IMG/VR virus record: IMGVR_UViG_3300032073_000011
Coordinates: 38,193-102,192 of that record
Length of the DNA stretch: 64,000 bases
Source of the DNA: a virus
Reading direction: 5' to 3' (one strand)
Shown: positions 1 to 64,000 of the stretch, piece by piece
Layout: each line of letters starts with the position of its first letter
Position numbering within the stretch: the stretch's first letter is position 1
The notes under the pieces: generated by a model
Seen by the model: the letters and a program-made list of their open reading frames with translations, nothing else
What the model was told of the DNA's origin: nothing
The model's database searches: none
Program-made: the position numbers and the translations under genes

Positions 1-182
1 TGTAATATAAATAAACCTGGACTTGCTGCGGGTTGTTGTGTGTAACAATCATAGTTAACTTCACTATCACCTATTTGGAAAAGTCCTATATTTAATTTTC
101 CTTCTGATAGTTTTCTTCTACCGGCATCGGTAAGACGAGCGACTATCGCTCCTTGTGTACTGTTTTTAATTATATAACTCAT
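1..182 (-). CDS. Partial (runs off window) virion/tail structural protein, MSYIIKNSTQGAIVARLTDAGRRKLSEGKLNIGLFQIGDSE...
   Basis: Not in the ORF track. ATG at 182 opens a frame to the window edge, with TATTTAT 17 nt upstream. LTDAGRRKL...GDSE resembles N-termini of tail-fibre/baseplate attachment proteins. Confidence 0.7.
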   Translation of the reverse strand, partial: MSYIIKNSTQGAIVARLTDAGRRKLSEGKLNIGLFQIGDSEVNYDCYTQQPAASPGLFIL

Positions 183-199
183 AGTTTTTTACTTTATAC

Positions 200-206
200 A
201 TAAATA
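200..206 (-). promoter_or_regulatory. TATTTAT putative phage late promoter
   Basis: Sense-strand motif 17 nt upstream of ATG at 182; recurs upstream of 16 genes. Confidence 0.6.
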
Positions 207-224
207 CATTTTATTTCAAAATGT

Positions 225-3200
225 TTAATATCCACCTTCAAATCCTTCAGCTCCACCTGGTCCCGCTAAATTAACTGGATTTATACCTGTTGGGGAATAA
301 AATACATCTCTTGTTATTTCAAATGGAACTATGTCCGTTTGACTTGTAGCATAAACACTTTCACCATTTAATAAAGGGTATTGTCTTGTAATGGATACCC
401 TGTATTTATAATTTCCTGGTGCTGGTGGTAACAATTTAAAAGAACAATAAATAGCTCCTATTCTATCAGCATCTATTGTTTTACTTAGTTCTTGTACTAT
501 ATTACCATCTTCATTAAATAATCTAACTCTAACAACATCTATTAATGTTTTATCTTTTAAATAGTTTATTGGTATTTGTGGTTCTTTGTTCATACTTATC
601 CCAGCTATCATATAAATTGTCTTATAAAATAAAGCGAAGGTGTCACCTGATTGGTAAGTATCTAAAGAAGATAATAATTGTATTCTAGTGTCACTGACTT
701 TGGTGTATCCACCAGCTCCTTCTCCTTGGGTTACACCATTTATTGCTAGTTGTACTCCACCGAATGACTGTTTTTCTAAATTAATATAGTAGTAACCATT
801 TTCTTCAAATATCATCTCAGTATCTGTGGTGGTAACAGTTTCTGGCATTGTAAAAAATTGTGCCCATGAACCACCTATAGCATCATACATAAATTTTAAT
901 TGGTCACCATTTTGTACTGTTTCAGGAAAAAATCTTACCGCCCTATTATGTAAAGTTAATTCATAGTCTCCGGTAGCTAATATAGTATTATAATTAGACA
1001 CATCCTTACCCATAGAATCAGTCATAGGAACATAAGTTGTGGTACCTGACCTTCCTTCAGAAACTACAATACCGTTTACTGTGACTATTGGTATACTAGG
1101 ATTAGCACTTCTAATTTGATGCGTGTATGTTGCACTACTGAAATCTGGGTGGGTTGCTGCAGGCATATTAGTGACTACTGTTGTTTCTACCCTTAATGAT
1201 GGTGTGGTAAAGGGAATTCTAAAACTATCTAATGTTAAAACAGGGATAGGTGGGTCTTTTACCAAAGCCATATAAAAATCCTGACTTGTAGAAACTAGTT
1301 CTTGTGGTGGATAAAAAGCTGTATCAATCCACACATCATTAGGTGATTTTTTATCTTTAAATAAATAACTTGGTCTTACAATATATTCCCAACTGCTTCC
1401 CGTACAGAAACCAGACCAAGGAATAAAAGTACTAGCACTTATTATAGTGCTTTGACTACTTTCATCATAATAAGTTGGTAAGGTGTCAAATATTGCTTCA
1501 TAAACTGGTGATGTTGCAATTCTATCTTCTTCTGTTATGTATGGATATATCCTAAATTTAGGGTACATATTACCGAATAACATGTCCGTATTGTTACCCC
1601 CATAATATACTTTTATTTCTCCACCACCTCCTTGACTTGCATTATAAACTGATAATGCTGGTTTATTACCTATCTGTGCACTTAATTTAACATTTGGTTT
1701 ACTTAAACCAACAATACTTAGACTAGGGGATGGCATTGTTTGTAATGTCACGTTAACTTTTGGGTTAACTTTTGGTACGTTTGGTTCCGTAGAAGTGTAA
1801 CTACTTGTATTATTAGTTTGTATTATATTAGTGGTTGTCCCTGTGGTAGCGGTAATAGTGACGGTGTTTGAAGGTCCTTGACTATTTCCACAATCTGGTG
1901 GGAGTATTTCTTGTTGTGATGGGTTACCAGTAAAACTAACGTGATAAAAACTTAACCCGGGTTGTGATGCTTGACCGTAACCAATTCTTTTAGAGCCTAA
2001 AAATTTACATAAATCATATCTTTGTAACCAATCATATTCATCATAAGCAGAAAAAGAGTTTCCAGACCATGTGGTTCTATCTAAAAGATTAAAATTAATG
2101 TCGTACCTTGGATTATATCCGTTTGATTGTCCTATCGCTCTGGTTGCACTAGAACCGGTACCCATTGTTTCAGTAAATTGTATATGAAAATGTTCTCCTG
2201 TAGTCCCTGAACGATTTATTTTAACTCTTACCGCTCCCATGTTTGCCCAAGCCCCTGTTCCCGCACTAAAAGGCGTAAGATAATCATCAAAATTAGCTAT
2301 GGTTACTTTACCCGCGTTAGGGTTTACACTAGTACATGCACCTTGGAAACAATCTCTAAACTGATAACCTTCTCTTTTAAAACCGAAACCACTACTACCC
2401 GCATTGTGACCTATACTAATTTTTCCTGATGTACCATTAGCTTGTAAATACAAACTATATGTAAACCCAGATGGTCCATATTTTGCGTCATCATCTCTAA
2501 ATGCAGCCAAAAATATATATAGACTATCATTATCTAATGTAGCATTAAATGTTGTTTGCCATGAATAGTTGTTATAGGAACATAAACTTAACATACCACC
2601 AGTACTAGAATTATTTGCCGTAGAACTTGCATAAAATTTACCATCAGTACCACCATCCGGATATATACCACTAAATGGAGCTACATTTCCTGAAGATGGG
2701 TCTACAGTAACATCCACAGCTGACACATCGGCTATAGAAAATCCTGAAGTAGCTCCTGTTAGATTAGAACTTCTGGGGTTACCTGGTATCCCATAGTTTT
2801 GACGTGGGTCATATGTTATCCAACTAAGTACAGCTCCATAACTTGGCCATAAATAAACAAATTTATTTATTATACTATTGTAATAAAACTTACCTATATT
2901 ACCCACACTTCTAGCTATGTCTGGCCCCACATTATTATTACCTTCTTCTGTTGTTAAAGCACTAACACCTAAGTACCAGTTTTGACCTAAATCTGTTTTT
3001 CTAGTTAAAGTGTCACCAGTATAAAACCACACATAAGGATTATCTGTGTCTATAGTCCCGTCTGGCAAAATACCAGTTTCATAGTATATTTGAGTTCCTC
3101 CTGTTGCTGGACCCCAACCAGGAGTACCAGGAAGGAAACTAAGGTGAAATGGTGCGTTAGGAAGAAAATTTTCCCATGTATTACCAATAACATTAGGTAA

Positions 3201-3782
3201 TAACCACCCATAAGATGTACCATTATCATTAAAATTATAGGCGGTACATCCACTTTGTGATGGTCTGGTATTAAAATCTATTATTTTTTCTTCCATTACT
3301 GTAACAGTATATAAACCATTTTCTATACCACTAAAAGCGTGACTTGTATCACCTGTGTTCCCATAATAAATGTCTACTAATTTATTATTTTTTCTTAACT
3401 CATATGTATATGTGGCTGTTGTGGTAGTAGAGTCTGATACTGTTATCTCTCCTTTTTTGTTTGGGTCTAATACACAGTCATCGTTAGTTAAACTGGCATT
3501 TATACTAGGTACTGTAAAAGCACTAAGTGTTATTGTTGTGGTTGCTGTCGCTCCCGTATAATCTGTTATAGTAGCCACATAATCATCAGCACATAAATTA
3601 CTAATATCAAAAGTATCTGCTGTATATAAAGTATTAGTACCTGACCAAGTTACTAGGTAAGGTGCACTATTAGTAGAAGCAGATATATTTGCCCCTATAA
3701 TACTCCCATTACAAGACCCACTTAATGTGTTGGTTATCTTATACCCGTTTAATTTCATATTACCTACATACGATATTGACAT
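225..3782 (-). CDS. Large distal tail/baseplate-associated protein with N-terminal SprB-like repeats (1185 aa)
   Basis: Two N-terminal repeats (SCNGSI...PYLVTWS...ISNLCADDYVATITD; GEITV...YTYEL...FSGIENGLYTVTV). S/T/G-rich beta-type sequence in the tail gene cluster. Confidence 0.65.
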   Translation of the reverse strand: MSISYVGNMKLNGYKITNTLSGSCNGSIIGANISASTNSAPYLVTWSGTNTLYTADTFDISNLCADDYVATITDYTGATATTTITLSAFTVPSINASLTNDDCVLDPNKKGEITVSDSTTTTATYTYELRKNNKLVDIYYGNTGDTSHAFSGIENGLYTVTVMEEKIIDFNTRPSQSGCTAYNFNDNGTSYGWLLPNVIGNTWENFLPNAPFHLSFLPGTPGWGPATGGTQIYYETGILPDGTIDTDNPYVWFYTGDTLTRKTDLGQNWYLGVSALTTEEGNNNVGPDIARSVGNIGKFYYNSIINKFVYLWPSYGAVLSWITYDPRQNYGIPGNPRSSNLTGATSGFSIADVSAVDVTVDPSSGNVAPFSGIYPDGGTDGKFYASSTANNSSTGGMLSLCSYNNYSWQTTFNATLDNDSLYIFLAAFRDDDAKYGPSGFTYSLYLQANGTSGKISIGHNAGSSGFGFKREGYQFRDCFQGACTSVNPNAGKVTIANFDDYLTPFSAGTGAWANMGAVRVKINRSGTTGEHFHIQFTETMGTGSSATRAIGQSNGYNPRYDINFNLLDRTTWSGNSFSAYDEYDWLQRYDLCKFLGSKRIGYGQASQPGLSFYHVSFTGNPSQQEILPPDCGNSQGPSNTVTITATTGTTTNIIQTNNTSSYTSTEPNVPKVNPKVNVTLQTMPSPSLSIVGLSKPNVKLSAQIGNKPALSVYNASQGGGGEIKVYYGGNNTDMLFGNMYPKFRIYPYITEEDRIATSPVYEAIFDTLPTYYDESSQSTIISASTFIPWSGFCTGSSWEYIVRPSYLFKDKKSPNDVWIDTAFYPPQELVSTSQDFYMALVKDPPIPVLTLDSFRIPFTTPSLRVETTVVTNMPAATHPDFSSATYTHQIRSANPSIPIVTVNGIVVSEGRSGTTTYVPMTDSMGKDVSNYNTILATGDYELTLHNRAVRFFPETVQNGDQLKFMYDAIGGSWAQFFTMPETVTTTDTEMIFEENGYYYINLEKQSFGGVQLAINGVTQGEGAGGYTKVSDTRIQLLSSLDTYQSGDTFALFYKTIYMIAGISMNKEPQIPINYLKDKTLIDVVRVRLFNEDGNIVQELSKTIDADRIGAIYCSFKLLPPAPGNYKYRVSITRQYPLLNGESVYATSQTDIVPFEITRDVFYSPTGINPVNLAGPGGAEGFEGGY

Positions 3783-3795
3783 TATTTATATATTT

Positions 3796-6700
3796 TTAAC
3801 ATTCTTCTTTTAATGGTATACACCCTCTTTTTTCACACCAATAAGTACCTGCTTTACAAATACCGGCTTCTTCTTTTTCTTTTATGGATTCTTTTAAAAT
3901 CCGTGTTATTTCATCTTTAGATGTTGGTTTACCTTTTACACCCACCTCTACAACCGCTTTACTGTCTATAACCGCCTCTGTCGCTGCTTCTTCAATAGGG
4001 TCTGCTGGTTCTTTAGGTGTGACTGGGCCACCACCCCTTACTTTTTCAACACAGCTTTTTACACAATCATCTAAAGTACGATAAATACCACTTCTATCTT
4101 CAAAACACCTACCATCCATACATGAATAGAGTGTTTGGGAATCTGTAGGACCACCGGTTGGTTTACCACTAGGACCATCAGTTTCTTCATCACTCCTATC
4201 ATCTATTGGTGGTCTTGTGGTGGTTGTTGTGTCAACAATAATAGTCCCTTTTAACTTAACTGGTATACCGGTTTCTGTTGTAGATTGTGCATAATCTTTA
4301 AGTTCTGAACAGTCTTCTATTATAACTGGTTTACATTTTGCGTGTATTTCACTACAGTGTTTTCTGGAATTTTTAACACAATCAGTACAATCTTTTCCTT
4401 CTAAATCCGTAAATAAATCTGTTATACCATATATGGGGTCTATCTCTAAATGTTCCGCAACATCTTGTCCACAATCACAAAAGTACTTGCAGATATTCTG
4501 ATTGGGAAGTGTTTTAGGTTTAGGATTAGAATGGGAATCACTACTTAATATAGTTATCTCTTTTCCGTTTATAGTTATTTTTTTATCAACATTTTCTACC
4601 TTCCATTTATCTGGTCGTGTTTTGTGTAATATATCATAATCACTTAACACTTTTGTACCTGAACAAGGTTTGTAAAAATTACAGCTTGGTGTTACTACAA
4701 TATAATGAGTTAAATCATTACCGAAAAAGTTTTTAAATTTATTAATAATAACGTAAGATTGTGTAATTTGTGGAAAATTAAAATCACATTTTGCACCAAA
4801 ATCACTATTGTAGGTGGGTAAGTAAAAACAAAACACACCTTCTTTTTTCATCGCTGTTAATTTATTTTCTGGACTACTTGTTAGTTGGTAATCCTTTATT
4901 GTGTTATTTTCTAATAAATTTTGCCAATTATTTACTGGTTTTCCCGATTTTAGATTCCACATTAATTTATGGTTAGGTGCTGAACTATCTAAAAATGTTT
5001 GACGTGTAAATGATTCTGGAGTAATAGTTGGTCTTTTTATATTACCACATTTACGGTCTGAAAGATATAAAGTCCCATCTAATCTTACTTCTCTATCCAT
5101 ACCATTAGTTTTCATTAAAAACGGTTTGGATTGTTTACTTGCGTCAAAAAATAAATTTTTATATATTATAGAGTCTGATAGTTTAACCCCTCTGTACCAA
5201 GGAGATGCTATTTTATCCCCTAGGTGGTTTAGTTGGTGCCCTAAATTAATATCTAAATTTGTTGTACCCCCACCACCAAAATAATTACCCTTAGAAATGG
5301 ATTCCCAATTTACATCATAAGCTAATTCTATTATGTCACCAGCTGCTAAACTTATTAATCCGGTATCTAATACAATAGGTATTTGTTTAGAGAATATGGT
5401 AGTTGCTGATGCACCAGTTGTTATACAAACATTGTATGTGTTAGAAAACTTATCGTTTTCACTAACATCTAAAGTTAAGTAGTTGTCCGCAGTTCCATCA
5501 ATATTTGCTCTTTTAACATTAGTACTTACTAGAGTAGATGGGGTACCAGAAGTACCACCTGTAACCACACCACTAGTGGTTGACCCACTTGTATATCTAA
5601 GTATGGAGGCTTCGAAATTAAATTTCATAATACCACTATTAATTGGTGTTTGGTCCCACCAACCATCACCGGGTCTTTTAAATCTATAACCTGGATGTGC
5701 TTTACCACCAGTGTCTTGTAAGGTGGTTCTAGTTTCATCTTCACCGCCTTGAATGATGGATGTATTTATCAATCTTTTAGTTTGGTAGTCATTTTGTGGG
5801 AATACTCCTGTAGTTGCTGTTACCGCACTAGGACAAATACGACTTACGTAATCACACCATTGAGTATCTGTATATTTAACATTTAAAAATGCTTTATAAG
5901 TAAACCTATAAACACCGGTACTTTTAACGGTATATGTCATATAGTGTTTAGGGCTACTTTCATCTAAAGCTAAAGACCCACCCGAATTACCACTATAAAC
6001 ACCACTAAAACTATATGGTTTATATTGTTTATTAACGTCATTAATCATTGGACAAACATACTCTCTTTCCATATTACTTACAGGTATACATGTAGTTCCT
6101 GTGGTAGTAGAATGTGCAGAAAATGAATTCCCACTTATATGTAAATCGTAGGTATAGTCTGGTTGGTAGGCGGAGCTTGTAGTAGAAGTGAACGCAGAAT
6201 ATATGTCCACCTTTTTCATACCATACGTAGTTAAATAAAAATCAGTAATACTATTTGCACTAATAGGTGCGTAACAATATAATTCTGTTAATAATTGTTG
6301 GTTTGGACTACTACTATCTTTACCTGTTACTGGACCCATTTTTGGGTTGTAGTGATAGTCCCCAATATAGGGTTGCCCATTTAATTGTCTTAAAATTGTA
6401 CCGTCACTATACATTTCTTTTGTAACCCCACCTTCATTATTTACCTTTGTTTTTTTCCTAGGGCAAATTAATATATTTTTTATATAAGAATCACTATCAT
6501 AAGTAAAACTAACATCATTATATTCATCTAATAGAGACCGTTCAATCCATTGTGATATTTTACTATATGTTTTTTTTGGTCTTGTGACGGCATCACCATA
6601 AGACTCTGTGAATGCGTTTGCTACCGGATAGGTTTCTACATTACCTATTTGTTGTTTTTTTAATTTTTCTGAAAAGGATATAAGTTGTTCTCTACTATTG

Positions 6701-7719
6701 AAGGATAGAGAAAAACATTTGTTACTTCTGGAAACTATTTTATTGTTTCTAAGTTCGTTAATCCAACCTAGTGGATACATCTCTTTACCGTTTTTTATTA
6801 TTTTTCTAGTAGTTTTTATTTTGCCATCTTCTACTTCTCTCGATATATTATAAGGTATTTCAATAATATTACTATCGGTTAAACCTACACCTTCTAAATC
6901 TGTATTTAAATTTTTTGGGTTTTGTATTGCATAAACCTCACTACTCATCAGTGTTAGTGACGCTGCATCAACATTTTGTGAAACTAAAGCTTTGTTATAA
7001 TCAAAAATAACTTCTCTTGACGCTAAATCATTACTGGTTAAAGATATATAAGTTGTATCTAGTTTTATAGTGGGTGTTACATTTATTATAGGTTCAGGGA
7101 TAGTAATTGGTAATTCTGTACCCTGTACTATTGTTATTTCTTCTTTTTGTGTTTTAAAACCTAAAGATTTTACATATTGGCCTTCTGACTGGATGTGTAT
7201 ATCCAAATCAAAAGAGTACTTATTAGCTTGTTTCTTTGGTATATTTGCACCTGGTAATAACATTTGTAGTGAATGGAATTTACCCATTACTATAGTTTCG
7301 AATGGTAGCATTGCTCCTACTCCTCTAACCGCGTGTTTTGGTGTTTGGGTGGAGAAATAGTTTGGGTGTGATAGAAAGGCACCAAACCCATTACCCTTAA
7401 CACTTTCAAAACTATGAACACCTTTATTGGTTTTAAAAACTTCTAGAAATAAATCTGTTTTTCTTAAAGATATTATATTAGAAAATTGTTTAATTTTTAG
7501 GTGGTCACCAGAAAATCTCAAAAATAGTCTTTCTTCCTCCCCTTGATACATGCAAATAGCTTCTACTAAATTATCAGTATTGTACGTTAGTTGTATACAT
7601 TTTTTCTTATTGTATGCTTTACTGGTTGTATTCCCTGGTGTATTAGAGATTAAAAGCATGAATTTTATTTCATCACCTAACACTCTTAAATCTATATATG
7701 TTTTATATGTTTTTGCCAT
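3796..7719 (-). CDS. Large putative virion structural protein with Cys-rich C-terminal modules (1307 aa)
   Basis: Long ORF in the tail cluster. C-terminal YSCMDGRCFEDRSGIYRTLDDCVKSC and CKAGTYWCEKRGC resemble modules of the 2918-aa protein. Confidence 0.6.
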   Translation of the reverse strand: MAKTYKTYIDLRVLGDEIKFMLLISNTPGNTTSKAYNKKKCIQLTYNTDNLVEAICMYQGEEERLFLRFSGDHLKIKQFSNIISLRKTDLFLEVFKTNKGVHSFESVKGNGFGAFLSHPNYFSTQTPKHAVRGVGAMLPFETIVMGKFHSLQMLLPGANIPKKQANKYSFDLDIHIQSEGQYVKSLGFKTQKEEITIVQGTELPITIPEPIINVTPTIKLDTTYISLTSNDLASREVIFDYNKALVSQNVDAASLTLMSSEVYAIQNPKNLNTDLEGVGLTDSNIIEIPYNISREVEDGKIKTTRKIIKNGKEMYPLGWINELRNNKIVSRSNKCFSLSFNSREQLISFSEKLKKQQIGNVETYPVANAFTESYGDAVTRPKKTYSKISQWIERSLLDEYNDVSFTYDSDSYIKNILICPRKKTKVNNEGGVTKEMYSDGTILRQLNGQPYIGDYHYNPKMGPVTGKDSSSPNQQLLTELYCYAPISANSITDFYLTTYGMKKVDIYSAFTSTTSSAYQPDYTYDLHISGNSFSAHSTTTGTTCIPVSNMEREYVCPMINDVNKQYKPYSFSGVYSGNSGGSLALDESSPKHYMTYTVKSTGVYRFTYKAFLNVKYTDTQWCDYVSRICPSAVTATTGVFPQNDYQTKRLINTSIIQGGEDETRTTLQDTGGKAHPGYRFKRPGDGWWDQTPINSGIMKFNFEASILRYTSGSTTSGVVTGGTSGTPSTLVSTNVKRANIDGTADNYLTLDVSENDKFSNTYNVCITTGASATTIFSKQIPIVLDTGLISLAAGDIIELAYDVNWESISKGNYFGGGGTTNLDINLGHQLNHLGDKIASPWYRGVKLSDSIIYKNLFFDASKQSKPFLMKTNGMDREVRLDGTLYLSDRKCGNIKRPTITPESFTRQTFLDSSAPNHKLMWNLKSGKPVNNWQNLLENNTIKDYQLTSSPENKLTAMKKEGVFCFYLPTYNSDFGAKCDFNFPQITQSYVIINKFKNFFGNDLTHYIVVTPSCNFYKPCSGTKVLSDYDILHKTRPDKWKVENVDKKITINGKEITILSSDSHSNPKPKTLPNQNICKYFCDCGQDVAEHLEIDPIYGITDLFTDLEGKDCTDCVKNSRKHCSEIHAKCKPVIIEDCSELKDYAQSTTETGIPVKLKGTIIVDTTTTTRPPIDDRSDEETDGPSGKPTGGPTDSQTLYSCMDGRCFEDRSGIYRTLDDCVKSCVEKVRGGGPVTPKEPADPIEEAATEAVIDSKAVVEVGVKGKPTSKDEITRILKESIKEKEEAGICKAGTYWCEKRGCIPLKEEC

Positions 7720-7724
7720 AACTT

Positions 7725-10700
7725 TTAATATCCACCACCACCACTAGACATACCCCCACCGGTTGACCTACCTCCCGAGGAGTTAGATATTCTACTTGTG
7801 TTTATACTACTACCTATTCCTCGCCTACCAGTTTGTATATTATCAGTAGGGGTTAGAGTGTAGTTTTCTAACCAACTTAGGTCATCAAAACCTAATTCTT
7901 TTAAACCTTTTATACACAATAAATTATCTGTACTTCCTTTTTTTGTAAAGACTGCCTTAGATGTAAATTTTGTTCTGTTAGTCTGAAAACTATTTGCTAA
8001 TTTATTGGTTTCTTTACTAAGTAATGGACTACCTATAAATCTACCTTGATTATTTATATTATAAGAAGTAGCGTAACTAGAAAGTGGTATGGTACTTGAG
8101 CCTGAAAATAAATTGTCATAATAAGTTGTACCAGATTGTGGTGGTGTGGGCATGGACATCATTCTAGCTGAATTACTAAATAAAGGCCATGGATAACCAG
8201 TGTATCCACTTGCGGAAGTGGTAAATGTCATTGAGTACACACTCTGCAGTGGGTCACCACTTACAGTAAAACATTTATAAACAAACTTATCTCTATGGAA
8301 TGCAGAATTTTCTACCTTAACACCACTTGTCCAAAGTGTTGTTGTGGGAAGCATCTGCTCAACAATTTTTATCCAATAATCACCTAAAGCTTGTGTATAA
8401 TCAATCATTTTTTGATAGGTGTATTGATTATTTTCACCACAATTTTTGTTTAAATATTCTAAATAAATTTGTTGTAGTGTTGGGTACCCACCTGTCTTAC
8501 CATCATTTATTGTCATTCTATTTTTGGCGTCTATAAAAACTTTCCAAAAATGATTTTTAAATGTTTTAAAATCTAAGGTTTTTGCATTTATCTTTGGATT
8601 TGTAGAGTCCCAAACACCACCTGGTCTAGGGTATGGTGAAGGTAGTGTACCACCACTAAAGAAACAATCCGACTTAACCGATTGTTGCCACACATCGTAA
8701 GTTAAACCTTGGCCTATATTAAGGGATAAATCAACATTTTTTACATTTAATACTAGTTTTTCACTTTGTGTTTGGTAATACGCGTCTCTATTATTGAAAG
8801 AGTAGTCTCTGTACTGTGTTCCTTCTTGTAGTACCCAAGATTTTTTATCATCATTAATTCTGGTAAGTCCAAACCCAAATGACATGTGTGGAAACCTCCT
8901 AAATCTATCTAGATAAGGTGCTTTTACTAAATTAGAATATTGACCCATCGTCCAAAAACCACCCCATGTAAATTCTGCGTATTTAGTAACAGTATTAGGT
9001 GTACACCCAGTTAGGGTAGAAGCACTTAAATTTAAAACTAAGTCTGATTTATGTTCTTCAGTCATTTCAAACCAACCAGCTCCTCTTTGGAAAAAGTAAC
9101 TTTCGGTAAATCTAGGTTTTGTGGGGTATCCCTGTGTGTCTATAGGATAGTCTGATAATACAAATGGATTAAAGGTTGTACCTGTAGAAATATAATATTG
9201 GTTAAATGGTATACTATAATTTAGTGTTTCTGTAGTATAGGACCCACCAGATATTTTTTCCCATTGGTAGTCGAATTTATTTTGTATTTTTTGGTATGAT
9301 GCAACTTCTCCAGCTGCTCCTTTAGACCATTCGAATCTCATACCTGGATTCATATTTATAGGAGCTCCAGCTATCACCACATATTCATTAAACTCAACCA
9401 AAGCTTCTGGTGCACCTAACAAAGTGAGTAAAAATTCTATAGATTTTCTAGTTCCTTTTGATTTAAATAGATAGGCTGTATTAAGTAATATTCTTCTATA
9501 TAATTCAATATCTAATTCTGCTGGTGTTTGTGAAACACTGGTACCGGAGTATTCGGGTGTATTAACACCTAAAACACTATCTAAAAATGTTGTGTTATCT
9601 AAAGTACTTGGTGTAGACCAACCTAAAGTTTTTGCGAAATTTTTTATTAACTCATTAGGTATATTATTTTTACCGTCGTAACTTACATTTGTCATATAAG
9701 CTATCCCATCTACAAATGTTTTTATATTATCAAAACTCCTACCATAAATCTGTAAAGTTTTTTCTATATATTGGTTTGTACCGTCGAATTCTTTTAATTG
9801 TGGTGAAGTTAAAAATCTAGAAACTAGATTGGTTTTTTCTCTATCGATTTCATCACCTAAGTCCGCTAATTTTATTAAATAATTAGTATATCTATCACTA
9901 TCGATGTCTATATTTACATTATCTTCTAAAGGCCAAGTTTGTTTTACTTTATCATAATATTTTACACCACTAGTTGTTTCTTTTACTACTTGGAATATTG
10001 AGGTATATATTGGTGTGATATCTCTATTAACTAAAAACTTTTCCACATTACCTAGATTTTTAAACTCTTCTTCTGTTTGGTTTTGTGTTGGTCTTATGTA
10101 GAATGTTTCTATTGTTGAGGTTACTATTGTTCCACCAGTCAATGGTAAATTAAATGGGTTACCTTTTACAGTAAATTCTATGTAGTCGGTCGTTGTTGTT
10201 TGTGGTTTAAATTCTTTAATTCTGTATTCTTTTTCACCAATCTGACCACTAAAACTTAAAGCGTATTTTTTAAAATGTTGTGTAATATTTCTAATTGGTG
10301 AGACTGTCCCATCAGCAATCTTTAGTAGGGTATCAGCGGAAACCCCAAAAGTGTTAAAATTATTTAATATTTGTTCTTTACTTATAGCACCGGTTAATAA
10401 ATCTCCATTTGTGGTAAATTCTAAACTAAATGGGTTGGATAGGGTGTTTACGTTGGTTTTAAATGTGGTTTCTTCAGTACTTAAACTATATAAAATATCA
10501 TAAGCTGTAGTATTACCTGAAACAAGGTTAATGTTAACCCCATCCACAAATAAGGCTGCGGGAAAAAAATTAACTACGTTTTGTGTGGCTACAGCTAGAC
10601 GTTTTTTTAATGACCCATATAAAACAAAACTAGATATTTCACTCATATCATTATTAACAAAAACTTCTAAACTATTACTTGTTAGTTTTTGAGCGAGAGC

Positions 10701-10916
10701 TAAACTTTCATTACTTAAAGACTCTAGGGTTATTGGTGTTGAGAATGTCCCTAAATTATATTCTGGTGTGTTGGGTTGGTTGTATGAAGGTTGTGTGTAA
10801 AAATTACCTAGGGTCATTTGCTGTGAACCCATAAATTGATTTCCAACAAGAAAATCACTAAAGGTATCCCCTCCGTTATTAGGGGCCGGTGGATATCTAA
10901 ATCGATTACTAGCCAT
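7725..10916 (-). CDS. Baseplate wedge protein with P2 gpI / T4 gp7-like segment (1063 aa)
   Basis: LIKNFAKTLGW...LYRRILLNTAYLFKSKGTRKSIEFLLTLLG is the typical gpI-like KGT motif; lies downstream of the gp6-like gene. Confidence 0.65.
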   Translation of the reverse strand: MASNRFRYPPAPNNGGDTFSDFLVGNQFMGSQQMTLGNFYTQPSYNQPNTPEYNLGTFSTPITLESLSNESLALAQKLTSNSLEVFVNNDMSEISSFVLYGSLKKRLAVATQNVVNFFPAALFVDGVNINLVSGNTTAYDILYSLSTEETTFKTNVNTLSNPFSLEFTTNGDLLTGAISKEQILNNFNTFGVSADTLLKIADGTVSPIRNITQHFKKYALSFSGQIGEKEYRIKEFKPQTTTTDYIEFTVKGNPFNLPLTGGTIVTSTIETFYIRPTQNQTEEEFKNLGNVEKFLVNRDITPIYTSIFQVVKETTSGVKYYDKVKQTWPLEDNVNIDIDSDRYTNYLIKLADLGDEIDREKTNLVSRFLTSPQLKEFDGTNQYIEKTLQIYGRSFDNIKTFVDGIAYMTNVSYDGKNNIPNELIKNFAKTLGWSTPSTLDNTTFLDSVLGVNTPEYSGTSVSQTPAELDIELYRRILLNTAYLFKSKGTRKSIEFLLTLLGAPEALVEFNEYVVIAGAPINMNPGMRFEWSKGAAGEVASYQKIQNKFDYQWEKISGGSYTTETLNYSIPFNQYYISTGTTFNPFVLSDYPIDTQGYPTKPRFTESYFFQRGAGWFEMTEEHKSDLVLNLSASTLTGCTPNTVTKYAEFTWGGFWTMGQYSNLVKAPYLDRFRRFPHMSFGFGLTRINDDKKSWVLQEGTQYRDYSFNNRDAYYQTQSEKLVLNVKNVDLSLNIGQGLTYDVWQQSVKSDCFFSGGTLPSPYPRPGGVWDSTNPKINAKTLDFKTFKNHFWKVFIDAKNRMTINDGKTGGYPTLQQIYLEYLNKNCGENNQYTYQKMIDYTQALGDYWIKIVEQMLPTTTLWTSGVKVENSAFHRDKFVYKCFTVSGDPLQSVYSMTFTTSASGYTGYPWPLFSNSARMMSMPTPPQSGTTYYDNLFSGSSTIPLSSYATSYNINNQGRFIGSPLLSKETNKLANSFQTNRTKFTSKAVFTKKGSTDNLLCIKGLKELGFDDLSWLENYTLTPTDNIQTGRRGIGSSINTSRISNSSGGRSTGGGMSSGGGGY

Positions 10917-10921
10917 AATTA

Positions 10922-11842
10922 CTAAAAGTTAGTTATTGTACCAAACGCTTGACTAAAATCAATATTGTTCCCTCTATTTTCTTTTACTTCGTATAATTGT
11001 CCGTTAAATTGGTCTCTTACTTCATATAAATCATATTGCATATATATGTTGTTGGTACCAGATAAATCGTAAAGTGTGTAAATTCCATTATCGATAGATT
11101 TGGCTTGATTTCCATATAATGCGATAGCAAGTGTATCGAAATCATGGTCTACCATTTCTATGTCGAGTACAGTGGGATTAAAGTAAGTGTTAGTGATTAT
11201 GACTGATTGTCCGGGTTGTCCTATAAATGGTATAGCATTTGGATTATTAGATGGTGCACTTGTCGGTGTTAAGGTACAGTAAACCAAATTAGTTTTTGCA
11301 TTTGTATATACATATCTAGGTGAGGTTTGATTCGGGTTTGTATTATTTTGTTCTACTGTTGTACAATAAAAATTAGAAGTGACTATTCTATAAAAATTAT
11401 TAATTTTTGCTCCACTATCAGCGTCTAAATATTCTATTCTATAACCTACTAAATCCATAGGTGAAAATCTATTTCTAAATTGTGCGGGTATAGTGTTTAA
11501 ATCGAACACCAAACCTTTTACGTTTGGTAGTGATGATAATATACCACAATCTAATATTGTGGTTCTAATTTCTATAGGTCTTATGTAAACAGTATATATC
11601 CCTTTATTAGAAAATACGGCTGAAGGTAATTTTAAATCGTAAAGACCGCCTAGTACCTCTCCTACTGGACCACCTGTTTGTAAACCATTATGTACTATTG
11701 GTGTTAGTACGGTTGCAGCATTTATTTCGAAAACAGAAACAGCTGAACTTGCGTCTCGGTCTGCCTGTTGGTGTACTATTATTTGTACATCCTCAACTTT
11801 TACGTCTGCTGGTCTTTTAATTCCGTATGCTCCTAATGCCAT
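10922..11842 (-). CDS. Hypothetical virion structural protein (306 aa)
   Basis: Tightly packed ORF in the baseplate/tail operon; no recognised motif. Confidence 0.6.
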   Translation of the reverse strand: MALGAYGIKRPADVKVEDVQIIVHQQADRDASSAVSVFEINAATVLTPIVHNGLQTGGPVGEVLGGLYDLKLPSAVFSNKGIYTVYIRPIEIRTTILDCGILSSLPNVKGLVFDLNTIPAQFRNRFSPMDLVGYRIEYLDADSGAKINNFYRIVTSNFYCTTVEQNNTNPNQTSPRYVYTNAKTNLVYCTLTPTSAPSNNPNAIPFIGQPGQSVIITNTYFNPTVLDIEMVDHDFDTLAIALYGNQAKSIDNGIYTLYDLSGTNNIYMQYDLYEVRDQFNGQLYEVKENRGNNIDFSQAFGTITNF

Positions 11843-11845
11843 ATT

Positions 11846-12067
11846 CTATGGTTGTTTTTCTACTTTATAGTAACCGTATCCGTGTAATTCTAAATCACCT
11901 ATACTATTTATTTGACCTAGTCTTTGTGGTTTTTCAAATACAGTTATTTTACCCCTTTCAATAAATATATTTGACCTTACTTCTGGTCTTTGGCAAACAT
12001 TCATGAGTACCTCTAATTTTGTTAGTGGTAAAATACATCCTGTTACTTTTACTTCGCTTAATGCCAT
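11846..12067 (-). CDS. Small structural protein (73 aa), possibly the separated C-terminal domain of the 12731-21487 protein family
   Basis: ATG with its own TATTTAT 13 nt upstream; 3-nt gap to the next gene. Confidence 0.6.
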   Translation of the reverse strand: MALSEVKVTGCILPLTKLEVLMNVCQRPEVRSNIFIERGKITVFEKPQRLGQINSIGDLELHGYGYYKVEKQP

Positions 12068-12080
12068 TACTTATTTTATA

Positions 12081-12087
12081 ATAAATA
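12081..12087 (-). promoter_or_regulatory. TATTTAT putative phage late promoter
   Basis: 13 nt upstream of ATG at 12067. Confidence 0.6.
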
Positions 12088-12096
12088 TCATAACAC

Positions 12097-12729
12097 TTAT
12101 TTCCCTACTAATTCTGTTGCTGGAAAATATTTTTTGTAGTCTCTTAGGTAAATTTCGTCGTCGTATTTAAATCCGTTATTTATTCTCTGTATTTGTTTTA
12201 CCGATGGAAATTGTAATTTTGTAACCCAGAGACCTTCAATAACCTCTTCTTCTATATTCCAATTAGAAACTATCATATTATTTCTTTTAACATGGGGTGC
12301 GTAAGCTAGACCTACTTTTTCAAAGCTGTAAGGTTCACAATCTTTTATACCCCCCCTATAACAAATTTTATTTAATTCTACATTTTCTCTATTTTGGTAG
12401 TATACATCCATATAAAAATCACATTCTTCTAGTGCTACCCTAGATAAATCTATCAAAGTATCTCTAATTAATTCTAATTTATTATTACCGTCATCTATTA
12501 AAATAATATCTATATCCCAGCTATTCCAATTTATGTTACCATTAATATAATTAGGAAAAGAACCTGTCAACAACACATCAAATTGGTTAAAATAAGATTT
12601 TTTTTCTACAATATTTAACCACTTTTCAAATCTTCTAAGTGTGGGTCGGTAGATTTTTTTACTAACTGATATGGGGCCTACTTCAAAGTTAAAAAATCTA
12701 CCAAATTCTATTTCTCTTCTTATACTCAT
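12097..12729 (-). CDS. Pol-beta-superfamily nucleotidyltransferase-like protein (210 aa)
   Basis: hhhGS...DhDhhh signature (VLLTGSF...WDIDIILID) and a later candidate third Asp (YMDVYY); starts 1 nt after the giant gene's stop. Confidence 0.65.
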   Translation of the reverse strand: MSIRREIEFGRFFNFEVGPISVSKKIYRPTLRRFEKWLNIVEKKSYFNQFDVLLTGSFPNYINGNINWNSWDIDIILIDDGNNKLELIRDTLIDLSRVALEECDFYMDVYYQNRENVELNKICYRGGIKDCEPYSFEKVGLAYAPHVKRNNMIVSNWNIEEEVIEGLWVTKLQFPSVKQIQRINNGFKYDDEIYLRDYKKYFPATELVGK

Positions 12730-12730
12730 C

Positions 12731-15700
12731 TTAGGTTGGCATACACTGACATCTATCCCAATCCCATTGATATCCCTCCGGACAACTTTCAGTTTGTATA
12801 CAAGGTTCTTCGGTCACCCAATCATCCTCGATAGGTCCTCCAGGTCCAATAACTATTGGTACACAACTACAGTCTGATTGAGACCAAACTTGTCCAATAG
12901 GGCACGCCCAAGTTGGTGGTACACAACAGTCACTAGTTGGTTTTGTTACCCACCCTATACCTAACCAAAACTCACAATCACATGGGTTGTATGTGGTAGG
13001 CAGTGTTTGATAAATCCAAGTACCATCTTTTTTAAGTTTTCCACAACATTCGTTACATGGGGTTACTGGTGGTGGACATGGTGAATTTTGACATGCTTGT
13101 AGACTAGTATATGGACCACCTGGTACTGGTACACACTCGTGATTACTTGGGTCGAATATTGTTGGTCGGTGTAGACAATCATAGTAAATACTCCCTGAAA
13201 CTCCACTACATGGAAAGGACCCTGAAGGTGTACAACTAACCCAACCATAAATATTTCCATCAGTAAAAGGAACAATAACACCAGCACCGTAATATTCCCA
13301 ATTTCCATCTTGGTTTGTATCATACACAGCACACGGAGATGAATTAGAAAAACCAGGACCTCTAACGGGGTCATCATGGTCAACCCATCCAGAACCAAAA
13401 TCATTAGGGTCTACATTAGGTGACATCATACAACAATAACAACAACCGTCATTTGGGTCTACGACACATTGGTTCTGGTAAAAGTGTTGGTATGCTGGTG
13501 TTTTCCACTGTAAAGGTAGTGTTGCTCCCCAATTAGTAGACATGTAGGTATCACAATTATTACAATCTACCGCACCAGTACTATTATCACATGGAGAACC
13601 ATCTGTTGTAACCTTACAATCCATCCACATCGCACCACCACCTATATTTACACCTACATTTAATGATGGTTGATATCCGGATTTACAAATTACTTTAGTT
13701 GGTGATGGACCTGAGCCTCCTGGACCTGAGCCTCCTGGACCTGAGCCTCCTGGCCCAGCGGGACTTATAGTTCCATCATTCCTTTTAATCTTTGAATGAG
13801 GGTCATCGTCGTCATGTGGGTCGTCTGGCCCAAATGGGTATGGAACACAACAATAACAACAACCATCATCTGGGTCTGTCACACAATCATTCTCTACGTA
13901 GGCTGGGTTAAATGTAGAATACCATATACCTTCATAATCTATAGGTCCTGTTAAGTAACCAGATAGGGTTTGTGCACAATCTTCACAACCTTGTTTACAA
14001 TTTGCTATACATAATGATAAAGCATTTGGTCCTTGATATTGAGCTGTACCAGTATTATTTTGAATACAGTTACAACTTCCTGGACAATTAACACAATCGT
14101 AACCTATATCCGGTGGTGTTGTTGAACATTTTGGGTCACATGGCCACCATATTGGTCCTCTATTTTGAATATTTATTTCCGGAGTTACTGGTGTTGGGTC
14201 TTGTGTCCCATTATAATATTTCCCCAGTAAGTGATTCTGGTAGATTTGACTAGGTGAATAACTCATAATATCACTACCAGTAAAATGACAATTATCACAA
14301 ACTAAGACATAACAACAATCATCATATGGGTCTTTAACTATATCAAATGGAGTATATATAGTTCCTGATAACCAAAGACCTGCAATATTTGATGATGCTA
14401 GTGGAAGAGTTTGTGTGAAACCTATACTATAGGTACCGTTATGGTGAACGTAAGTTGGTGATATAAACGAAGATGGTGGACATTCTGTTGAACAGTCAGT
14501 TGATTGATTTTCACAACAGTTTGATACTGGTATTCCGTTTTGGCAATCACTAAGGGTAGCGTAGGTCCCAAATCCTGATACGTTAACTACACATTTACAT
14601 AAACCGTTATTACCGGGAACACAATCATATCTACCGGTATGACCAGTATAACAACAATCATTAACTTGAGCTTCACAATCTGCTTGAGTAGGCCAAACAC
14701 CACTTGCTGTTTGTACACATTTACAACCACCTGCTTTTGGACCAAAATCAACACATTCCCAATCTTTTGTTACTCCCGTATAACAACAATTATTATTAAT
14801 TGCTGTTTGACAATCATGTAACGTTGAGTATGGTCCGGTAGGGTCTATGACACAAGAACAATCTTTAGTACATCTCCACATATCTGGCATTGTTCTTCCT
14901 GAACAACATGTTGTTGGGTCATTTTCACAATCAAATAAAGCGTTTGGTCCGGTATAACTTCCCATCCCTGCGGGTACAACGACACATTCACATTTAAAAT
15001 TATTTGCACCTACAGGTCCTATAATTGGAATTTTTCTACACTCGTACTCATCATACCTTATTGTACAACAGTTATTAGAGTTATAACATTCTGTTTGAGA
15101 ACTAAATCCTGTTATGTCATTTGGTATAAACGTACAGTCACATATTTTTGGGTCACATTTCCAACTACCACAACAAGGGTCGTAATTTAGAGTAGTTTGA
15201 CAACCTGATAAACTATTAAAAGCTCCTGTTGGACCATTAACTTGTACACAGACACAAGGAGTTTGTGTACATCTACATGGGGTCATTTGTATGTCCATAC
15301 ATTTATCTCTAAGATATGAACCCCAAATTGCATTTATCCCTAAACACACATCATCCCAACTACTTGATAAGCTCAATATTGTACCACTTGGTGATGTTAC
15401 TCCCGCACCAGCTAAACTAGTAATCATAGAACTCCATGTGTTGTAACTTCCAGGTATCCCTATCATAACGCCCACATTTGGGTGTATTACAATTGGTCCG
15501 TTTACCTGATATAGTGGTGCTGCATTAGGAGTACCTGCAGCATATGTACATGGGTTACTAAATATAGGTCCAGGTCCATAATAAGGGAATTTTATAGTCA
15601 TGACATCGGTTGTTTGTAAATAAGGTACACCTGCTGGTGCTCCTATTACTTCCAATAAATCATACTGATTTAATGTTGCTGTAGGAGGAACCACTAAATT

Positions 15701-18700
15701 ACGGTTAGAACAACTATCCGTAATGGTTCCTGGTATACAATCATAAGTCTGTTGCATAACACCCGGTACACAATCAGGGTCACATGGTATCCACTGTAAA
15801 CTTAATGTTCCACCTCCTGGCCAAACTGGGTTACTTGTATTTAAATCGTTAATATATGCTTGGTAGTAAAAATAAGGTGGTACTGTCCAATCTTGAGATG
15901 TATCCCAAACATTCACATAACAACAAGATGTATTATCAAAACTAAATGTAACAACATCTCCTATGTTATATACTTGTCCTGATACCCAAGGTAAAGCACC
16001 TGTACTCATATTAACTGGTGTTGAGCCTAACACCCAAGACATAGTTCCAGTATCATACATTTGATATGTTATAGGACTATTTGTTGTACAGTGATAACAT
16101 CTACAACAAGAACCATCAGCACCAAATAAAGTTAGTGATTGAACATAAGTTTCACAATCTAACATATTTGTAAATGGATATGGTGAACATGAAGGGGATA
16201 CCGGACCATTTACGAATTGACAATGACAATCTCCTGCTGGAGGAACACAGTCACCACAAACAAAATTACACTCATCAGTACAAGCTGCGGCGTTTGTTCC
16301 AAAGAAAGTAACACATGGATTTCCATCACTACCCATTGGTGGAGTTCCTATATATGATAAACAACCATCAACTGCATGACAACAATATTCAGTTTGTGGT
16401 TCCCTACAAGTTCTATCACCTGTAACTGTTAATTGTTGTTGAGCACAATCTCCTGGTGAGGTAGAACTTGGTAGTCCTGTACCACAAGATGCTGTACCAC
16501 CACTACAAGTCATATCACCCCATGCACAAGCTACAACTGTTGGGTCACCGCACAAATCACAAACACCGGTACCTGGAGGTGCACAATCACAACAGAATCT
16601 ACATCTTTCTTCACACTGTGCTTGAGTAGGGAATCCCATTCCCGTAGGTACGTTACCTAGTGTTACCGCAAAAAAGTAATTATTATTTGGGTCCGAAGGT
16701 CCACCTGCGGCTTGTCCTATCGCTTGTGATTGGTATGCACTACCTTGACCTACAAAGTAGGAGCTTGGTTGACATGGTTGTGAACCTGGGGTGTCATACA
16801 ATCCTGCGTCCGCACCAGCCCAATCACACCACCATTCTTCTGATAAGTTTTGACATAAACAATTAGTATTTGCCAGTTCACAAGCTGTAGCTGAAGGATA
16901 TGTAACTGAAGCTAACGACATTGGTATAAATTGGCAAGTTTGTGCTCCTTGGGAATTACACTCCCAAGTACACCATTCTTGACATCCTGATAAACTAGTA
17001 AAAGTTCCTCCACTACCCATTACTGGGTAACAACCTACACCACCCACACAAGGATTACCCGCCACTGTAGGACAGTTACAACTACTGTCACATTCCCAGG
17101 TCATAATACTTGTATTTCCCGTACAACAAAATGCAAATCCAGGGTCTATCTGTGATTGACATAGGTCTAGAGACCCATAAGGCCAGGTAGTCAAAACACC
17201 GGTCATTTGAAAAACAATCCCGGGTTGAACTGGTGGCCATGTAAATGGAAATGGTGAATAACCATTAAAATGAATACCTAAGTTACCTGTCCCTGGTGAA
17301 TATATATCATTTAAATAATCTTGCATAACTACACAATTAGAAACATCTACTGGTTCTAATCCTGCTGGTGGTCCTGGGTCTGCACAATAACAGTCTGCTG
17401 TACATTGGTCGATACCCATTCCAATTAATGGTGTACTACAAGTTCCACCCGTATAACAGTTATTTTGTGTTGCCCATATCGAAACGTTTACACCTGGAGG
17501 TGGGTCAAATATACCACCCACACCACTAGCTGTAGAAGAAGGCAGTGACCCACAACCTGAAGTGCAACCACTAGGGGTACACCACATTGTAGCGGCAGAA
17601 CTAGGTCCATCACAAGGACCACAAGGGTCACCTATAGTTGGTACTGGAGTTGCTGGGTCATAAGCTGGTAGTCTTTCACATGTTTGCCAACAATTTGGTG
17701 GTCCGTTTACTGTATATGGTCCATCATCTGGGGGACTAGAATCACAATCATAACCTGTACCAGTTATATCTGGTGGACACATACACATGAAACAACATTC
17801 AGGTGTATTTCCGTCACTATAACTTACAGTCTCAAACATATTATAAGTGTTAGTGTTAGACCATGGCCCTGACCAAGTAAATGCACTAGTAATTGGTATT
17901 CCGTTTACAGTTAACCAATCTTCACATGCACAATTACAAGTTTCTTCTACAGGTGCACAACAAGTCATACCTGTTGTGTTTAGTGGGTCTGGGTCCGGAC
18001 ATAATGCGTTAACACAATCTATCATGTCACAGTAAGGTAATCCTGGATTGTCATCAAAACACTGTACAATACCAGTTAATCCATTCATTGAATTTACATA
18101 AGCTGGAGAACAACAATTAACATTTGTTGGGCCAACCTGTAGGTCTAAGTTAGTTTGTGAAATCCAATAACATGGTAGTTGTCCTCCACCACCACCTTGT
18201 AGTGCTGGACCTGTAGTTGTGTAAGCTGACCAACCATTTAGTCCTGCTTGAATTGGGTCATCTTCACATACTGCTCTACAACATTCTGTTGCGTTACAAC
18301 ATTCTTCAAAAGAGGTATACCCCGTAGGGTTACCAAATGGGTCTGTCGGGGAACCTGGGGACCAAGTAACTCCAAGTTGTATCATAACATACTCACTTGC
18401 GTAGTATGTACATCCACCTACTTGTTGTCCTATTTGTGCAGGGGGATTTGTATCGTCATATACAAAACAATCAAAACCACCAGGACAAGTACACCCTGTT
18501 TGACATTGTGGTAAATCTGGGAATGTTGGTGGACTACCGAATGGGTTTGGTGGCCAATAAGGACAGGACGCTGCGTTAGTAATTGGGTCTTGGTATATGG
18601 TACATGGTGTAGGATTTGTACAATCACAAACATAACATACGGTAGAACAGGAACAGTTCATTTCACAATCAATGTGCCCCTGTAAATCATATGCGTAACC

Positions 18701-21487
18701 ACAATTTAAAGTAGAACAAGTTGTACAAGGGTCACACATAGGGTCACATACCCATCCACAAGGGGTGTTACCTATACCTAACCATTGTGGGTTAGCGGCA
18801 TAACAAGATGCTTCATCGGTATACCCAGTACCCACATATACCGGTTTACAACCTTCTTCACAATTATAAATCCACCTAGTATAATCACAACAACCCGTGT
18901 AAGTTCCGGCTGAATTCGTAAATCCACCATTACAATCACTTATATCGTAAGGGTCAAAAAATAATTCAAAATTAAATGCCGCGTAGTCTACAAAATTTAA
19001 AAATGGTGCTGGTGTAGGTGGTAAAGTACTCATTACTGGTAATACACTATCAACATAAAATGAGGTTCCGTTTAAAAGGTCCTCATCACATGAAAGTAAT
19101 TGACAACAATTCCCTCCAGCTGCTGGTGAACTAGTAGTACATGAAAAAGCTGGGGGATTACACCAATTATTACAGTCAATTTCACTATCAAAAACTGGTC
19201 CTTGATTAGGGTCTAACCCACTTGGGTCATTATATAAAGGGTGTGCTGAAGTAATTTCTATACAATTACCACAAGAATATTGGTCTTCACAAACATACCT
19301 ATCTTCACAACAATTACCTAAGTAAAAAGTATCCATACAATCTTCAAAAGCTGTAAATCCGACACTTGTACAAGGACCTGTATTTGTTGACCCCGTACCT
19401 GGTACTAATTGACATGAAAGACTAGATGCTGTTAAAGCTGATACTGGTGGACATACCCAACTAGAACATCCAATATAATCCCAATATTGATTATTGGTTA
19501 GGCCGGATGGTGGTGGTAACGTACCACCTGATAAAGCTCTATAACAATTACCCCATTGACCTAAAGTAAATTGTCCTGTTGAGTACACATTACCATTACT
19601 GTATACTCCCGCTGGACCCACAGGTGATATGGTAGGATACGCATTCCATGTGTTAGTTGGGTCATAACAAGGTATAGCTGTAAAGTCTGGGCATGATTCA
19701 CACTCTGGAGTACAAGCCTCCCAAATATGTTCTGTTGGTTGTCCGTTATTCCACCAAACTCCTTGTACTAAATCAGTTGGTTTAATTCCAGCCCAAGGGT
19801 CTATAGTTCCACCACTCTGATTAATATCTGTTACTGCCATATAACAACAACACTCCCCCCAAGTAGAGTCAAATACTATATCTCCTTTAACATAGTTTGT
19901 CGTTGCCGACCATTCACCCCAATTAGTGTTAATCATTGGGTCGAAACTTATAGGTTCTGGTAGTGTGGTTATTCTATCAATATATTCGTCTTTTGTTTCA
20001 CAGTAAGTACAATCTTCTATTGCACATTTTACACAATCAAAAGCACCGAAAGCAAAAGCATCCATACCACAACTTGTAGCTTCATATAAAGTAACACCAT
20101 TACTAAAGTCATAAAAAGTTATTGGTGTATTTGTACCAATACTAATAGTATAAGCAGTATATTGTGTGTTTTCTACTGTAATTCTACCCATAACCCCTTG
20201 TTCTATAAGGTTGGTTATTGGATTTATTACTTCACCCATAATCGGTACATCAACATTTATTTGGTATCCCGGTGGTAAATTACCAGTTTGTAGTGATGTG
20301 TATGTTTGAAACGCACCTAGTAAACTTTGTGTGTTACCTGTAACCTCAAAACAATTACTATTATTACCACCACCAAATATAGGTGACATACCACTATATT
20401 GTAATATATCGGTACCAGAATCTAAAGGTGAAAAAGGATAGGCACCAAAATATGTATTAGTACCTGTAGGTCCAGTAGGTCCAACTACTGGAGCGTTACT
20501 AGGAGCTATACCTGTATTAAGAACTGAATTGTAAGGTTGAGCTTGTAATGTATTATAAGGCATGAATGGAACTGTTATAACTTGAGAAACTGAAGTTGGT
20601 CCCCATTCATTTTGATGAGTTATGGTAATCCTTCTTTGTCCTACACCAGCATAAGTATGTGGTGTTGGGTTTGTAAGATTTGGAAATTGTAGGGTTTCAC
20701 AACAAGGGTCACCAAATGAATTTGTACAAGGTGGTGTCACACAATCACAAGGACAGTCACCCCACTCTATAGTATATGGTGAATTTTGGTAGGTTTTGTA
20801 ATAACCAAAATCCGTAGTATTATATATTTGTATTTGGTTACCCATCGCGGTGGTTGCGGTAACAATAAAATTAGAAAAAATATCTTTTTGACCTAGATTT
20901 CCATCCCAAATATCATAATGCCCTATATCATTAAAATCTTGTTCTAGGAAAATAGGTATTTGATGTAAGTCATTAAATACTGGTGGTGGACAAAAACAAG
21001 ATACTGTGTTTGGTGTTAAGTGTGCACTAGTTTGGGTGTTTAGTGGTTGTGATAAAGTAGAATTTGTTAAAGAAAAAATACTTATTAAATCATCATAACT
21101 TTCACCAGTAAATGTCATTACCCCAGATTGGTATAAATTTAACCCAGCAAATATAACATAAGGATGGGATTCTACATCCAAACAAAATGGTTGATTCATA
21201 GTTGGTGCATTACCGTATGGTGGTGGTGCACCCATTACTGGCATCGTAGTTGTATCATTTAATAGGATACATGGGTTTGTTGACGAACATCCAGTTAGTT
21301 CGGTAGGAAAATTATTCATGTCACCCTGTAAAGCGTTCTGTACTTGACTAAATGTAGAGTTGTACATTGTTAATCCTGAACAGTTAGGGCTTGTATTGAT
21401 AGGGTAGAAATTAGTTCCACCGGTACAAGGTACTGTAAAATAAACACTAGGGTTACTTCTTTTTATTCTATATTTGTATACTTCCAT
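12731..21487 (-). CDS. Giant Cys/Pro-rich modular tail (adhesin/fibre-like) protein, 2918 aa, with PKD-like domain, CBM5/12-like modules and Cys-rich repeats
   Basis: Uninterrupted 8.7 kb ORF. PKD-like YTIEWGD...HTYAGVGQRRITIT; repeated W-x4-Y-x2-GD-x-V modules; repeated [WY]xC...C...GxYxTLxxCQ...CC units. Confidence 0.75.
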   Translation of the reverse strand: MEVYKYRIKRSNPSVYFTVPCTGGTNFYPINTSPNCSGLTMYNSTFSQVQNALQGDMNNFPTELTGCSSTNPCILLNDTTTMPVMGAPPPYGNAPTMNQPFCLDVESHPYVIFAGLNLYQSGVMTFTGESYDDLISIFSLTNSTLSQPLNTQTSAHLTPNTVSCFCPPPVFNDLHQIPIFLEQDFNDIGHYDIWDGNLGQKDIFSNFIVTATTAMGNQIQIYNTTDFGYYKTYQNSPYTIEWGDCPCDCVTPPCTNSFGDPCCETLQFPNLTNPTPHTYAGVGQRRITITHQNEWGPTSVSQVITVPFMPYNTLQAQPYNSVLNTGIAPSNAPVVGPTGPTGTNTYFGAYPFSPLDSGTDILQYSGMSPIFGGGNNSNCFEVTGNTQSLLGAFQTYTSLQTGNLPPGYQINVDVPIMGEVINPITNLIEQGVMGRITVENTQYTAYTISIGTNTPITFYDFSNGVTLYEATSCGMDAFAFGAFDCVKCAIEDCTYCETKDEYIDRITTLPEPISFDPMINTNWGEWSATTNYVKGDIVFDSTWGECCCYMAVTDINQSGGTIDPWAGIKPTDLVQGVWWNNGQPTEHIWEACTPECESCPDFTAIPCYDPTNTWNAYPTISPVGPAGVYSNGNVYSTGQFTLGQWGNCYRALSGGTLPPPSGLTNNQYWDYIGCSSWVCPPVSALTASSLSCQLVPGTGSTNTGPCTSVGFTAFEDCMDTFYLGNCCEDRYVCEDQYSCGNCIEITSAHPLYNDPSGLDPNQGPVFDSEIDCNNWCNPPAFSCTTSSPAAGGNCCQLLSCDEDLLNGTSFYVDSVLPVMSTLPPTPAPFLNFVDYAAFNFELFFDPYDISDCNGGFTNSAGTYTGCCDYTRWIYNCEEGCKPVYVGTGYTDEASCYAANPQWLGIGNTPCGWVCDPMCDPCTTCSTLNCGYAYDLQGHIDCEMNCSCSTVCYVCDCTNPTPCTIYQDPITNAASCPYWPPNPFGSPPTFPDLPQCQTGCTCPGGFDCFVYDDTNPPAQIGQQVGGCTYYASEYVMIQLGVTWSPGSPTDPFGNPTGYTSFEECCNATECCRAVCEDDPIQAGLNGWSAYTTTGPALQGGGGGQLPCYWISQTNLDLQVGPTNVNCCSPAYVNSMNGLTGIVQCFDDNPGLPYCDMIDCVNALCPDPDPLNTTGMTCCAPVEETCNCACEDWLTVNGIPITSAFTWSGPWSNTNTYNMFETVSYSDGNTPECCFMCMCPPDITGTGYDCDSSPPDDGPYTVNGPPNCWQTCERLPAYDPATPVPTIGDPCGPCDGPSSAATMWCTPSGCTSGCGSLPSSTASGVGGIFDPPPGVNVSIWATQNNCYTGGTCSTPLIGMGIDQCTADCYCADPGPPAGLEPVDVSNCVVMQDYLNDIYSPGTGNLGIHFNGYSPFPFTWPPVQPGIVFQMTGVLTTWPYGSLDLCQSQIDPGFAFCCTGNTSIMTWECDSSCNCPTVAGNPCVGGVGCYPVMGSGGTFTSLSGCQEWCTWECNSQGAQTCQFIPMSLASVTYPSATACELANTNCLCQNLSEEWWCDWAGADAGLYDTPGSQPCQPSSYFVGQGSAYQSQAIGQAAGGPSDPNNNYFFAVTLGNVPTGMGFPTQAQCEERCRFCCDCAPPGTGVCDLCGDPTVVACAWGDMTCSGGTASCGTGLPSSTSPGDCAQQQLTVTGDRTCREPQTEYCCHAVDGCLSYIGTPPMGSDGNPCVTFFGTNAAACTDECNFVCGDCVPPAGDCHCQFVNGPVSPSCSPYPFTNMLDCETYVQSLTLFGADGSCCRCYHCTTNSPITYQMYDTGTMSWVLGSTPVNMSTGALPWVSGQVYNIGDVVTFSFDNTSCCYVNVWDTSQDWTVPPYFYYQAYINDLNTSNPVWPGGGTLSLQWIPCDPDCVPGVMQQTYDCIPGTITDSCSNRNLVVPPTATLNQYDLLEVIGAPAGVPYLQTTDVMTIKFPYYGPGPIFSNPCTYAAGTPNAAPLYQVNGPIVIHPNVGVMIGIPGSYNTWSSMITSLAGAGVTSPSGTILSLSSSWDDVCLGINAIWGSYLRDKCMDIQMTPCRCTQTPCVCVQVNGPTGAFNSLSGCQTTLNYDPCCGSWKCDPKICDCTFIPNDITGFSSQTECYNSNNCCTIRYDEYECRKIPIIGPVGANNFKCECVVVPAGMGSYTGPNALFDCENDPTTCCSGRTMPDMWRCTKDCSCVIDPTGPYSTLHDCQTAINNNCCYTGVTKDWECVDFGPKAGGCKCVQTASGVWPTQADCEAQVNDCCYTGHTGRYDCVPGNNGLCKCVVNVSGFGTYATLSDCQNGIPVSNCCENQSTDCSTECPPSSFISPTYVHHNGTYSIGFTQTLPLASSNIAGLWLSGTIYTPFDIVKDPYDDCCYVLVCDNCHFTGSDIMSYSPSQIYQNHLLGKYYNGTQDPTPVTPEINIQNRGPIWWPCDPKCSTTPPDIGYDCVNCPGSCNCIQNNTGTAQYQGPNALSLCIANCKQGCEDCAQTLSGYLTGPIDYEGIWYSTFNPAYVENDCVTDPDDGCCYCCVPYPFGPDDPHDDDDPHSKIKRNDGTISPAGPGGSGPGGSGPGGSGPSPTKVICKSGYQPSLNVGVNIGGGAMWMDCKVTTDGSPCDNSTGAVDCNNCDTYMSTNWGATLPLQWKTPAYQHFYQNQCVVDPNDGCCYCCMMSPNVDPNDFGSGWVDHDDPVRGPGFSNSSPCAVYDTNQDGNWEYYGAGVIVPFTDGNIYGWVSCTPSGSFPCSGVSGSIYYDCLHRPTIFDPSNHECVPVPGGPYTSLQACQNSPCPPPVTPCNECCGKLKKDGTWIYQTLPTTYNPCDCEFWLGIGWVTKPTSDCCVPPTWACPIGQVWSQSDCSCVPIVIGPGGPIEDDWVTEEPCIQTESCPEGYQWDWDRCQCMPT
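13706..13754. repeat. Perfect 15-bp tandem repeat x3 (TGGACCTGAGCCTCC) encoding a (GPGGS)n linker
   Basis: Directly visible; in frame within the giant protein. Confidence 0.95.
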
Positions 21488-21490
21488 ATA

Positions 21491-22441
21491 TTAAGGGTTT
21501 ACGTATTCATAAAATCTTATTGGTACAGCGTTAGGTACTTGTAGGGTACCAGGAACTGCATCTGCGGGTGTACCACCTGGTAAACCAGTTCCAGCAGGTC
21601 CACCACCACCTAAAGCCATGATTGCTTCATTAAATTGTGTAACAACATATCTAAATTTAGGGTCTATTGTAGATGCGTTACTGGGGTTTATAAATAATTT
21701 AACTTTATAATAAAACCATTCTGGATAACTTAACACCTCCCCATTGGTTATTTCACTAAGGGTTGGTGGCTTGTTTATCATATTAGTTACTTTTCCATTT
21801 TTTGCGTTAAAAAATTTACATGACATATAAAACTCATCAATTTCTGTAAGTTCTCTATCTTTTAACCATTGTATATAATAATTTTCACTTCTGCCGTGTA
21901 GTGGTCCTAAGACACAAACAGGCACATACACACCATACTTAGGGTTAGTAATGTTATTAGCTATTTGTGAATAGTACTCTGTGGGGTCCTCTAGTGGTAG
22001 TATCTCTGTCATTTCTTTCATACAATTATTTAAAGGCATAACGTTGGTGAACATTATTTTTTGTTCCTTTCTTAGGGGAGAATCGTAGAAATCAAATTTA
22101 AAAAAACTTCTTGTAAAAGCTTTTTTAGGTTTATGTAAATCTTTATCTTGGAAACCTAGAACATTAAAATTATCAACATACTGTAAAGTGTTAGGGTCCC
22201 AAAATTCAAAAGCGTAAGATATTGTGTTTGAGCCTCCACTAAATGTATTATTAACAGTGTTTCTATAAGCGTACCTGGTAGTTTCATAATCTTGTATTAC
22301 ATTTATATTATCTTGTAATTCAACCTCTTCCCACGTCCTAACTAATTGTTCATTACCTATTTCGTCAAATGTCTGCCCTATGGGTATAGTTATAGACTTA
22401 TCTTTCGTTGAAGCTTTTATATTTACTCTATTGACAGCCAT
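21491..22441 (-). CDS. Hypothetical virion structural protein (316 aa)
   Basis: Overlaps the upstream gene in the baseplate operon; no recognised motif. Confidence 0.6.
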   Translation of the reverse strand: MAVNRVNIKASTKDKSITIPIGQTFDEIGNEQLVRTWEEVELQDNINVIQDYETTRYAYRNTVNNTFSGGSNTISYAFEFWDPNTLQYVDNFNVLGFQDKDLHKPKKAFTRSFFKFDFYDSPLRKEQKIMFTNVMPLNNCMKEMTEILPLEDPTEYYSQIANNITNPKYGVYVPVCVLGPLHGRSENYYIQWLKDRELTEIDEFYMSCKFFNAKNGKVTNMINKPPTLSEITNGEVLSYPEWFYYKVKLFINPSNASTIDPKFRYVVTQFNEAIMALGGGGPAGTGLPGGTPADAVPGTLQVPNAVPIRFYEYVNP

Positions 22442-24218
22442 CAGTGTATTCGGTTAATATAGTTATTGTTGCTGAGGTTAGTGGGATTAATGCTGGCCCC
22501 ACCGCCTCTATTTTAAATTCTAAATTATGGTAAGGGTAGTGAGCATCATTTAAATAGGGGTAACTAACACCATTATCCCCATCTTCATAAGCTTCTACCG
22601 GTAAAATTTCTCTCCACCTAAATGTTTCCTCTGATAAAGAATAAACAGCATACTGGGGTGATGTAAACAGACTATCATTATAACTTACATAATTAGAGAA
22701 TTTTTTTACAGGTATCTTGTGGTGTGGATGGTATTTAAAGATAGAATCTACAAAATCATATCCTGGTGTACCACCAACTTTATACATCGCATCTCTATTA
22801 AATTTTAAGGAATGTCCTATTTCTGAAATTACTCTTTCTTTTAACTCAAAAGGGTTATATTCAGCAAAAGCACCTCTAAGTGTACTTCCACTTAATGGTA
22901 ATGGATTTACCCCTAAATTACCGTTTTGAGTTACATTTATGGGGTGAATTGTGTTATCCACAAAAGGGTCTACCACCCCATTTTTTTTAAAGTTCCACCC
23001 CCAACCATATCCAGCTGGACTAGAATTACCACCAGGATTCCAATCCCAAACTAAATTTCTATTTGTAGTAAAAATTGTTAAATAAAATTCTGTTAAAGGC
23101 CTATTAAATTGGTCGTAATAATCATCACTATTAATATTATAATTACAATTCCATAAAAATGAATCGTATTCTTGGATTAAAACCGACTTTTGTTTATAGT
23201 TTGGTGTTCTTTTTGCTGGAAATATTCTTCCTCTTTTATTGTATATCCCTCTTTCAAAACCTGTTTTATCTAAAGTTAAATCATTAGGGTTTGTTATTAA
23301 TTTATGTATTTGACAATAGTATTCAGATTTTGTCTCTAGCATATTTTCTGGGTTAGTGACTCTTTTTAAAGTACCTACTGGTTCTGTTGGTATTGAGGTA
23401 GCGTCTAACCCTAATGTGGTAATATTCATAACATAATCTTCAGAATTTTCTAATCCATTACCCAAATAATCTACTTTAAATATAGTTTGAGGCCCACTTA
23501 CCGGTGCAAATACAGTAGTAATTGCTACATCAACTAGTAGATTAGCGTTACCAAAAGTAGTTGCCCCAGATTGTATTTCTATATATTCTCCTGGTGATAC
23601 ACCATGTCTTACCGGTGTTATTATTTGTAACACTTCTTTACCATCAGTATTGGTCACTCTGGGGGTAAAAGGGATACCATCTCCAGCTACAAACTGCATA
23701 CCAGAAGGTGTGGTGTAGTCTGTATAGTATTCCATTGTTTGTTCTGGGTCTGCATCATGTACATAAGAAATATATCGCACCCAATTATCTTGGTGTGCTA
23801 ATATTGGTTCCCAACCTGCTTGACTAGGGTCAATACCATATCTTTTAGGTGGTATCATGGTAAAAGTACTAGATGGTGGTAAACCGGAACAACTAGTAGG
23901 TGGTACTCCACCTAAAAGATGGGGGCACCCTATATAATCTGGAATAAAATACATTGAGTCCATAAAATAAGCATCTTGTGTGCTACCACTAATAATATTG
24001 TTGTAAAGTATATCTATTTTCCCATATAACCTATATTGGGTTGAGTATTCTCTTTCAAAGTCAAATTGGTCTCTTAGGTCTAAAACTAGGTTTCTGTCAC
24101 CTTCATGTATTTGTTTTTGTGTGGATTCTAAAAACGGTTGTAATTGCAATTCTCTGTTAGGTGAACCAGCAAATTTAGATTCTCCTCTTACAATCCTTAT
24201 GTTTTTTTCGTTACTCAT
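22428..24218 (-). CDS. Hypothetical virion structural protein (596 aa)
   Basis: Translationally coupled (TAATG overlap) in the baseplate operon. Confidence 0.6.
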   Translation of the reverse strand: MSNEKNIRIVRGESKFAGSPNRELQLQPFLESTQKQIHEGDRNLVLDLRDQFDFEREYSTQYRLYGKIDILYNNIISGSTQDAYFMDSMYFIPDYIGCPHLLGGVPPTSCSGLPPSSTFTMIPPKRYGIDPSQAGWEPILAHQDNWVRYISYVHDADPEQTMEYYTDYTTPSGMQFVAGDGIPFTPRVTNTDGKEVLQIITPVRHGVSPGEYIEIQSGATTFGNANLLVDVAITTVFAPVSGPQTIFKVDYLGNGLENSEDYVMNITTLGLDATSIPTEPVGTLKRVTNPENMLETKSEYYCQIHKLITNPNDLTLDKTGFERGIYNKRGRIFPAKRTPNYKQKSVLIQEYDSFLWNCNYNINSDDYYDQFNRPLTEFYLTIFTTNRNLVWDWNPGGNSSPAGYGWGWNFKKNGVVDPFVDNTIHPINVTQNGNLGVNPLPLSGSTLRGAFAEYNPFELKERVISEIGHSLKFNRDAMYKVGGTPGYDFVDSIFKYHPHHKIPVKKFSNYVSYNDSLFTSPQYAVYSLSEETFRWREILPVEAYEDGDNGVSYPYLNDAHYPYHNLEFKIEAVGPALIPLTSATITILTEYTDGCQ

Positions 24219-27200
24219 TATATTACTGTATCTGATAATTCTTCATCTATATATTTCCTAACAAAAGTATTGAATGCTGTACCTCCAGGTCTTAAACCAA
24301 AATAATAAAATAATGGTTGTGAAAACACATAAGAATCACTACCTGGAATTGTACCATTAGTTACTGGGTAGTTGTTATTCGCAAATGAAAATGGTGGATT
24401 ACCCATATAGTGTTGGAAATTACCACTACTTAGATATTGTGTACCCCCGGAAAGACCTGGTACGGCATTTGTGGGGTGTATTGTTGAACCTTCTGCATCA
24501 ACAGAAGAAATTGCTGGTAAAATTGACATTGCTGGTCCAGGTACACCGAACGCATATCTATATTCTCCTAGAGTACCTAACCAGTCATTCCAAACAGTAC
24601 CGTACCCACCAATTGGGACACCCCCAAGTGTACCACTCGCATTATGTAAATGCCATGGATAAAATGGTACAGTCTGACTAGATGCTGACAACTCCATAGT
24701 GACACAATCTATTAAATCCTGACCATCCATAATAACTGATGTAGAACCTGTAAATAATAATGGTTCCCACAAAAGATTATGTCTAAAGTTATTTGAATTA
24801 TTTATATCGTTTACATTAAGAGCATTGGGTACGTAAGTTCCTCCCACAAAATTTGGTGATGGGTAAGTTAGTCCACTTGGTGGTAGTGAGTCTGTTGGTG
24901 ATGTGGAAAATCCTGGACCGTTACCAACTGGGAATTGACACTCACAAGCTGTATTACCATTATTTGCCTCATATCCTGCAACACCTAACATACAATTTTG
25001 CATAAGTGCTTGTGCTACATCACCACCAATTTCATATTCAGGACGAGGAAAGAACGTAGACATAGATGCCTTTGGATTTTGCATCTTAAGATTATAGGTA
25101 TCAGAAACTAGTTCTGTTATGTCTTGGAATGTTGTACTACCTATCTGGTCAGTCACAGAACATTCGTTAGCGTATTTAGGGTCTAAACATATTTGTTGTA
25201 TACATTGGTTTCTAGACCCCATATCTACCATTGTTGTTGGAAAAAGAATATGTCTGTCTTGGTCACCCTTAGCGTGGTTACTACCACTACTACCCGCAAA
25301 AGCCCACCAAGGATTATATACACCATCAGTATCACCAATAAAACTTCCTTCTAGTGGTTGGATACCGTTAACTTTAAATGGTGTGGACCTATAGTAAAAA
25401 GTATGTTCTGTTGGGTGTAGGTAGGTTAATTTTTTACACCACTGGGAATTGGTGACGTAGGTATCATTGGCGGTATCATATTCTACCTTAGCTCTAAATT
25501 GGAATTGGTATAAGAATCCACTTACCCAACTATTTTCCCAAAAATAATTCATAATACCATTACATAATGCCTGTGATACTTTTTCTCTTCTGGTCCATTC
25601 TAATAAAACTCTAAGATTATAGTTCTCAGCGACACAGTCTATATTAAAACATATTATTTTTACATAACAACCACCACCTGCTATACCATCCGTCGGGTCA
25701 TTACTTGTACTTGGGTCACCCGAAAAAGAAGAATTAAAACCATAATAGTCTGGGCAACATATTCTTGTCTCATCTGTTTGTGCACAACAATCATGTGACC
25801 ACTTGCCACCAAAATCATCACCTACAGCACCATTACCTGGTGGACATTGTGGTACACAAGTGGAACTTGCAGAGTATGTGGTACCCCCACTCATCCCCCA
25901 AGGTAGACCTCCTGGACATGGCCATTTAGAAGCTAAATATATAAGAGAGTCTGACTTACTCATATCCCCCATAGTTCTACACATACATTTTTCACATTCT
26001 GGATACTTGGTTTGTCTTAAAGTAAATAATACGAACCCCATTCTTAACCCAAAATATTTACAGTCAGCACCACAACCAAAACAATCAGAACCCCCGAGAC
26101 AAATTTGACCACATTCTTCTGGTGGGGGGGACATAAAACTAGACATTCTTAATATTGTAAAACCCCATAGTGTTATATGGATACAGTATATCGCACACCA
26201 CATCCAACATATTAACCACACGACAAACAATACAACTGCTAGTACTAAACTAAGAAGTGCGGCTATTGTAGTAACGAGTAATGTTAAAAACATGTAAATC
26301 ATCCCTAAGAAATCTATAAGGAACATCCAAAGAAATACCATTAAACTAGGAGCTCTTACAGCACTATTAATTGGAAAAAACATTGCAGTGGTCGCACATT
26401 GTTGGTCTGATTCTGGTAATATATTTTTTATCCCCACAAATTGTCTTCTACCACCATGTTTTATGTGGTCATGAAATTGTGAGAATGTGTACACCCTATT
26501 AAATGTCATATCATAAAAAACATCTTTTGCTCCAGGCATTAAATTTCTTTGTGCCCAAGGATTGTAGTCACTATAATTTACAGAAAAAGTATAAGTACTA
26601 GGGTCTATCCCTGGCCAATCACCATTACTATCACCAGCCCAAGGGTCATAAAATTCTCTAATATTAGGCACCAAATAACTAGCTATCCTTCTCTCTCTAG
26701 CTCCTCCAGTTGCCTGTTCTGGTCTAATCCTAAACCTACATCTTGTTCTAGTTGGTACGCCCACACTTGGGTCGTCAGATATAACCATTTCTCCAAATTC
26801 ATTGGTAATCATATAATCTAGATTCATCGGAATATGTACTAGAAAGGAACCGGAATCATCAATAACCCTACCTCCATTTGGTAGGTAGTATCTTTCTAGT
26901 ATGGGTACTTCTCCACCTAGTGGTGCCCCCCAACCTCCAGCGGTATATGCTGGGTAAGCATTTGGGTCATTTTGAAAAAATGGGGTATATCTTATACAGT
27001 CTATTATTCCTGGTCTTGAGATTAAACTACATAGTTCTCCCATAGCTGCTTTAGGTCTACAATTTCTATTAACAGAATCTTTATCGGTGTCAGATGCTGT
27101 ACTACCCATAAAAACAGCATTGGGTTCTAATTTAAACCCGGTAACACCTAAATCAAAATCTACTCTAGTAATTGCAGCTCTACAAAATTCTTCATCACCC

Positions 27201-27883
27201 CAAAAAGGTCTAACATCTATAGATTTTTGTTGACTTAGTATTTGTGGTAGACTATCTATAATAATGTCGTCTTTGAATTTTGCCCCATCAAAGTCAGAGT
27301 CTGGAAATCCTTTTATTTTAAAATCTTCTGGTAGAAGTGAGAAACATCCTATGTCACTCACATCAACATCCATTATAATACTTTGGTCTCCGACTGGAAC
27401 ACCATATATCATAAAGTCACCCGACTCATTAGTTTTTACAGTAAACTTATAGTACTTGTCATATACGTATTTAACATCTTGTTTATTTAAAACATCATTT
27501 AGTGTTGGGAAACTACCGACAGTAACATGACAATCGAAATTTGGTTCACTACTGAGTAGATTATATCTTTTACCTTCTTCGGTTACATCAAAAGGTTCTT
27601 TAAATGGGTAAAGTTGTTTTATTACTTGGTTTTCTGCGTCTTCATCAGTTAAAGGAATAAAAATAGAAACTTTGGCATTTGGTATGCCGAATCCTCCATT
27701 TGTTATGACTCTACCGATTACCACACCAAAATCAGCACACATACGTGTGTAAACTTCTTGTTGTGTTAGTGAAAGACTTAGGATTTCTAGTAAGTCAAAG
27801 TTTTGGTTTAGTTCAAAAGTTACATTCTTGTCTTTTGCACCACCAACTCTAACGTCTGTCCTTACTCTAAATGATTTACCCAT
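24218..27883 (-). CDS. Baseplate-associated protein (1221 aa) with carboxypeptidase-regulatory-like beta-sandwich, long hydrophobic segment and Cys-rich region
   Basis: GVVIGRVITNGGFGIPNAKVSIF...TNESGDFMIYGVPVG motif; about 65 aa hydrophobic stretch; directly follows the gp6-like gene. Confidence 0.65.
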   Translation of the reverse strand: MGKSFRVRTDVRVGGAKDKNVTFELNQNFDLLEILSLSLTQQEVYTRMCADFGVVIGRVITNGGFGIPNAKVSIFIPLTDEDAENQVIKQLYPFKEPFDVTEEGKRYNLLSSEPNFDCHVTVGSFPTLNDVLNKQDVKYVYDKYYKFTVKTNESGDFMIYGVPVGDQSIIMDVDVSDIGCFSLLPEDFKIKGFPDSDFDGAKFKDDIIIDSLPQILSQQKSIDVRPFWGDEEFCRAAITRVDFDLGVTGFKLEPNAVFMGSTASDTDKDSVNRNCRPKAAMGELCSLISRPGIIDCIRYTPFFQNDPNAYPAYTAGGWGAPLGGEVPILERYYLPNGGRVIDDSGSFLVHIPMNLDYMITNEFGEMVISDDPSVGVPTRTRCRFRIRPEQATGGARERRIASYLVPNIREFYDPWAGDSNGDWPGIDPSTYTFSVNYSDYNPWAQRNLMPGAKDVFYDMTFNRVYTFSQFHDHIKHGGRRQFVGIKNILPESDQQCATTAMFFPINSAVRAPSLMVFLWMFLIDFLGMIYMFLTLLVTTIAALLSLVLAVVLFVVWLICWMWCAIYCIHITLWGFTILRMSSFMSPPPEECGQICLGGSDCFGCGADCKYFGLRMGFVLFTLRQTKYPECEKCMCRTMGDMSKSDSLIYLASKWPCPGGLPWGMSGGTTYSASSTCVPQCPPGNGAVGDDFGGKWSHDCCAQTDETRICCPDYYGFNSSFSGDPSTSNDPTDGIAGGGCYVKIICFNIDCVAENYNLRVLLEWTRREKVSQALCNGIMNYFWENSWVSGFLYQFQFRAKVEYDTANDTYVTNSQWCKKLTYLHPTEHTFYYRSTPFKVNGIQPLEGSFIGDTDGVYNPWWAFAGSSGSNHAKGDQDRHILFPTTMVDMGSRNQCIQQICLDPKYANECSVTDQIGSTTFQDITELVSDTYNLKMQNPKASMSTFFPRPEYEIGGDVAQALMQNCMLGVAGYEANNGNTACECQFPVGNGPGFSTSPTDSLPPSGLTYPSPNFVGGTYVPNALNVNDINNSNNFRHNLLWEPLLFTGSTSVIMDGQDLIDCVTMELSASSQTVPFYPWHLHNASGTLGGVPIGGYGTVWNDWLGTLGEYRYAFGVPGPAMSILPAISSVDAEGSTIHPTNAVPGLSGGTQYLSSGNFQHYMGNPPFSFANNNYPVTNGTIPGSDSYVFSQPLFYYFGLRPGGTAFNTFVRKYIDEELSDTVI

Positions 27884-27938
27884 AGTTTATATTATTACAC
27901 CCCATAAAATAATTTATTGCATTTATGGTGCTTATAAC

Positions 27939-27945
27939 ATAAATA
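27939..27945 (-). promoter_or_regulatory. TATTTAT putative phage late promoter
   Basis: In the intergenic gap, 55 nt upstream of ATG at 27883. Confidence 0.5.
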
Positions 27946-27996
27946 GTTCCACCATTAAAACTAAAAGTACTCAACATGCGGTTATAGTAAAGATTA

Positions 27997-29835
27997 TTAA
28001 AGTACTGGTTTAGATGGTTTTTTGTATCTAATTGCTATATCTTGATTTGGAAAACGTATCTGGAGTATCTCGTTAGGTTGAGCGTAAATAGTGTCGTCAA
28101 TCAATCCTATTTGTTTTGTGGTAGCGTTAACGTAAGGTTGGGTTGTTACCGATTGTGAATAATTGCCACCTACTTTATTAAATACTATTATATCAGTTAG
28201 GTTTAATACTCCTGGTTGGTTCATTATAAAAGCTCTTAAACTACCTAAAGCTAGGTCTTCTCCTAACTCCATTTTGTCAACAGCAAAATAATCACTTACT
28301 TTTGTTATGACATTTGTTACTATTTCACCTTCATTCGCATCTTTTTCTAAAATTAGGTCAATAGAAAAAGCTAAGTCTATTACTCTAGCCGCACCAACAA
28401 CAACATAATCATTTATCATTCTATAATTAGATAAATAATTAGCGATATTATTTTTAAGTGTGTTACTTACTAGTGAGGTTAATTTACCATCTGGGGTATA
28501 TGAAAGTACATTAACATTAACTTTATTTTCTATTTCTGTAACACCAACTTTTGCTGGTGCACCAAATGTTGCTGGCATCGTTCTTAATTTAGAAACATAA
28601 TCATTAATTGTAACCCCTCTATTCTGTGCTGCAAAATTAAAAGAGATGTAATTTCTTATTTCATCTGGTGTCATTTGATTTGCACCCCCTATAGCCGCAG
28701 TGGTATTAGTTACAGCTAAACTACTAATTACCGTCTGATTTATTTGTTGACTTGGTCCACCAACCATAAAATCTACATTACCTACAGTGTTAACTGCTCC
28801 CGCTCCAATATTTGCGGCTTTACCACCACCAACTCTATATTGTATGAATAGTGTGGTATTTGCTTTAACAGAGTTACCTAAAGCTATATTATTTAGAAAT
28901 TTAGACATATTTAACTTAACCCCTTTTGATGCAAAATCATCTAATAGGTCTTGTGAAGTTTGGTTTCCACTCCCAAAAGTTAAATGGAAAAACCCTTCCG
29001 GGGTAAATTCCGTTATAAATCTTTGTGGTACTGTTATATATTTACCAACTTTAATACCTGGTGTATCTGCTGGTATAGATGGGTCCAACACAAAAACTTC
29101 ATTTTGTGCTAAGGCTTCCACTTCGTACCATTTATTAGATACTGTTGATAAAAATTCACTGTTTGATGGTATGGTTTGGTATCCTAGTCCTGGTTTTTGT
29201 ATAACTGAAGTTACACCTATAACGTTTTTCTCTGGTAAAAATATTTGGTAAAATGGTTTACTGTCAGCGTCCGTAATTTCTTTTTTAAACACTTTAGTTA
29301 TTCCGTTAACCACAACTTCTCTTTTAACTATTGTATAGTTTTGGGTTATCCCATTGGCATCTTTATTAGGTATTTTAGTTTGGTTTGGTACTCCTTCTGC
29401 ATTATATTGTGATGAAAAATCACAATCTTCTACAAGTTCAAATACTTGACCTGCACCCCTAAATTGTGAACCCGCTCTTAGTCTCCCTAAATATTTAAAA
29501 TCTTCTTTATCCCCTAAAACTGGCACTATGATAGATAAATCTAAAACTGTTACTGAAGGTCTATTTCCTGGTATTTTTAAACCATAAGTTTTTGCTATGT
29601 TATATAATGAACTTCTTTCCTGTGCGTATTGTAGTACTGTTTCTTGAAAAGTTCTGTCTATTTGGAAGTTTAGGTTGTCTGCAACTGCAGCGTTAAGGTC
29701 TAAAAATACAGAGTATATAGATGCGTCATTTGCATTTTTAATTAAATCTGGGTAATAAGTATTAGTTAATCTTAATAATTCATTTCTAATACCTAAAAAG
29801 TCTCTTTCTGTATAAGCTATTTTTTTCTGTGCCAT
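27997..29835 (-). CDS. Baseplate wedge subunit (T4 gp6 / baseplate J-like)
   Basis: YTERDFLGIRNEL, AQERSSLYNIAKTYG, YRVGGG..ANIGA and AAQNRGVTINDY motifs; adjacent to the gp25-like gene. Confidence 0.85.
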   Translation of the reverse strand: MAQKKIAYTERDFLGIRNELLRLTNTYYPDLIKNANDASIYSVFLDLNAAVADNLNFQIDRTFQETVLQYAQERSSLYNIAKTYGLKIPGNRPSVTVLDLSIIVPVLGDKEDFKYLGRLRAGSQFRGAGQVFELVEDCDFSSQYNAEGVPNQTKIPNKDANGITQNYTIVKREVVVNGITKVFKKEITDADSKPFYQIFLPEKNVIGVTSVIQKPGLGYQTIPSNSEFLSTVSNKWYEVEALAQNEVFVLDPSIPADTPGIKVGKYITVPQRFITEFTPEGFFHLTFGSGNQTSQDLLDDFASKGVKLNMSKFLNNIALGNSVKANTTLFIQYRVGGGKAANIGAGAVNTVGNVDFMVGGPSQQINQTVISSLAVTNTTAAIGGANQMTPDEIRNYISFNFAAQNRGVTINDYVSKLRTMPATFGAPAKVGVTEIENKVNVNVLSYTPDGKLTSLVSNTLKNNIANYLSNYRMINDYVVVGAARVIDLAFSIDLILEKDANEGEIVTNVITKVSDYFAVDKMELGEDLALGSLRAFIMNQPGVLNLTDIIVFNKVGGNYSQSVTTQPYVNATTKQIGLIDDTIYAQPNEILQIRFPNQDIAIRYKKPSKPVL

Positions 29836-29836
29836 C

Positions 29837-30304
29837 CTATAAATCTATTATAACAAAATCTTTAGTTTCAAACACACCGTCTCCAGATGTATAATCAATT
29901 CTAACTCTCATAGAATAATTTCTTTGTGCCTCACCAACAAAACTCATATTTCCATCATCCATTGATAAGTCGGTATTTTGTGAGTTTATTTTTTCTTCGG
30001 CTTTTAAATCTTCTAAAGTTTTTACCTCCACATTATTTATAGTTAAACTAGGTATATACTTATCTACAGCTTCTCTTATTTCTCTTTCTATAGATATTTT
30101 AGTTGTGGTATCCATTAATTCAAATATATATTTACTTAAATTAGTACCAAAATCTGGCAAAAAATATCTAGAACCCTTTGGTGTAACTATTAGGTGAATA
30201 AGGTTTGACCTTACTTCACTATCTGTATCTGTATTTAACCCAAGAAAAAAACCTTCTGGACTATCTACAAATGGAAATGTTATACCGTATCTTTGTGTTG
30301 GCAT
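29837..30304 (-). CDS. Baseplate wedge / sheath initiator, gp25-like (GPW_gp25)
   Basis: VRSNLIHLIVTPKGSRYFLPDFGTNL..IFE and IREAVDKYIP signatures. Confidence 0.9.
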   Translation of the reverse strand: MPTQRYGITFPFVDSPEGFFLGLNTDTDSEVRSNLIHLIVTPKGSRYFLPDFGTNLSKYIFELMDTTTKISIEREIREAVDKYIPSLTINNVEVKTLEDLKAEEKINSQNTDLSMDDGNMSFVGEAQRNYSMRVRIDYTSGDGVFETKDFVIIDL

Positions 30305-30316
30305 TTCTTTTTTATA

Positions 30317-30323
30317 ATAAATA
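30317..30323 (-). promoter_or_regulatory. TATTTAT putative phage late promoter (re-initiates the baseplate operon)
   Basis: 12 nt upstream of the gp25-like ATG. Confidence 0.6.
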
Positions 30324-30355
30324 CTTCAAAGATTGGTTTATTATGGTGTTAGTTG

Positions 30356-30562
30356 TTACGTTAATACTTTATTGTTTTGTTGGTGACTTGGTTGGTATGG
30401 GCAGTGTCTACAATTATTACCACAACAGTAACCTCTTTTTTTGTGATACTCTTCTGTCATTACCATTCGTCCTTCCTCCCAGTAAAAATCTTTTGGTTGT
30501 AATTTAGGTTTTATAAATTCTCTATAATATAATTCTTCAATCCAGTCGTCTTTTCTTTTCAT
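30356..30562 (-). CDS. DUF5522-like small Cys-rich protein (68 aa)
   Basis: DFYWEEGRMVMTEEYHKKRGYCCGNNCRHCPY signature. Confidence 0.75.
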   Translation of the reverse strand: MKRKDDWIEELYYREFIKPKLQPKDFYWEEGRMVMTEEYHKKRGYCCGNNCRHCPYQPSHQQNNKVLT

Positions 30563-30580
30563 TTTAATTTATATTAGATA

Positions 30581-30612
30581 ATAAATGGTGACCCTAAAGA
30601 ATCACCATTTAT
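30581..30612 (-). terminator. Stem-loop (probable intrinsic terminator) downstream of nrdJ
   Basis: Inverted repeat ATAAATGGTGA...TCACCATTTAT; weak U-tail. Confidence 0.6.
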
Positions 30613-30635
30613 AATAATTTATTTTAAATTTTACG

Positions 30636-32540
30636 TTAACTTAACTCAACTTCTTTTTCTTTATCAATAGATTTCATATCAACATCTATTTCACATTGTC
30701 CACCAGCACAAGCTAACTCACCAGTTAAATTAGTATTGTCATCCAATTCAACAACTTTACTTAAATCAACATCTTTTAAAGATTTCATCATTTCATTATA
30801 TTGTTCTTCTGTAATGTCTTCAAATGGTGCCTGAGTATAAGTACCTCCATTGTATGGTAATACAGATAAACCATTATAAGATTTTCTATTTTCCCACATC
30901 CATTCTCCAGCTAAATCCCAATCACTCTCTTTTAACGATATTGTTGCCGATACATTATGTGAGTTTGAGCCGTTTCTATGTCCTGATTTTACCCATTCTG
31001 TAGCCACTTTTTTAACTCTCTCTAATAAATCAAAAGGTGATTCTGTTCTGAGTATAGAACCTTTTGGAGCTTTTTGTGGTATACTAATAACAGCGGTATC
31101 GTGTGGTCTGAAATATTCGTCTTCAACAAGTTCAGGGTGGTTAATATTTAAATAAGTATATATTGCTTCATTCTTACCAACCCTAACTCTTCTAATATAA
31201 TAGTCGTTATGCCATGCATGAATTCCTGATGATGTTCCTAAAGTTAAAGATGTTGTTCCTGCCGGTTTAACTGTTGTACATCTTGCTGATGGGTTGATGT
31301 CTATTAATTTAGCTACCCTAGTATTTTCTCTTTTAACTAGACTTGCAGCTTTTTTCATGTCGTATTTTAGTACTTTTCCAGAACCTATACCTGTCATTGA
31401 TACACCAATTAAAGCATCTTTTTCAGTAGTTTCTTGCCAAACTTCTCTTAAGTAATGAAACGAAGTGTACCCTGCTTGAAGTGTGCCAATAAATGCTGCT
31501 GCTTTTACTCTCTCATTTAAGTCTTCTTGAGACTCTATATTTGATACGTTTACCTCACAAAGATTACAGAATTGATTTGGTCTTAGTGCTATTTCACAAC
31601 AAGGATTAGTCCCCCAATCTTTGTCATTATTTAAGTATATACCCGGTTCCCCTGCTCCTGATAATTCAACTCTTTTCCATAAATCCATAAAAAACTCTTT
31701 TGTTATTTTATGTCTCATTAAACAAGCTGAATTATTAGCTCTACCTCTTTGTGGGTTTAATTCCCACCAGTTACCAGCTTTACACCCAATCATAGCATCG
31801 TCATCAGCACTAAACAAACTAATAAGAGCTGCTCTACGTATTCCACCTGCCAATACCGCGTCTGCAATATGACATACAATATCGTGTACTTCAATAGTTG
31901 TAAGTTGTTCTCCATTTTCTTTTTGATTTAATAAACCTTCAATTTTCACTAAACATTCTTTTAGTGGTTGAGGTCCTGGTGCTTTACCACCTGATGTTAT
32001 TAATCTAGCTCCTTTTGGTCTAATATCAGAATAATCAAATTCTACTCTACTACCACCACCATTCATATATGTTTTCATAAGAACTTTAATTGCGTCTGCC
32101 CATCCTTCAATACTATCACCAATTAAAAATCTTTTCTTTCTTTTTGGGTATGGTTGTTGGATTACGGGTAATTTTTTTACATGGTGTTTTTGTACCGAAT
32201 ATCCAACACCTGTACCTCCCAGTAATAAAAACATTGTCTCACTAAAAGAGTCAATATGGTCAATAGGTACATAAGCACAGTTATAGATTCTATTAGGACT
32301 AATCTCAATAGGTTTACCACCAAATTGCATACTTCTCATTGAGGGTAAAACTTTTTTATCATAAACAAATTTGTATTTTTGTTCTATTTCTTCTTTTAAA
32401 TGCGGATATTTTTTTATGTGCATTTTTTTATTTCGGGTAACTAATTCATCCCATGTTTCTCTTCTATTTAGTTCCGGTATATACTTAGCGTACTTCATGT
32501 AGACAGTAATATCCGACAGAATCTTATTTGATACTTCCAT
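30636..32540 (-). CDS. nrdJ: Class II adenosylcobalamin-dependent ribonucleotide reductase (monomeric RTPR type)
   Basis: LPSMR, NCAY, GGTGVG, GIRRAA, TNPCCEI, TVKPAGT motifs and C-terminal CAGGQC redox pair; no beta subunit nearby. Confidence 0.9.
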   Translation of the reverse strand: MEVSNKILSDITVYMKYAKYIPELNRRETWDELVTRNKKMHIKKYPHLKEEIEQKYKFVYDKKVLPSMRSMQFGGKPIEISPNRIYNCAYVPIDHIDSFSETMFLLLGGTGVGYSVQKHHVKKLPVIQQPYPKRKKRFLIGDSIEGWADAIKVLMKTYMNGGGSRVEFDYSDIRPKGARLITSGGKAPGPQPLKECLVKIEGLLNQKENGEQLTTIEVHDIVCHIADAVLAGGIRRAALISLFSADDDAMIGCKAGNWWELNPQRGRANNSACLMRHKITKEFFMDLWKRVELSGAGEPGIYLNNDKDWGTNPCCEIALRPNQFCNLCEVNVSNIESQEDLNERVKAAAFIGTLQAGYTSFHYLREVWQETTEKDALIGVSMTGIGSGKVLKYDMKKAASLVKRENTRVAKLIDINPSARCTTVKPAGTTSLTLGTSSGIHAWHNDYYIRRVRVGKNEAIYTYLNINHPELVEDEYFRPHDTAVISIPQKAPKGSILRTESPFDLLERVKKVATEWVKSGHRNGSNSHNVSATISLKESDWDLAGEWMWENRKSYNGLSVLPYNGGTYTQAPFEDITEEQYNEMMKSLKDVDLSKVVELDDNTNLTGELACAGGQCEIDVDMKSIDKEKEVELS

Positions 32541-32554
32541 ATTTGTGCTTTTTA

Positions 32555-33934
32555 TTAATTATTTTTATTTATTACTTGTTCTCTTCTTTGTAGAGCTCGG
32601 GCAACTCTTTCTCGATTTCTGTTAGTTTTTTCTTCCTCGAAACCAAGGAATGTTTGTGTAGTTTCAGTGTCTATTTCTAAAGTTCCATTATCAAATTTAC
32701 AATTTTCAAATATGACACCATCTCTTCCTAGTCTTGATTTTACAATAGCTATAGTTGCTAACCCCATTTCTTTTTGTTGTAAAGTCTTTGCGACTGAGAT
32801 AATTACATGCCCAACTTGTGCTTTCTTAATGGAACCACCCATTTGGTCTGTGGTTACAACATCTGAAGAAATAGAACTTCTGTTTCCTTGTGTTGCTGTC
32901 CAACCTGCTATATTTAATTCGTGACACATCCCCTCAAATTTTCTCATAACAGAACCTTCACCTTTCCATTCATCATTAAATGAACGGTCTGGCAATATAC
33001 AGTCAATATAATCAATTAATACTATATCTATTTTAGTTCCTTCAGATATAATTTTTCTTACTTGATTTTTAATCTGTAAGATTGTCATTTCATCCGAAGG
33101 TAATTTTTTTAATATTAATTTACCTCCAGTTTTTTTCATTTCATCTGCTTTATCTAATACGGTTTCTTTATGGTTACTTAACTCATCGTTAGGTATTCCC
33201 GTCCAACAGGTGAAATGTTTTCTTTGTATAATTTTAGGGTTATCTTCAAAAAATATTTGTAACACATTATAACCCATATTAAATGCTGTATTAGCAAATC
33301 TAGTTAACATAGTGGTCTTACCAACACCTGTAGGTGCTAAAACCACACCTATTTCCCCTTTAGCCAAACCACCATTTAGTATATTATCTAGTCCGTCAAC
33401 TCCTGTTGGTAGTGGGTGCCTATAATCATCCTCTAATAGTTTTTCTAATTCTGTAAAAATTTCAAAACTACCCATATCACCATCACCGATTTTAATAGCA
33501 TCACGTATATATTCTTCACACTTATCATAACTTTCAAAATCACCTTTTTCCATTATATTTTCAACTTTTTTAATAGCTTTTTTAAGTTCTTGTTGTTTAC
33601 AGAACTTAATAGATTTTTCTTTAATAAATAAATGGTCTTCAAATGAGACTTCTTTAATTTCTTTTAACATGTCAAAAATATTTTTTCTTGCCATTTCAGA
33701 AGAAATTTCTATCCTTGTTAGTTGGTCTAAAGCGTCAAATGAAGGTGCTGTTTGGTATTTTTCATAATACTCCTTAATTAATTGCATAATCAATCTGAAG
33801 TATTGGTTGTCAAAATATTTAGCAGTAATTGCATCAATTATTGACTGGAAAAAAGTATTATCTGTTACTATTAGGTTAATTAATTTTAATTGAAAGTTAT
33901 AACCTAAATAACCAAAATTTTTATTATCTGTCAT
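32555..33934 (-). CDS. dnaB: Replicative DNA helicase, DnaB / T4 gp41-like
   Basis: Walker A APTGVGKT, Walker B VLIDYID, TATQGNR, KSRLG. Confidence 0.9.
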   Translation of the reverse strand: MTDNKNFGYLGYNFQLKLINLIVTDNTFFQSIIDAITAKYFDNQYFRLIMQLIKEYYEKYQTAPSFDALDQLTRIEISSEMARKNIFDMLKEIKEVSFEDHLFIKEKSIKFCKQQELKKAIKKVENIMEKGDFESYDKCEEYIRDAIKIGDGDMGSFEIFTELEKLLEDDYRHPLPTGVDGLDNILNGGLAKGEIGVVLAPTGVGKTTMLTRFANTAFNMGYNVLQIFFEDNPKIIQRKHFTCWTGIPNDELSNHKETVLDKADEMKKTGGKLILKKLPSDEMTILQIKNQVRKIISEGTKIDIVLIDYIDCILPDRSFNDEWKGEGSVMRKFEGMCHELNIAGWTATQGNRSSISSDVVTTDQMGGSIKKAQVGHVIISVAKTLQQKEMGLATIAIVKSRLGRDGVIFENCKFDNGTLEIDTETTQTFLGFEEEKTNRNRERVARALQRREQVINKNN

Positions 33935-33951
33935 ATTTTTTTATTCTTTTA

Positions 33952-33958
33952 ATAAATA
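33952..33958 (-). promoter_or_regulatory. TATTTAT putative phage promoter upstream of helicase-nrdJ
   Basis: 17 nt upstream of ATG at 33934. Confidence 0.55.
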
Positions 33959-33963
33959 CTAGA

Positions 33964-34413
33964 TTAGTTGACCATTAGGTCATAATCTTGGTAGTTGGTT
34001 GTAACTTTTCTTTGTGATAGTACTCCGGTCAATTCTCTTAATATATAAGATATTTGTGGTCTTATATCTACCGTGTATCTAACTTTTGGGGGATAGATGG
34101 TGGCAGGTGTAATTGTGTCGTAAATTACCTTGTTTCCTTTTTTTATAGTTATCGTAAAATACTCATCTTCTGAACCTTCATCTAAAACATTTTCTCTATA
34201 GTTACTTTCTAATAAATATAAAGTTTTAAGTTTTAAGTCATCCACAATATCAGTAATTACACCTTGCACTGCATAATGTAAGTCTATTGAATTTGTGGCT
34301 CTGTTATTAAAGTTTCTAACTGAAAAGAATCTTTGACAAACTATGTTATTACCTAATTTTAATACGAATTCACACTTTTGTGTGTTTTCTCCTTTTTGTT
34401 TAATTTTACTCAT
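33964..34413 (-). CDS. Hypothetical protein (149 aa) in the replication block
   Basis: ATGA-coupled to the exonuclease gene. Confidence 0.7.
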   Translation of the reverse strand: MSKIKQKGENTQKCEFVLKLGNNIVCQRFFSVRNFNNRATNSIDLHYAVQGVITDIVDDLKLKTLYLLESNYRENVLDEGSEDEYFTITIKKGNKVIYDTITPATIYPPKVRYTVDIRPQISYILRELTGVLSQRKVTTNYQDYDLMVN

Positions 34414-35411
34414 CTTTTTTTATTTTTATAAAAATCTTTTTCTATTCTTGTTAATCTTAAAAATGGTCTCACAAAATCTACCCAAGAGTCATCTTTCTTT
34501 GGTAAAATATTAAGAATTCCATCTGACATCATCAAGTCCAAGGCATTTTTCCAATGTCTACCATCTGGGTCTATAGCCTCTTTTGATAAATCTTTTATTC
34601 CGTTTACGGCATCTTTAGTTAGAAATTGTTCCCCAACACCAATAATTTTATAATTTGTTTCTAATATAGAACTATCTGGTTTTTTTTGTGTCACACCTTC
34701 TAATATATTTTTTTCTTTTTTATTTATTTTCTTTTTAGATTGTATTGTTTTTAATATATCCTCTAGACTTACTTTTTCCTCTAAAATTTCTGGTTTTATT
34801 TTTACTAATGATTTTATCCCAACCATTTTTATCCCATATATATTATCGGAAGAATCTCCACATATGGTTTTTACAACCCTAACATTAGATGATGGTATGT
34901 TAACACCATTTAAAGGTACTTTCTCACCATATTTAAATAATTTGTTTAAAGAAATTATATGTACAGAAACATTTTTACCAATCAACTGTAATAAATCTCT
35001 ATCTGAAGTTAATATAATAATGTTTTCTTTTTGGGCTTTTTTGGTGTAGTGCGCTATACAATCATCGGCTTCACACCATTTGAATGTTGCTTGTCGGACA
35101 TAAAGTTCTTCTAGATATTCTTGTACTCTTAACTTTTGTTTAGCGTATGATTGTAGGTCATCTTGTGGTTTGGGTTTTAACCTCCTATTTAATTTATAAT
35201 CTGGGTATAGTTCAAGTCGGGGCTTTGTATTATCTTCCCCATCCCAAAAAACGACAATTTTAGTTAATAGATAGGTGTCTATTAGTTTTCTTAAGGTATT
35301 AAGAAAATGGTATAGACCACCTATATGGTCAGTACCATTATACATATTTTTTATACCATGAAAACCTGTATTTAATAAGGAATTTCCGTCAACTAATAAT
35401 GTTCTTGTCAA
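34410..35411 (-). CDS. 5'-3' exonuclease / flap endonuclease (PolI N-terminal or T4 RNase H-like)
   Basis: LLVDGNSL, YPDYKLNR, EADDCIA, TSDRDLLQL, GDSSDNIYGIKMVG. Confidence 0.92.
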   Translation of the reverse strand: MTRTLLVDGNSLLNTGFHGIKNMYNGTDHIGGLYHFLNTLRKLIDTYLLTKIVVFWDGEDNTKPRLELYPDYKLNRRLKPKPQDDLQSYAKQKLRVQEYLEELYVRQATFKWCEADDCIAHYTKKAQKENIIILTSDRDLLQLIGKNVSVHIISLNKLFKYGEKVPLNGVNIPSSNVRVVKTICGDSSDNIYGIKMVGIKSLVKIKPEILEEKVSLEDILKTIQSKKKINKKEKNILEGVTQKKPDSSILETNYKIIGVGEQFLTKDAVNGIKDLSKEAIDPDGRHWKNALDLMMSDGILNILPKKDDSWVDFVRPFLRLTRIEKDFYKNKKR

Positions 35412-35441
35412 AACACATTCTTAAAGGGTTAAACAATTTTT

Positions 35442-35876
35442 TTACTTTACTACTTCTAATAATTCAATTTCGAAACTCAAATCTTCACCAGCTAAAGGAT
35501 GGTTCATATCTAAGTTTACACTCTCCTCATCAATCTTTACAACTTGTCCCTGTACTGGTCTTCCTTTATCATCTTGTCCTTGGATAAAACCATTTAGTTC
35601 GTATTTTAGAGATTCTGGAAATTCACTTTTTTGTACTGTTATCACAGCCTCAGTAATATATTCACCGTAAGCTTCTTTAGCTTGAATATCTACTTTAGCG
35701 GTACTACCAACCTCTAAGTCTTTAACAGCATCATTAAAACCTTTTAGTAGTTTACCATCATCGATTACAAATTCTAAACCCTCACCTCTTTCTCTTGAGT
35801 TGTCAAATTTAGACCCATCTTTTAAGGTGCCTATGTAGTGCACTTTTACTTTGTCTCCTGTTTTTATTTTAGTCAT
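35442..35876 (-). CDS. FKBP-type peptidyl-prolyl isomerase, SlyD-like, without His-rich tail
   Basis: GDKVKVHYIGTLKDGSKFDNS, EAYGE, insert-in-flap region, LDMNHPLAGEDLSFEIEL. Confidence 0.92.
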   Translation of the reverse strand: MTKIKTGDKVKVHYIGTLKDGSKFDNSRERGEGLEFVIDDGKLLKGFNDAVKDLEVGSTAKVDIQAKEAYGEYITEAVITVQKSEFPESLKYELNGFIQGQDDKGRPVQGQVVKIDEESVNLDMNHPLAGEDLSFEIELLEVVK

Positions 35877-36873
35877 TTTCTTTTTCTATTTTTAAGTCGA
35901 AATCACCACCAACCCCTAATTGTTCAGACCAGAAGGTAGCATTTTCTTGTTTATACTTTTCTATTGATTTCTTTTCTTCACTAGCTTCTCTTCCAGCAAT
36001 GAATCCGTGTGGGGTTATAAGTATTTTACCATCCTCATAACCCAAACCATTAACATGATTTTTCATAATGGTTATTTTTGTTCTGGTAGCAAATTTTACT
36101 TTTCGTTTCTCTTTAACCGCAGTAATATTTGTTGTACCACCATTTTTTTGATTACCGAATCTAAATACTAATGTAGAATTCAACCACAATGATTCCCCAC
36201 CTTTTGCTTTAATTTTTGGTTGTCCAAATGGATTGTCCGGTAACTCTACCCATGGTTGGTTAACCACCACAAGGGTGTTGGTGTATTTAGAATCTTGTCT
36301 TCTTGATTTACCTATTCTTTGGTTTAGTCCCATACCTATTTTATCAGCGAGAGTGGCTGCATTATGCATTTTACCACCTTTACCTTCAAAAGTCATTTTA
36401 CAGGGTACTGAACCAACAGAATCCCATAGAAATAATAAATCATATTCTAATTCACCTTTATCCTGTGCATCAAGTAGTGTATTAATATAATCTGTTATCT
36501 CTTCAATGTATTGAAAGTCGTTGTTAAAAAGGAAGAATCCGTCCCAGTCTATTTCTCCAGTGGTTTTGTCCACAACTTCTTCACAGTCAAAACCTAAAAG
36601 TTTTGCGTGTTCAAAACCCCATTTTTGTTCGGTAATAATTAAAACAGGAAGAATTCCTTTTTTTTGTGCATCCACGGCTGCTTTTATTAAAGCAGTTGTT
36701 TTGCCAGTATCCGAATGTCCTAAAAACATTTGTAAGTGCCCCATCGCTGGTCCTGGTAAACCAGTAGCATCAAGGAAAGCTTTCCCTAAATCAAAAAATC
36801 TTTCTGGTTTAAAGTTAGCTTTCTTTGAGAATTTATTTTTCAAATCTGAAAATGTTCTTTTTTTCAATGCCAT
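35869..36873 (-). CDS. recA: RecA / UvsX-like recombinase
   Basis: Walker A GHSDTGKT, WDSVGS, VVNQ, KGGE, KNHV motifs. Confidence 0.85.
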   Translation of the reverse strand: MALKKRTFSDLKNKFSKKANFKPERFFDLGKAFLDATGLPGPAMGHLQMFLGHSDTGKTTALIKAAVDAQKKGILPVLIITEQKWGFEHAKLLGFDCEEVVDKTTGEIDWDGFFLFNNDFQYIEEITDYINTLLDAQDKGELEYDLLFLWDSVGSVPCKMTFEGKGGKMHNAATLADKIGMGLNQRIGKSRRQDSKYTNTLVVVNQPWVELPDNPFGQPKIKAKGGESLWLNSTLVFRFGNQKNGGTTNITAVKEKRKVKFATRTKITIMKNHVNGLGYEDGKILITPHGFIAGREASEEKKSIEKYKQENATFWSEQLGVGGDFDLKIEKEND

Positions 36874-36881
36874 ATCCCTAG

Positions 36882-37751
36882 TTAAAATGGTAAGTCTTCA
36901 TCTTGTGGGTCGTTTGCCTGTGGGTCTGAGGTACTACCTAATGTTGTTGTGTTGGTAGTATTTTTAGTAGCGTTTGGGTCATCGTAAACATATTTTTTAA
37001 GTTCAGAGTCCCACACTGGGTCTAGTCCTTTAGAAATTGCTTCCAAGTATTCAACAGGTTTTTGTGAATAAACATCTTTCCATGTTCTTTCATCTCCTGA
37101 CCATTCTTTTACTTTATCAGCATCTTCTGATAATTTTCCTGGGTCTTCGTACATAACAGAAGATACTGTTGTATATTCACCTCTACCACCTGGTAATGGT
37201 ACCGCCTGTAGAATTAAGATAAGGTCTCTTCCTTCATTAATATCTGTTACATCACCTTTATTTCTCCAGATTGGAATGATTTTGTCAATTGGTCCGTCAC
37301 CTTTCCAATTATGTTTGAATCTCCAAAACTTAACACCGTCTTCTTCATTATCTCTATCCACAACTTTTACAATGTAGAATTTTTGTGAACGATAAGAACG
37401 TGCTAATTCTTTTGATTGTGCGTCACCAGCTAACCTTAAAGCTTCTTCAACTTCATTTAATGGACTTCTTTCACCGGATGGTTTTCCAGTTTCATCTTTT
37501 CCTGGGTCATAAAGTTTTTGCCACCTTCCCTGTACTTGTACATTGTGGAAAAATACTTCCTTAAATGGTGATGAACCATCTGTAGTAGGTACTATTCTGA
37601 TTCTTTTTTCTCCTTGTTTTGTTCCTTTTGGTAACATAATGGAAAGATATTGTTTCATTCTTTCTTCTGATGTCATTTGTGGTTTTGTGGAACCACCACT
37701 TTGTTTGTTTTTCTCGTATTGAGCTAAAACTGCATCTAAACTATTACTCAT
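36882..37751 (-). CDS. Single-stranded DNA-binding protein, T4 gp32-like
   Basis: RIRIVP...PFKEVFFH, KFYIVKVVDR..EEDGVKFWRF, GRDLIL, acidic tail DEDLPF. Confidence 0.8.
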   Translation of the reverse strand: MSNSLDAVLAQYEKNKQSGGSTKPQMTSEERMKQYLSIMLPKGTKQGEKRIRIVPTTDGSSPFKEVFFHNVQVQGRWQKLYDPGKDETGKPSGERSPLNEVEEALRLAGDAQSKELARSYRSQKFYIVKVVDRDNEEDGVKFWRFKHNWKGDGPIDKIIPIWRNKGDVTDINEGRDLILILQAVPLPGGRGEYTTVSSVMYEDPGKLSEDADKVKEWSGDERTWKDVYSQKPVEYLEAISKGLDPVWDSELKKYVYDDPNATKNTTNTTTLGSTSDPQANDPQDEDLPF

Positions 37752-37792
37752 AAATTTTCTTTTTAAATATTATTAATTAATAAACATATGTA

Positions 37793-37824
37793 TAAATGTA
37801 CACATATATTATTGGTATGTCAAA
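37793..37824 (-). promoter_or_regulatory. Host-type promoter for the replication block: TTTG-N20-TACATTTA (also reads TTGACA-N17-TACATT)
   Basis: Matches Bacteroidota -33/-7 geometry with one mismatch; abuts a TATTTAT at 37824-37830. Confidence 0.7.
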
Positions 37825-37842
37825 TAAATATGGGGGGGAAAT

Positions 37843-38598
37843 TTAATCTTCGTCTTCCGCGTTTGGGTCTCCGAAACTTTTTTGGATATCTACGTCACTG
37901 TAGTCTTCTACAGCGTCTTTGGTTAAAACATATTGTTTTTTACCTGTTTTGTCAAACACTTCTTCTTTGTCTGTAAAAAAATCACTAAGTGTCTTATTAT
38001 AAGGGCCACTATCATGTTTTCTTAAACCTAATTTTTCTTCTGGTGTTCTTGGTCTATATTCTTCTAATTTATCTTCTAGACTACTAATTTTAGTAGCTAC
38101 ATCTTCCATAGAGGATAATTGACTCTCTAGGTCTGAAAGTTTTGTCATTAAATCCTCTAGACTTTGTGTGTTTTTAGATAGAATATCGGTTTGGTCAGAT
38201 AGTTCTGTATTTACCTCATCTTGTTTACTAACTAAATCAGTAACATCAAGTTCTGTAGTGTCGTCTTCAGTACCCATATCAGTATCTATATCGGCATCTA
38301 AATCCATTTCATCTTCAACAGCCACACCCTCTTCACCACCTTCATCTTCAACAGGTACTTCTTCAGTATCAACTTCTAATTCTTCATCTTCCAATTCTGG
38401 AACTTCTTGTTCAGCCATTTCCATACCGAATCTTTTCGCTAATCTTTCAACATGACTTCCCATACCAAGATTACTAACACCACCAACATCATTACCAATA
38501 GCAGTAACTGTCTGTTCATTCAAATTATCACTGTTGTGGTTAATTTGGTTGAATCTTTTAAGTTCTTCTAGGATAGATTTTTCTACTTTTTTACCCAT
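37843..38598 (-). CDS. Acidic coiled-coil protein (251 aa), possible scaffold/head-internal protein
   Basis: Very E/D-rich linker, heptad-like C-terminal half, N-terminal ILEELKRFNQI motif. Confidence 0.55.
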   Translation of the reverse strand: MGKKVEKSILEELKRFNQINHNSDNLNEQTVTAIGNDVGGVSNLGMGSHVERLAKRFGMEMAEQEVPELEDEELEVDTEEVPVEDEGGEEGVAVEDEMDLDADIDTDMGTEDDTTELDVTDLVSKQDEVNTELSDQTDILSKNTQSLEDLMTKLSDLESQLSSMEDVATKISSLEDKLEEYRPRTPEEKLGLRKHDSGPYNKTLSDFFTDKEEVFDKTGKKQYVLTKDAVEDYSDVDIQKSFGDPNAEDED

Positions 38599-38830
38599 TT
38601 AATAATTGTTTTACTTGTCCTGATGGAGATTCTACTTGAACTTTTCTGTTGACTCTTATACTGTTTTCTACTCTTTCTATTAAACCATCTCTACTTCTAA
38701 TGGTGTAACAAATCCCAGTATCTAAATCACAAACTTGTTGTCCTTCAGGTGTTTGTCCGTTTTCAACAATATTATCTGTTTTTTTACATAAAAAATTTCC
38801 TAATTTTTGTCTAAGTTCTTCTGTTATCAT
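38591..38830 (-). CDS. Hypothetical protein (79 aa)
   Basis: ATG with TATTTAT 17 nt upstream; overlaps the next gene by 8 nt. Confidence 0.7.
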   Translation of the reverse strand: MITEELRQKLGNFLCKKTDNIVENGQTPEGQQVCDLDTGICYTIRSRDGLIERVENSIRVNRKVQVESPSGQVKQLLNG

Positions 38831-38847
38831 AATATATTAGTATATCT

Positions 38848-38854
38848 ATAAATA
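38848..38854 (-). promoter_or_regulatory. TATTTAT putative phage late promoter
   Basis: 17 nt upstream of ATG at 38830. Confidence 0.6.
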
Positions 38855-38886
38855 TACGTAAATTCATTAATAGTCAATATTATAAC

Positions 38887-41800
38887 TTATTGTCGTGTTC
38901 TAGGTAAAAATTCTGCAGGGTTTAAATAATGTTCTACTATTTTACCTTCTTGTTTAACACCTCTTTTTATTTCAAAATGTAGGTGTGTACTTTTAGATAA
39001 TCCACTATTACCCATTTTACCAATTACTTTATTTCCAGAACCAACACCTATAAACCCTCTTTCTATTGGGTCGTTTACGTTTACAGTTATACCTTCCCTC
39101 AAAAAAGCGTATCGTGTTAGATAGTAAGCTGTCCCTTCTTCTGGTGGGTCATTATTTAGTATAGTTTTAACCTCAACATGATTACCGTATTTAGCACAAG
39201 ATTCACTTTCTTGTAATGGTTTACAACCATCAACAACTTTAGTTACTACACCATAAACAGCCGGATAAATTTCAATACCACCATTTTCATCATTTGCAAA
39301 ATCTATATTATCTGAAGTAGGACATATATCCACACCTAAATGTCGTTTTTCTGGGTCCTCATTTGGTGTTACTATAAATGTTCCCGCACTTAAGGTAACA
39401 TCAACCCACCTTACATTATCAGTGTCTAATGGTGGTGTTTGGTATGTTACACCAGTAGCTATGTAATTATTTTGTTTAGGGTTTAATTTTTTCTGACTTT
39501 CAGTAGCACTTAATCCATCATAATATAAATCTATAGGTATCTTTTCTAATCTGTCTTCGGCTTTTTCATATAATTTAACATTAACTCTTTGTACTAGGTC
39601 ACTTATAGCTGGTAAAGTTGGTTTTGGTACTCTAACTCCTTCAAATGTTGTTTCTATTGTATTTGGTCTAATTTCGTGTTCAACATTAATAATTAAATAA
39701 GGCCCATTAAACATTGGTAAGTATCTTAGTTGGAAATATTGTGTTGGTTGTATCGTTACGTTACCCACACATGTAACCCTTGCTGTATAGGACCTACTAG
39801 CGTATACATTAAATAAAGAAACCGATGCTGGTGATGTAGAATTTCCACCCCCTGAATCTGCCATACTTTGTAGTATCTTAAAACTCTCTGAGGTATTTTG
39901 AAATTGTGATTGGTCTAGTGTTATTGATTCAAAAATGTTTTGGTTGGGTATACCAAAGTCTACGTTGAACCCCATCACCTTATTTGACTGTTCTTTATTG
40001 CCACATTCTTGTGTTACCAATGGGGAGTTTGGTGAGTTATAATTAAATGAATCATTATTATAACCATTATTAGGTGTTTTAGCGTTTAGTTGTGATGATG
40101 GTTTACCTACGTATTGACATAGGAAAGCCGGTGCTGAATCTATATAATCTACAGTTTTAAATGTACCGAACATTGCATTTCCTTGAGCTTGTGTGTCGGT
40201 ACCTTTTTTTTCCACATTAAAGAAATTTATATAAGAAGGTAGTGGTATAAAATTAAAGTAATTGTTAGCTAATATAATACTTAAGTAACTTGAGACACTC
40301 TGTGTTAATGTTTTAGAGTTAGTGTCGGTAAACGGAGAGTCTAGTTTGAGTATGTCCCATATGTTAATTATTGCTTCGTCACCAATGTCTTGGTTTGCCC
40401 TATCTAAAAATAAAAATTTCTCAAATAACGTTTGGTCTGTAAGGTTAGTCCCAGAAACCCACCTATCATTTATTATTTTAAACTGATTATATAACTCTAA
40501 TTTTAGGTCATCAGACTTAACTTCTGGTCTATCATCTGTAACCACATCTAATGTGGTATCATCAGTTTCTAAATTTTGTTTTATATTTTTTTGTAGTTCG
40601 GTTAATAAAGTTTCAGCGTATAGTTCTTCCGAAGTCTTTAGTGAGTCTATACGAGCCATAAAAGTATCTAAAAATGTACTCGCTGGAGTGGTTCCATTTA
40701 AACTAACATGACTAGCGTATAGTTTAATAAAGGGAGCAAATGATATTATATTATTTGTATTAAATTGCATACCATCTGGAGTGATTTTATTAATACTTTG
40801 GAAAAAATTATACATTGGATTTGAGTCATCAGCATCAATTAACATGCCAAATTGATTTGAACTGTCTGGATAAAACTCCCCAACTTCAAGTCTCATTGTT
40901 TGATGTTCTGGGTTACCTGCAGGAAAAAATCCACCAGCTAGTGGTATCGCTTGTCCACTAGGATAACTACCGTATAGTTCAGTTAAATTATTAAATACCT
41001 CATCTTTGTTATTATTAATATCACGAAGTTGTGTTAGTCTTTGTAATAAAGTTTCATTATTTATAACCAAATCTAAATTAGTAGTACTTCTATGGATATA
41101 TTCTACTTTTTTACTTAAAAACTGAGACATGGAATGGTTAAACTTTAAAAATTGTGCTTCTGCGAGTGATTTAGAGTTAGTCCCCCCACCGGCATTAAGA
41201 CCACCAACAGTAGTTAACCAAGTATCTTCTACCACAACTAATTGTTTAATTAACCCTTTAAGGGAACCACCCAAACTAGTAGAACCTCCTGGTGTGGAAA
41301 AAACTAAAAATTCTCGTTCAAATTCATCTAGTTGTTCTTTATTAAACACACCTCTGAGTACTTCTATACTATCATAGAGTCCTGGATTACTAAAACTCCA
41401 AGATTCTTGTTCATTTTGTTCTGGATTAATTTTTTTAAAGTAGTCTCCAGGTCCAGATTTATACGCTGCTTGGTGTTCGAAATAACCGTAGTGTGAAGCA
41501 CCCCATAATAATCTACATGCTCCATTATGTAACGCAGCGTTACCGTAGGTTGGTGTTTCGTAAGTTGAAGCGTCGGTACCGTCAAGTCCTCCAGAAGAAG
41601 GAAAAAGTATGGTATACTCCGAGGTCTGTGGTGAGTTAGGGGTACTCACACCAAAAACGGGGTCAGCAATATTAGTGGACCGTAAATAAACATTATAAAA
41701 TCTTACATCTACACCATCAAATGAGGTGTAGTTAATATCACTATTAGGTTCTATAGTTAATGGAGCATTTCCCGCAGTGTCTATAAGGTTATTCAATTGT

Positions 41801-44800
41801 TGTCCTGGACCAATATTACTATAACTATCGTTATCACTAGCTATGAATTGGACTGTATCAACTAATGCTGGGTAAACCCCCACTCTCATAGTAGTATTGT
41901 TAACGTTACTTTCTTGACTTACATAGGGGTAGGTGTTTCCATTTTGTAAAAATGTATAGTGATTTAGAGTATTTAAAGCTGTTTCATAAACACTACTTGG
42001 ACCTGTATACCCTAAATAACTAACAAATCCCAAATTACCCCAAATAGAACTTAATGGGTCTACTTGTGTTTGTACTTCTGTTTTGTATCTCCACCAAACT
42101 GAACCAATTCTTAATATTAAAGCTACTGGTAAATTATGAATAGCAGGCATCTGATTAAACATCTGTGATATATAATTACCAAATTTATCATTATCACCAT
42201 CCTTATATAATGCTTTTTCTCTTAGTGTCGGTAGTGGTAATGAATTTAAAAATAAATAAGCAGCTTGTGTATATGGATTTGGGGTTCCTACTTTATCTCT
42301 TTCCACACCACCAATTAATGCGTTTATAAAATAAGGTGTGTTTAACATAGACGTTAACCTTACAGCAGCCATTTCTATATTGGTACCTCCCGTAGGGGGT
42401 ATTGTAGATACTGTTGGGAATCGATGTATTTCACCTTCTGTTATAAATTTATGTTGTATGTAATTTTCATATGTTTCATCTACCGTACCTATGGTGTTAA
42501 GGTTGTACGCTCCAAGTCGTCTATACAACATTTTTTCTGAGTCTTCTTCTATAAAATTTGTCCTACTGTATTTTGCTCTTGTTAAGTACATCGTACTCCA
42601 AGTGTCGGTTAAAACATTTTTTTCATTTATGTCATACTGTACGTTTTTACTTATATTAAAAAAATCATTACTACTAATTGTGTTTCCATTAGCAAAGTTT
42701 CTTCTTACCCAATTACCAAAAATACAAGGAGCTAAGTCATAAGCACTATTACTCTTTCCCTCTAATAATATCTCAGTATTCAATTCAAAATCTTGACTTC
42801 TAACTGAAAATAAAGATTTATTATAATTTAATGTAAAGGTTGGTTTTACTTCATATGGTGTGATAATACCGTACTGTTGATATAGGACAAACCTAAAAGG
42901 GTCAGCATCCTTTAAAATTGTTAACATTTGGGTTAACCCCCCTAAATCTAAAAATACTTGTTTTTGTGTACTATAATTTTTAATTCTTTGGTATAGGTTT
43001 AAAGCGTCGTATTTTGCTAATTCTCTGAGAGCTGGATTAATAAAACTAGATGTACTTAACACACCTGTTTGTCCCACATATCTAGAAAATAAACCACCAT
43101 TTAAAACCGCTCTTTGAGTTCTATCTAATATCTCAAACCATATATCCAAATCTTCTATACTAAAATAAGGGGTAGATGTAGGTGGCCAATCATATACTGT
43201 TATTGGGGTCCAGTCTTTATCTACAGCCTTATTATCAACTGTTGGGTTAAATAAGCTAAACTTATAGTTGGTGGCTTTAGTGTATTCTTCTACGAACTCG
43301 ACCTCGGGCCATATTTTTGGGTTATTAGCTAAAGTATTAGCTATAACATCTGAAGCACCTGGATAAGTTAAAACAGAATTTGTTGTGGTACAGTTACCAC
43401 CTTTTTGTTGTTCCTCAATTTTATAATATTGAGGCCATGGATACACTATTTGGTTAGTTGCGTTGGAGTCATCGGATGAAACTGCTGCTGCCAATCTTTG
43501 TTCGTTTTGTCTCTGAGCAAATGCATCTGTATGTACATCATCTAATAATTTTAAAAAGGTGTCAGCACCAGCTAATATTATCGCAAAAACATTTCTTATC
43601 GTTGGTTTAAACCCTATGGCTTTTTGTAACCTACCGTTAAGTTTTTTACTCAGGTCTTCTGCCATACTTTTTGCCTTACTATCAAACATTCTTTTAGTTT
43701 TTGTCCATATATAAACAAAACTATCCACATCTCCCTCAAACATAAACCAAGGTGCTTGCCCTGCTGGTAGTTGTGTTGTTATACCACCTATCTGGACACT
43801 TCCTTTAATTTGTGAATTTTCAAATATGTCGTAGGTTGGGTCACTGAACCTAGTGGCTACGGAATATTTACCACCTTCCACAGTACTTCTTGCTTTAAAG
43901 GTTGGGTTTTGTTGTAGTATTTTAAAATATTTTTTGACTATCGATTCTAAAGCGTTTTTAGCTTCATTAATTATCTTATCTTGGTTTTCTTTTCTTTTAG
44001 TAGCGTCTGTTTCTGCTGTAGCTGCTGACATACCTTTTAAAGGATATGCCTGAGTAATTACAGTTCTTCCTGTATTTGGTGTTGTTGGGATTTGTTCTCC
44101 TGGTTGTGGTGGGAATGGCGGTTCATTTACAGTAACGTTTCTTCTACCAGCTGGAGAGGTGTCCAAATATTTTCCAACCCACCCTTTCTTACCAATTATA
44201 GCACTTTTAAATTTTTCTAAAGTTTTTTCATACTCTAGTTTATGGGTAGTACTTTCTAAACTAGCTTCACCAAATACTTGAGCCATATCATTATCTATAG
44301 ATTGTATTTTTTCTATTAACTCTACAGTGGTATATTGGTTATTGAATAAGTTGTCACTAATTAAGCCTTTAGTGTAGTACTCTCTATAAACTTCCCCAAG
44401 TACTTGTCTTCCTTTAGTCATTTGAATATTTCCACTTTGTGGGTCTTGTCTTGTAGGGTATAGGTAAGGTGCTGTGACCGCTTCATGCATGTTTATATCC
44501 CTTAACATTGCTATATGATTACCTTTAAAATCACATGTGACTAAGTAATCACCAGATGCTGGGTCAAAACGAGATATAAATTTTTCTAGGGTTAGTTGGT
44601 ATTGGACTGCCTTCCCGTAATATCCTTTAAGTGTTAGAAAAAAGGTTGGGTATGGTAGGTGAAAAAAAGCAGTGTAGGGTGTGTTGACCTTAGCTTGTTC
44701 AAATAATGTTTTCCCCCTAACATCTGTGAAGTTTATAGTTACTTGGGGTATGTAGGATGCGTTAACTTTAATACTAATAGAGGTTATACCAAATCCCTGA

Positions 44801-45180
44801 AAATCATTTTGGTTATTTATACTAGTAGATGTTGTAACACCATCTTTTGTTTTAGTTTTTATTTTTTTATTAACATCTGGATTAGTGAAGGCCTCTGTCC
44901 AATCTGAATCAAATGAACTTTTGCCTTTTGGTTTTAAAAAATTTAGTTCACCATCTGCTATTTCTACCCTAATTTCATCTCCTGCAGCCGCACCAACTAA
45001 TAACTTACTTCTAGGAAATATTTTCGCTGTAAGGTTAGCGTACATCACAAAATCCTCTTGATTAACCAACCTATCTTTTATAACACCATCTGCCCCCACC
45101 ACTTTATTAGGGTCTATTGACACTACGTTACCCCCTATTTGGGTGGTTAGTATATTACCGGAATTTAAATTATCTGCCAT
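38887..45180 (-). CDS. Baseplate hub / tail-associated protein with C-terminal M23 peptidase-like domain (2097 aa)
   Basis: Hub-like FGITSISIK...VTINFTDVRG and YTARVTCVGNVTIQPTQYF...GPYLIINVEHEI segments; C-terminal HLGVD, YGNHV, IGKMGNSG and HLHFE. Confidence 0.75.
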   Translation of the reverse strand: MADNLNSGNILTTQIGGNVVSIDPNKVVGADGVIKDRLVNQEDFVMYANLTAKIFPRSKLLVGAAAGDEIRVEIADGELNFLKPKGKSSFDSDWTEAFTNPDVNKKIKTKTKDGVTTSTSINNQNDFQGFGITSISIKVNASYIPQVTINFTDVRGKTLFEQAKVNTPYTAFFHLPYPTFFLTLKGYYGKAVQYQLTLEKFISRFDPASGDYLVTCDFKGNHIAMLRDINMHEAVTAPYLYPTRQDPQSGNIQMTKGRQVLGEVYREYYTKGLISDNLFNNQYTTVELIEKIQSIDNDMAQVFGEASLESTTHKLEYEKTLEKFKSAIIGKKGWVGKYLDTSPAGRRNVTVNEPPFPPQPGEQIPTTPNTGRTVITQAYPLKGMSAATAETDATKRKENQDKIINEAKNALESIVKKYFKILQQNPTFKARSTVEGGKYSVATRFSDPTYDIFENSQIKGSVQIGGITTQLPAGQAPWFMFEGDVDSFVYIWTKTKRMFDSKAKSMAEDLSKKLNGRLQKAIGFKPTIRNVFAIILAGADTFLKLLDDVHTDAFAQRQNEQRLAAAVSSDDSNATNQIVYPWPQYYKIEEQQKGGNCTTTNSVLTYPGASDVIANTLANNPKIWPEVEFVEEYTKATNYKFSLFNPTVDNKAVDKDWTPITVYDWPPTSTPYFSIEDLDIWFEILDRTQRAVLNGGLFSRYVGQTGVLSTSSFINPALRELAKYDALNLYQRIKNYSTQKQVFLDLGGLTQMLTILKDADPFRFVLYQQYGIITPYEVKPTFTLNYNKSLFSVRSQDFELNTEILLEGKSNSAYDLAPCIFGNWVRRNFANGNTISSNDFFNISKNVQYDINEKNVLTDTWSTMYLTRAKYSRTNFIEEDSEKMLYRRLGAYNLNTIGTVDETYENYIQHKFITEGEIHRFPTVSTIPPTGGTNIEMAAVRLTSMLNTPYFINALIGGVERDKVGTPNPYTQAAYLFLNSLPLPTLREKALYKDGDNDKFGNYISQMFNQMPAIHNLPVALILRIGSVWWRYKTEVQTQVDPLSSIWGNLGFVSYLGYTGPSSVYETALNTLNHYTFLQNGNTYPYVSQESNVNNTTMRVGVYPALVDTVQFIASDNDSYSNIGPGQQLNNLIDTAGNAPLTIEPNSDINYTSFDGVDVRFYNVYLRSTNIADPVFGVSTPNSPQTSEYTILFPSSGGLDGTDASTYETPTYGNAALHNGACRLLWGASHYGYFEHQAAYKSGPGDYFKKINPEQNEQESWSFSNPGLYDSIEVLRGVFNKEQLDEFEREFLVFSTPGGSTSLGGSLKGLIKQLVVVEDTWLTTVGGLNAGGGTNSKSLAEAQFLKFNHSMSQFLSKKVEYIHRSTTNLDLVINNETLLQRLTQLRDINNNKDEVFNNLTELYGSYPSGQAIPLAGGFFPAGNPEHQTMRLEVGEFYPDSSNQFGMLIDADDSNPMYNFFQSINKITPDGMQFNTNNIISFAPFIKLYASHVSLNGTTPASTFLDTFMARIDSLKTSEELYAETLLTELQKNIKQNLETDDTTLDVVTDDRPEVKSDDLKLELYNQFKIINDRWVSGTNLTDQTLFEKFLFLDRANQDIGDEAIINIWDILKLDSPFTDTNSKTLTQSVSSYLSIILANNYFNFIPLPSYINFFNVEKKGTDTQAQGNAMFGTFKTVDYIDSAPAFLCQYVGKPSSQLNAKTPNNGYNNDSFNYNSPNSPLVTQECGNKEQSNKVMGFNVDFGIPNQNIFESITLDQSQFQNTSESFKILQSMADSGGGNSTSPASVSLFNVYASRSYTARVTCVGNVTIQPTQYFQLRYLPMFNGPYLIINVEHEIRPNTIETTFEGVRVPKPTLPAISDLVQRVNVKLYEKAEDRLEKIPIDLYYDGLSATESQKKLNPKQNNYIATGVTYQTPPLDTDNVRWVDVTLSAGTFIVTPNEDPEKRHLGVDICPTSDNIDFANDENGGIEIYPAVYGVVTKVVDGCKPLQESESCAKYGNHVEVKTILNNDPPEEGTAYYLTRYAFLREGITVNVNDPIERGFIGVGSGNKVIGKMGNSGLSKSTHLHFEIKRGVKQEGKIVEHYLNPAEFLPRTRQ

Positions 45181-45487
45181 AATAGAGGAAGTGTTGGTCT
45201 AATTTAGATTTATAGTCCTCTAGTGATTGCATTAATGGGAATGGTACTGTTATAATAGTACCGTCAGGTATGTTCCATTCTTGCCCACCATATGTTGGAT
45301 TTGCTTGCATTATAAGCCATGCGTAGTATGGTGAACTGTAGAATTGGTCCGATAACTTATCTAACCTAGTTTTTCCCACTTTATAAACTATTTTTCTATC
45401 ACTAGATTTAGGTGTAAGTCTTATGCTTGGGACCATTACGTAGTCCCCATTAATAATAAACTCATTATATCTATTATAATAACTCAT
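45170..45487 (-). CDS. LysM-like baseplate protein (P2 gpX / T4 gp53-like)
   Basis: RLDKLSDQFYSSPYYAWLIMQANP...IPDGTIITVP. Confidence 0.8.
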   Translation of the reverse strand: MSYYNRYNEFIINGDYVMVPSIRLTPKSSDRKIVYKVGKTRLDKLSDQFYSSPYYAWLIMQANPTYGGQEWNIPDGTIITVPFPLMQSLEDYKSKLDQHFLYYGR

Positions 45488-45492
45488 ATCTC

Positions 45493-46593
45493 TTAACTAA
45501 TATATAGTTGGTTTAGTAATTTGTAATTAAACTTACTATCACTAATACCTACATTTTTATCTCTTAGATTAACTCTAACTATATTTTCTGCTGTTGCTCC
45601 CGTATTAATCTTATAACCAACATTAAAATCAGAATAATATCTATTTATAACACCTTTAAATGTTTCATAACCACCATCTAAATTACTCGTAAATCTAGAA
45701 ACCATTAAACTTGTATCGTAATCTATCCATTCTTTTACCGCGTTATTTAATTGTGGTTTAAATACTCGTATTGTGACTGGTGTGACACCAGTAATACCTA
45801 GTGGGTCAATATTGGTTAAATCATCATACAGTGTACTTTTTCTATAATTAAGTAACTTTTGTAATTCTGGTCTATTATCAAATGTAAAAGAAGTAGCTTC
45901 ATTTGTGTATATTACCGGACTAAAGAAAATATATTCACCACCACCAGGATAATTTTTAGTAAACGCAGAATTAACATGGTTAACTATAAAAGTATTTAAA
46001 TACCCATTAGTTATGTTGTAGTTAGTCATTACTCTGCTTAAAGCAGTAGTAGCTGTTAATTGGAATGCTATTACTCTACCTCCATTTGGGTTTAGGTATT
46101 GTCCGTCAAAATAACCATCATGGCCATTTGGGTTTGTAATAAAATTAAGTTTATCCGCTGTGGTAGTTAATTTATGTTGTGAATCTCTAAGATTATTAAC
46201 TAAAGTCATAACTTGTGTTATTGTATTATTTAGTTGCGTTTCTAATGTATTGTATAAAACATTTTTTACATATTGTTTTTCGGGCTCTGTTGGGTTAGAT
46301 ATGTTTAACTTGGTTTGGATTGTTGTTGTTTCCGCACTTATGTTATTTTTAACGGTTTCGTAATAAGTGGTTATTCTACTTATTATTTTATTGGGTATCC
46401 CCATTAAAGTACCATTTGTATTTGTACCTAAAGTTCCTGTTTTATAATTTCTGGAAAACATAGATTCTTCAACAAGACCCATACTGTGGTATAGGAAAAC
46501 GTCGTCTAACCTATTCTTTACGTCCAAAGAATATGCATTACTTTCGTCAACGAAAGCATTTAAAAGATTTTTATAATTTATTGTGTAATCCAT
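45493..46593 (-). CDS. Hypothetical tail/baseplate protein (366 aa)
   Basis: Packed between the tube-initiator-like and LysM genes. Confidence 0.6.
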   Translation of the reverse strand: MDYTINYKNLLNAFVDESNAYSLDVKNRLDDVFLYHSMGLVEESMFSRNYKTGTLGTNTNGTLMGIPNKIISRITTYYETVKNNISAETTTIQTKLNISNPTEPEKQYVKNVLYNTLETQLNNTITQVMTLVNNLRDSQHKLTTTADKLNFITNPNGHDGYFDGQYLNPNGGRVIAFQLTATTALSRVMTNYNITNGYLNTFIVNHVNSAFTKNYPGGGEYIFFSPVIYTNEATSFTFDNRPELQKLLNYRKSTLYDDLTNIDPLGITGVTPVTIRVFKPQLNNAVKEWIDYDTSLMVSRFTSNLDGGYETFKGVINRYYSDFNVGYKINTGATAENIVRVNLRDKNVGISDSKFNYKLLNQLYIS

Positions 46594-46603
46594 TTATTAT
46601 ATT

Positions 46604-49600
46604 TTATGGTCCAGTACCCCAGAGATTTTGCCAAAAACCACCACTTTGTTCTCCATCTGTACTGGTACCTTCAGTATCACTACCATTAGAGCTTCCTTGT
46701 GTGGCATTAGCTTGTTGAGCTGCTATCCCTTGAATTATTTCTTGTTCATCTGGAATGGTTTTTTCTTCGTCAGATGCTGTTTTTATACTTCTATTATTAT
46801 ACATCTCTGTATTTGCAAAGAAGTTATTTGATAAAGCGTTTTGTAATTCTGATACAGGAGCTTCTAATCCTTGACCCCCAATGTATTTAAAGTTCATAGA
46901 AACATTTGCTATCATAGGTTGTACCCCAATACCTTCTGGATTTAAATCATATATCAAAGGGTCATAACTAAAACTTACAGAATCAATAGCTATTTTTGTG
47001 TGGTAAAAATCACCAATTCTTAATACACATATAGGTGGAGCACCAAAAGCTGTATTGTCAACATCTCTTTCGGAATCTAAACTACCATCCGCATTAACGG
47101 TAGGTATTGTATTTCCTGGTCTAGTACACTGAAGTAAAAAACTTAATCTATTATTTAATCCTTCTGGTGTCATAGAATGAAATGAAGGATGAAAATGTTT
47201 TAACTGTCTTTTTAGGGAGTTATATATAAATTCATCATCTTGTTTTAATGCGTTAAAGTAATTTTCTTCACCAAGTAATTTAGCTAATATTTTTGCAGTA
47301 TCTAGTTTCTTTTCTGCACCTGCTCCTGCTTGGTTATTTGCTGTCGCTTGTGTTTCTGCATCAGGATTTTCACCATTTTGATTTGCCCAGAATGGGTCAA
47401 ACGAACCAGCCATTGATGTATTCTGTACATTATTAGGTACACTATTATTTGTATTTGTATTTCCTGGGAATACCCCTTCAGTGTCAGTAGCTGCAGTATT
47501 TCCTGGGAATACCCCTTCAGTATTAGGATTGTCCATCTCGTCTATATCACTGGTTTGATTATACATTGTGGTAAATGGGTCCGCATTATACTCATCCGTA
47601 ACATCATTTTGTATACTAATAATATCGTCTACTGATAAGTTGGGGAATATGGACGCTAATTCATATATATCATATTCTTTACACCCAGCAAAAAATGCTT
47701 CTATAGCCTGGTCTGCGACATAGTCTGGTACACCTTTTAATGTTTGTTCTGTAATTGAGTTTAGTATAGATGGGTGGTCAACCACTATTTTCCAATTTAG
47801 TGTACCAATTCTTTCAGTGTAATTGTAAGTATATATTGGTTCTGGTCTACCTAAGAAATTAACAGAATTCCATTGTGCGGAATTAGTATCCCCGACTTGT
47901 AAATCGTAAGGTGGGAACCACATTATTCTACCACCTTGTGGCCCTCTTTCGGACTTAGGTAATTTTAATAACTCTGAAGTACCTCTCCAGGCAAGATTTT
48001 CTATAGAAAACATGTACTTACTTACATTTTTTTCTGTTTTTTCTGTGTCTACGTTGACACCAAATATTGGTGCTATATTTAAATTAAATGTGTTGGTTAG
48101 GACTGAACCTGCTTTACCTAGATGATTTCCTTTATGTCTTTGTAGGTTATCCATTTTCCAATAAGGGTCATCCTTTGTCCATGTTCTACAAAATTCTCTA
48201 GCTACTAAACCACCACCAATCCCGAATACACCGGAAGATTCATCAACAAATCTAACCCCTGAACCTTTTGATATTTCTTTATATCCGTCAGAAAATACTT
48301 TAGATGTTTGGTCTATGGCGTGTCCCACATGTTTTCTTCTTGCTCCACCCATAAGTGGTGCTGAATCTATAAGTTTTTGAGTTTCATCTAATATCCCACC
48401 TTTTCTTTTTGGTTTTTGGAATGACCTAGTTGCTAAGAGGTCATAAGGTGCGTTTGTTGAAGCAAATGATTGGTTACCCATCCAAGTCCACCCTCCCGCT
48501 AAACTACCACCGTCATTGTAGGTATACCCTTGTACACCAAACATATAATATGGCCAAAGTGGTTGTCCGTCTACTGTTTCTAATTGTTTAGCTAATGTAG
48601 ATGGACCATAAACTAAAGCGTTTATAGGTCTACCAAACTCATCACTTGGTATTGCACCCATAGGGGATTGTACTTTTGATGGTTCATTATTTTTAGAACC
48701 TAAATAGTAATATGGTGTTATGTTGGTTACTCCGTCTCTTAGTTGTACTCTAGAGTAGTCAGGTCTATATTTGTTAAAGTCTAAAGATGTAAATAATGCT
48801 TTTTGTTGTTCAGAACCCATATAACTGATAAATCTATCACTTGGTACTGGGTTGGAGACTGTGTTAGTTGGTATGTTGTCACCTCCGGTTAACATATTTC
48901 CTATAGCGTTAGCTGTAGCTTGTATGTTACCAAATATCCCCGTAAAACTTATTCCATTTTTAGCTAAGAAATTAATGTCTGGTTTAAATATCCCATCAAA
49001 ATAGTTACCTGGTATATTAGAATACCCATAATATAAATTTGTTATCCTTGATAAAAAGTCTGTGCCATCCAATTCCTTTTGGCCTGGATTTGCACTAACA
49101 TTAAACATAAAAGAACCTTTATCACTTAAATCTAAATCGTTCCATCCTTGATTGTACCCTAATTGTTCTCTTAAATTACCACTAGATTTTTGTACTAACT
49201 CACTATCATTTAAAATTTTACTATTTAAAGTATTAGTAATACCGTTAGTTATATTAACTGTTTCTAATATTTCTGCTGATGTATACTCAGAAGAAACGAA
49301 TGATTTTGGTTGTAGTGTGTTAGGTGTTACATAATCTAACCCTCTTCTAGGGAGTACTTTTTTAACATTTATCGTTTGTACGTCTGTAAACCCCCCTTCA
49401 GGACCATAACTATTATCTAAAAATAAACTTACTAGATTTGGTGGTGCTAATTCCTCTACTGTTTTTTGGTCTATAACAGGACGTTCATATATACTAGTAT
49501 TTTGTTTTCCAGGTGGTTGTATACCAAAAGGTGGAGAAACTGGATTACCATCTGCAAGATATGAACTTTGTAAATTTTTACCCAATAAAAAAACACGTAA

Positions 49601-49684
49601 CTTTTCAGTAGAAGCTACATTAGGTCTATAAGGACCCTGCATCCCAAAAGCTTGTACACCACCTGTATTTAGACCTACTGACAT
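46604..49684 (-). CDS. Baseplate / tail-tube initiator-like protein (1026 aa; T4 gp48/gp54-like tube fold inferred)
   Basis: WNSVNFLGRPEPIYTYNYTERIGTLNW and PPICVLRIGDFY...IDSVSFSYD...PMIANVSMNFKYIG; follows the tape measure gene. Confidence 0.65.
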   Translation of the reverse strand: MSVGLNTGGVQAFGMQGPYRPNVASTEKLRVFLLGKNLQSSYLADGNPVSPPFGIQPPGKQNTSIYERPVIDQKTVEELAPPNLVSLFLDNSYGPEGGFTDVQTINVKKVLPRRGLDYVTPNTLQPKSFVSSEYTSAEILETVNITNGITNTLNSKILNDSELVQKSSGNLREQLGYNQGWNDLDLSDKGSFMFNVSANPGQKELDGTDFLSRITNLYYGYSNIPGNYFDGIFKPDINFLAKNGISFTGIFGNIQATANAIGNMLTGGDNIPTNTVSNPVPSDRFISYMGSEQQKALFTSLDFNKYRPDYSRVQLRDGVTNITPYYYLGSKNNEPSKVQSPMGAIPSDEFGRPINALVYGPSTLAKQLETVDGQPLWPYYMFGVQGYTYNDGGSLAGGWTWMGNQSFASTNAPYDLLATRSFQKPKRKGGILDETQKLIDSAPLMGGARRKHVGHAIDQTSKVFSDGYKEISKGSGVRFVDESSGVFGIGGGLVAREFCRTWTKDDPYWKMDNLQRHKGNHLGKAGSVLTNTFNLNIAPIFGVNVDTEKTEKNVSKYMFSIENLAWRGTSELLKLPKSERGPQGGRIMWFPPYDLQVGDTNSAQWNSVNFLGRPEPIYTYNYTERIGTLNWKIVVDHPSILNSITEQTLKGVPDYVADQAIEAFFAGCKEYDIYELASIFPNLSVDDIISIQNDVTDEYNADPFTTMYNQTSDIDEMDNPNTEGVFPGNTAATDTEGVFPGNTNTNNSVPNNVQNTSMAGSFDPFWANQNGENPDAETQATANNQAGAGAEKKLDTAKILAKLLGEENYFNALKQDDEFIYNSLKRQLKHFHPSFHSMTPEGLNNRLSFLLQCTRPGNTIPTVNADGSLDSERDVDNTAFGAPPICVLRIGDFYHTKIAIDSVSFSYDPLIYDLNPEGIGVQPMIANVSMNFKYIGGQGLEAPVSELQNALSNNFFANTEMYNNRSIKTASDEEKTIPDEQEIIQGIAAQQANATQGSSNGSDTEGTSTDGEQSGGFWQNLWGTGP
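47457..47521. repeat. Perfect 26-bp direct repeat (39-bp period) duplicating TEGVFPGNT
   Basis: GTATTTCCTGGGAATACCCCTTCAGT at 47457-47482 and 47496-47521. Confidence 0.95.
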
Positions 49685-49700
49685 ATATTATTCTTTTATA

Positions 49701-49707
49701 ATAAATA
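49701..49707 (-). promoter_or_regulatory. TATTTAT putative phage late promoter
   Basis: 16 nt upstream of ATG at 49684. Confidence 0.6.
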
Positions 49708-49748
49708 GATTGTAACGTAATTTCGTCAGGTTATTTAGACAAATAAGA

Positions 49749-51665
49749 TTATGCCCCTAAGGACATAGCGTCATTTAGTAGTTTACCAGTTTCTAAAGCT
49801 ACACCCCTATCCATTTGTAGTAGTTTTAAAAAGTCTTGCCCATTCATTCTTGCCTCACCATTATTAACATCAATATTACCTTCCAACTTTAAACTAAGTG
49901 GTCTCATAGTTGTTGTGTTGGTTGTGGTATTTGTATTTTCTACTATACTTTTATTTAAAGTTTCTGTTCTACTCGCGATAGACGCATCAAGGTCTTCTCC
50001 TAATTTTACATTTCCAGCTTGTGCTGCTACTAAAATATCTCCTTTATCAAAAGTTGTTATACCTTCTGGTGTGATTATTGCATCATTTGCATGCATTTTT
50101 TGTAATTCTTCCAAAGCTTTCTTAGCTCCATCGGTACCAGCTTTTTCAATCTCAGCAGATATAGAGTCTAGGTCACCTTTTCTTAAAGATTCTAGTTGTT
50201 CATCTGTTAAGCTTGGCATTCCAGAGGCTATTGTTTGTGTTAAAGTTTCTGTTCTTATAGCTTTGTCAGCTCCCATTCCTAACTCGTTTTTTACCATTAA
50301 CCTAATACCTGCATCCATCGCTGCAAGATACTGATTAGCTTTTTCAGCAACGGTAAGTTGTTGTTTATAGACATCAGAATCCGTCATCCCTTCCTTTCTT
50401 AATAATTCCATTTGTTCTTCGGTAACATTAGAAACATCAACCATTTCTTCAATACCTGGAATTTTTACTTGTGCTACCCCACCTTCACCAATTTTAGACA
50501 TAGAAGCTATTAACTCCTTATCGGTTTCTGACATATCACTAAAGTCTCCTATTTGGTTAAATACTTCTGCTCTTCTTGCTGACCTGACTGCGGTATCTGC
50601 TAATTCTTGGTAACTCATACCCATTTGTTCTGCCATAGCTTTTAACTGTCGTCTCTGTTCCGGAGATATAGAGAATTTGTTCTTTTCTTTGTCAAAATAA
50701 ACAGCTGAAGCTGCTGTATCCGCAATAGCCTCTTGTAGACCTTCTAGGTCATTAGTTGCCATGTACATTAATTTAAATGGGTCTGCTAGGTCACCAACCG
50801 CGCCCCCAATTACACTCATTTGTGCCGCAAAATCAATCGCCCCTTCCGGGTCAAAGAATTTATCCGCGAGACTTGTTACCGTACTCATTTCAATACCTAA
50901 TGCCTGACCTCTAGCTACCATTCTAGCTAATCCCTCAACACCTCTTTCAAATCCGTAAGTATTAATTAATTTTAATTCACCACTTATATTACCTAAGAAT
51001 TTTTCCATTACAACACCAAAATCTCTACCTGTTTGTAAGATTTCAGACATAGCATTATCAGTTTCATCTACTTTACCCATTGCTGTATCTAAACTAAATC
51101 CTATAGTATCAAAACTTTCTGCAAATTTTCCAGCATCAAACCCTTCTAATGTTTTGGTTAATAGTGCAGCTCTTTCACTAACTTCTGGTGGGATATATAG
51201 GTTTCTTGAAATTTCTTTGGTCATTTCTTTGAAGACCGTGAATAAATCGTTTACGGTCATACCAAATTTGGATGCTGACATTCCTGCCTCAGTTAGACCA
51301 TCTACTGTATCCATTAACTGTGCGTTGGACATTCCTAGACTTTTGGAGATGTCTACCCTTAGAGTATCTTCTAAAGCTAACATGTCTAATATTGTTTCCA
51401 TATTATCCATATTAGTTACGTTTAAAGTCCTTATATTTTTAAGGACATCAGCCATTTTTTCTAAATCTCCTGTTGATACACTTTCTTTTGGTGTTCTATC
51501 GGTTGCTATTTTACCTAGCTTTTCCCATACGGAACCCTTACTACCTCCACCAACATTACTTTTTGGGGGTGGCCCATAACCAACTGGTACCCAATCACCA
51601 TTTGCATTATAAATGTGGTTTACACCATTAATTGTTTTTTCATCACCTAATTGTGGAGTTGCCAT
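49749..51665 (-). CDS. Tape measure protein (638 aa)
   Basis: Helical A/M/E/K-rich sequence; canonical position after tube and chaperone genes. Confidence 0.75.
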   Translation of the reverse strand: MATPQLGDEKTINGVNHIYNANGDWVPVGYGPPPKSNVGGGSKGSVWEKLGKIATDRTPKESVSTGDLEKMADVLKNIRTLNVTNMDNMETILDMLALEDTLRVDISKSLGMSNAQLMDTVDGLTEAGMSASKFGMTVNDLFTVFKEMTKEISRNLYIPPEVSERAALLTKTLEGFDAGKFAESFDTIGFSLDTAMGKVDETDNAMSEILQTGRDFGVVMEKFLGNISGELKLINTYGFERGVEGLARMVARGQALGIEMSTVTSLADKFFDPEGAIDFAAQMSVIGGAVGDLADPFKLMYMATNDLEGLQEAIADTAASAVYFDKEKNKFSISPEQRRQLKAMAEQMGMSYQELADTAVRSARRAEVFNQIGDFSDMSETDKELIASMSKIGEGGVAQVKIPGIEEMVDVSNVTEEQMELLRKEGMTDSDVYKQQLTVAEKANQYLAAMDAGIRLMVKNELGMGADKAIRTETLTQTIASGMPSLTDEQLESLRKGDLDSISAEIEKAGTDGAKKALEELQKMHANDAIITPEGITTFDKGDILVAAQAGNVKLGEDLDASIASRTETLNKSIVENTNTTTNTTTMRPLSLKLEGNIDVNNGEARMNGQDFLKLLQMDRGVALETGKLLNDAMSLGA

Positions 51666-51684
51666 AATTCTAAACTGTTTTTAT

Positions 51685-51691
51685 ATAAATA
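51685..51691 (-). promoter_or_regulatory. TATTTAT putative phage late promoter
   Basis: 19 nt upstream of the tape measure ATG. Confidence 0.6.
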
Positions 51692-51692
51692 T

Positions 51693-51890
51693 TTAGAATC
51701 TGTTTTTAGCCTTGTTATTTGCTTGTTCAATTGCCTCATTCTTTTTTTGGAATTCCTCTGTTAGGAAATTTACGTAGAATCTACGTTCAAATGTAGGCAT
51801 TTGTAAGAGGTCGGACCACGCGATGTGGAGGTGTTTCATTAGATAATAGAATTCTTGCAATAGGGCATTCCTATATGCCGTAGAAAGGAC
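51693..51890 (-). CDS. Tail assembly chaperone C-terminal extension (T frame), probably expressed by frameshift from 51871-52629
   Basis: Overlapping frame with only a TTG at the overlap; EFYYLMKHLHIAWSDLLQMPTFERRFYV is typical of gpT-like segments. Confidence 0.7.
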   Translation of the reverse strand, partial: VLSTAYRNALLQEFYYLMKHLHIAWSDLLQMPTFERRFYVNFLTEEFQKKNEAIEQANNKAKNRF

Positions 51891-52629
51891 GAAAAAACTC
51901 AACCCCGAATGTGATTCTCGCGTTTATCTCTTCATTCGATGGAGTTAACACGGGGATAGTTAAATCTAGTGAAGGCGAGTTTTCTCTAATTACTTTTCTA
52001 ATGTTTTGAGAATCTCGAATTGGCATTGTTTGTATAAATTGTGCGATAGTCATTGGGTCTCTTACTCCGTCTATTTCTTTAATTAACAATTCTAATTGTT
52101 TGGTCATGTAAGTGTTTACTACCGCTTTTTTATTTTGTTCGTCTAATGCTTTTAATGTTCTTTCGTTTTGTGGGGTTAAGAAAGATAGTTTTACCTTCTT
52201 TTTAGAAATTTCTAAGTAATGGTCAAACTCATTATTATTATCTAACTCCACGCCTACTTCATTAGTTTTTAATATAGATAAATCTATTGTTGTTTCAAAA
52301 GACTCTTTTGTTTTTGGGTCTGTTAAGGTAACTTTATAGTCTGAACCAAAAGCAGTATTTCTTAAAAATACAAGTACAGCTTCTTTATCACATTCTGGCA
52401 TATCCATAATATCTATATCTTTATCTAAAATTTTTCTAGATATTAACATGTTGATTAATTCACCATTAGCTTGTAATGATGGTGTTGCCAATAAATTTTC
52501 GTCTGAAGCATTTAAGTAGGTTACCTTTACAGATTTCTTTTTATTTTTATAAAAAACACCCTGAGAAGGTAAACTTACCATGTCGTAAGGTAAGATTGTT
52601 TCTGGTTGTTGGCCTAATTGTTCTTGCAT
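51871..52629 (-). CDS. Tail assembly chaperone (G; T4 gp26-like N-terminus)
   Basis: VSLPSQG..Y, LNASDENLL, LVFLRNTAFGSDY; ends FFRP; between tube and tape measure genes. Confidence 0.75.
   Translation of the reverse strand: MQEQLGQQPETILPYDMVSLPSQGVFYKNKKKSVKVTYLNASDENLLATPSLQANGELINMLISRKILDKDIDIMDMPECDKEAVLVFLRNTAFGSDYKVTLTDPKTKESFETTIDLSILKTNEVGVELDNNNEFDHYLEISKKKVKLSFLTPQNERTLKALDEQNKKAVVNTYMTKQLELLIKEIDGVRDPMTIAQFIQTMPIRDSQNIRKVIRENSPSLDLTIPVLTPSNEEINARITFGVEFFRPFYGI
51888..51897 (-). other. Putative +1 programmed ribosomal frameshift site UUU_UUU_CGU_C
   Basis: Lies at the overlap of the G and T frames; T is +1 relative to G. Confidence 0.65.
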
Positions 52630-52659
52630 AGCTTATAATTTAATTAATATATTATAATA

Positions 52660-52666
52660 GTAAATA
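52660..52666 (-). promoter_or_regulatory. TATTTAC variant of the putative late promoter
   Basis: 30 nt upstream of the chaperone ATG, downstream of a terminator. Confidence 0.45.
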
Positions 52667-52748
52667 CATATATTTAAGTTTTATTAATTTAAATAGGTTG
52701 CGCTATAAGCATCTTAAAATATATAATTAAAGTCAAGTAGTTTGCAAT

Positions 52749-52774
52749 AAAAAAGCCCTAACTAAAGGGCTTTT
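52749..52774 (-). terminator. Intrinsic terminator after the tail tube gene
   Basis: Minus strand AAAAGCCCT-TTAGTT-AGGGCTTTTTT. Confidence 0.85.
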
Positions 52775-52795
52775 ATAAAATCTATTTAGTTTGGT

Positions 52796-53284
52796 TTAGT
52801 AAACTAAGATACATCTATCTGGTCTTAAAGTGGCTGAAATATTTGCAAGACCGTCATCACTATAACTTAAGTCATTAAAGTTAACGTCTGTTAAGAAACA
52901 CCCTTGTAGTATCCATTTTTCTACAACAACACCAGTAGGGTCTAACATTTCTAGGTCGATGTTTTTCTTATAACCCGCAGCGTAACCCATTCTACCAGTT
53001 ACAGATTCTGCATGTGTTCTAACCCACTCCATAAGAGCTTGTGCTGCTGATGGTCCGATTGGGTCTCTAAATGTTACGTTTATTGTGTTCCATACAAATC
53101 TACCCGCTACATAAGTAGAGGTGTTTAAGAACGGTACTTCTACAGAGTTAATTGTAACCTGTGGTCTAGAAGTACTCTCTACATACCATTCATTAATCCC
53201 CAAAGAAGAGTCGAATCGCATGATAAACCTATTCTTTTTCTTTGGCTCATAAGGTATAGGCATTTTCATTAATAAGTCAGCCAT
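52796..53284 (-). CDS. Tail tube protein (T4 gp19-like)
   Basis: YEPKKKNRF, YVAGRFVWNTINVTFRD, YKKNIDLEMLDPTGVVVEKWILQGCF. Confidence 0.9.
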   Translation of the reverse strand: MADLLMKMPIPYEPKKKNRFIMRFDSSLGINEWYVESTSRPQVTINSVEVPFLNTSTYVAGRFVWNTINVTFRDPIGPSAAQALMEWVRTHAESVTGRMGYAAGYKKNIDLEMLDPTGVVVEKWILQGCFLTDVNFNDLSYSDDGLANISATLRPDRCILVY

Positions 53285-53324
53285 ATCTTTTTAATTTTTT
53301 GTTTTTACTTTTTTATTATATACT

Positions 53325-53331
53325 ATAAATA
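53325..53331 (-). promoter_or_regulatory. TATTTAT putative phage late promoter
   Basis: 40 nt upstream of the tube ATG. Confidence 0.6.
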
Positions 53332-53353
53332 TATCGGGAATGAAAAAAATGTC

Positions 53354-54208
53354 CTAATTCACTTGTTTTAATACTATTTTGTTCATTCCACCTTCAGATG
53401 TGTCATAAACTATGAAATCTACATCTGGAAATTCTACTTGTAATACCTCTTTTATAAAAGGAATTATCGCGTTTATATTACCTAAATCATCATCACTAAA
53501 CCCCACTGATAATTTTTTATTACCCATATTTACCATCTGAGACGCCTTAGATACTATATTTGTCACATAATCTCTTAAAGCTATTTTTTTATTTTCTTCT
53601 GGATTTGCTGCCGAACCACCTTCTAATCCGAATTTATCTGTAAATTTTTGTGATGTTACTGGGTGATATTCGTGTGAGTCTAAATAAGTCTTTATTACTA
53701 TTTCTGGGTCTTGTCCATCTAATTCTGGATAATTTTGTTGGATGTTGTCAATCATTTTACCTAATTCTTCCTCGGTAAACGTGTGGGATATAACTAAATC
53801 CATACCTTTCCTTAACACTGCGGGTTCATGTCCTCTAGCTGTTATAATAGATATTGGATTTGCATATATTAGGGCCTCTTTAAATTTGTCGAATGAGGGT
53901 GCGAAAGAACCCATAGTTAAAGCCTTTTCTAAATCCATTAGAAAAGCGTCCTCATCTATAAAGTTATCAAAAGCTCCCTCGTCTAATTTATAATAATTAC
54001 TATCCCTAACTAAGGCAAACTCTTCCGTACCTACATTAACAGGCACCCAACCGTCTCCAGTATTTTTTAACATTTTAATAGTGGTTGGCATTTTAAGTAT
54101 ATTATCATCCCAATCAAAACTATATGCTCTAATACCGTTAGACTGTTCTTCTATTAGTCCACCAATTCTTTTTAGTTGTTCCTTAGTTATTATTATCTGT
54201 TGTGACAT
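53354..54208 (-). CDS. HAD-superfamily phosphatase-like protein (start revised to ATG 54208, 284 aa)
   Basis: Motif I FDWDDN, motif II IITARG, Lys (ENKK), motif IV GFSDDD. The TTG start in the ORF track would overlap the promoter motif. Confidence 0.7.
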   Translation of the reverse strand: MSQQIIITKEQLKRIGGLIEEQSNGIRAYSFDWDDNILKMPTTIKMLKNTGDGWVPVNVGTEEFALVRDSNYYKLDEGAFDNFIDEDAFLMDLEKALTMGSFAPSFDKFKEALIYANPISIITARGHEPAVLRKGMDLVISHTFTEEELGKMIDNIQQNYPELDGQDPEIVIKTYLDSHEYHPVTSQKFTDKFGLEGGSAANPEENKKIALRDYVTNIVSKASQMVNMGNKKLSVGFSDDDLGNINAIIPFIKEVLQVEFPDVDFIVYDTSEGGMNKIVLKQVN

Positions 54209-54213
54209 ATAAT

Positions 54214-54220
54214 ATAAATA
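54214..54220 (-). promoter_or_regulatory. TATTTAT putative phage late promoter
   Basis: 5 nt upstream of ATG 54208. Confidence 0.55.
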
Positions 54221-54228
54221 CAATTTAA

Positions 54229-54260
54229 TTTGGTTTAATCGACTTTTTTTATTATCTTTG
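54229..54260 (+). promoter_or_regulatory. Bacteroidota-type sigma-A promoter TTTG-N20-TATCTTTG
   Basis: Exact match to the TTTG-N19-21-TAnnTTTG consensus; ends 4 nt before the lipoprotein ATG. Confidence 0.8.
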
Positions 54261-54264
54261 TAGT

Positions 54265-54843
54265 ATGAAAAATCTACTAAAAATATTATCTTTATTTCTA
54301 TTGTTAAGTTCTTGTGTTAAAGAACCAATATATCCACCATGCACAACCACATACCCAACTACACAAAATAACGGGGAGTATGTAGAAACAAATTTCCTAG
54401 AAGGGTGTTGGGTTTTAAGAAGTGGTACAATGTATGTACAGAATTTGGATACGGAAGAGAACACTGAGATATTTTTATTTGGTGGTGGATTGAGTAGTAG
54501 TTTACGATATGACGGAATATCAGTATTTTCTTTTGAAAGTATAACTAGACATCAAACAACTTGGTGTTTTGATTTTCCTGAAAATATACCGGGTAATGGT
54601 AGTTTTACTATAGACGGGGACACAATATACCCGTATGGTTTAAATATTACAACCAATAATATTACAGTAACTGAGGACGTTTCTGGTAATTACCAACTAC
54701 TGGGTGGTTCATCAAGACCAATTCACTATGAAGTAGTAAGTGTAGAGAATAAAGTCATTAATGTTTACGTACAAGAGACTTATGAGAATATTTATGGATA
54801 TAACTACTACTATTTTTCAAAACTAAGATTTAAAAAACTGTAA
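54265..54843 (+). CDS. Lipoprotein, possibly lipocalin-like (192 aa)
   Basis: Signal peptide II MKNLLKILSLFLLLSS-C; LEGCWVL GxW motif; beta-rich. Confidence 0.75.
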   Translation: MKNLLKILSLFLLLSSCVKEPIYPPCTTTYPTTQNNGEYVETNFLEGCWVLRSGTMYVQNLDTEENTEIFLFGGGLSSSLRYDGISVFSFESITRHQTTWCFDFPENIPGNGSFTIDGDTIYPYGLNITTNNITVTEDVSGNYQLLGGSSRPIHYEVVSVENKVINVYVQETYENIYGYNYYYFSKLRFKKL

Positions 54844-54901
54844 CTTATAGTTAAAAAAATCGTATATATTAATAGAAGTTTAACCCTTTAAAATAAAAAT
54901 T

Positions 54902-55138
54902 ATGTTAGAATATATTATACCTTATCTAATTGTATCACAAATACTAATGTTTGTATTTTTGTTAATTAACGAAAAAGACATTTATAGTGGTTATCTATCG
55001 TTTGAGTCTAAACGAGGAGATAGACCAACTACCAAATGGTATGTGTTCTACATTATCACACACATACTTAAAGCCCCTATATTGGCTCCGATGATATTAA
55101 TTTTAATAATATTAAATGGTGGTAAGTTAGTTGAATAA
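54902..55138 (+). CDS. Small membrane protein (78 aa, about 2 TM segments)
   Basis: Two hydrophobic stretches; co-oriented with the lipoprotein and ends at a terminator. Confidence 0.65.
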   Translation: MLEYIIPYLIVSQILMFVFLLINEKDIYSGYLSFESKRGDRPTTKWYVFYIITHILKAPILAPMILILIILNGGKLVE

Positions 55139-55166
55139 AAAAAGGTCCTTTTGGACCTTTTTTATT
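55134..55166. terminator. Bidirectional intrinsic terminator between convergent genes
   Basis: AATAAAAAAAGGTCC-TTTT-GGACCTTTTTTATT. Confidence 0.9.
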
Positions 55167-55168
55167 TA

Positions 55169-55567
55169 TTATCTTCTTCTAGACCTTTTTACTTTTCTAG
55201 ATTCTGCCATTCTTTTTCTTGGTTTTCTTGATTCACGAAAATCTGTATCTTTTTCATCACGGTCCTCATGGTCTTCATCATAACCCATATCTTTTTTAAG
55301 GTAACCTAAGTGGTCTTCTATAGCTTTAACATGGTCTTCCATAGACATTTCTTCTTTTCTATCCGAACCTTCATCCTCACCATAGTTATATGTTTCTTCA
55401 CCTTCACTATCTTCTTCTAGATTTTCAGTTTCAAACATTTCTTTATATTTCGCTGTTGGTGTGTTCATTATTCCGAAATTTTGTCCGTTTCCAGCTCCGA
55501 GGTTTTCTTTAACTAATTTTTCTATTAAGTTAACCAATTCCACCTCTTTTAATTTAATCTTTTTCAT
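55169..55567 (-). CDS. Acidic low-complexity protein with basic tail (132 aa), possible head-internal protein
   Basis: N-terminal KKIKLKEVELVNLIEKLVKE; acidic core; R/K-rich C-terminus. Confidence 0.6.
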   Translation of the reverse strand: MKKIKLKEVELVNLIEKLVKENLGAGNGQNFGIMNTPTAKYKEMFETENLEEDSEGEETYNYGEDEGSDRKEEMSMEDHVKAIEDHLGYLKKDMGYDEDHEDRDEKDTDFRESRKPRKRMAESRKVKRSRRR

Positions 55568-55571
55568 ATTT

Positions 55572-56327
55572 TTAGATTTTTGATATAGGGTTTATTATTT
55601 GTTTCATCTTTTTTATATCCTCTTGGATTAGTTTTTCTTTTTCTTCTTTTGATTCTTTCATTGATTTTTTAATAGCTTTATCTTTAGCCATTAAATAGTC
55701 GTCAGAGTCTATGTCACCATCACCATCATGGTCTTTTTTCTTACCTTCATCCATTTCGTGGTGTCCTTCTTCCATGTCATCCATTTCGTATACATCACCA
55801 TCTTGACCATCATAACCTTCATCTAAGTCGGGATAAGGAAGTGGGTCTTTTAATGAATCAGGGTCCGCCATCGCTCTTTGGTCTCTTCCAGAAGCAATTG
55901 CATCGGCTGTAATAGTCATAAAATTACCTAATTTAGTAATAGAGTTAGCCAACTTTTTTCTAGTATCACTATCTTTAATCATGTCATAAGCTTTTTTAAC
56001 ACCATTAATGATATTTTCAATACCATTAGCAGCAGCTACACCACGATTATACCCACCAGTATCAAATCCCTCACCTAATAAATCATGAGAGTAGTCCTCA
56101 ACATTTAAATCTAGACCTTCCTTTTTAATAGATTCTCTAATTAGCTGGTGACACTCTTTAATAATTGTGTTAATAGAATTTTCTTTTGTTTCTTCTAACC
56201 TCATTAATAACCTATCTAATTGTTCTTCACTTAAAATAACATCTTGCCTTTTACCCTCAGTAAAAACTTTTTTGTTAGTTTTAGGTTGTTTTAGACTCTC
56301 GTTTAATGTTTTTTTACTAAATTTCAT
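55572..56327 (-). CDS. Acidic protein with DxDxDG Ca-binding-like loop (251 aa), possible head-internal protein
   Basis: DHDGDGDIDSDDY; VILSEEQLDRLL; LIQEDIKKMKQII. Confidence 0.6.
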   Translation of the reverse strand: MKFSKKTLNESLKQPKTNKKVFTEGKRQDVILSEEQLDRLLMRLEETKENSINTIIKECHQLIRESIKKEGLDLNVEDYSHDLLGEGFDTGGYNRGVAAANGIENIINGVKKAYDMIKDSDTRKKLANSITKLGNFMTITADAIASGRDQRAMADPDSLKDPLPYPDLDEGYDGQDGDVYEMDDMEEGHHEMDEGKKKDHDGDGDIDSDDYLMAKDKAIKKSMKESKEEKEKLIQEDIKKMKQIINPISKI

Positions 56328-56341
56328 ATCTCTGTTTTGTT

Positions 56342-56348
56342 ATAAATA
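56342..56348 (-). promoter_or_regulatory. TATTTAT putative phage late promoter
   Basis: 14 nt upstream of ATG at 56327. Confidence 0.6.
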
Positions 56349-59300
56349 TTATATATCTTCAAAAGATGCCCCTGTAGGAGTTATTAAGAACTCAACAAAG
56401 ATATATTCTAAAGCTCTGGTAGGTTTAATGTAAATCTTACCATTCATTTCATTTCTATCTATTTCTTCAGGGTCATTAGAAAGTACCACTCTAAAGTCTG
56501 TCAAACCTCTATCTCTTCTTATAGAGTCTAGAATTGGGTTAACTAAGTCTAAGAATTGTTGTCTTACAATATCGTCATTTTGTTCGAATATTAATCTTAC
56601 CGAAACAGCCGAAATTAATTTTCTAGTTTGTAGTAACAATCTTCTAACATTAATTCTATCTAAAGCAGATTCTCTAATCTGTAAAGTTTTATTACCCCAG
56701 ATAATTGGACCTACATCACTGAATGTCGCGATAGGGTTAAGTCTACCTACATATAATGTATCTCTTTCATCTAAAGTCAGTTTCTTTCTCGCTTTAACAG
56801 CGTCCACTAAACCTCTCGTATATCCTGCCGAAGCGAACCATGGGAATGAAATATTATCAGTTAATGCTATATTTCTCATTACCTCTGCTGTTGGTGGGAT
56901 GTAAATTTGTTTATTATTAGCGGTATCTCTTACCTGTATCCAAGGATAATAGGTAGCTGTATAGTTAGAATCAATTAATGAATCTTCTAAATTGTCTACA
57001 GCTTCTTCTGGTGAAACTTGGTTTGTTTTATCTGTTGTGTCTGCTACAAACATATTATAGTCTGGTGTTGTTACCACATATAAAGAGTCAGCTCTTTGTG
57101 TTTCTACCATATCTATAGCTTCATTTACTAAACCTAAGTTATCTACATAATCTAAACCTGGTGTTGTAAACACATTAATATCTACTGATTCTGGGTTATT
57201 GAATGTTTCTATACCTCTTAAGAATGCAAAATAGTCAGTGTTTGCTTCGATGGTACTTAACTTCTTAAATGTACCTAATCCTGTACCTAGTGGGAAATCA
57301 CTACTTGTACAAGCTCCCGCTAAGAAACCACTTAATCCCATTCTATAGTCATCACTATTAGACCTAGTTTTTCTGTAAATGTCCCAACCGTCGAAACCAC
57401 CATGAGGTGCAACTGTAAACTTACGACTTCTAAGTTTTTTATATGTTTCGGTAGATAGTGTAGGTTCGTGGTTAAATTGTCCTGCTCCACAATCAAATAC
57501 TTGTTTATTGTTTAAGGTAGTACCTGTCCAATCTGTATACGCTCCAGTACCTCCTATAACCACAGTAGCTCCAGAATCCATGTGGAATCCTTTAGTTATT
57601 ACATTCCACTCACCACCATCTGCTGGTGTACATAATGTGGACGGTACTTGTTTTCCTTTATAGTTGAAGAAGTCTGGGTCATAAGCTGCACCTGTACTAT
57701 TAGATACACCTAGATAAACTTTACTAACTTTATCACCACCACTAACAGTTTGGTTATTTACCGTACCACTACCGAAAGGTGGGTCAAAAACTGTTTCACC
57801 TGGTGTGTAATATTTTGTTTTATAAACTAATTTAGGGTTTGTAGGACATGTTCCATAACCTCTAAACCTATATCCCTCAAATCCTGCTGGTACTGAATTA
57901 GCAAATGTCCCATCTAATAAACCTTCACCTAAATATAACATAGTATACTTAGATTTTAATTCAAACTCACCTGTAGATGTACCTATTTTTCTACCAACAA
58001 ATGAAACTTTAGTAGGGTCTAAACTACATCTAGTATATTTTTCTAAGACGTTTGGATTTGCATCAGTATCATAGAAATCTCTTACCAAGATATCAAATTC
58101 ACCTCTCTCAAATGACATATTAATTAATGAAATTTTAATTTCTCTGTTTGCTGTTGTACCATCAGATATAGAAATAAATTTAAATAATCTATATACGTCA
58201 GTACCTTGTAATTCTGAAACAATCCATGGTGTTTCAGGTGTTGTCCATTGATGCATGTACCAAGCTATAGTATTTGTGTTTGTTGTATTTCTTGCGGAAG
58301 GTAAGTACTGTAAACAACACTGTAACCCTCTTACTTTTCCTTTTTTCCAAGCATCTGTTAACAAAGCTGGATAAGTTTCTTCTACAAATAAAGGAACCTC
58401 CTCTTTCTTTTTATCAAAAGGACTTCTACCAAATACTCTAGAAACGTAGTCTTGTGAAGTATTACTCATAGAAGTTTTAAATGTGTAAGCTGTACCATTA
58501 ACAGTTCCAGCACTTATACCAAACGAAGCGAATGGATTTTCCATAACTTTATAATAATCTCCAGTACACTGCATATTAACAGTATTCGCACTAATAGAAT
58601 AAACCGGTCCACCCGAAGCCTTATCACTTAATCCTCTAGACCTTAAAGTTAATACTACCATACCATCATATTCAGTCTCAGCTGATAAATTTGTATAAGT
58701 AACGTAGTCCATTACTACATTACCAGAATAAACTACTGTACCAGCACTTGTTGTTCCTGTTGCTGCCGAATAATAACCAGCATATCCTACAGGAGTTCCA
58801 GCTGCAGAGAAAGATATATCTGATGGATTACCACTAATATATAGTTGGTACGAAACCCCACTATACGTAGAACCTGTACAACATGTTGTACTATTGTCGT
58901 TATCAAATAAAGCGTAATACCAAGAATCGTTTTTATATGAAGTCCAGTCAGTACACTCACTTCCTAATATATTAGTTACTGTTAAAGCTGAAGTTGCAGC
59001 TGTTAATGTATCTACTGTATCAGCAGTAGCAGCATTAGTTGTTGCACTAGGTATACAACCATATTGGTAGACTGTTGGACAAGGCCAAGCAGTCGCTGCT
59101 GAAGCTGGGGTTTGTGAACCACCAGTATAACATAAAGTATTAGATGATGTTTTAAGACTTAGAGTCGCAGAAAAGAAATCAAGGAATGATTGTTTTAACG
59201 TTGGTAGTGTAGTTCCGTTCGTTAATGTTACTACTTCACCCAAATCAGTGTCTGTGTCGGATTTTCTAAAGTGATTTAATACCACACCTGGAATTTGTGT

Positions 59301-59798
59301 AAAGAAGTCAGCATTTAAGGCATCATTTATACTTGCACTTTCACCCACAGTAGTATTAGTACCAGTTAGTGGGATGAAGAAAGGCATTATTGTTTGGGTA
59401 ATAGCAGATACAACGCTACTACCAGAATCAGCCCTAAAACTCTTAGGGTCTAATTCCCCCAAAGTTAATACACTAAATGATGGTCCCGCATCATAACCAC
59501 TAAGACCTAATACTCTAGTCACAAATAATTGATTTGATTGACTTAAGTAAGACTTAGCTATATATCCTAACTCATATTTAGGAATCTGTGAATCCACGTA
59601 TGTTGTTGGTGATGTACCACCAAATCTTGTTGTGAAGTCATCATATGATTGTATAAAAATAGGTTCAAAAGCTGGTCCCTTTAGAGTTTCACCAACCACA
59701 CCTAATGTTGTAACACCTACACTTTGTGCTACAAATGTTAAATCTTTCTCAGAAGTATATACCCCTGGAGAAACAAATACCTTATTACCGTCTGCCAT
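56349..59798 (-). CDS. Tail sheath protein, enlarged (1149 aa)
   Basis: FVSPGVYTSEKD, GETLKGPAFEP, YYPW, PWFASAGYTRG, NPIATF...IWGNKTLQ...LDRINVRRLL, IKPTRALEYIFVEF. Confidence 0.95.
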   Translation of the reverse strand: MADGNKVFVSPGVYTSEKDLTFVAQSVGVTTLGVVGETLKGPAFEPIFIQSYDDFTTRFGGTSPTTYVDSQIPKYELGYIAKSYLSQSNQLFVTRVLGLSGYDAGPSFSVLTLGELDPKSFRADSGSSVVSAITQTIMPFFIPLTGTNTTVGESASINDALNADFFTQIPGVVLNHFRKSDTDTDLGEVVTLTNGTTLPTLKQSFLDFFSATLSLKTSSNTLCYTGGSQTPASAATAWPCPTVYQYGCIPSATTNAATADTVDTLTAATSALTVTNILGSECTDWTSYKNDSWYYALFDNDNSTTCCTGSTYSGVSYQLYISGNPSDISFSAAGTPVGYAGYYSAATGTTSAGTVVYSGNVVMDYVTYTNLSAETEYDGMVVLTLRSRGLSDKASGGPVYSISANTVNMQCTGDYYKVMENPFASFGISAGTVNGTAYTFKTSMSNTSQDYVSRVFGRSPFDKKKEEVPLFVEETYPALLTDAWKKGKVRGLQCCLQYLPSARNTTNTNTIAWYMHQWTTPETPWIVSELQGTDVYRLFKFISISDGTTANREIKISLINMSFERGEFDILVRDFYDTDANPNVLEKYTRCSLDPTKVSFVGRKIGTSTGEFELKSKYTMLYLGEGLLDGTFANSVPAGFEGYRFRGYGTCPTNPKLVYKTKYYTPGETVFDPPFGSGTVNNQTVSGGDKVSKVYLGVSNSTGAAYDPDFFNYKGKQVPSTLCTPADGGEWNVITKGFHMDSGATVVIGGTGAYTDWTGTTLNNKQVFDCGAGQFNHEPTLSTETYKKLRSRKFTVAPHGGFDGWDIYRKTRSNSDDYRMGLSGFLAGACTSSDFPLGTGLGTFKKLSTIEANTDYFAFLRGIETFNNPESVDINVFTTPGLDYVDNLGLVNEAIDMVETQRADSLYVVTTPDYNMFVADTTDKTNQVSPEEAVDNLEDSLIDSNYTATYYPWIQVRDTANNKQIYIPPTAEVMRNIALTDNISFPWFASAGYTRGLVDAVKARKKLTLDERDTLYVGRLNPIATFSDVGPIIWGNKTLQIRESALDRINVRRLLLQTRKLISAVSVRLIFEQNDDIVRQQFLDLVNPILDSIRRDRGLTDFRVVLSNDPEEIDRNEMNGKIYIKPTRALEYIFVEFLITPTGASFEDI

Positions 59799-59834
59799 GT
59801 TTTATAATTTTTAAAATATTTTATTTTCTTTATT

Positions 59835-59841
59835 ATAAATA
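59835..59841 (-). promoter_or_regulatory. TATTTAT putative phage late promoter
   Basis: 36 nt upstream of the sheath ATG. Confidence 0.6.
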
Positions 59842-59876
59842 CAAGGGGTATTATCAAAAGTTACGTAGTAAATTAG

Positions 59877-59921
59877 TATATTTGGTGGTTAGTAGGTAAA
59901 TTTTCATACTTTTTTCATACT
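59877..59921 (+). promoter_or_regulatory. Bacteroidota -7 element (TATATTTG) followed by direct repeat TTTTCATACT x2 (putative operator)
   Basis: TAnnTTTG at 59877-59884; repeat copies at 59901-59910 and 59912-59921; no clear -33 element. Confidence 0.55.
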
Positions 59922-59953
59922 ATATAGTAGTTATAGCAAAAATATCCTCTATA

Positions 59954-60121
59954 ATGGCCAATAAAGACAAAAAACCAAAAATAAAAAATTTAAAGATAAG
60001 TGAAGAGGTTCATTTTACCCTAAAAGAGTACTGTAAGAAAAACGGACTTAAGATGTTTGCTTTTGTTGAACAACTGATAAGGATAAATTGTAAATCTAAA
60101 AGAGATATTTACGGAGAATAA
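59954..60121 (+). CDS. Ribbon-helix-helix-like DNA-binding protein (55 aa; below ORF-track cutoff)
   Basis: MANKDKKPKIKNLKISEEVHFTLKEYCKKNGLKMFAFVEQLIRINCKSKRDIYGE: alternating beta strand, helix, NG turn, helix; stop abuts the stop of the convergent gene. Confidence 0.75.
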   Translation: MANKDKKPKIKNLKISEEVHFTLKEYCKKNGLKMFAFVEQLIRINCKSKRDIYGE

Positions 60122-61198
60122 TTAGTATATTAACTTCTCTTGTAGTGTTAAGGTAGCGGGTGCAGCACTATTATCCTTATCAACCCAAATTGTCAACTTA
60201 TCACCAGGATTTATCATTAACACCTCATTAATGTTATGTTGTACATCATTTATATAAAATTCGTAAGCAATAACATTCTTAATTCTTAAAGCTGAAATAT
60301 TAACTTTATAGTCGTAGTTAAGTACTAACTCATCATTACCAGCGTCAAAAGTTAACTTAGTATTTATTTTATCTGGATTTTTTGGAGTTCCTTTTGGTTC
60401 CTTTTGTCTTTCTTTTTCATCAAAACCAAACATAACTAAACTCCTACTAATTGCCGGTTTAACTTCAAATTCTTCTTCATCTAATAAAAATCCTTGTAAT
60501 TGAAATTGATAATTTTGTTGGTAGTATCTTCTTTCTTCTGTGTCTATCTTACTTTCGTCACCTATAGAATTCATCACTATAGGAATATAATGCCCTTTTA
60601 CAAATGTGTAAGCCTGTCTAGATGTAAACTTTTGTAGTACAACCCTATTAAAATTATTTAACTCTCTCATTCTATTACAAATAATTTTAACATCATAAGT
60701 TATGTCAACAGGAACTGGTTGAGGTATAGTATATATGTCGTATCCTTTTCTATTTCCATCCCATGTTGGGACTTTTGCATAATGAAATTGTTTTCTATCT
60801 GGTATTGTATACTGTAAAGCGGGATTAGTACCATACTGTACTTCTGGATTTCTAACAACCACAATAAAAGGTAGTTCTACGTTTTTGTCTTTTGTTGAGA
60901 ATTTCCATGTTTGTGCTAACTCCCCCCATCTTTGTAACGTAAGAATTCTATCTATAACATTAATCTTTTTACCATTACTTACAGTTTTTAATTGTTCTTC
61001 TACAAAATCTAACATACCCCTATCCATATCCGCATGTAGTACTGACTTTGGTAGATAGGTCCCATCTTCAGTTATTAAATTTGCAAGTTCTTTTCTTCTA
61101 TTAGGTGTGGTTATACCATTGTACCCAGTAGGGTAGTGTCCCTGGATTGGTCCCGGAGATATATTCAAACTCTTTTTTACTTTTTTTGGTAATGCCAT
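60122..61198 (-). CDS. Tail terminator / sheath stabiliser (T4 gp15-like)
   Basis: LPFIVVVR and PQPVPVDITYDVKII motifs; upstream of the sheath gene. Confidence 0.65.
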   Translation of the reverse strand: MALPKKVKKSLNISPGPIQGHYPTGYNGITTPNRRKELANLITEDGTYLPKSVLHADMDRGMLDFVEEQLKTVSNGKKINVIDRILTLQRWGELAQTWKFSTKDKNVELPFIVVVRNPEVQYGTNPALQYTIPDRKQFHYAKVPTWDGNRKGYDIYTIPQPVPVDITYDVKIICNRMRELNNFNRVVLQKFTSRQAYTFVKGHYIPIVMNSIGDESKIDTEERRYYQQNYQFQLQGFLLDEEEFEVKPAISRSLVMFGFDEKERQKEPKGTPKNPDKINTKLTFDAGNDELVLNYDYKVNISALRIKNVIAYEFYINDVQHNINEVLMINPGDKLTIWVDKDNSAAPATLTLQEKLIY

Positions 61199-61713
61199 TA
61201 TACTCCTTTAAATTCATTAGGACTTACGTAAGAACATGTAACAGTTCTATAAAAAGCCTTATACCCACCTATAGTGTGTTTATTATCAGATGTTACTCTA
61301 CCGTCATTTGTTACGCTATAATATCTCATTTTATTTTCCGTTTCAGCATAACCTATATAATCACCATAATTAATATCTATATTTAATTCGTTTAAATGTT
61401 TTATATAAACACCTAATGTCATATTTCCAGGTTCTAAATCTTTAACTAACCCACCCGCATAACTATCAAGTTTTGGTTCATCTATTTTAACATAAGCATT
61501 AAACTCTACCGGTGCTTTATATCTAATTTCTTCTGGACCAGATTCACCGTAAACATCGTCAACATCTGAAAGTCTCGCATCCACCCTAAATAAAACCAAA
61601 GTAAAATGCATATCACCGTGTAACCACTCCATACCTACGTTCTGTTCTAACTGAAAATCTTCAGAACTAAAAAATCTAGATATCCTTGTAATAGGTATTT
61701 TTTTATTTGCCAT
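61198..61713 (-). CDS. Neck / head-closure protein (T4 gp14-like)
   Basis: DDVYGES, IDINYGDYIGY; coupled to the tail terminator gene. Confidence 0.6.
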   Translation of the reverse strand: MANKKIPITRISRFFSSEDFQLEQNVGMEWLHGDMHFTLVLFRVDARLSDVDDVYGESGPEEIRYKAPVEFNAYVKIDEPKLDSYAGGLVKDLEPGNMTLGVYIKHLNELNIDINYGDYIGYAETENKMRYYSVTNDGRVTSDNKHTIGGYKAFYRTVTCSYVSPNEFKGV

Positions 61714-61731
61714 ATAGTGTTTCCTTTTATT

Positions 61732-61738
61732 ATAAATA
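61732..61738 (-). promoter_or_regulatory. TATTTAT putative phage late promoter heading the neck/tail region
   Basis: 18 nt upstream of ATG at 61713. Confidence 0.6.
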
Positions 61739-61741
61739 CAA

Positions 61742-61773
61742 TTTGTCTTTCTTTTCTCTTTTTATTATATTTT
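61742..61773 (+). promoter_or_regulatory. Host-type promoter TTTG-N20-TATATTTT
   Basis: Bacteroidota geometry with one mismatch; ends 4 nt before the helicase ATG, the same spacing as at 54265. Confidence 0.55.
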
Positions 61774-61777
61774 TAAT

Positions 61778-63511
61778 ATGGAAAATTTCCCACCAGAAAT
61801 TAAAGCTAAGAATTCATTAGCTGATTATAGTGGGGCCAATAACTATATTATAGGCCTTAGAAATAATATGCTTAACAGTAAAACATTCACACTAACACGT
61901 TCACAGGCAGACTACATTAATAAAAACTATAGTGAAAAACCTAAGGTTGTTAGACTGTGGATGGAAATAGATGATTATTTAGCTAAAGAATACATGTCAA
62001 CCAAATTTTTACAGTCCCCACCCAAATCTATTTGGATTGAGAAGTTGTTAAGTGAGACAGAAAAAGCTTATCATGTCTGGGGTAAGGTAATTGATTCTGA
62101 CACACTTAATTCTTTTTGGGTCCCTAAAAATCAGATTATTCCGAGAGCTAATCCTGATGTTAAGGTTGACTTCGGTGAGTTTTCTCATCGTCCACCATTC
62201 GAACACCAAAAAACAGCTATAACTAAATTAGTGTCAAATAAAAAATATATCCTAGCGGACGATATGGGTTTAGGTAAAACTAGTTCTGCTATTATGGCTA
62301 GTATAAGTTGTAAGGCAAAAAAAGTATTAATTATTTGTCCCGCATCTTTAAAGGTTAATTGGAAAAGGGAAATAGAGAATTATACTGATGAACCGGTCGG
62401 TATTGTAGAAGGTAAAAAATGGTTGGACGGTAAATATGTGATTATTAACTATGACATACTCAAAAACTTTCATTCCTTACCAAAAGACAAAGATAAGAAA
62501 AAACAAATTATAGATTCCAAGTTTGATTTGGTCATAATAGATGAAGCACATTATGTATCTAACGGAAAAGCTCAAAGAACTAAATTGGTTAACAACTTAA
62601 CTTCTAGAATAGATAGATTATGGTTATTGTCTGGTACCCCTATGACATCTAGACCTATGAATTACTATAACCTGTTAAAGTTGGTTGGGTCAAGAGTTGC
62701 AAATAATTGGATTAATTATGTTAGGAGGTATTGTGATGGTAAACAAATTTTTAGGGGGTATAGAAAAATATGGTTGACTTTTGGTGCTACTAATTTAGAA
62801 GAGTTACGTGATAAAACTAACGATAAAGTTTTACGTAGACTAAAAGAAGATGTGTTAGATTTACCGGATAAGATTATTACCCCCATTCATATGGAACTAA
62901 AATCTAAAACATATGAAGACGAAATGGGTGACTATCTTGACTGGAGGAGACAAAATAGGAATAAAGGATTATCCATACAACTTTCAAAGTTGATGAAAGT
63001 TAGGCAAATCATAGCTTTAGAAAAAGTTAAGGAGACAATCCAACTAATAGAACAGTGCCTACAACAAGATAAAAAAGTTATTGTATTTACTAATTTTACA
63101 GAACCTTTAATGACTTTACATGAAAAATATAAAAAAGAATCTGTAATTCTTAACGGTACAATGAAAAAAGAAGATAGACAGGAAAGTGTAGATAGATTCC
63201 AAAACGATGACAAAGTAAAAGTTTTTATAGGAAATGTAAAAGCAGCTGGGGTGGGAATTACCTTAACCGCTGCAGAAGTTGTAATCTTTAATGATTTATC
63301 ATTTGTACCCTCCGACATGTCTCAATGTGAAGACCGAGCATTTAGAATAGGACAAGATAAAAAAGTGTCTTGTATGTATCCTATTTATGACAATACTATA
63401 GAAAGAACCATATATGAATTAGTTAATAAAAAGAAATCCGTGATAGACACTGTTATGGGCGATAATATTAATGAAGAAGATATTTTAGGTGAAATTTTAC
63501 TTGGTTTGTAA
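61778..63511 (+). CDS. SNF2-family helicase/ATPase (HARP/SMARCAL1-like)
   Basis: LADDMGLGKT, ICPASLKVNW, DEAH, LSGTP, GVGITLTAA, QCEDRAFRIGQ. Confidence 0.92.
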   Translation: MENFPPEIKAKNSLADYSGANNYIIGLRNNMLNSKTFTLTRSQADYINKNYSEKPKVVRLWMEIDDYLAKEYMSTKFLQSPPKSIWIEKLLSETEKAYHVWGKVIDSDTLNSFWVPKNQIIPRANPDVKVDFGEFSHRPPFEHQKTAITKLVSNKKYILADDMGLGKTSSAIMASISCKAKKVLIICPASLKVNWKREIENYTDEPVGIVEGKKWLDGKYVIINYDILKNFHSLPKDKDKKKQIIDSKFDLVIIDEAHYVSNGKAQRTKLVNNLTSRIDRLWLLSGTPMTSRPMNYYNLLKLVGSRVANNWINYVRRYCDGKQIFRGYRKIWLTFGATNLEELRDKTNDKVLRRLKEDVLDLPDKIITPIHMELKSKTYEDEMGDYLDWRRQNRNKGLSIQLSKLMKVRQIIALEKVKETIQLIEQCLQQDKKVIVFTNFTEPLMTLHEKYKKESVILNGTMKKEDRQESVDRFQNDDKVKVFIGNVKAAGVGITLTAAEVVIFNDLSFVPSDMSQCEDRAFRIGQDKKVSCMYPIYDNTIERTIYELVNKKKSVIDTVMGDNINEEDILGEILLGL

Positions 63512-63528
63512 AAACAAGCTTTTCCTTA

Positions 63529-63535
63529 TATTTAT
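63529..63535 (+). promoter_or_regulatory. TATTTAT putative phage late promoter (plus strand)
   Basis: 15 nt upstream of plus-strand ATG 63551; shows the motif follows gene orientation. Confidence 0.6.
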
Positions 63536-63550
63536 ATAAAAACAATTGTT

Positions 63551-64000
63551 ATGGATAAGAAAGAATTCACAAAAAAACAACTTAAAAAACAGTTAACCAC
63601 ATTAACTGAAGAAAAAAGTGCACGTTCTGAAACTGCACTAAAAAAAGATTTAAAAAACTCGTTTGACGCGTTAAAAAAATTAGACCAGGTTACTACAGGT
63701 CAAAAAATAGGTGATGTTACAATAACAAAAGCTATGAACAAAAAAATTAAGAACGCTAAAAGATATATAGAGGATTTATATGATAATATAACTGATGGTG
63801 AAATACAAGAAAAAGAACAGAACGAAGAAAACGAAGTAACTGAAAGAAATGAACAATCTGAAGGTCATGGAAAAATGTATAATGCTTTACAAGGTGTAAG
63901 AGAAGGTAAGGTTGTTAAGATTAACCAAGGTACACTTAAAAGAATTGTAGAAAGAGTTATTAAAGAACAGGAGGTAACTGGTTTACCTATCGCATTTAAA
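63551..64000 (+). CDS. Partial charged protein (runs off window), possible head-internal protein
   Basis: Not in the ORF track. Open frame MDKKEFTKKQLKKQL...GKVVKINQGTLKRIVERVIKEQ... for 150 codons. Confidence 0.7.
   Translation, partial: MDKKEFTKKQLKKQLTTLTEEKSARSETALKKDLKNSFDALKKLDQVTTGQKIGDVTITKAMNKKIKNAKRYIEDLYDNITDGEIQEKEQNEENEVTERNEQSEGHGKMYNALQGVREGKVVKINQGTLKRIVERVIKEQEVTGLPIAFK

What the first reader, a model, noticed from the sequence alone, without database searches (positions are those of the whole stretch)
12731..21487. 2918-aa cysteine-knotted, glycan-binding-like tail protein with a eukaryote-style modular architecture
Seen: after an ordinary N-terminal part of about 480 aa (with a PKD-like domain), the protein is a chain of two alternating module types. 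Type A occurs more than 20 times by hand count: [WYF]xC..(C)xC[VI]...GxY/FxT/SLxxCQxx(C/CC). Examples are WRCTKDCSCVIDPTGPYSTLHDCQTAINNNCC and YDCVPG..CKCVVNVSGFGTYATLSDCQNG..CC, and the most regular run is at about 14510-15260. Type B occurs about 7 times: W-x4-Y-x2-(G)D-x-V....CCY....W-x-x-C, e.g. WSATTNYVKGDIVFD..CCCY, WVSGQVYNIGDVVTF..CCY, WLSGTIYTPFDIVKD..CCY. The C-terminus has two CPxGxxWxxxxCxC units. Knowledge: type B matches the CBM5/12 (ChtBD3) aromatic pattern, here with added cysteines; CPxGxxW..C recalls peritrophin/CBM14 ends; the end of type A recalls the Kunitz F-x-T-x-x-x-C-x-x-x-C end. Phage virions assemble in a reducing cytoplasm and are normally Cys-poor. Inference: a very long flexible adhesin/fibre, stabilised by metal binding or by disulfides formed after lysis, that tethers the virion to polysaccharide (host capsule or the chitin/algal particles Flavobacteria colonise).
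Basis: partly seen in the sequence, partly recalled or inferred. Interest (0 to 1): 0.9.

Follow-up and report, generated by a model that had tools for sequence, protein, structure and literature searches.

The report
Giant cysteine-bead phage baseplate fibre
An uncultured jumbo phage encodes, among its baseplate genes, a 2,918-residue protein in which one residue in twelve is a conserved cysteine; it is most likely a very long tail appendage made of small disulfide-locked beads and chitin-binding-type modules, and the beads are the same kind that marine Flavobacteriales use in their own secreted surface proteins.

Summary
The ORF is real: 2,918 aa with 246 Cys (8.4%), against 0-3.2% in the window's other ORFs. 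It lies at a fixed position in the baseplate operon in all 57 related viral contigs fetched. Cys is the best-conserved residue (89%).

Type B (6 significant copies, 1 marginal) is a CBM5/12-like fold. The profile's best PDB matches are mainly CBM5/12 carriers, and the model superposes on chitinase binding domains (Z 4.8, rmsd 1.7 A over 41 residues) and on the same module in solved phage fibres.

Type A has 11 significant copies plus 3-8 degenerate ones, not more than 20. It is not eukaryote-like or Kunitz. It is a six-Cys variant of an unnamed, widespread four-Cys bead of about 33 aa, which also occurs in tandem in secreted bacterial proteins, including T9SS-sorted proteins of uncultured Flavobacteriales.

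Paired gain and loss of cysteines, no CxxC excess and few His favour disulfides over metal sites. The N-terminal 700 aa is conserved and the C-terminal tip is swapped between clades, as in receptor-binding proteins.

Glycan binding, presence in the virion and the oxidation route are untested. No thiol oxidase was found, but all records are incomplete.

This scan has already reported orthologues of this protein on other DNA, with similar conclusions.

The parts
12731..21487 (-). Whole gene: 2,918-aa protein with 8.43% Cys (P0001)
   Evidence: 16 full-length protein homologues. 57 related viral loci, of which 38 carry the giant form (27 with the whole ORF, 2,440-2,991 aa).
19448..21487 (-). Conserved N-terminal anchor, aa 1-680. 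The core at aa ~175-555 is shared even with the short (377-1,254 aa) homologues of distant relatives.
   Evidence: Highest conservation along the protein. tblastn matches of L040-L058 cover only aa ~175-555.
20588..20875 (-). PKD-like Ig domain (aa ~205-300; WGD...HTY motif) with a Cys-rich loop insertion
   Evidence: Profile matches to PKD chains 4xed_A and 9lip_S, E 0.35-0.46. Pfam PKD / PKD_4 hits in 6 and 4 of 25 core homologues.
19736..19918 (-). Type B module 1 (aa 524-584), CBM5/12-like; part of the conserved core
   Evidence: HMM E 1.5e-14. AlphaFold model pLDDT 84.6. VIA Z 4.8 to the MmChi60 chitin-binding domain.
19529..19609 (-). Marginal type B-like segment (aa 627-653)
   Evidence: HMM E 0.0025
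17099..19447 (-). Cys-rich region aa 681-1463, mostly not assignable to type A or B apart from one short-form type B module (aa 1207-1238, listed separately); includes a few degenerate A-like ends
   Evidence: The sliding family-profile self-search gives few off-diagonal hits here. Marginal A matches at aa 677, 866, 1047 and 1421.
17774..17869 (-). Type B module (aa 1207-1238), short form
   Evidence: HMM E 1.3e-11
16853..17098 (-). Two type A beads (aa 1464-1545)
   Evidence: HMM E 3.3e-7 and 6.3e-6. Also found by an HMM built only from external beads.
16586..16714 (-). Type A bead (aa 1592-1634)
   Evidence: HMM E 1.6e-6
15683..15991 (-). Long type B unit (aa 1833-1935): CBM5/12-like core plus a W-x-P-C-D-P-x-C tail. 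It is duplicated at aa 2370-2477.
   Evidence: Pfam CBM_5_12 sub-threshold hit at aa 1834-1848. HMM E 3.4e-10. Profile cross-matches between 1826-1935 and 2364-2477.
14510..15301 (-). Six tandem type A beads (aa 2063-2326), the most regular run
   Evidence: HMM E 5.9e-5 to 8.9e-12. Model of bead 2287-2326: beta-hairpin plus helix, pLDDT 77.7.
14108..14380 (-). Long type B unit (aa 2370-2460)
   Evidence: HMM E 4.7e-11
13982..14146 (-). Type A bead (aa 2448-2502)
13841..13930 (-). Type B module, short form (aa 2520-2549)
   Evidence: HMM E 9.5e-10
13703..13759 (-). Gly/Ser/Pro linker (GPGGS)x3, aa ~2577-2595; probably a hinge
   Evidence: The only PDB sequence 'hits' of the whole protein are scFv GGGGS linkers aligned to this stretch.
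13424..13510 (-). Type B module, short form (aa 2660-2688)
   Evidence: HMM E 5.4e-8
13040..13183 (-). Type A bead (aa 2769-2816)
12737..12910 (-). Clade-variable C-terminal tip with two CPxGxxW..CxC units (aa 2860-2917)
   Evidence: The number of units and the whole tip differ between clades.
27997..30304 (-). Context: the gp25-like and Baseplate_J (gp6-like) genes that head the conserved operon
   Evidence: Pfam PF04965 E 1.5e-11 and PF04865 E 7.1e-10. Synteny is conserved in all loci that extend that far.

Best explanation
The protein is a peripheral baseplate or tail-fibre protein of an uncultured jumbo myovirus of about 300 kb, probably infecting Flavobacteriales.

A conserved N-terminal part of about 680 aa (PKD-like Ig domain, unnamed core, first CBM5/12-like module) anchors it to the baseplate. 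The remaining 2,200 aa or so form a chain of small, independently folding, cysteine-stapled domains:
- 11-14 beta-hairpin-plus-helix beads. These are a six-Cys elaboration of a widespread four-Cys bead.
- 6-7 CBM5/12-like beta modules with added cysteines.
- Unclassified Cys-rich stretches.
- A Gly/Ser hinge.
- A tip that differs between clades.

The cysteines most likely form intradomain disulfides, on the order of 100, that make a thin beads-on-a-string appendage rigid and protease-resistant once the virion is in oxic water. The chain then serves as a long-reach adhesin for first contact with the host surface or with polysaccharide.

Shown here: the gene, its position, the modules, the folds, the homology of the bead to secreted-protein beads, the paired behaviour of the Cys, and the conserved-N / variable-C polarity.

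Inferred: presence in the virion, disulfide chemistry, glycan binding, the length of the appendage, and when and where oxidation takes place.
For: Position and context. The gene order gp25 - Baseplate_J - 1221 aa - 596 aa - 316 aa - this gene - (210 aa) - 73 aa - 306 aa - 1063 aa - 1307 aa - 1185 aa is conserved in the 57 loci, as far as each locus extends. In the nearest cultured relative by wedge protein (Flavobacterium phage immuto, 27% identity), annotated tail fibre and tail spike genes lie 9-15 kb downstream of the wedge gene, behind eight genes, seven of them annotated as hypothetical.

Structural cysteines. Cys is 89% conserved, against 29-65% for other residues.

Type B. 12 of 108 copies hit Pfam CBM_5_12, best E 4.3e-5. 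The profile's best PDB matches are mainly CBM5/12 carriers: 3wx7 at E 0.0035 and the 1ed7 ChiA1 chitin-binding domain at E 0.075. The model (pLDDT 84.6) superposes on the MmChi60 chitin-binding domain (Z 4.8, rmsd 1.7 A over 41 residues), on the V. cholerae deacetylase CBM12 (Z 4.1), and on the same module in solved phage fibres: 7-7-1 (Z 4.2), Milano (4.0), A-1(L) (3.9) and Pam1 (3.4).

Type A.
- A profile search of 1.84 billion representatives gives 119 hits. About 105 of them are unrelated to the giant family outside the module, and they carry tandem four-Cys beads.
- Carriers include a signal-peptide plus T9SS-sorted protein (P0043), a GH16 protein (P0039), and signal-peptide proteins from Parcubacteria and Phycisphaerales MAGs.
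- A 1,121-aa protein of an uncultured Flavobacteriales MAG has a signal peptide and 13 beads.
- An HMM built only from the external beads finds the same 11 modules in P0001, best E 3.8e-12.

Disulfides rather than metal.
- The two extra Cys of the six-Cys form are present together in 96 copies, absent together in 24, and discordant in 13 (Fisher p 5e-15, not corrected for phylogeny).
- 78% of copies have an even number of Cys.
- 72% of variable Cys columns have a partner column with the same distribution within 70 columns, against 19-36% for eight control residues.
- CxxC is not enriched (18 observed, 17.9 expected) and His is 0.8%.
- The same bead lives in exported proteins.

Receptor-binding-protein polarity. 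The N-terminal 700 aa is the most conserved part, and the last 200-600 aa are replaced between clades. Distant relatives keep only the core, followed by other Cys-rich sequence.

Precedent. Disulfide-cross-linked virions with fibres disulfide-bonded to the baseplate are documented for Pam3 (PMC9942802), Milano (PMC10811340) and 7-7-1 (PMC12796354).
Against: There is no experimental or proteomic evidence that the protein is in the virion.

Virions assemble in a reducing cytoplasm. No Erv1/ALR, DsbA, Thioredoxin_4 or radical SAM gene was found in five related records, so the oxidation route is unexplained. Those records are only 32-72% complete.

The CBM5/12 assignment rests on sub-threshold sequence scores and Z values below 5, which is close to the limit for a 45-aa domain. 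The profile does not conserve an aromatic at the position aligned with the ChiA1 binding Trp, so the modules may be structural spacers, as they may be in other phage fibres.

The bead model has only moderate confidence (pLDDT 77.7). The covariation counts are not corrected for phylogeny.
Confidence: 0.6

Rival explanations
1. The architecture is the same, but the cysteines bind metal (Zn or Cu clusters) rather than forming disulfides. The beads would then fold in the reducing cytoplasm.
For: Virions assemble in the cytoplasm. No oxidase gene was found. CC and CxC motifs are frequent.
Against: The homologous bead occurs in Sec/T9SS-exported proteins. Cys are gained and lost in pairs, not in sets of 3-4. 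CxxC is not enriched and His is 0.8%. The core bead has only 4 Cys, spaced unlike zinc knuckles.
Confidence: 0.12
2. It is a virion protein but not an adhesin: a structural brace, a garland-like collar or decoration of the baseplate or tail, or a spacer that sets geometry. The CBM5/12-like modules would be mere building blocks.
For: CBM5/12-like modules occur in several solved phage fibre and baseplate proteins without shown sugar binding. The binding-face aromatic is not conserved in the profile. Several large proteins downstream (1063, 1307 and 1185 aa) could be the real fibres.
Against: The clade-specific replacement of the C-terminal tip and the conserved N-terminus are typical of receptor-binding proteins. 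The bead is used in secreted surface or polysaccharide-active proteins (GH16, T9SS cargo).
Confidence: 0.17
3. It is not a virion component: a protein released at lysis or displayed on the infected cell, for example to bind particles or to block superinfection.
For: The modules are otherwise found in secreted proteins.
Against: There is no signal peptide or T9SS C-terminal domain. The gene has a fixed place inside the baseplate operon, with tight gene spacing, in all loci.
Confidence: 0.05
4. The cysteines are substrates for enzymatic cross-linking (radical-SAM thioethers), as this scan proposed for other Cys-repeat fibre proteins.
For: Earlier scan notes describe such systems in other jumbo phages.
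Against: No radical SAM gene was found in five related records. There is no CxxxC-type periodicity of that kind.
Confidence: 0.03

Closest known systems
Unnamed tandem four-Cys bead of about 33 aa, [WYF]-x-C-x(3-8)-C-x(5-8)-G-x-[YF]-x-[ST]-[LM]-x-x-C-[QE]-x-x-C, found in secreted proteins of uncultured Flavobacteriales (T9SS cargo), Parcubacteria, Phycisphaerales and many metagenomic proteins
   Same: HMM recognition is reciprocal. Both occur as tandem arrays, and the W-x-C ... G-x-Y-x-S-L-x-x-C-Q core is the same.
   Different: The phage copies usually add a covarying fifth and sixth Cys (CxC ... CC). They sit in a cytoplasmically made phage protein without an export signal, and they are mixed with CBM5/12-like modules. 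The bead matched no Pfam-A or NCBIfam model in the searches run here.
CBM5/12 chitin-binding modules (Pfam PF02839; ChiA1 chitin-binding domain 1ED7, MmChi60, Vibrio chitin deacetylase CBM12), and the same module in solved phage fibre and baseplate proteins (Agrobacterium phages 7-7-1 9RKV and Milano 8FQC, cyanophage A-1(L) 8KEC, Pam1 7EEA, Anabaena CIS All3316 7B5H)
   Same: The W-x4-Y-x2-GD-x-V ... Y motif and the three-stranded fold are shared (rmsd 1.6-2.0 A over 38-42 residues).
   Different: Scores are below Pfam's threshold. A CC pair is inserted before the second-strand Tyr, with further Cys in a tail. The aromatic equivalent to the ChiA1 binding Trp is not conserved. No binding data exist.
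Disulfide-cross-linked myophage virions: Pam3 (PMC9942802), Milano (PMC10811340), 7-7-1 (PMC12796354)
   Same: These phage structural proteins form disulfides that have been verified, including links between fibre and baseplate. Milano and 7-7-1 are described as unusually Cys-rich.
   Different: Those phages have 1.4-2.6% Cys, mostly in intersubunit bonds between ordinary folds. Here a single protein has 8.4% Cys arranged in small bead domains, and nothing has been verified.
Modular phage receptor-binding proteins with a conserved N-terminal anchor and exchangeable distal parts
   Same: Conserved N-terminus, clade-specific C-terminus and a fixed locus in the baseplate operon.
   Different: There is no recognisable trimeric beta-helix, collagen or coiled-coil shaft. 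The shaft appears to be made of independently folded Cys beads, more like eukaryotic EGF-type arrays in design, though not in ancestry.

Membership tests
CBM5/12 (Pfam PF02839) | Match to the Pfam HMM above the gathering score (26.2 bits) | tested here: not met
   The whole protein scores 15.7 bits, E 0.016. 12 of 108 module copies match at E < 0.1, best 4.3e-5.
CBM5/12 (Pfam PF02839) | Three-stranded antiparallel beta fold of about 45 aa | tested here: met
   The model (pLDDT 84.6) has strands at residues 3-6, 18-21 and 28-31. VIA Z 4.8, rmsd 1.7 A over 41 residues to MmChi60. Z 3.8, rmsd 1.6 A over 38 residues to the ChiC chitin-binding domain.
CBM5/12 (Pfam PF02839) | Sequence motif W-x(4)-Y-x(2)-G-[DQ]-x-V ... 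Y-x-[AC] | tested here: met
   HMM consensus GPWSPGTNYNIGDIVTDPDDGCCCYVCV. Alignments to 3wx7 and 1ed7.
CBM5/12 (Pfam PF02839) | Exposed aromatic binding residue (ChiA1 Trp687 equivalent; the identity of this residue is from my memory) | tested here: inconclusive
   In the 1ed7 alignment the Trp of 'AGWEPS' falls on a non-aromatic profile position. Individual long-form copies have aromatics nearby.
CBM5/12 (Pfam PF02839) | Binding to chitin or another glycan | not testable with these tools
   Needs recombinant protein.
Unnamed four-Cys bead family | Reciprocal profile detection and the shared core motif W-x-C ... C ... G-x-Y-x-S-L-x-x-C-Q-x-x-C | tested here: met
   119 representatives at E < 1e-3. 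An HMM built only from external beads finds the 11 window copies, best E 3.8e-12. Sequences are listed.
Kunitz/BPTI (PF00014) | HMM match and a six-Cys fold of about 58 aa | tested here: inconclusive
   No Pfam Kunitz hit in 82 copies at E <= 0.1. Structural Z is only 2.2 (APPI 5nx3_D) and 2.1 (SmCI 4bd9_B), tied with unrelated chains. The ancestral bead has 4 Cys, not 6.
CBM14 / peritrophin-A (PF01607) | HMM match to the six-Cys chitin-binding domain | tested here: not met
   No hit in the whole protein even at E <= 1.
PKD domain (PF00801 / PF18911) | HMM match and the WGDG ... HTY motif | tested here: inconclusive
   The motif is present. 6 and 4 of 25 core homologues match (best E 1.2e-3 and 2.3e-4), but not the window's own copy. 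PDB PKD chains match at E 0.35-0.46.
Ricin-B lectin subdomain | Profile match including the QxW motif | tested here: not met
   The best five PDB matches of the bead profile are ricin-type B chains, but at E 0.13-2.1, and only with a 13-aa gap where QxW lies.
Phage tail fibre / receptor-binding protein | Encoded in the baseplate/tail-fibre gene block | tested here: met
Phage tail fibre / receptor-binding protein | Conserved N-terminal anchor and variable distal end | tested here: met
Phage tail fibre / receptor-binding protein | Presence in virions and a role in adsorption | not testable with these tools
   The phage is uncultured. No PHROG or annotated phage homologue was found.

The most novel reading that the evidence does not exclude
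A jumbo phage of pelagic Flavobacteriales builds a fibre of more than 100 nm from about 100 disulfide-locked micro-domains, using beads shared with its hosts' own T9SS-secreted surface proteins. If so, the phage displays host-type adhesion modules and sticks to the same polysaccharide particles or cell-surface partners as the host. It would also need an as yet unknown route, cytoplasmic or after lysis, to oxidise more than 200 cysteines correctly in one polypeptide.
Probability: 0.15. Interest if true: 0.8.

Novelty: new variant of a known kind. Interest (0 to 1): 0.62.

Why it matters
Phage structural proteins usually have few cysteines. The phages reported as 'unusually' disulfide-rich reach 1.4-2.6% Cys (PMC10811340, PMC12796354). 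A conserved 8.4%-Cys, 2,918-aa baseplate protein therefore raises a concrete question: how does a virion assembled in the cytoplasm fold on the order of 100 disulfides?

The finding also defines a widespread small bead domain, shared between phages and secreted proteins of marine Flavobacteriales, that matched no model in the Pfam-A and NCBIfam copies searched here. The bead could be named, modelled and used as a marker for phage-host links and for extracellular adhesins.

Recombinant beads and CBM5/12-like modules are small enough for direct tests of disulfide mapping and glycan binding.

Tried and rejected
- PHROGs gave nothing for this protein or for six neighbours.
- tblastn against 50,697 phage records gave nothing for the whole protein at E 1e-5, for its N-terminal 560 aa below E 0.3, or for a bead-array protein (P0021) at E 1e-3.
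- phmmer against PDB matched only scFv Gly-Ser linkers.
- The ESM Atlas gave no usable hit for the bead array or for the N-terminal 520 aa.
- Foldseek with the bead model gave nothing at E <= 0.001 in PDB or BFVD. The wide VIA search gave a best Z of 2.4. The bead's fold is therefore unclassified; this does not show that it is new.
- The Kunitz, ricin-B and CBM14 leads were rejected or left inconclusive (see the membership tests).
- The second Cys-rich genes of distant relatives show no BLAST or phmmer similarity to the giant's array, so a simple gene-fusion origin is not shown.
- Complex prediction on three copies of aa 1-330 gave no answer (score 0.00, controls not run). This says nothing about oligomeric state.
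- Erv1/ALR, DsbA, Thioredoxin_4 and radical SAM were not found in five related records that are 32-72% complete. The Erv1 control rang in no control genome, so that search is uninformative.
Full report
**1. The observation**

The minus-strand ORF at 12731-21487 is intact and encodes 2,918 aa. It contains 246 Cys (8.43%), about 10% each of Gly, Thr and Pro, and only 2.2% Lys plus Arg. Every other ORF of at least 150 aa in the window has 0-3.19% Cys.

The window is part of a 102-kb IMG/VR viral record that CheckV estimates to be 32% complete, which implies a jumbo phage of roughly 300 kb. Pfam identifies gp25-like and Baseplate_J genes just upstream. Further along lie gp32-like, DnaB-like, 5'-3' exonuclease and class II RNR-like genes, and a 2,097-aa protein with an M23 peptidase end. 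This is a T4-like myovirus layout.

**2. Reality and conservation**

A search of 5.8 billion proteins found 16 full-length homologues (2,132-2,997 aa, 32-78% identity). None has a name or a Pfam domain. A scan of IMG/VR found 57 related loci.

In all of them, as far as each locus extends, the gene order is the same: gp25 - Baseplate_J - 1221 aa - 596 aa - 316 aa - this gene - (210 aa, optional) - 73 aa - 306 aa - 1063 aa - 1307 aa - 1185 aa.
- 38 loci carry the giant form; the 27 with the whole ORF have 2,440-2,991 aa and 7.4-8.6% Cys.
- 19 more distant loci share only aa ~175-555, in genes of 377-1,254 aa with 2.6-6.4% Cys. Where the locus extends far enough (12 loci checked), a second Cys-rich gene of 225-1,078 aa follows in the same slot. 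That gene has no detectable similarity to the giant's array.

Cys is the best-conserved residue: 89% identity to the query, against 65% for Trp and 29-59% for the rest.

**3. Type B modules**

An iterated HMM finds six significant copies (aa 524, 1207, 1833, 2370, 2520, 2660) and one marginal copy (aa 627). The long form is a unit of about 100 aa that is duplicated at aa 1826-1935 and 2364-2477.

Evidence for a CBM5/12-like fold:
- Of 108 non-redundant copies from the family, 12 hit Pfam CBM_5_12 individually (best E 4.3e-5). No other family recurs in more than two copies.
- The module profile's best PDB matches are mainly CBM5/12 carriers: Vibrio chitin-oligosaccharide deacetylase 3wx7 (E 0.0035), and the archetypal ChiA1 chitin-binding domain 1ed7 (E 0.075), aligned over 40 of its 45 residues. 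The other match is All3316 of the Anabaena contractile injection system.
- The AlphaFold model (pLDDT 84.6) superposes on the MmChi60 chitin-binding domain (Z 4.8, rmsd 1.7 A over 41 residues), on the V. cholerae deacetylase CBM12 (Z 4.1) and on the ChiC chitin-binding domain (Z 3.8, rmsd 1.6 A over 38 residues).
- It also superposes on the same module in solved phage fibre and baseplate proteins of 7-7-1, Milano, A-1(L), Pam1 and KP1.

Function is a separate matter. The profile position aligned with the ChiA1 Trp of 'AGWEPS' is not a conserved aromatic. I recall that Trp as the key chitin-binding residue, Trp687, but this is from memory. Sugar binding is therefore plausible but unsupported.

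**4. Type A modules**

An iterated HMM finds 11 significant copies and 3-8 marginal ones, not more than 20. The consensus is W-D-C-x(n)-C-x-C-V-x(n)-G-x-Y-T-S-L-x-D-C-Q-x(n)-C-C.

The AlphaFold model of one bead, built on an 82-sequence alignment, is a beta-hairpin followed by a helix (pLDDT 77.7). No significant structural neighbour was found. The Kunitz matches at Z 2.1-2.2 tie with unrelated chains.

The decisive result came from searching the bead profile against 1.84 billion representatives, which gave 119 hits at E < 1e-3.
- About 105 of the hits are unrelated to the giant family outside the module.
- They carry tandem arrays of a simpler four-Cys bead of about 33 aa, for example W-D-C-x-x-G-x-C-x-D-P-G-x-G-x-G-x-Y-S-S-L-x-x-C-Q-x-x-C.
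- Carriers include a protein with a signal peptide and a T9SS sorting domain (P0043), a GH16 protein (P0039), a Fib_succ_major protein, and signal-peptide proteins from Parcubacteria and Phycisphaerales MAGs.
- A 56%-identical relative of P0043 lies in an uncultured Flavobacteriales MAG: 1,121 aa with a signal peptide and 13 beads.
- In a sample of 201 genomes of that order, 16 have bead matches, and all 16 are 1.0-2.0 Mb genomes.
- An HMM built only from the external beads finds the same 11 modules in the window protein, best E 3.8e-12.
- The bead matched no Pfam-A or NCBIfam model in the searches run here.

The 'eukaryote-style' label is therefore a convergence of design. The module is prokaryotic and viral.

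**5. Disulfide or metal?**

Mapping the two forms onto each other, the four ancestral Cys correspond to the invariant or near-invariant Cys of the phage bead. The extra Cys (the first of CxC and the last of CC) are present together in 96 copies, absent together in 24 and discordant in 13 (Fisher p 5e-15, not corrected for phylogeny). 78% of copies have an even number of Cys.

Across the whole protein, 72% of variable Cys columns have a partner Cys column with the same distribution within 70 columns, against 19-36% for eight control residues. CxxC spacing is not enriched (18 observed, 17.9 expected) and His is 0.8%.

Together with the bead's use in exported proteins, this favours disulfides. 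How they would form is open:
- No Erv1/ALR, DsbA-like or radical SAM gene was found in five related records.
- One record has a thioredoxin gene, and all five give glutaredoxin-like matches (three above Pfam's cut-off; the window's own record scores below it); these are most simply RNR partners.
- All of these records are 32-72% complete.
- Oxidation after lysis in oxic water is the simplest inference.

**6. Polarity**

Conservation is highest in the N-terminal 700 aa and falls toward the C-terminus. The last 200-600 aa are replaced altogether in several clades, and the number of terminal CPxGxxW..CxC units varies. This is the usual pattern for receptor-binding proteins. A (GPGGS)x3 linker at aa ~2577-2595 probably acts as a hinge.

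**7. Comparison with the known**

Verified disulfide-bonded phage tails exist. Pam3 fibres are disulfide-linked to the wedge (PMC9942802). Milano and 7-7-1 have extensive disulfide networks at 1.4-2.6% Cys, against 0.9% in T4 (PMC10811340, PMC12796354). None of them has a protein like this one.

I found no paper that describes the bead or this protein family.

This scan has already reported orthologues on other DNA (e1-5403328, e1-5403388, e1-5862969, e1-5862980, e1-5836386, e1-5788369). Their conclusions match what I had derived independently before I read them.

**8. Verdict**

This is a real, conserved giant protein in the baseplate gene block, in which the two module types identified are CBM5/12-like modules and an unnamed cysteine bead shared with secreted Flavobacteriales proteins. 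It is most likely a disulfide-stabilised long adhesin or fibre (confidence 0.6). It is a new variant of known kinds (modular receptor-binding fibres and disulfide-rich virions), with one domain family that the libraries searched here do not list. Presence in the virion, the chemistry of the cysteines and the ligand all remain to be tested.

Noticed in passing
window 12097-12729 (-): A 210-aa ORF starts 1 nt after the giant gene's stop. It is optional in the family: present at 70-84% identity in the closest relatives and at 31-37% in a second clade, and not detected in many others. It has no Pfam hit at E <= 0.01, so the first readers' 'nucleotidyltransferase' label was not verified here.
   Followed up: partly
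L040-L058 (e.g. L044:12701-15895, L050:11682-14498): In distant relatives the slot holds a short core gene (377-1,254 aa) followed by a second Cys-rich gene (225-1,078 aa, 3-7% Cys). That gene has no detectable similarity to the giant's array. Each lineage fills the slot with different Cys-rich sequence.
   Followed up: partly
window 24218-27883 (-) and 3796-7719 (-): Two other large proteins of the same operon also have raised Cys content: 3.19% in the 1221-aa protein and 2.37% in the 1307-aa protein. The rest of the window has 0-1.9%.
   Followed up: no
genomes G006, G010, G017, G044 and others (order of the Flavobacteriales MAG that carries L060): The 16 of 201 sampled genomes with four-Cys bead matches are all 1.0-2.0 Mb, while many non-matching genomes are 2-5 Mb. 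The bead may mark streamlined pelagic lineages, which are candidate hosts.
   Followed up: partly
G000:C1:20855-20947 (outside the window) and L064-L070: Glutaredoxin-like matches occur in all five related phage records (three above Pfam's cut-off; the window's own record scores 19.1 bits, below it), and one record has a thioredoxin gene. They probably serve the RNR and are not shown to be linked to the Cys-rich protein.
   Followed up: no
window 30636-32540 (-): A 634-aa RNR-like protein matches only a short part of the RNR barrel (profile positions 209-290) plus the class II insertion domain. It is a divergent or reduced B12-type RNR.
   Followed up: no
window 38887-45180 (-): A 2,097-aa protein has a C-terminal M23 peptidase domain. 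It is probably a tape-measure or tail-lysin protein.
   Followed up: no
window 225-3782 (-): Another first-reader note proposes SprB-like repeats at the N-terminus of this 1185-aa tail protein. Pfam gave no hit at E <= 0.01 for the whole protein.
   Followed up: partly

Follow-up and report, generated by a model that had tools for sequence, protein, structure and literature searches.

A two-frame gene behind the tail tube gene

The window, by which we refer to the whole 64,000-nucleotide stretch under analysis, belongs to an IMG/VR virus record of 102 kb whose G+C content is 33-34%. Given that CheckV estimates this record to be 32% complete, its source should be a marine giant phage of roughly 300 kb. 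The genes of the window lie on the minus strand almost throughout, as do all features described below. One run of them comprises genes for a tail sheath protein of 1149 aa and a tail tube protein of 162 aa (52796..53284) and, directly behind the latter, a 252-aa ORF (51871..52629), here called G. The tube gene was assigned by its match to phrog_4542 (tail tube, 1e-32) and showed an additional weak match to PF06841 gp19. Downstream of the locus follows a gene for a 638-aa protein (49749..51665), for which profile searches against Pfam and PHROGs returned no family match and a comparison with T4 gp29 no similarity. As the Atlas tape-measure row scored this protein at 0.89, under that row's own trust level, a tape-measure function is a weak lead. 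Hence, of the arrangement on which the original prediction drew, a chaperone gene between tube and tape measure genes, the upstream half holds, whereas the downstream neighbor lacks a family match.

The 3' end of G has an unusual layout. In the 0 frame, the gene closes with GTT GAG TTT TTT CGT CCT TTC TAC GGC ATA TAG, the stop lying six codons past GAG TTT TTT CGT C. The +1 frame (TTG AGT TTT TTC GTC CTT ...) is open from a TTG at 51902 to a TAA at 51693-51695 and contains a segment of 65 codons, T (VLSTAYRN...NRF, 51696..51890). The candidate shift site TTT TTT CGT C (51888..51897) would place a first UUU in the E site (51897-51895), a second UUU in the P site (51894-51892) and the rare CGU in the A site (51891-51889), followed by a 3' C (51888). 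From 51871 to 51890 the two frames overlap, encoding RPFYGI-stop in the 0 frame and VLSTAYR in the +1 frame. If TTTC were read as one step, a 311-aa fusion (246+65 aa) with the junction ...VEFF-VLSTAYRN... would result. The overlap is devoid of an ATG, and the single candidate start there, the sole one from which T could be initiated independently, is the TTG (51900..51902), which is not conserved. The original prediction had described the G frame, the +1 T frame lacking an ATG, the 246+65 fusion and its junction, and each of these proved exact on re-reading.

The gene belongs to the T4 gp26/gp51 family of hub-assembly chaperones

Profile comparisons placed the gene among the hub-assembly chaperones related to T4 gp26 and gp51 (PF12322 / phrog_150). 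G matched Pfam PF12322 (T4_baseplate) with an E-value of 1.2e-8 and 35.4 bits, the curated cut-off being 24.5, and phrog_150 ('baseplate hub') with 2.8e-10 and 41 bits over profile positions 12-233 of 282. When the G-T fusion was used, the match to phrog_150 extended over positions 12-280 (1.2e-12, 49 bits). The two T4 proteins, both listed as hub assembly chaperones (Leiman et al. 2010, PMC3004832, Table 2), likewise match PF12322 and phrog_150, and are paralogues sharing their N-terminal part (E 2e-6). Within phrog_150, gp26 spans positions 14-235 and gp51 positions 13-280, and the C-terminus of gp26, ...KEFFEL, falls at the position of the EFF shift site. Considering this profile coverage together with the end of gp26, the short product of the window gene corresponds to gp26 (208 aa in T4) and the long product to gp51 (249 aa in T4). 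For T alone, we obtained a match to phrog_634 ('baseplate hub assembly catalyst', 3.6e-4), a profile that T4 gp51 matches with 1.2e-23, and the region of gp51 carrying its C-terminal M-x-P-x-E-R motif aligns with T. A profile of T compared to T4 gp51 with hhalign was aligned at the expected place (gp51 residues 223-244) with an E-value of 0.2, which is not significant; the same comparison with gp26 was not significant either, and the sequence identity of the fusion to both T4 proteins is too low for a significant match in pairwise BLAST. The proposed link between T and the gp51 C-terminus thus rests on the PHROG profiles. We further retrieved about 3000 homologues of G, and among the matches listed nearly all measure around 250 aa.

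Two differences from T4 concern gene arrangement. In T4, gp26 and gp51 are encoded by two divergently transcribed genes and no frameshift is involved, whereas the window holds one gene in two frames. Moreover, the window gene follows the tube gene, whereas its T4 counterpart adjoins genes 25 and 27.

For a view of the protein itself, we inspected a structural model of the fusion, for which aligned G rows and T rows served as input. It forms one confident unit (pLDDT 92.8, pTM 0.85), in which T contributes three helices (residues 250-310) with a pLDDT of about 90 or more. Its matches in BFVD were baseplate hub or hub assembly proteins of many myoviruses, down to E 3.9e-26; a sequence search of the PDB with the fusion yielded no match, and Foldseek against the PDB yielded nothing below E 0.18. 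We also folded the core domain (residues 125-240) alone, which gave a pLDDT of 78.7, and compared it to 48,161 chains. Only three chains reached Z>=5, namely the uncharacterised 3fgx (Z 5.8, 90 aligned residues), YqbN (3klu; Z 5.8, 84 residues) and the HK97 tail assembly chaperone 2ob9 (Z 5.3, 87 residues). Ranks four and five were taken by a PICI-like element protein (Z 4.6) and a protein of phage YuA (Z 3.9), with Z<=3.4 from rank six downward. Searching with the whole model returned the same three top chains, placed on residues 128-226. The coherence of these top matches supports the label 'tail chaperone' at the level of the fold, and the core domain of the predicted structure may be assigned the tail assembly chaperone fold with fair, though not high, confidence, the Z-scores being moderate. 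The original prediction of a tail chaperone is therefore borne out by the core fold at moderate Z, and is refined by the family assignment to the T4 gp26/gp51 hub-assembly type.

Both the putative shift site and the second frame are conserved

Homologous loci were aligned across IMG/VR. In the window's own clade, 60 distinct relatives keep TTT TTT CGY CCY together with an open +1 ORF of 46-65 codons, so that the site, the rare A-site codon and the overlapping frame put forward in the original prediction as a G/GT-like pair with a +1 shift at UUU_CGU_C are all conserved. The longer motif GAR TTT TTT CGY CCY TTC TAY GG is retained in all motif-bearing loci, that is in 78 of the 80 IMG/VR loci fetched, down to 48% protein identity, with 49-68 open +1-frame codons counted from the site, and the overlap is almost invariant in its nucleotides within the clade. 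At the protein level, the C-terminus of G, GVEFFRPFYG, is invariant in an alignment of 20 homologues reaching down to 52% identity, which excludes a sequencing error in the contig of the window. The +1 peptide is conserved as well, reading LSTxY[RK]...MPxxxR in own-clade relatives; conservation of T extends across clades, with the Pro and Arg of the MP...R motif invariant in 30 sequences, and the conserved peptide starts directly at the shift site. Past the stop of G, variable columns were distributed 28/14/47 over T-frame codon positions 1/2/3, the pattern of a coding sequence.

Several features locate the shift. In about 20 loci, a +1-frame TAG immediately precedes AGT TTT TTC, and the shift must therefore occur at or after the U run. 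The position of the window's TTG reads TAG or TGG in relatives, and at 28 distinct sites the open +1 frame extends just two codons upstream. The 0-frame stop follows 3-6 codons past the P-site codon in 133 distinct sites. Codon choice at the two Phe positions is rigid in the own clade: all 60 sequences encode the P-site Phe as TTT, with TTC occurring at other conserved Phe positions in 2-13 of 60, and the E-site Phe is TTT in all 60 too, leaving the full U6 in every one of them.

Sister clades reach the same frame at different sites

A sister clade, comprising relatives of Microcystis phage Mel-JY01, provided 87 distinct sequences having the same layout with TTT TTT TGG CCT at the site. Here the P-site Phe is TTT in 87 of 87 sequences, and the variants include TTC_TTT_TGG (9 distinct sites), CTT_TTT_TGG (3), TTT_TAC and TTT_TTC. 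The isolate genome of Mel-JY01 carries the same frame break, for which GenBank lists two 'hypothetical proteins', the second beginning at a TTG. A further phage of 484 kb (LR756508) has AAC_TTT_CTA. At all TTT_TGG, TTC_TTT_TGG, CTT_TTT_TGG and AAC_TTT_CTA sites T lies in the +1 frame. The sole element common to all sites is a P-site UUU followed by U or C (133 of 133 distinct sites), which is the requirement for +1 re-pairing of tRNA-Phe. Of particular value are the TTC_TTT_T and AAC_TTT_C sites, as their sequences permit neither re-pairing after a -2 slip nor polymerase slippage; at these sites a +1 slip is the only one of the three that works.

The family also contains a different frame state. 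In a 595-kb phage (LR756511), the site is GGT TTT TTC, a classical heptamer, and T lies in the -1 frame. The protein family, the two-product logic and the place of the U-rich run in the protein (GFF / EFF) are the same as in the window. The register differs, being T_TTT_TTC with T in -1 in LR756511 compared to TTT_TTT_C with T in +1 in the window. With -1 in LR756511, two genes in T4 and +1 here, the family exhibits three solutions to the same need.

A +1 ribosomal slip as the most probable route to the long product

We propose, with a probability of roughly 0.7, that one gp26/gp51-type chaperone gene is expressed in two forms through a +1 ribosomal slip at UUU-UUU-CGU-C, a reading drawn from comparative sequence data. 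Most ribosomes would translate the 0 frame to its stop, releasing the 252-aa G, equal in extent to T4 gp26. Some ribosomes would pause with peptidyl-tRNA-Phe on the second UUU and the rare CGU in the A site. The tRNA-Phe could then re-pair one base forward on UUC, and decoding would resume at GUC. On slipped ribosomes, the chain would thereby be extended by T, a helical domain of 65 residues, to a G-T product of 311 aa that equals T4 gp51 in extent, and the tryptic peptide spanning such a +1 junction would be ITFGVEFFVLSTAYR. By comparison with lambda G/GT and PA-X, the efficiency of the shift is probably low. By the same kind of analogy, the part shared by the two products may bind the tape measure or the hub, while the T domain may recruit the tube. 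For the window's own clade, we infer that the shift is ribosomal and goes in the +1 direction, which we regard as probable.

The original prediction had pointed out that a -2 slip on the U6 run reaches the same frame, and this caveat stands, U6 and the E-site TTT being invariant in the own clade. In such an event, the peptidyl-tRNA-Phe would move back by two bases, after which UUC and GUC would be read, resulting in an extra Phe (EFFFVL) and a junction peptide of ITFGVEFFFVLSTAYR. All 60 distinct own-clade sequences possess the full U6, and the contrast between an E-site TTT in 60 of 60 and approximately 13% TTC at other Phe positions hints at selection on U6; an invariant E-site TTT would fit a -2 slip or an effect of the E site as well as it fits +1. 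A slow CGU codon would favor -2 movement too, and phage Mu uses a -2 slip in its tail chaperone gene (Atkins et al. 2016, PMC5009743). However, the sister sites TTC_TTT_TGG (9) and AAC_TTT_CTA arrive at the same frame even though -2 re-pairing is mismatched there, and 13 of 84 sequences of the UGG clade carry TTC as their E-site codon, which equals the background rate. Furthermore, a -2 slip gains no pairing, whereas the +1 move from UUU to UUC improves the wobble pair. We therefore consider the -2 route unlikely, though it deserves to be taken seriously.

Much less probable is slippage at the level of transcription, by which the polymerase would drop one U or add two on the T6 run, such that some mRNAs encode G-T directly. 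The homopolymer, six T here and seven in the UGG clade, and a phage or host polymerase that is uncharacterised speak in its favor. Nevertheless, six T are short for productive slippage, as is established (reviewed in PMC5009743), and relatives with runs of four (TTC TTT T) or three T (AAC TTT C) keep the two-frame layout. In addition, slippage leaves the conserved rare A-site codon unexplained, and none of the eight further TTT TTT C runs that lie in frame in the window is accompanied by a second ORF.

We likewise give very little credence to the view that G and T are two separate genes and that T is started at the overlapping TTG (51902) without any frameshift. Such a start is available in the window, where a +1-frame TTG lies three codons before the site, and the two hypothetical proteins in the GenBank record of Mel-JY01, the second from TTG, follow this reading. 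It is opposed by 40 of the 133 distinct sites, which lack any ATG, GTG or TTG in the stretch from the preceding +1-frame stop to the site, by the 28 sites open only two codons upstream, and by the conserved T peptide, which begins right at the site. Moreover, members of phrog_150 including T4 gp51 hold both parts in one chain, and the fusion model folds as one confident unit. Finally, an assembly or homopolymer error, or a decaying gene, with a single 311-aa ORF as the true gene, can practically be dismissed, for although the break sits at a homopolymer run, it recurs in the isolate genome of Mel-JY01 and in clearly more than 100 assemblies made independently from many samples, the homologues are consistently around 250 aa long, and both frames are under purifying selection.

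Codon usage, RNA structure and tRNA supply around the site

Having set out the case for a +1 slip, we turn to the immediate surroundings of the site. As the original prediction supposed, the window favors AGA for Arg to a degree that chance does not explain: among 651 Arg codons in 20,281 codons counted, 497 are AGA, 30 are CGT and none is CGC. CGT thus accounts for 4.6% of the Arg codons and 1.5 per 1000 codons, and, judged by codon usage only, the A-site CGU may be slow to decode. Elsewhere in the window, in-frame TTT_CGN was observed twice against about two expected, meaning that avoidance of this combination was not seen in the window. The window has one further in-frame UUU_CGU, where nothing points to a second product, indicating that the motif alone is weak.

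The base following the A-site codon is C in 133 of 133 distinct sites. In the 0 frame, this C opens an invariant Pro codon, and the two constraints are inseparable. In the prfB +1 site CUU_UGA_C, a C follows the A-site codon as it does here.

Searches for an RNA stimulator were negative. The single-sequence fold was no better than that of shuffled sequences (z -0.21), and for 23 diverse sites RNAalifold returned a consensus energy of -0.35 kcal/mol, without covariation or conserved structure. A 5-bp hairpin (GGCAT..ATGCC) 11 nt past the site is confined to the window's subclade and was judged to be a by-product of dual coding. We also rejected a Shine-Dalgarno-like stimulator, since the GGGG within GGG GTT represents variable Gly-Val codons (GGT and GGA in relatives) and lies too far from the P site.

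With respect to tRNAs, no tRNA genes were found in the window or in its 102-kb record. A special or quadruplet-reading tRNA was discarded as a candidate, as each of the 28 tRNA genes contained in two related records specifies a normal anticodon of three bases. One 251-kb relative encodes 23 tRNAs, including Arg(ACG), Phe(GAA) and Trp(CCA), without an unusual anticodon loop. Having its own tRNA-Arg(ACG), CGU would be less 'hungry' in this relative, which counts against the +1 model.

Comparison with known frameshifting systems

The G/GT chaperone frameshift of long-tailed phages (Xu, Hendrix and Duda 2004) is reviewed in PMC5009743, where G-T frameshifting is described as conserved in long-tailed phages 'except T4'. 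Like lambda gpG and gpGT, the two products considered here would have a common N-terminus and arise from a shift placed a few codons ahead of the short ORF's stop, in our case known at the sequence level, and the lambda-type gene lies directly after the tail tube gene, a placement also found here. There are clear differences as well: the shift would go in the +1 direction in the window but goes in the -1 direction in lambda, and the window protein has no sequence similarity to lambda-type families and carries an extra N-terminal domain. Lambda gpG measures about 140 aa, the window protein being about twice as long.

A +1 shift in a tail chaperone gene is not new in kind, as such genes use -1, -2 (Mu) or +1 (HSTV-2) shifts (Atkins et al. 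2016, PMC5009743). The background invoked in the original prediction, that is the -1 and -2 (Mu) slips of chaperone genes and the UUU_CGU of PA-X, agrees with this review. Forward shifts are also represented among annotated phage genes, with 350 of the 2718 positive training cases of PRFect, taken from SEA-PHAGES annotations, being of this type (PMC10885494). The closest parallels to the site itself are influenza A PA-X, with +1 shifting at UCC_UUU_CGU (Firth et al. 2012, cited in PMC5009743), and yeast Ty1, with CUU_AGG_C. In common with these sites, the window site displays a P-site codon able to re-pair at +1, a rare Arg codon in the A site, a C thereafter and no evident RNA structure. It differs in that translation is bacterial and not eukaryotic, in that a second UUU precedes the site, and in that the sister clade has UGG instead of CGU. 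In the full-text literature, with most subscription journals lying outside the search, we found no report of a frameshift in gp26/gp51-type genes. What would be new, as far as the sequences tell, is the occurrence of the shift in the T4-type gp26/gp51 family and the use of a PA-X/Ty1-type sense-codon site in a bacterial system.

A more far-reaching version of the proposal, which we regard as rather doubtful, holds that the recoding solution of one ancient chaperone gene has changed several times and that viral tRNA supply tunes the short/long ratio of the +1 form. The gene would use -1 at U_UUU_UUC in some clades and +1 at UUU_(C/U)GN_C here, and would be represented by two genes in T4. The invariant C would make the +1-frame codon GNC, rare in this genome, and phage tRNAs such as the Arg-ACG and Trp-CCA of a relative could alter the waiting time at the A site during infection. 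If this version were true, it would constitute a programmed frameshift adjusted by viral tRNA supply.

Implications for the chaperone family

Gene callers and GenBank split the gene into two 'hypothetical proteins', as exemplified by Mel-JY01. With respect to recoding, the locus would provide a +1 site of the PA-X/Ty1 type that occurs naturally in a bacterial system and is widely conserved. This site would lie at a sense codon and operate without a stop codon, a Shine-Dalgarno element or RNA structure. Hundreds of variants exist in nature, their A-site codons being CGU, CGC, UGG, UAC or CUA, and could take the place of a purpose-built mutational series. For the T4-type chaperone family, the two-frame gene would mean that it too follows a two-product logic, such that T4 genes 26 and 51 look like the duplicated, unshifted version of the same arrangement. 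This would give a testable role to two essential T4 proteins whose function has long been unclear.

Codon context of the shift site

The base directly 3′ of the A-site codon, C51888 on the minus strand of the window, proved to be a C in every one of the 133 distinct shift-site sequences collected from the window and all related loci. Because of this invariance, the first codon read in the +1 frame is always GNC (GTC, GCC or GGC). With frequencies of 2–3 per 1000, these three triplets rank with the least used codons in the genome, and the same C also serves as the first base of an invariant proline codon in the 0 frame. Besides the shift site itself, the 20,281 codons of the window contain a single in-frame TTT_CGT (GAT TTT CGT GAA, codon 110 of the minus-strand gene at 55169–55567), at which no second product was evident.

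With respect to decoding, the 251-kb record of a related phage, from which stretches L079 and L211 were both taken, carries 23 tRNA genes, the majority of them clustered. This relative encodes tRNA-Arg(ACG), which decodes the codon lying in the A site at the shift position, and also an isolated and unusually long tRNA-Arg(CCG) of 91 nt (L211, 1501–1591).

Neighboring tail genes

The gap separating the tube and chaperone genes contains an inverted repeat, AAAGCCCT..AGGGCTTT (52745–52775), which is bordered on both strands by runs of A and T. The element was not picked up by a simple terminator scan; its appearance suggests an attenuator or a bidirectional terminator following the tube gene, which is highly expressed. 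A 2097-aa protein (38887–45180), encoded four genes downstream of the chaperone gene, showed a weak C-terminal match to Peptidase_M23 (residues 1959–2074, under the Pfam cut-off) and is a candidate tape measure or tail-associated lysin. The tail sheath protein (1149 aa, 56349–59798) matched sheath families exclusively within residues 858–1146, with its ~850 N-terminal residues being without a match.

Chaperone loci in huge uncultured phages and a cultured phage

The chaperone family extends to huge uncultured phages, where the shift sites take other forms. In the 595-kb phage LR756511 (stretch L085), the site is a classical −1 heptamer, GGT TTT TTC, and the 484-kb phage LR756508 (stretch L084) has a +1 site, AAC TTT CTA, that lacks a U run. 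For Microcystis phage Mel-JY01 (PP395634; L082, 5893–6973), GenBank splits the chaperone locus into a pair of overlapping ‘hypothetical proteins’ and gives the second a TTG start. The site reads AAC TTT TTT TGG CCT AAG TAA, and the +1 frame holds the conserved peptide of the T segment. Mel-JY01 is a phage in culture and would allow a test of the putative frameshift.

Follow-up and report, generated by a model that had tools for sequence, protein, structure and literature searches.

Virus-encoded glycosylation of virions is established in giant algal viruses and in a few mycobacteriophages. We know of no sequence address for it in phages and, to our knowledge, nothing has been described on virion glycosylation in the jumbo phages that infect marine Bacteroidota, which are abundant and uncultured. 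In Bacteroidota, general O-glycosylation takes place in the periplasm and modifies exported proteins, whereas the cytoplasm is the site of phage tail assembly.

In mycobacteriophages, virion proteins are O-glycosylated by phage-encoded glycosyltransferases (GTs; Freeman et al. 2023, cited in PMC12619734), and the summary in PMC12619734 places the glycans on the C-termini of capsid and tail-tube subunits. Compared with that summary, the present lineage is alike in having phage-encoded GT genes (a GT2 gene on the contig and a core Glyco_tranf_2_5 GT in 5/5 relatives), whose soluble products would decorate Ser/Thr of the phage's own structural proteins in the host cytoplasm. It is unlike it in its candidate acceptors, which do not follow the pattern of C-terminal tails on capsid and tube: neither the capsid (4 motif sites versus 2.6 expected, in the collinear genome G001) nor the tube (0 versus 0.3) is enriched, and the candidate sites are internal, dispersed four-residue patterns in the sheath insertion and fibres. 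The host phyla also differ, Actinomycetota against presumed Bacteroidota.

Chlorovirus PBCV-1 uses virus-encoded cytoplasmic sugar-nucleotide enzymes and GTs to glycosylate virion proteins outside the canonical cellular sequon (PMC7019647). A glycan island in G001, with a GDP-mannose 4,6-dehydratase, GTs and methyltransferases, resembles this toolkit, whereas PBCV-1 infects a eukaryote and its glycans are N-linked, on the major capsid protein and the penton protein, against candidate Ser/Thr on a bacteriophage tail here. The Bacteroidota sequon D-[ST]-[AILVMT] is comparable in that it spans three residues, has a small or aliphatic residue following Ser/Thr and belongs to the presumed host phylum, but it is not enriched here and Asp is disfavoured at position −1. 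The soluble glycan-biosynthesis ('LPS/cell-wall modification') islands of large T4-like aquatic phages are likewise matched by the co-oriented GTs, Gmd, DegT and methyltransferases of G001; the difference is that here the motif would provide such an island with a candidate acceptor, a link that is correlative (5/5 relatives versus 0/4 control phages). In the literature searched, this motif is not described for phage proteins.

The window analysed is a stretch of 64,000 nt (positions 38,193 to 102,192) from the 102-kb viral contig IMGVR_UViG_3300032073_000011. In this uncultured marine jumbo phage and its relatives, hydrophobic-[S/T]-[G/A]-x-T occurs on outward-facing tail proteins at ~2.5 to 4× over chance.

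Motif-rich proteins of the tail

The features concerned, with observed and expected counts of [ST]-[GA]-x-[ST], are as follows.

1..182, minus strand: N-terminal end of an 802-aa motif-rich protein running out of the window (genome 35966-38374); 11 sites versus 4.9
225..3782, minus strand: 1185-aa tail-fibre-like protein without a family match; 23 sites versus 7.5
3796..7719, minus strand: 1307-aa tail-fibre-like protein; 13 sites versus 4.5, all in residues 487-771
5290..6372, minus strand: residues 450-810 of the 1307-aa protein, the domain in which the motif is densest; modelled with AlphaFold2 and searched with Foldseek
7725..10916, minus strand: 1063-aa tail-fibre-like protein; 12 sites versus 4.6
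12097-12729: embedded NTase-like ORF of 210 aa, with a protein-atlas lead to NTP_transf_2
12731..21487, minus strand: 2918-aa Cys-rich modular protein; 35 sites versus 12.3
45493..46593, minus strand: 366-aa protein with no PHROG or Pfam match; 6 sites versus 1.0
56349..59798, minus strand: tail sheath gene, 1149 aa, a T4 gp18-type core with a large insertion; 21 sites
58479..59471, minus strand: motif-bearing part of the sheath, the insertion at residues 110-440; 17 sites versus 4.5, z 6.3

Family matches of the sheath are confined to residues 853-1146 and comprise PHROG 23 (E = 1.6e-53, residues 858-1146), PF17482 (29.9 bits, above cut-off) and PF04984 (23.7 bits, below cut-off). The best Foldseek matches are the sheaths of Klebsiella phage KP1 and T4, and the C-terminal domains are those of a T4-type contractile sheath (gp18). 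The roughly 20 tetrapeptides counted by hand in the sheath in the preliminary description proved to be 21, against 6.6-8.6 expected under global or local shuffles (z ~5). Its placing of most of them in the insertion (about residues 120-450) also holds, 17 of the 21 lying within residues 125-436; in sub-regional shuffles the sheath outside 110-440 is at expectation. Its list of five other motif-dense tail proteins stands for the 1185-, 1307-, 1063- and 2918-aa proteins and falls short for the 1221-aa protein (24218-27883), whose enrichment is not significant (6 versus 3.3-3.5, p ~0.12).

Enrichment is significant as well in the 405-aa and 802-aa proteins upstream of the window. The G001 orthologs of the 1185-aa (18 versus 7.5), 1307-aa (12 versus 4.7), 1063-aa (13 versus 5.6) and 802-aa (11 versus 4.6) proteins are enriched in turn; enrichment is not significant in the ortholog of the 2918-aa protein (15 versus 11.8), and the likely counterpart of the 366-aa protein (362 aa) is not enriched (2 versus 1.0). 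Searches of PHROGs and Pfam returned no naming match for the enriched fibre-like proteins. The enriched proteins are S/T-rich (18-20%), their dense regions are aromatic-rich folded domains rather than mucin-like linkers, and in the 2918-aa protein some sites lie inside a repeated 'CC-x-TG-x-T' unit. The claim that unrelated proteins carry the motif is supported: BLASTP detected neither cross nor internal homology among the enriched proteins, aligning the sheath profile with each of three fibre proteins in hhalign gave probabilities <1%, and the two modelled regions are predicted to have unrelated folds. A cryptic domain common to the enriched proteins is rejected on the BLASTP and hhalign results.

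Enrichment of a single residue arrangement

Expectations were obtained from composition-preserving shuffles, global or local (10-80 aa), and the protein classes (tail-periphery block, sheath and other ORFs) were defined in advance for the block test. In the block of giant tail-periphery proteins downstream of the baseplate wedge, [ST][GA]x[ST] occurs 126 times versus 51.1 expected (z = 11), and in the sheath 21 times versus 8.2, against 29 versus 33.1 in all other ORFs of the 102-kb contig pooled. The comparison of structural with non-structural proteins proposed earlier thus comes out in favour of enrichment, which survives global and local shuffles while the other ORFs are flat; with local 10-aa shuffles, z stays at 3-6 per enriched protein. 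Counts are at expectation in the tube, hub, gp6/gp25-like proteins, the tape-measure-like 2097-aa protein and the replication enzymes, and the depletion in non-virion proteins is not significant (0.72-0.88×). NrdJ (30636-32540), reported earlier as essentially free of the motif, does have 0 sites, a count uninformative on its own against only ~1.2 expected; it is the pooled non-tail ORFs that carry the comparison.

The excess is tied to one arrangement and is cooperative among its three residues. [ST]-[GA]-x-[ST] reaches 110 versus 41 expected (2.7×, z ~12), whereas each of 11 permuted arrangements of the same residue classes stays at ≤1.4×, and combinations of two elements that lack the remaining one show no enrichment (0.87-0.93×). 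In a blind scan covering 6 layouts × 8000 residue triplets, S-A-x-T comes 1st (32 versus 4.5), T-G-x-T 3rd and S-G-x-T 4th. Neither N-x-[ST] (87 versus 102, 0.85×) nor D-[ST]-[AILMVT] (23 versus 29.2, 0.79×) is enriched in the same proteins; the latter figure, together with the disfavoured Asp, bears out the earlier distinction from the Bacteroidota sequon. Codon usage at motif positions equals background, both Ser codon families included, which rules out a DNA-level origin of the excess and places its cause at the protein level. Motif units are chained at period 3 (12 versus 2.8), the sole spacing peak; with no excess anywhere at distances of 10 to 60, a beta-solenoid rung periodicity is ruled out.

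Residue profile and structural context

Favoured residues are S/T at position 1, G/A at position 2 and T at position 4, and no others. Across two independent sets, position 1 shows S at 3.1×, N at 1.0-1.4× and D at 0.8×, and position 4 shows T at 3.6×, V at 0.5-1.1× and I at 0.8-1.0×. Asp at position −1 stands at 0.7-1.0×, against ~2.7× on average. The consensus reads [F/Y/C/L/I]-[S>T]-[G/A]-x(not P/K)-[T>>S]-x-[T/S]. A generic ST-turn or Asx-turn, or simple beta-strand propensity, is expected to admit N/D at position 1 and V/I at position 4; such substitution was seen in neither set, an argument against both kinds of generic motif. The hydrophobic residue at −1, together with A/V/L at +5, points to partial packing of the motif into the fold.

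Two regions were modelled with AlphaFold2: the sheath insertion (pLDDT mostly 70-89), predicted as an alpha/beta fold, and the fibre domain at 5290-6372 (model pLDDT 60), predicted as a possible TNF-like jelly-roll. For the latter, Foldseek returned TNF/C1q-like jelly-rolls (E = 2e-3, probability 1.0, TM target ~0.49, TM query 0.21) on this low-confidence model, and its confident core weakly resembles that fold; the motif there lies mostly in low-confidence loops. Of the exposed loops anticipated for the motif, the two medium-quality models bear out the loop setting, placing it mostly in loops or loop-to-strand junctions. Sheath-site contexts appear mixed in the model, comprising coil, strand interior, strand end, helix N-terminus and helix interior. 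Position 4 is predicted ≤1 residue from a strand start at 6/19 sheath sites, versus ~10% of all S/T, and near a strand start at 3/13 fibre-domain sites; ~40% of sites would lie at loop-to-strand junctions. In these medium-quality models no single common local conformation was found, nor does the motif occur generally in beta-rich proteins of T4, Mel-JY01 and immuto.

Conservation among relatives and control phages

Among 115 sheath homologs the motif occurs 1762 times versus 808 expected, and in the domain of 18 fibre-domain homologs 141 times versus 32.5. Site persistence is 0.80/0.56/0.33 for the motif against 0.60-0.67/0.36-0.45/0.17-0.27 for control patterns, and at persisting sites S/T and G/A interchange freely, so that the motif is kept as residue classes. 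Many sheath sites are fixed, with reference position 403 retained in 111/115 homologs and 1142 in 108/115. T4 gp34, gp37, gp12, gp18 and Hoc, together with Microcystis phage Mel-JY01 and Flavobacterium phage immuto, give no signal (0.8-1.3×), and the motif is thus not generic to fibres. Collectively, it is confined to one protein class and one lineage and is under purifying selection. The virion glycan coat envisaged in the preliminary description would not extend beyond the tail: the major capsid protein of G001 is not enriched, which leaves the tail, rather than the entire virion, as the place for any coat. No cultured member of the lineage was found.

Glycosyltransferases and the glycan island

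As the earlier proposal anticipated, the lineage does encode GTs, with a GT2 gene on this contig, and the 5 relatives have 3-6 GT2 genes apiece. Closest to the fibre genes is a GT2/DegT cassette, which has no sequence relative in the PDB and none among GenBank phages. It is an accessory insertion, missing from the collinear G001; as G001 keeps the motif, the cassette is ruled out as a lineage-wide reader. Presence of the GT2 family is likewise ruled out as a discriminator, since the motif-negative phages immuto and Mel-JY01 also have GT2 genes. The NTase-like ORF matches no Pfam or PHROG family and was rejected as a reader, being accessory and present in only 1/5 relatives.

G001 carries a co-oriented island for soluble glycan biosynthesis of ~25 kb (115-137 kb) with GTs, Gmd (GDP-mannose 4,6-dehydratase), DegT, methyltransferases, a CMP-sugar synthetase and an APH-type phosphotransferase; its syntenic position is just past the end of this contig. 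The Glyco_tranf_2_5 GT of the island is present in 5/5 relatives at 55-65% identity and in 0/4 motif-negative phages, an association from a small sample that is not phylogenetically independent. No homolog of this core GT was found among cultured phages. It is a better candidate reader than the GT2/DegT cassette; the island could instead serve DNA or host-surface modification.

Interpretation

We propose that selection maintains the motif as a short linear tag at the tail exterior of the lineage, namely on the outer insertion of the sheath, the fibre proteins and the baseplate-rim proteins. A trans-acting factor, most likely a soluble phage GT, would read it and O-glycosylate one motif hydroxyl residue. 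This would happen in the host cytoplasm, either ahead of tail assembly or in its course, and leave a glycan coat on the tail. That anything is attached, which residue would accept it and which enzyme would be responsible are points that we infer, and the probability that we attach to a selected tag read in trans, most likely by a soluble phage O-glycosyltransferase building a candidate glycan coat, falls a little short of evenly balanced. As expected of a tag that is read, the profile is hydroxyl-specific. The suggestion that the motif is a recognition site for a phage modifying enzyme accordingly retains its tag-like profile, its restriction to the tail exterior and the GTs of the lineage, and loses the support of the nearest cassette, which is accessory, and of the GT2 family, which motif-negative phages share. 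The fixed sheath positions and the ~40% of sites at predicted junctions count against a glycan tag, being explicable by a structural role too. The partial packing suggested by the residues at −1 and +5, the unenriched capsid, which departs from the mycobacteriophage precedent, and the lack of significant motif depletion in non-virion proteins weigh against it as well.

Such a role, which we regard as unlikely though by no means far-fetched, would be that of a lineage-specific folding motif, a loop-to-strand 'starter' with nothing attached, reused in new exterior beta-domains: Ser would cap, Gly/Ala would permit a tight turn or close packing, Thr would open the strand and T-x-T would lie on one face. 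The predicted excess of strand starts near position 4 in sheath and fibre domain agrees with it, as do the conserved hydrophobic −1, +5 and T/S +6, which match an alternating strand pattern, the several sheath sites fixed in position across the family, and the location of dense regions in folded, aromatic-rich domains. It sits poorly, however, with the heterogeneous secondary-structure contexts and unrelated folds of the models, with the lack of N/D and V/I substitution, and with the absence of signal both in fibre, Ig-like and sheath proteins of T4, Mel-JY01 and immuto, which are rich in beta structure and in S/T, and in the beta-rich proteins of this phage's own tail core. An artefact of composition, repeats or post hoc protein choice might be suspected from the S/T-richness of the enriched proteins, the repeated Cys-rich unit of the 2918-aa protein and the selection of the first 'hot' protein set after counting. 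This reading has next to no probability and is effectively refuted by the local shuffles, the flat permuted patterns, the blind scan, the classes defined in advance, the profile shared by two sets, the lack of internal or cross homology and the replication in G001 and two homolog families.

Two further readings are each improbable. Hydroxyl-small-x-hydroxyl arrays could form an unmodified surface that binds polysaccharide, marine gels, ordered water or ice, in the manner of Thr-rich ice- and carbohydrate-binding faces; hydroxyl specificity, the preference for Thr, T-x-T after the motif, chaining at period 3 and location on exterior proteins of a marine phage all speak for this. Beta-solenoid ice-binding T-x-T arrays have a rung spacing of ~12-22 residues, whereas only the distance-3 peak was found here; the absence of rung-like periodicity at 18-22 residues means that there is no regular array, and in the models the sites appear scattered over loops and junctions rather than on one flat sheet. 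An ice-binding motif 'T-A/G-X-T/N' was not confirmed in the literature, in which DUF3494 ice-binding sites are described as lacking a consensus motif (PMC7966756) and only TXT-like motifs are mentioned (PMC13413566). We give equally little credence to a tag for some other reader, be it a Ser/Thr kinase, another non-glycan modifying enzyme or a tail-assembly chaperone binding unfolded exterior proteins. The sharp, cooperative, class-restricted specificity speaks for it too, the G001 island does hold an APH-type phosphotransferase, and giant fibre proteins usually need chaperones; but neither a protein kinase nor a dedicated chaperone was found, sugars are the usual substrates of APH-family enzymes located in sugar clusters, and the NTase-like ORF is accessory.

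Returning to a glycosylation tag, we advance its fuller form, candidate sequon-directed O-glycosylation of the tail, tentatively. The soluble core GT of a jumbo-phage clade infecting marine Bacteroidota would read hydrophobic-[S/T]-[G/A]-x-T on exterior tail proteins, either as they fold or once folded, and assemble on sheath and fibres a complex glycan of amino, deoxy and methylated sugars that varies between strains. The result would be a glycan layer for shielding or adhesion, directed by a four-residue address of its own and present in hundreds of uncultured phages. The tag supplies a concrete and testable candidate acceptor for the large soluble glycan islands of these phages. If true, it would reveal where the particle is coated with sugar, provide protein glyco-engineering with a portable tag, and bear on host recognition, stickiness in marine gels and protease resistance. 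If purely structural, the motif would still be a clade-specific design rule unpredicted by current fold knowledge.

Two distant homologs, P0135 and P0143, are also motif-rich.

Motif enrichment in proteins of the tail exterior

The preliminary description held that the tetrapeptide [ST]-[GA]-x-[ST] accumulates in unrelated outer virion proteins as a candidate glycosylation sequon. The motif observation itself was confirmed under shuffling and sharpened to a seven-position pattern. The tail sheath (1149 aa; window 56349-59798, minus strand) carries 21 sites against 6.6-8.6 expected from whole-protein shuffles and local shuffles in 10-, 20-, 40- and 80-residue windows, and the excess is confined to an insertion at residues 110-440 (17 vs 4.5). 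The 1185-, 1307-, 1063- and 2918-aa proteins were likewise enriched, as were a 366-aa protein and, upstream of the window, proteins of 405 and 802 aa; the 1221-aa protein, previously listed as motif-dense, showed no significant enrichment (6 vs 3.3-3.5). When protein classes were set from gene order alone, to avoid post-hoc choice of proteins, the 14 ORFs downstream of the baseplate wedge held 126 sites vs 51.1 expected (z = 11) and the sheath 21 vs 8.2, whereas all remaining ORFs of the contig held 29 vs 33.1.

The 2918-aa protein (window 12731-21487, minus strand) is Cys-rich and modular, with 'DCV' (11 vs 1.5) and 'C-V-..-P' among its most over-represented triplets and several motif sites inside a repeated 'CC-x-TG-x-T...C' unit.

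Residue specificity

With these residue classes arranged in the 11 other orders, enrichment reached at most 1.4x, and any two of the three motif elements without the third were at 0.87-0.93x; the three positions therefore act together. When 48,000 gapped residue triplets were scanned blind, S-A-x-T came first (32 vs 4.5), T-G-x-T third and S-G-x-T fourth. The host-type sequon D-[ST]-[AILMVT], from which the motif had been said to differ, was not enriched, nor was N-x-[ST].

Specificity profiles from two independent sets, one comprising the tail block and sheath of this genome and the other G001 (a collinear relative) with distant giant homologs, agreed. Position 1 favours S (3.1-3.2x) and T (1.8-2.2x), all other residues being near 1, including N (1.0-1.4x) and D (0.8x); position 2 favours G and A alone (~2.5x each); and position 4 favours T (3.5-3.7x) over S (1.4x), with V and I at background. 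F, Y, C, L and I are raised 4-7x at position -1, P and K are disfavoured at position 3, and position 6 is T or S, giving [F/Y/C/L/I]-[S>T]-[G/A]-x-[T>>S]-x-[T/S]. Generic turn motifs accept Asx and Ser/Thr equally well, and Val and Ile would be expected if strand propensity governed the pattern; neither tolerance was seen, so hydroxyl groups are specifically required.

Conservation among homologs

Each of the 115 full-length sheath homologs retains the motif excess, even where identity in the insertion falls to ~30% (pooled, 1762 vs 808). Some sites are fixed in position, those at reference residues 403 and 1142 in 111 and 108 of the 115 and those at 258, 266, 313 and 429 in 76; many others are lineage-specific. 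Homolog pairs shared motif sites more often than same-composition control patterns at 80-95% identity (0.80 vs 0.60-0.67), 65-80% (0.56 vs 0.36-0.45) and 50-65% (0.33 vs 0.17-0.27). At sites that are conserved, S and T replace one another freely, as do G and A; x is variable and position -1 remains hydrophobic. Purifying selection therefore acts on the degenerate motif itself as its unit.

In G001 (210 kb) the fibre-block and sheath orthologs divide into motif-enriched and unenriched proteins as they do here, and additional proteins are enriched, including one of 2948 aa (48 vs 20.7). No enrichment is seen there in the orthologs of the 2918-aa protein, which aligns over ~705 residues only, and of the 366-aa protein. 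Across 18 homologs of the dense domain of the 1307-aa protein, this domain holds 141 sites vs 32.5 expected (4.3x), and the full lengths 322 vs 113. This domain recurs near the C-terminal end of larger metagenomic proteins (2200-3000 aa) that are 2.4-3.3x enriched, ~3x on average.

Structural context

In an AlphaFold2 model of the sheath (48-sequence alignment), the lineage-specific insertion is confident (residues 105-800 mostly at pLDDT 70-89), but pLDDT falls below 50 in the first 103 and last 350 residues, which are highly conserved. In known sheaths the conserved N- and C-terminal parts make the inter-subunit mesh, and the low core values probably reflect modelling a monomer. The 19 sites in the confident part lie in mixed contexts: ~40% at a loop-to-strand junction, position 4 being no more than one residue from the start of a strand in 6 of the 19 vs ~10% for all S/T, and the others spread over coil, strand ends, helix N-termini and the interiors of helices and strands. 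For the fibre domain (residues 450-810 of the 1307-aa protein; window 3796-7719, minus strand) the model is weaker (pLDDT 60, pTM 0.65); its confident core weakly resembles a TNF/C1q-like jelly roll with long low-confidence loop insertions, where 7-8 of 13 sites fall (baseline 37%), and three sites are at strand starts. The two models therefore place the tag in unrelated folds, mostly in or beside loops.

Genomic context and glycosyltransferases

The window occupies the right-hand 64 kb of a single 102,192-bp IMG/VR contig that CheckV estimates to be 32% complete, and the full genome would therefore be that of a jumbo phage of roughly 300 kb. The phage is T4-like, encoding gp6-like and gp25-like baseplate wedge proteins, a tail tube, a baseplate hub, a class II ribonucleotide reductase, a DnaB-like helicase and UvsX. 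The gp18-type match is limited to the C-terminal third of the sheath, whose closest cultured relatives, in a Microcystis phage and Flavobacterium phages, share 30-36% identity in the core only; the family is large in marine metagenomes. No relatives of the fibre proteins were found in cultured phages. A 2097-aa protein (window 38887-45180, minus strand) with a C-terminal peptidase/endolysin-like region (PHROG 3578 and 14988 at residues 1947-2093) is probably a tape-measure or ejection protein with a lytic domain, and is not enriched (8 vs 6.1).

Three loci concern candidate enzymes:

Genome 23924-26857 (L002:4924-7857), outside the window, plus strand for the M23 peptidase: three-gene block of M23 peptidase, GT2 with a Glyco_transf_7C match and DegT aminotransferase; accessory insertion.
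Window 12097-12729, minus strand: NTase-like 210-aa ORF within the fibre operon, directly downstream of the gene for the 2918-aa protein; accessory insertion.
G001 115.6-137.7 kb (L087:1594-19486 and L088:2140-4708), co-oriented: soluble glycan-biosynthesis island, ~25 kb.

The search for a phage-encoded modifying enzyme did recover a GT2 on the contig; its gene overlaps that of the sugar aminotransferase of the DegT family, and the first motif-rich gene is 6 kb away. G000 (the contig of the window) and G001 are gene-for-gene collinear, and G001, which retains the motif, lacks precisely these two segments, the three-gene block and the NTase-like ORF; the orthologs flanking the block are only ~36 bp apart there. 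GT2 genes also occur in the motif-negative Flavobacterium phage immuto and Microcystis phage Mel-JY01. The nearby accessory enzyme therefore cannot be the lineage-wide reader. Among other relatives, the GT and DegT genes are adjacent in G003 and separated in G002. For the 210-aa ORF, G003 is the one relative with a counterpart (76% identity). Pfam and PHROG gave no match, and a protein atlas offered no more than a high-scoring lead to NTP_transf_2.

The G001 island encodes a Glyco_tranf_2_5 and Glyco_transf_4 fusion, two more GT2 enzymes, GDP-mannose 4,6-dehydratase (Gmd), DegT, four methyltransferases, an APH-type phosphotransferase and an HMGL-like domain fused to a CMP-sugar cytidylyltransferase, and its end adjoins two further proteins rich in the motif (233 and 674 aa). 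The contig of the window stops just short of the syntenic position. The Glyco_tranf_2_5 enzyme was present in all five relatives compared (55-65% identity) and absent from four motif-negative phages and from GenBank phages, an association that is suggestive in a small, phylogenetically non-independent sample.

Alternative explanations

Codon usage at motif positions equals background, both serine codon families included, which excludes a DNA word as the cause. Spread over unrelated proteins, as originally described, was upheld: BLASTP found no similarity among the enriched proteins, and the sheath-family profile did not match the fibres, so a shared domain does not account for the excess. Inter-site distances have no peak at 10-60 residues, contrary to a beta-solenoid rung signature; the sole peak, at 3 (12 vs 2.8), reflects chained units such as S-A-x-T-G-x-T. 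Nor is the motif a general trait of S/T-rich phage fibres, comparison proteins being at 0.8-1.3x in T4 (gp34, 3 vs 7.8; gp37, 11 vs 7.8; also gp12, gp18 and Hoc), Mel-JY01 (sheath and giant proteins) and immuto (S/T-rich structural proteins pooled, 64 vs 50.6).

The most favoured reading takes the motif as a sequon for a phage glycosyltransferase; it is unproven and stands at somewhat less than even probability, and that the modification is specifically glycosylation is more doubtful. The main rival, a clade-specific structural motif, is less probable; the frequent strand-start positions in the sheath model could be read in its favour, and the requirement for hydroxyl groups against it. As for the proposed virion glycan coat, the motif is a feature of the tail exterior and not of the whole virion, because the G001 major capsid protein is at 4 vs 2.6. 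Literature searches on phage proteins found no published description of the motif.

In the cultured Bacteroidota phage vB_FspM_immuto_2-6A, which infects Flavobacterium, a single protein, an annotated tail fiber protein (L108:32404-34176), is moderately enriched (15 vs 7.3, z = 3.0). This phage carries two GT2 genes and may be the nearest cultured handle for experiment.
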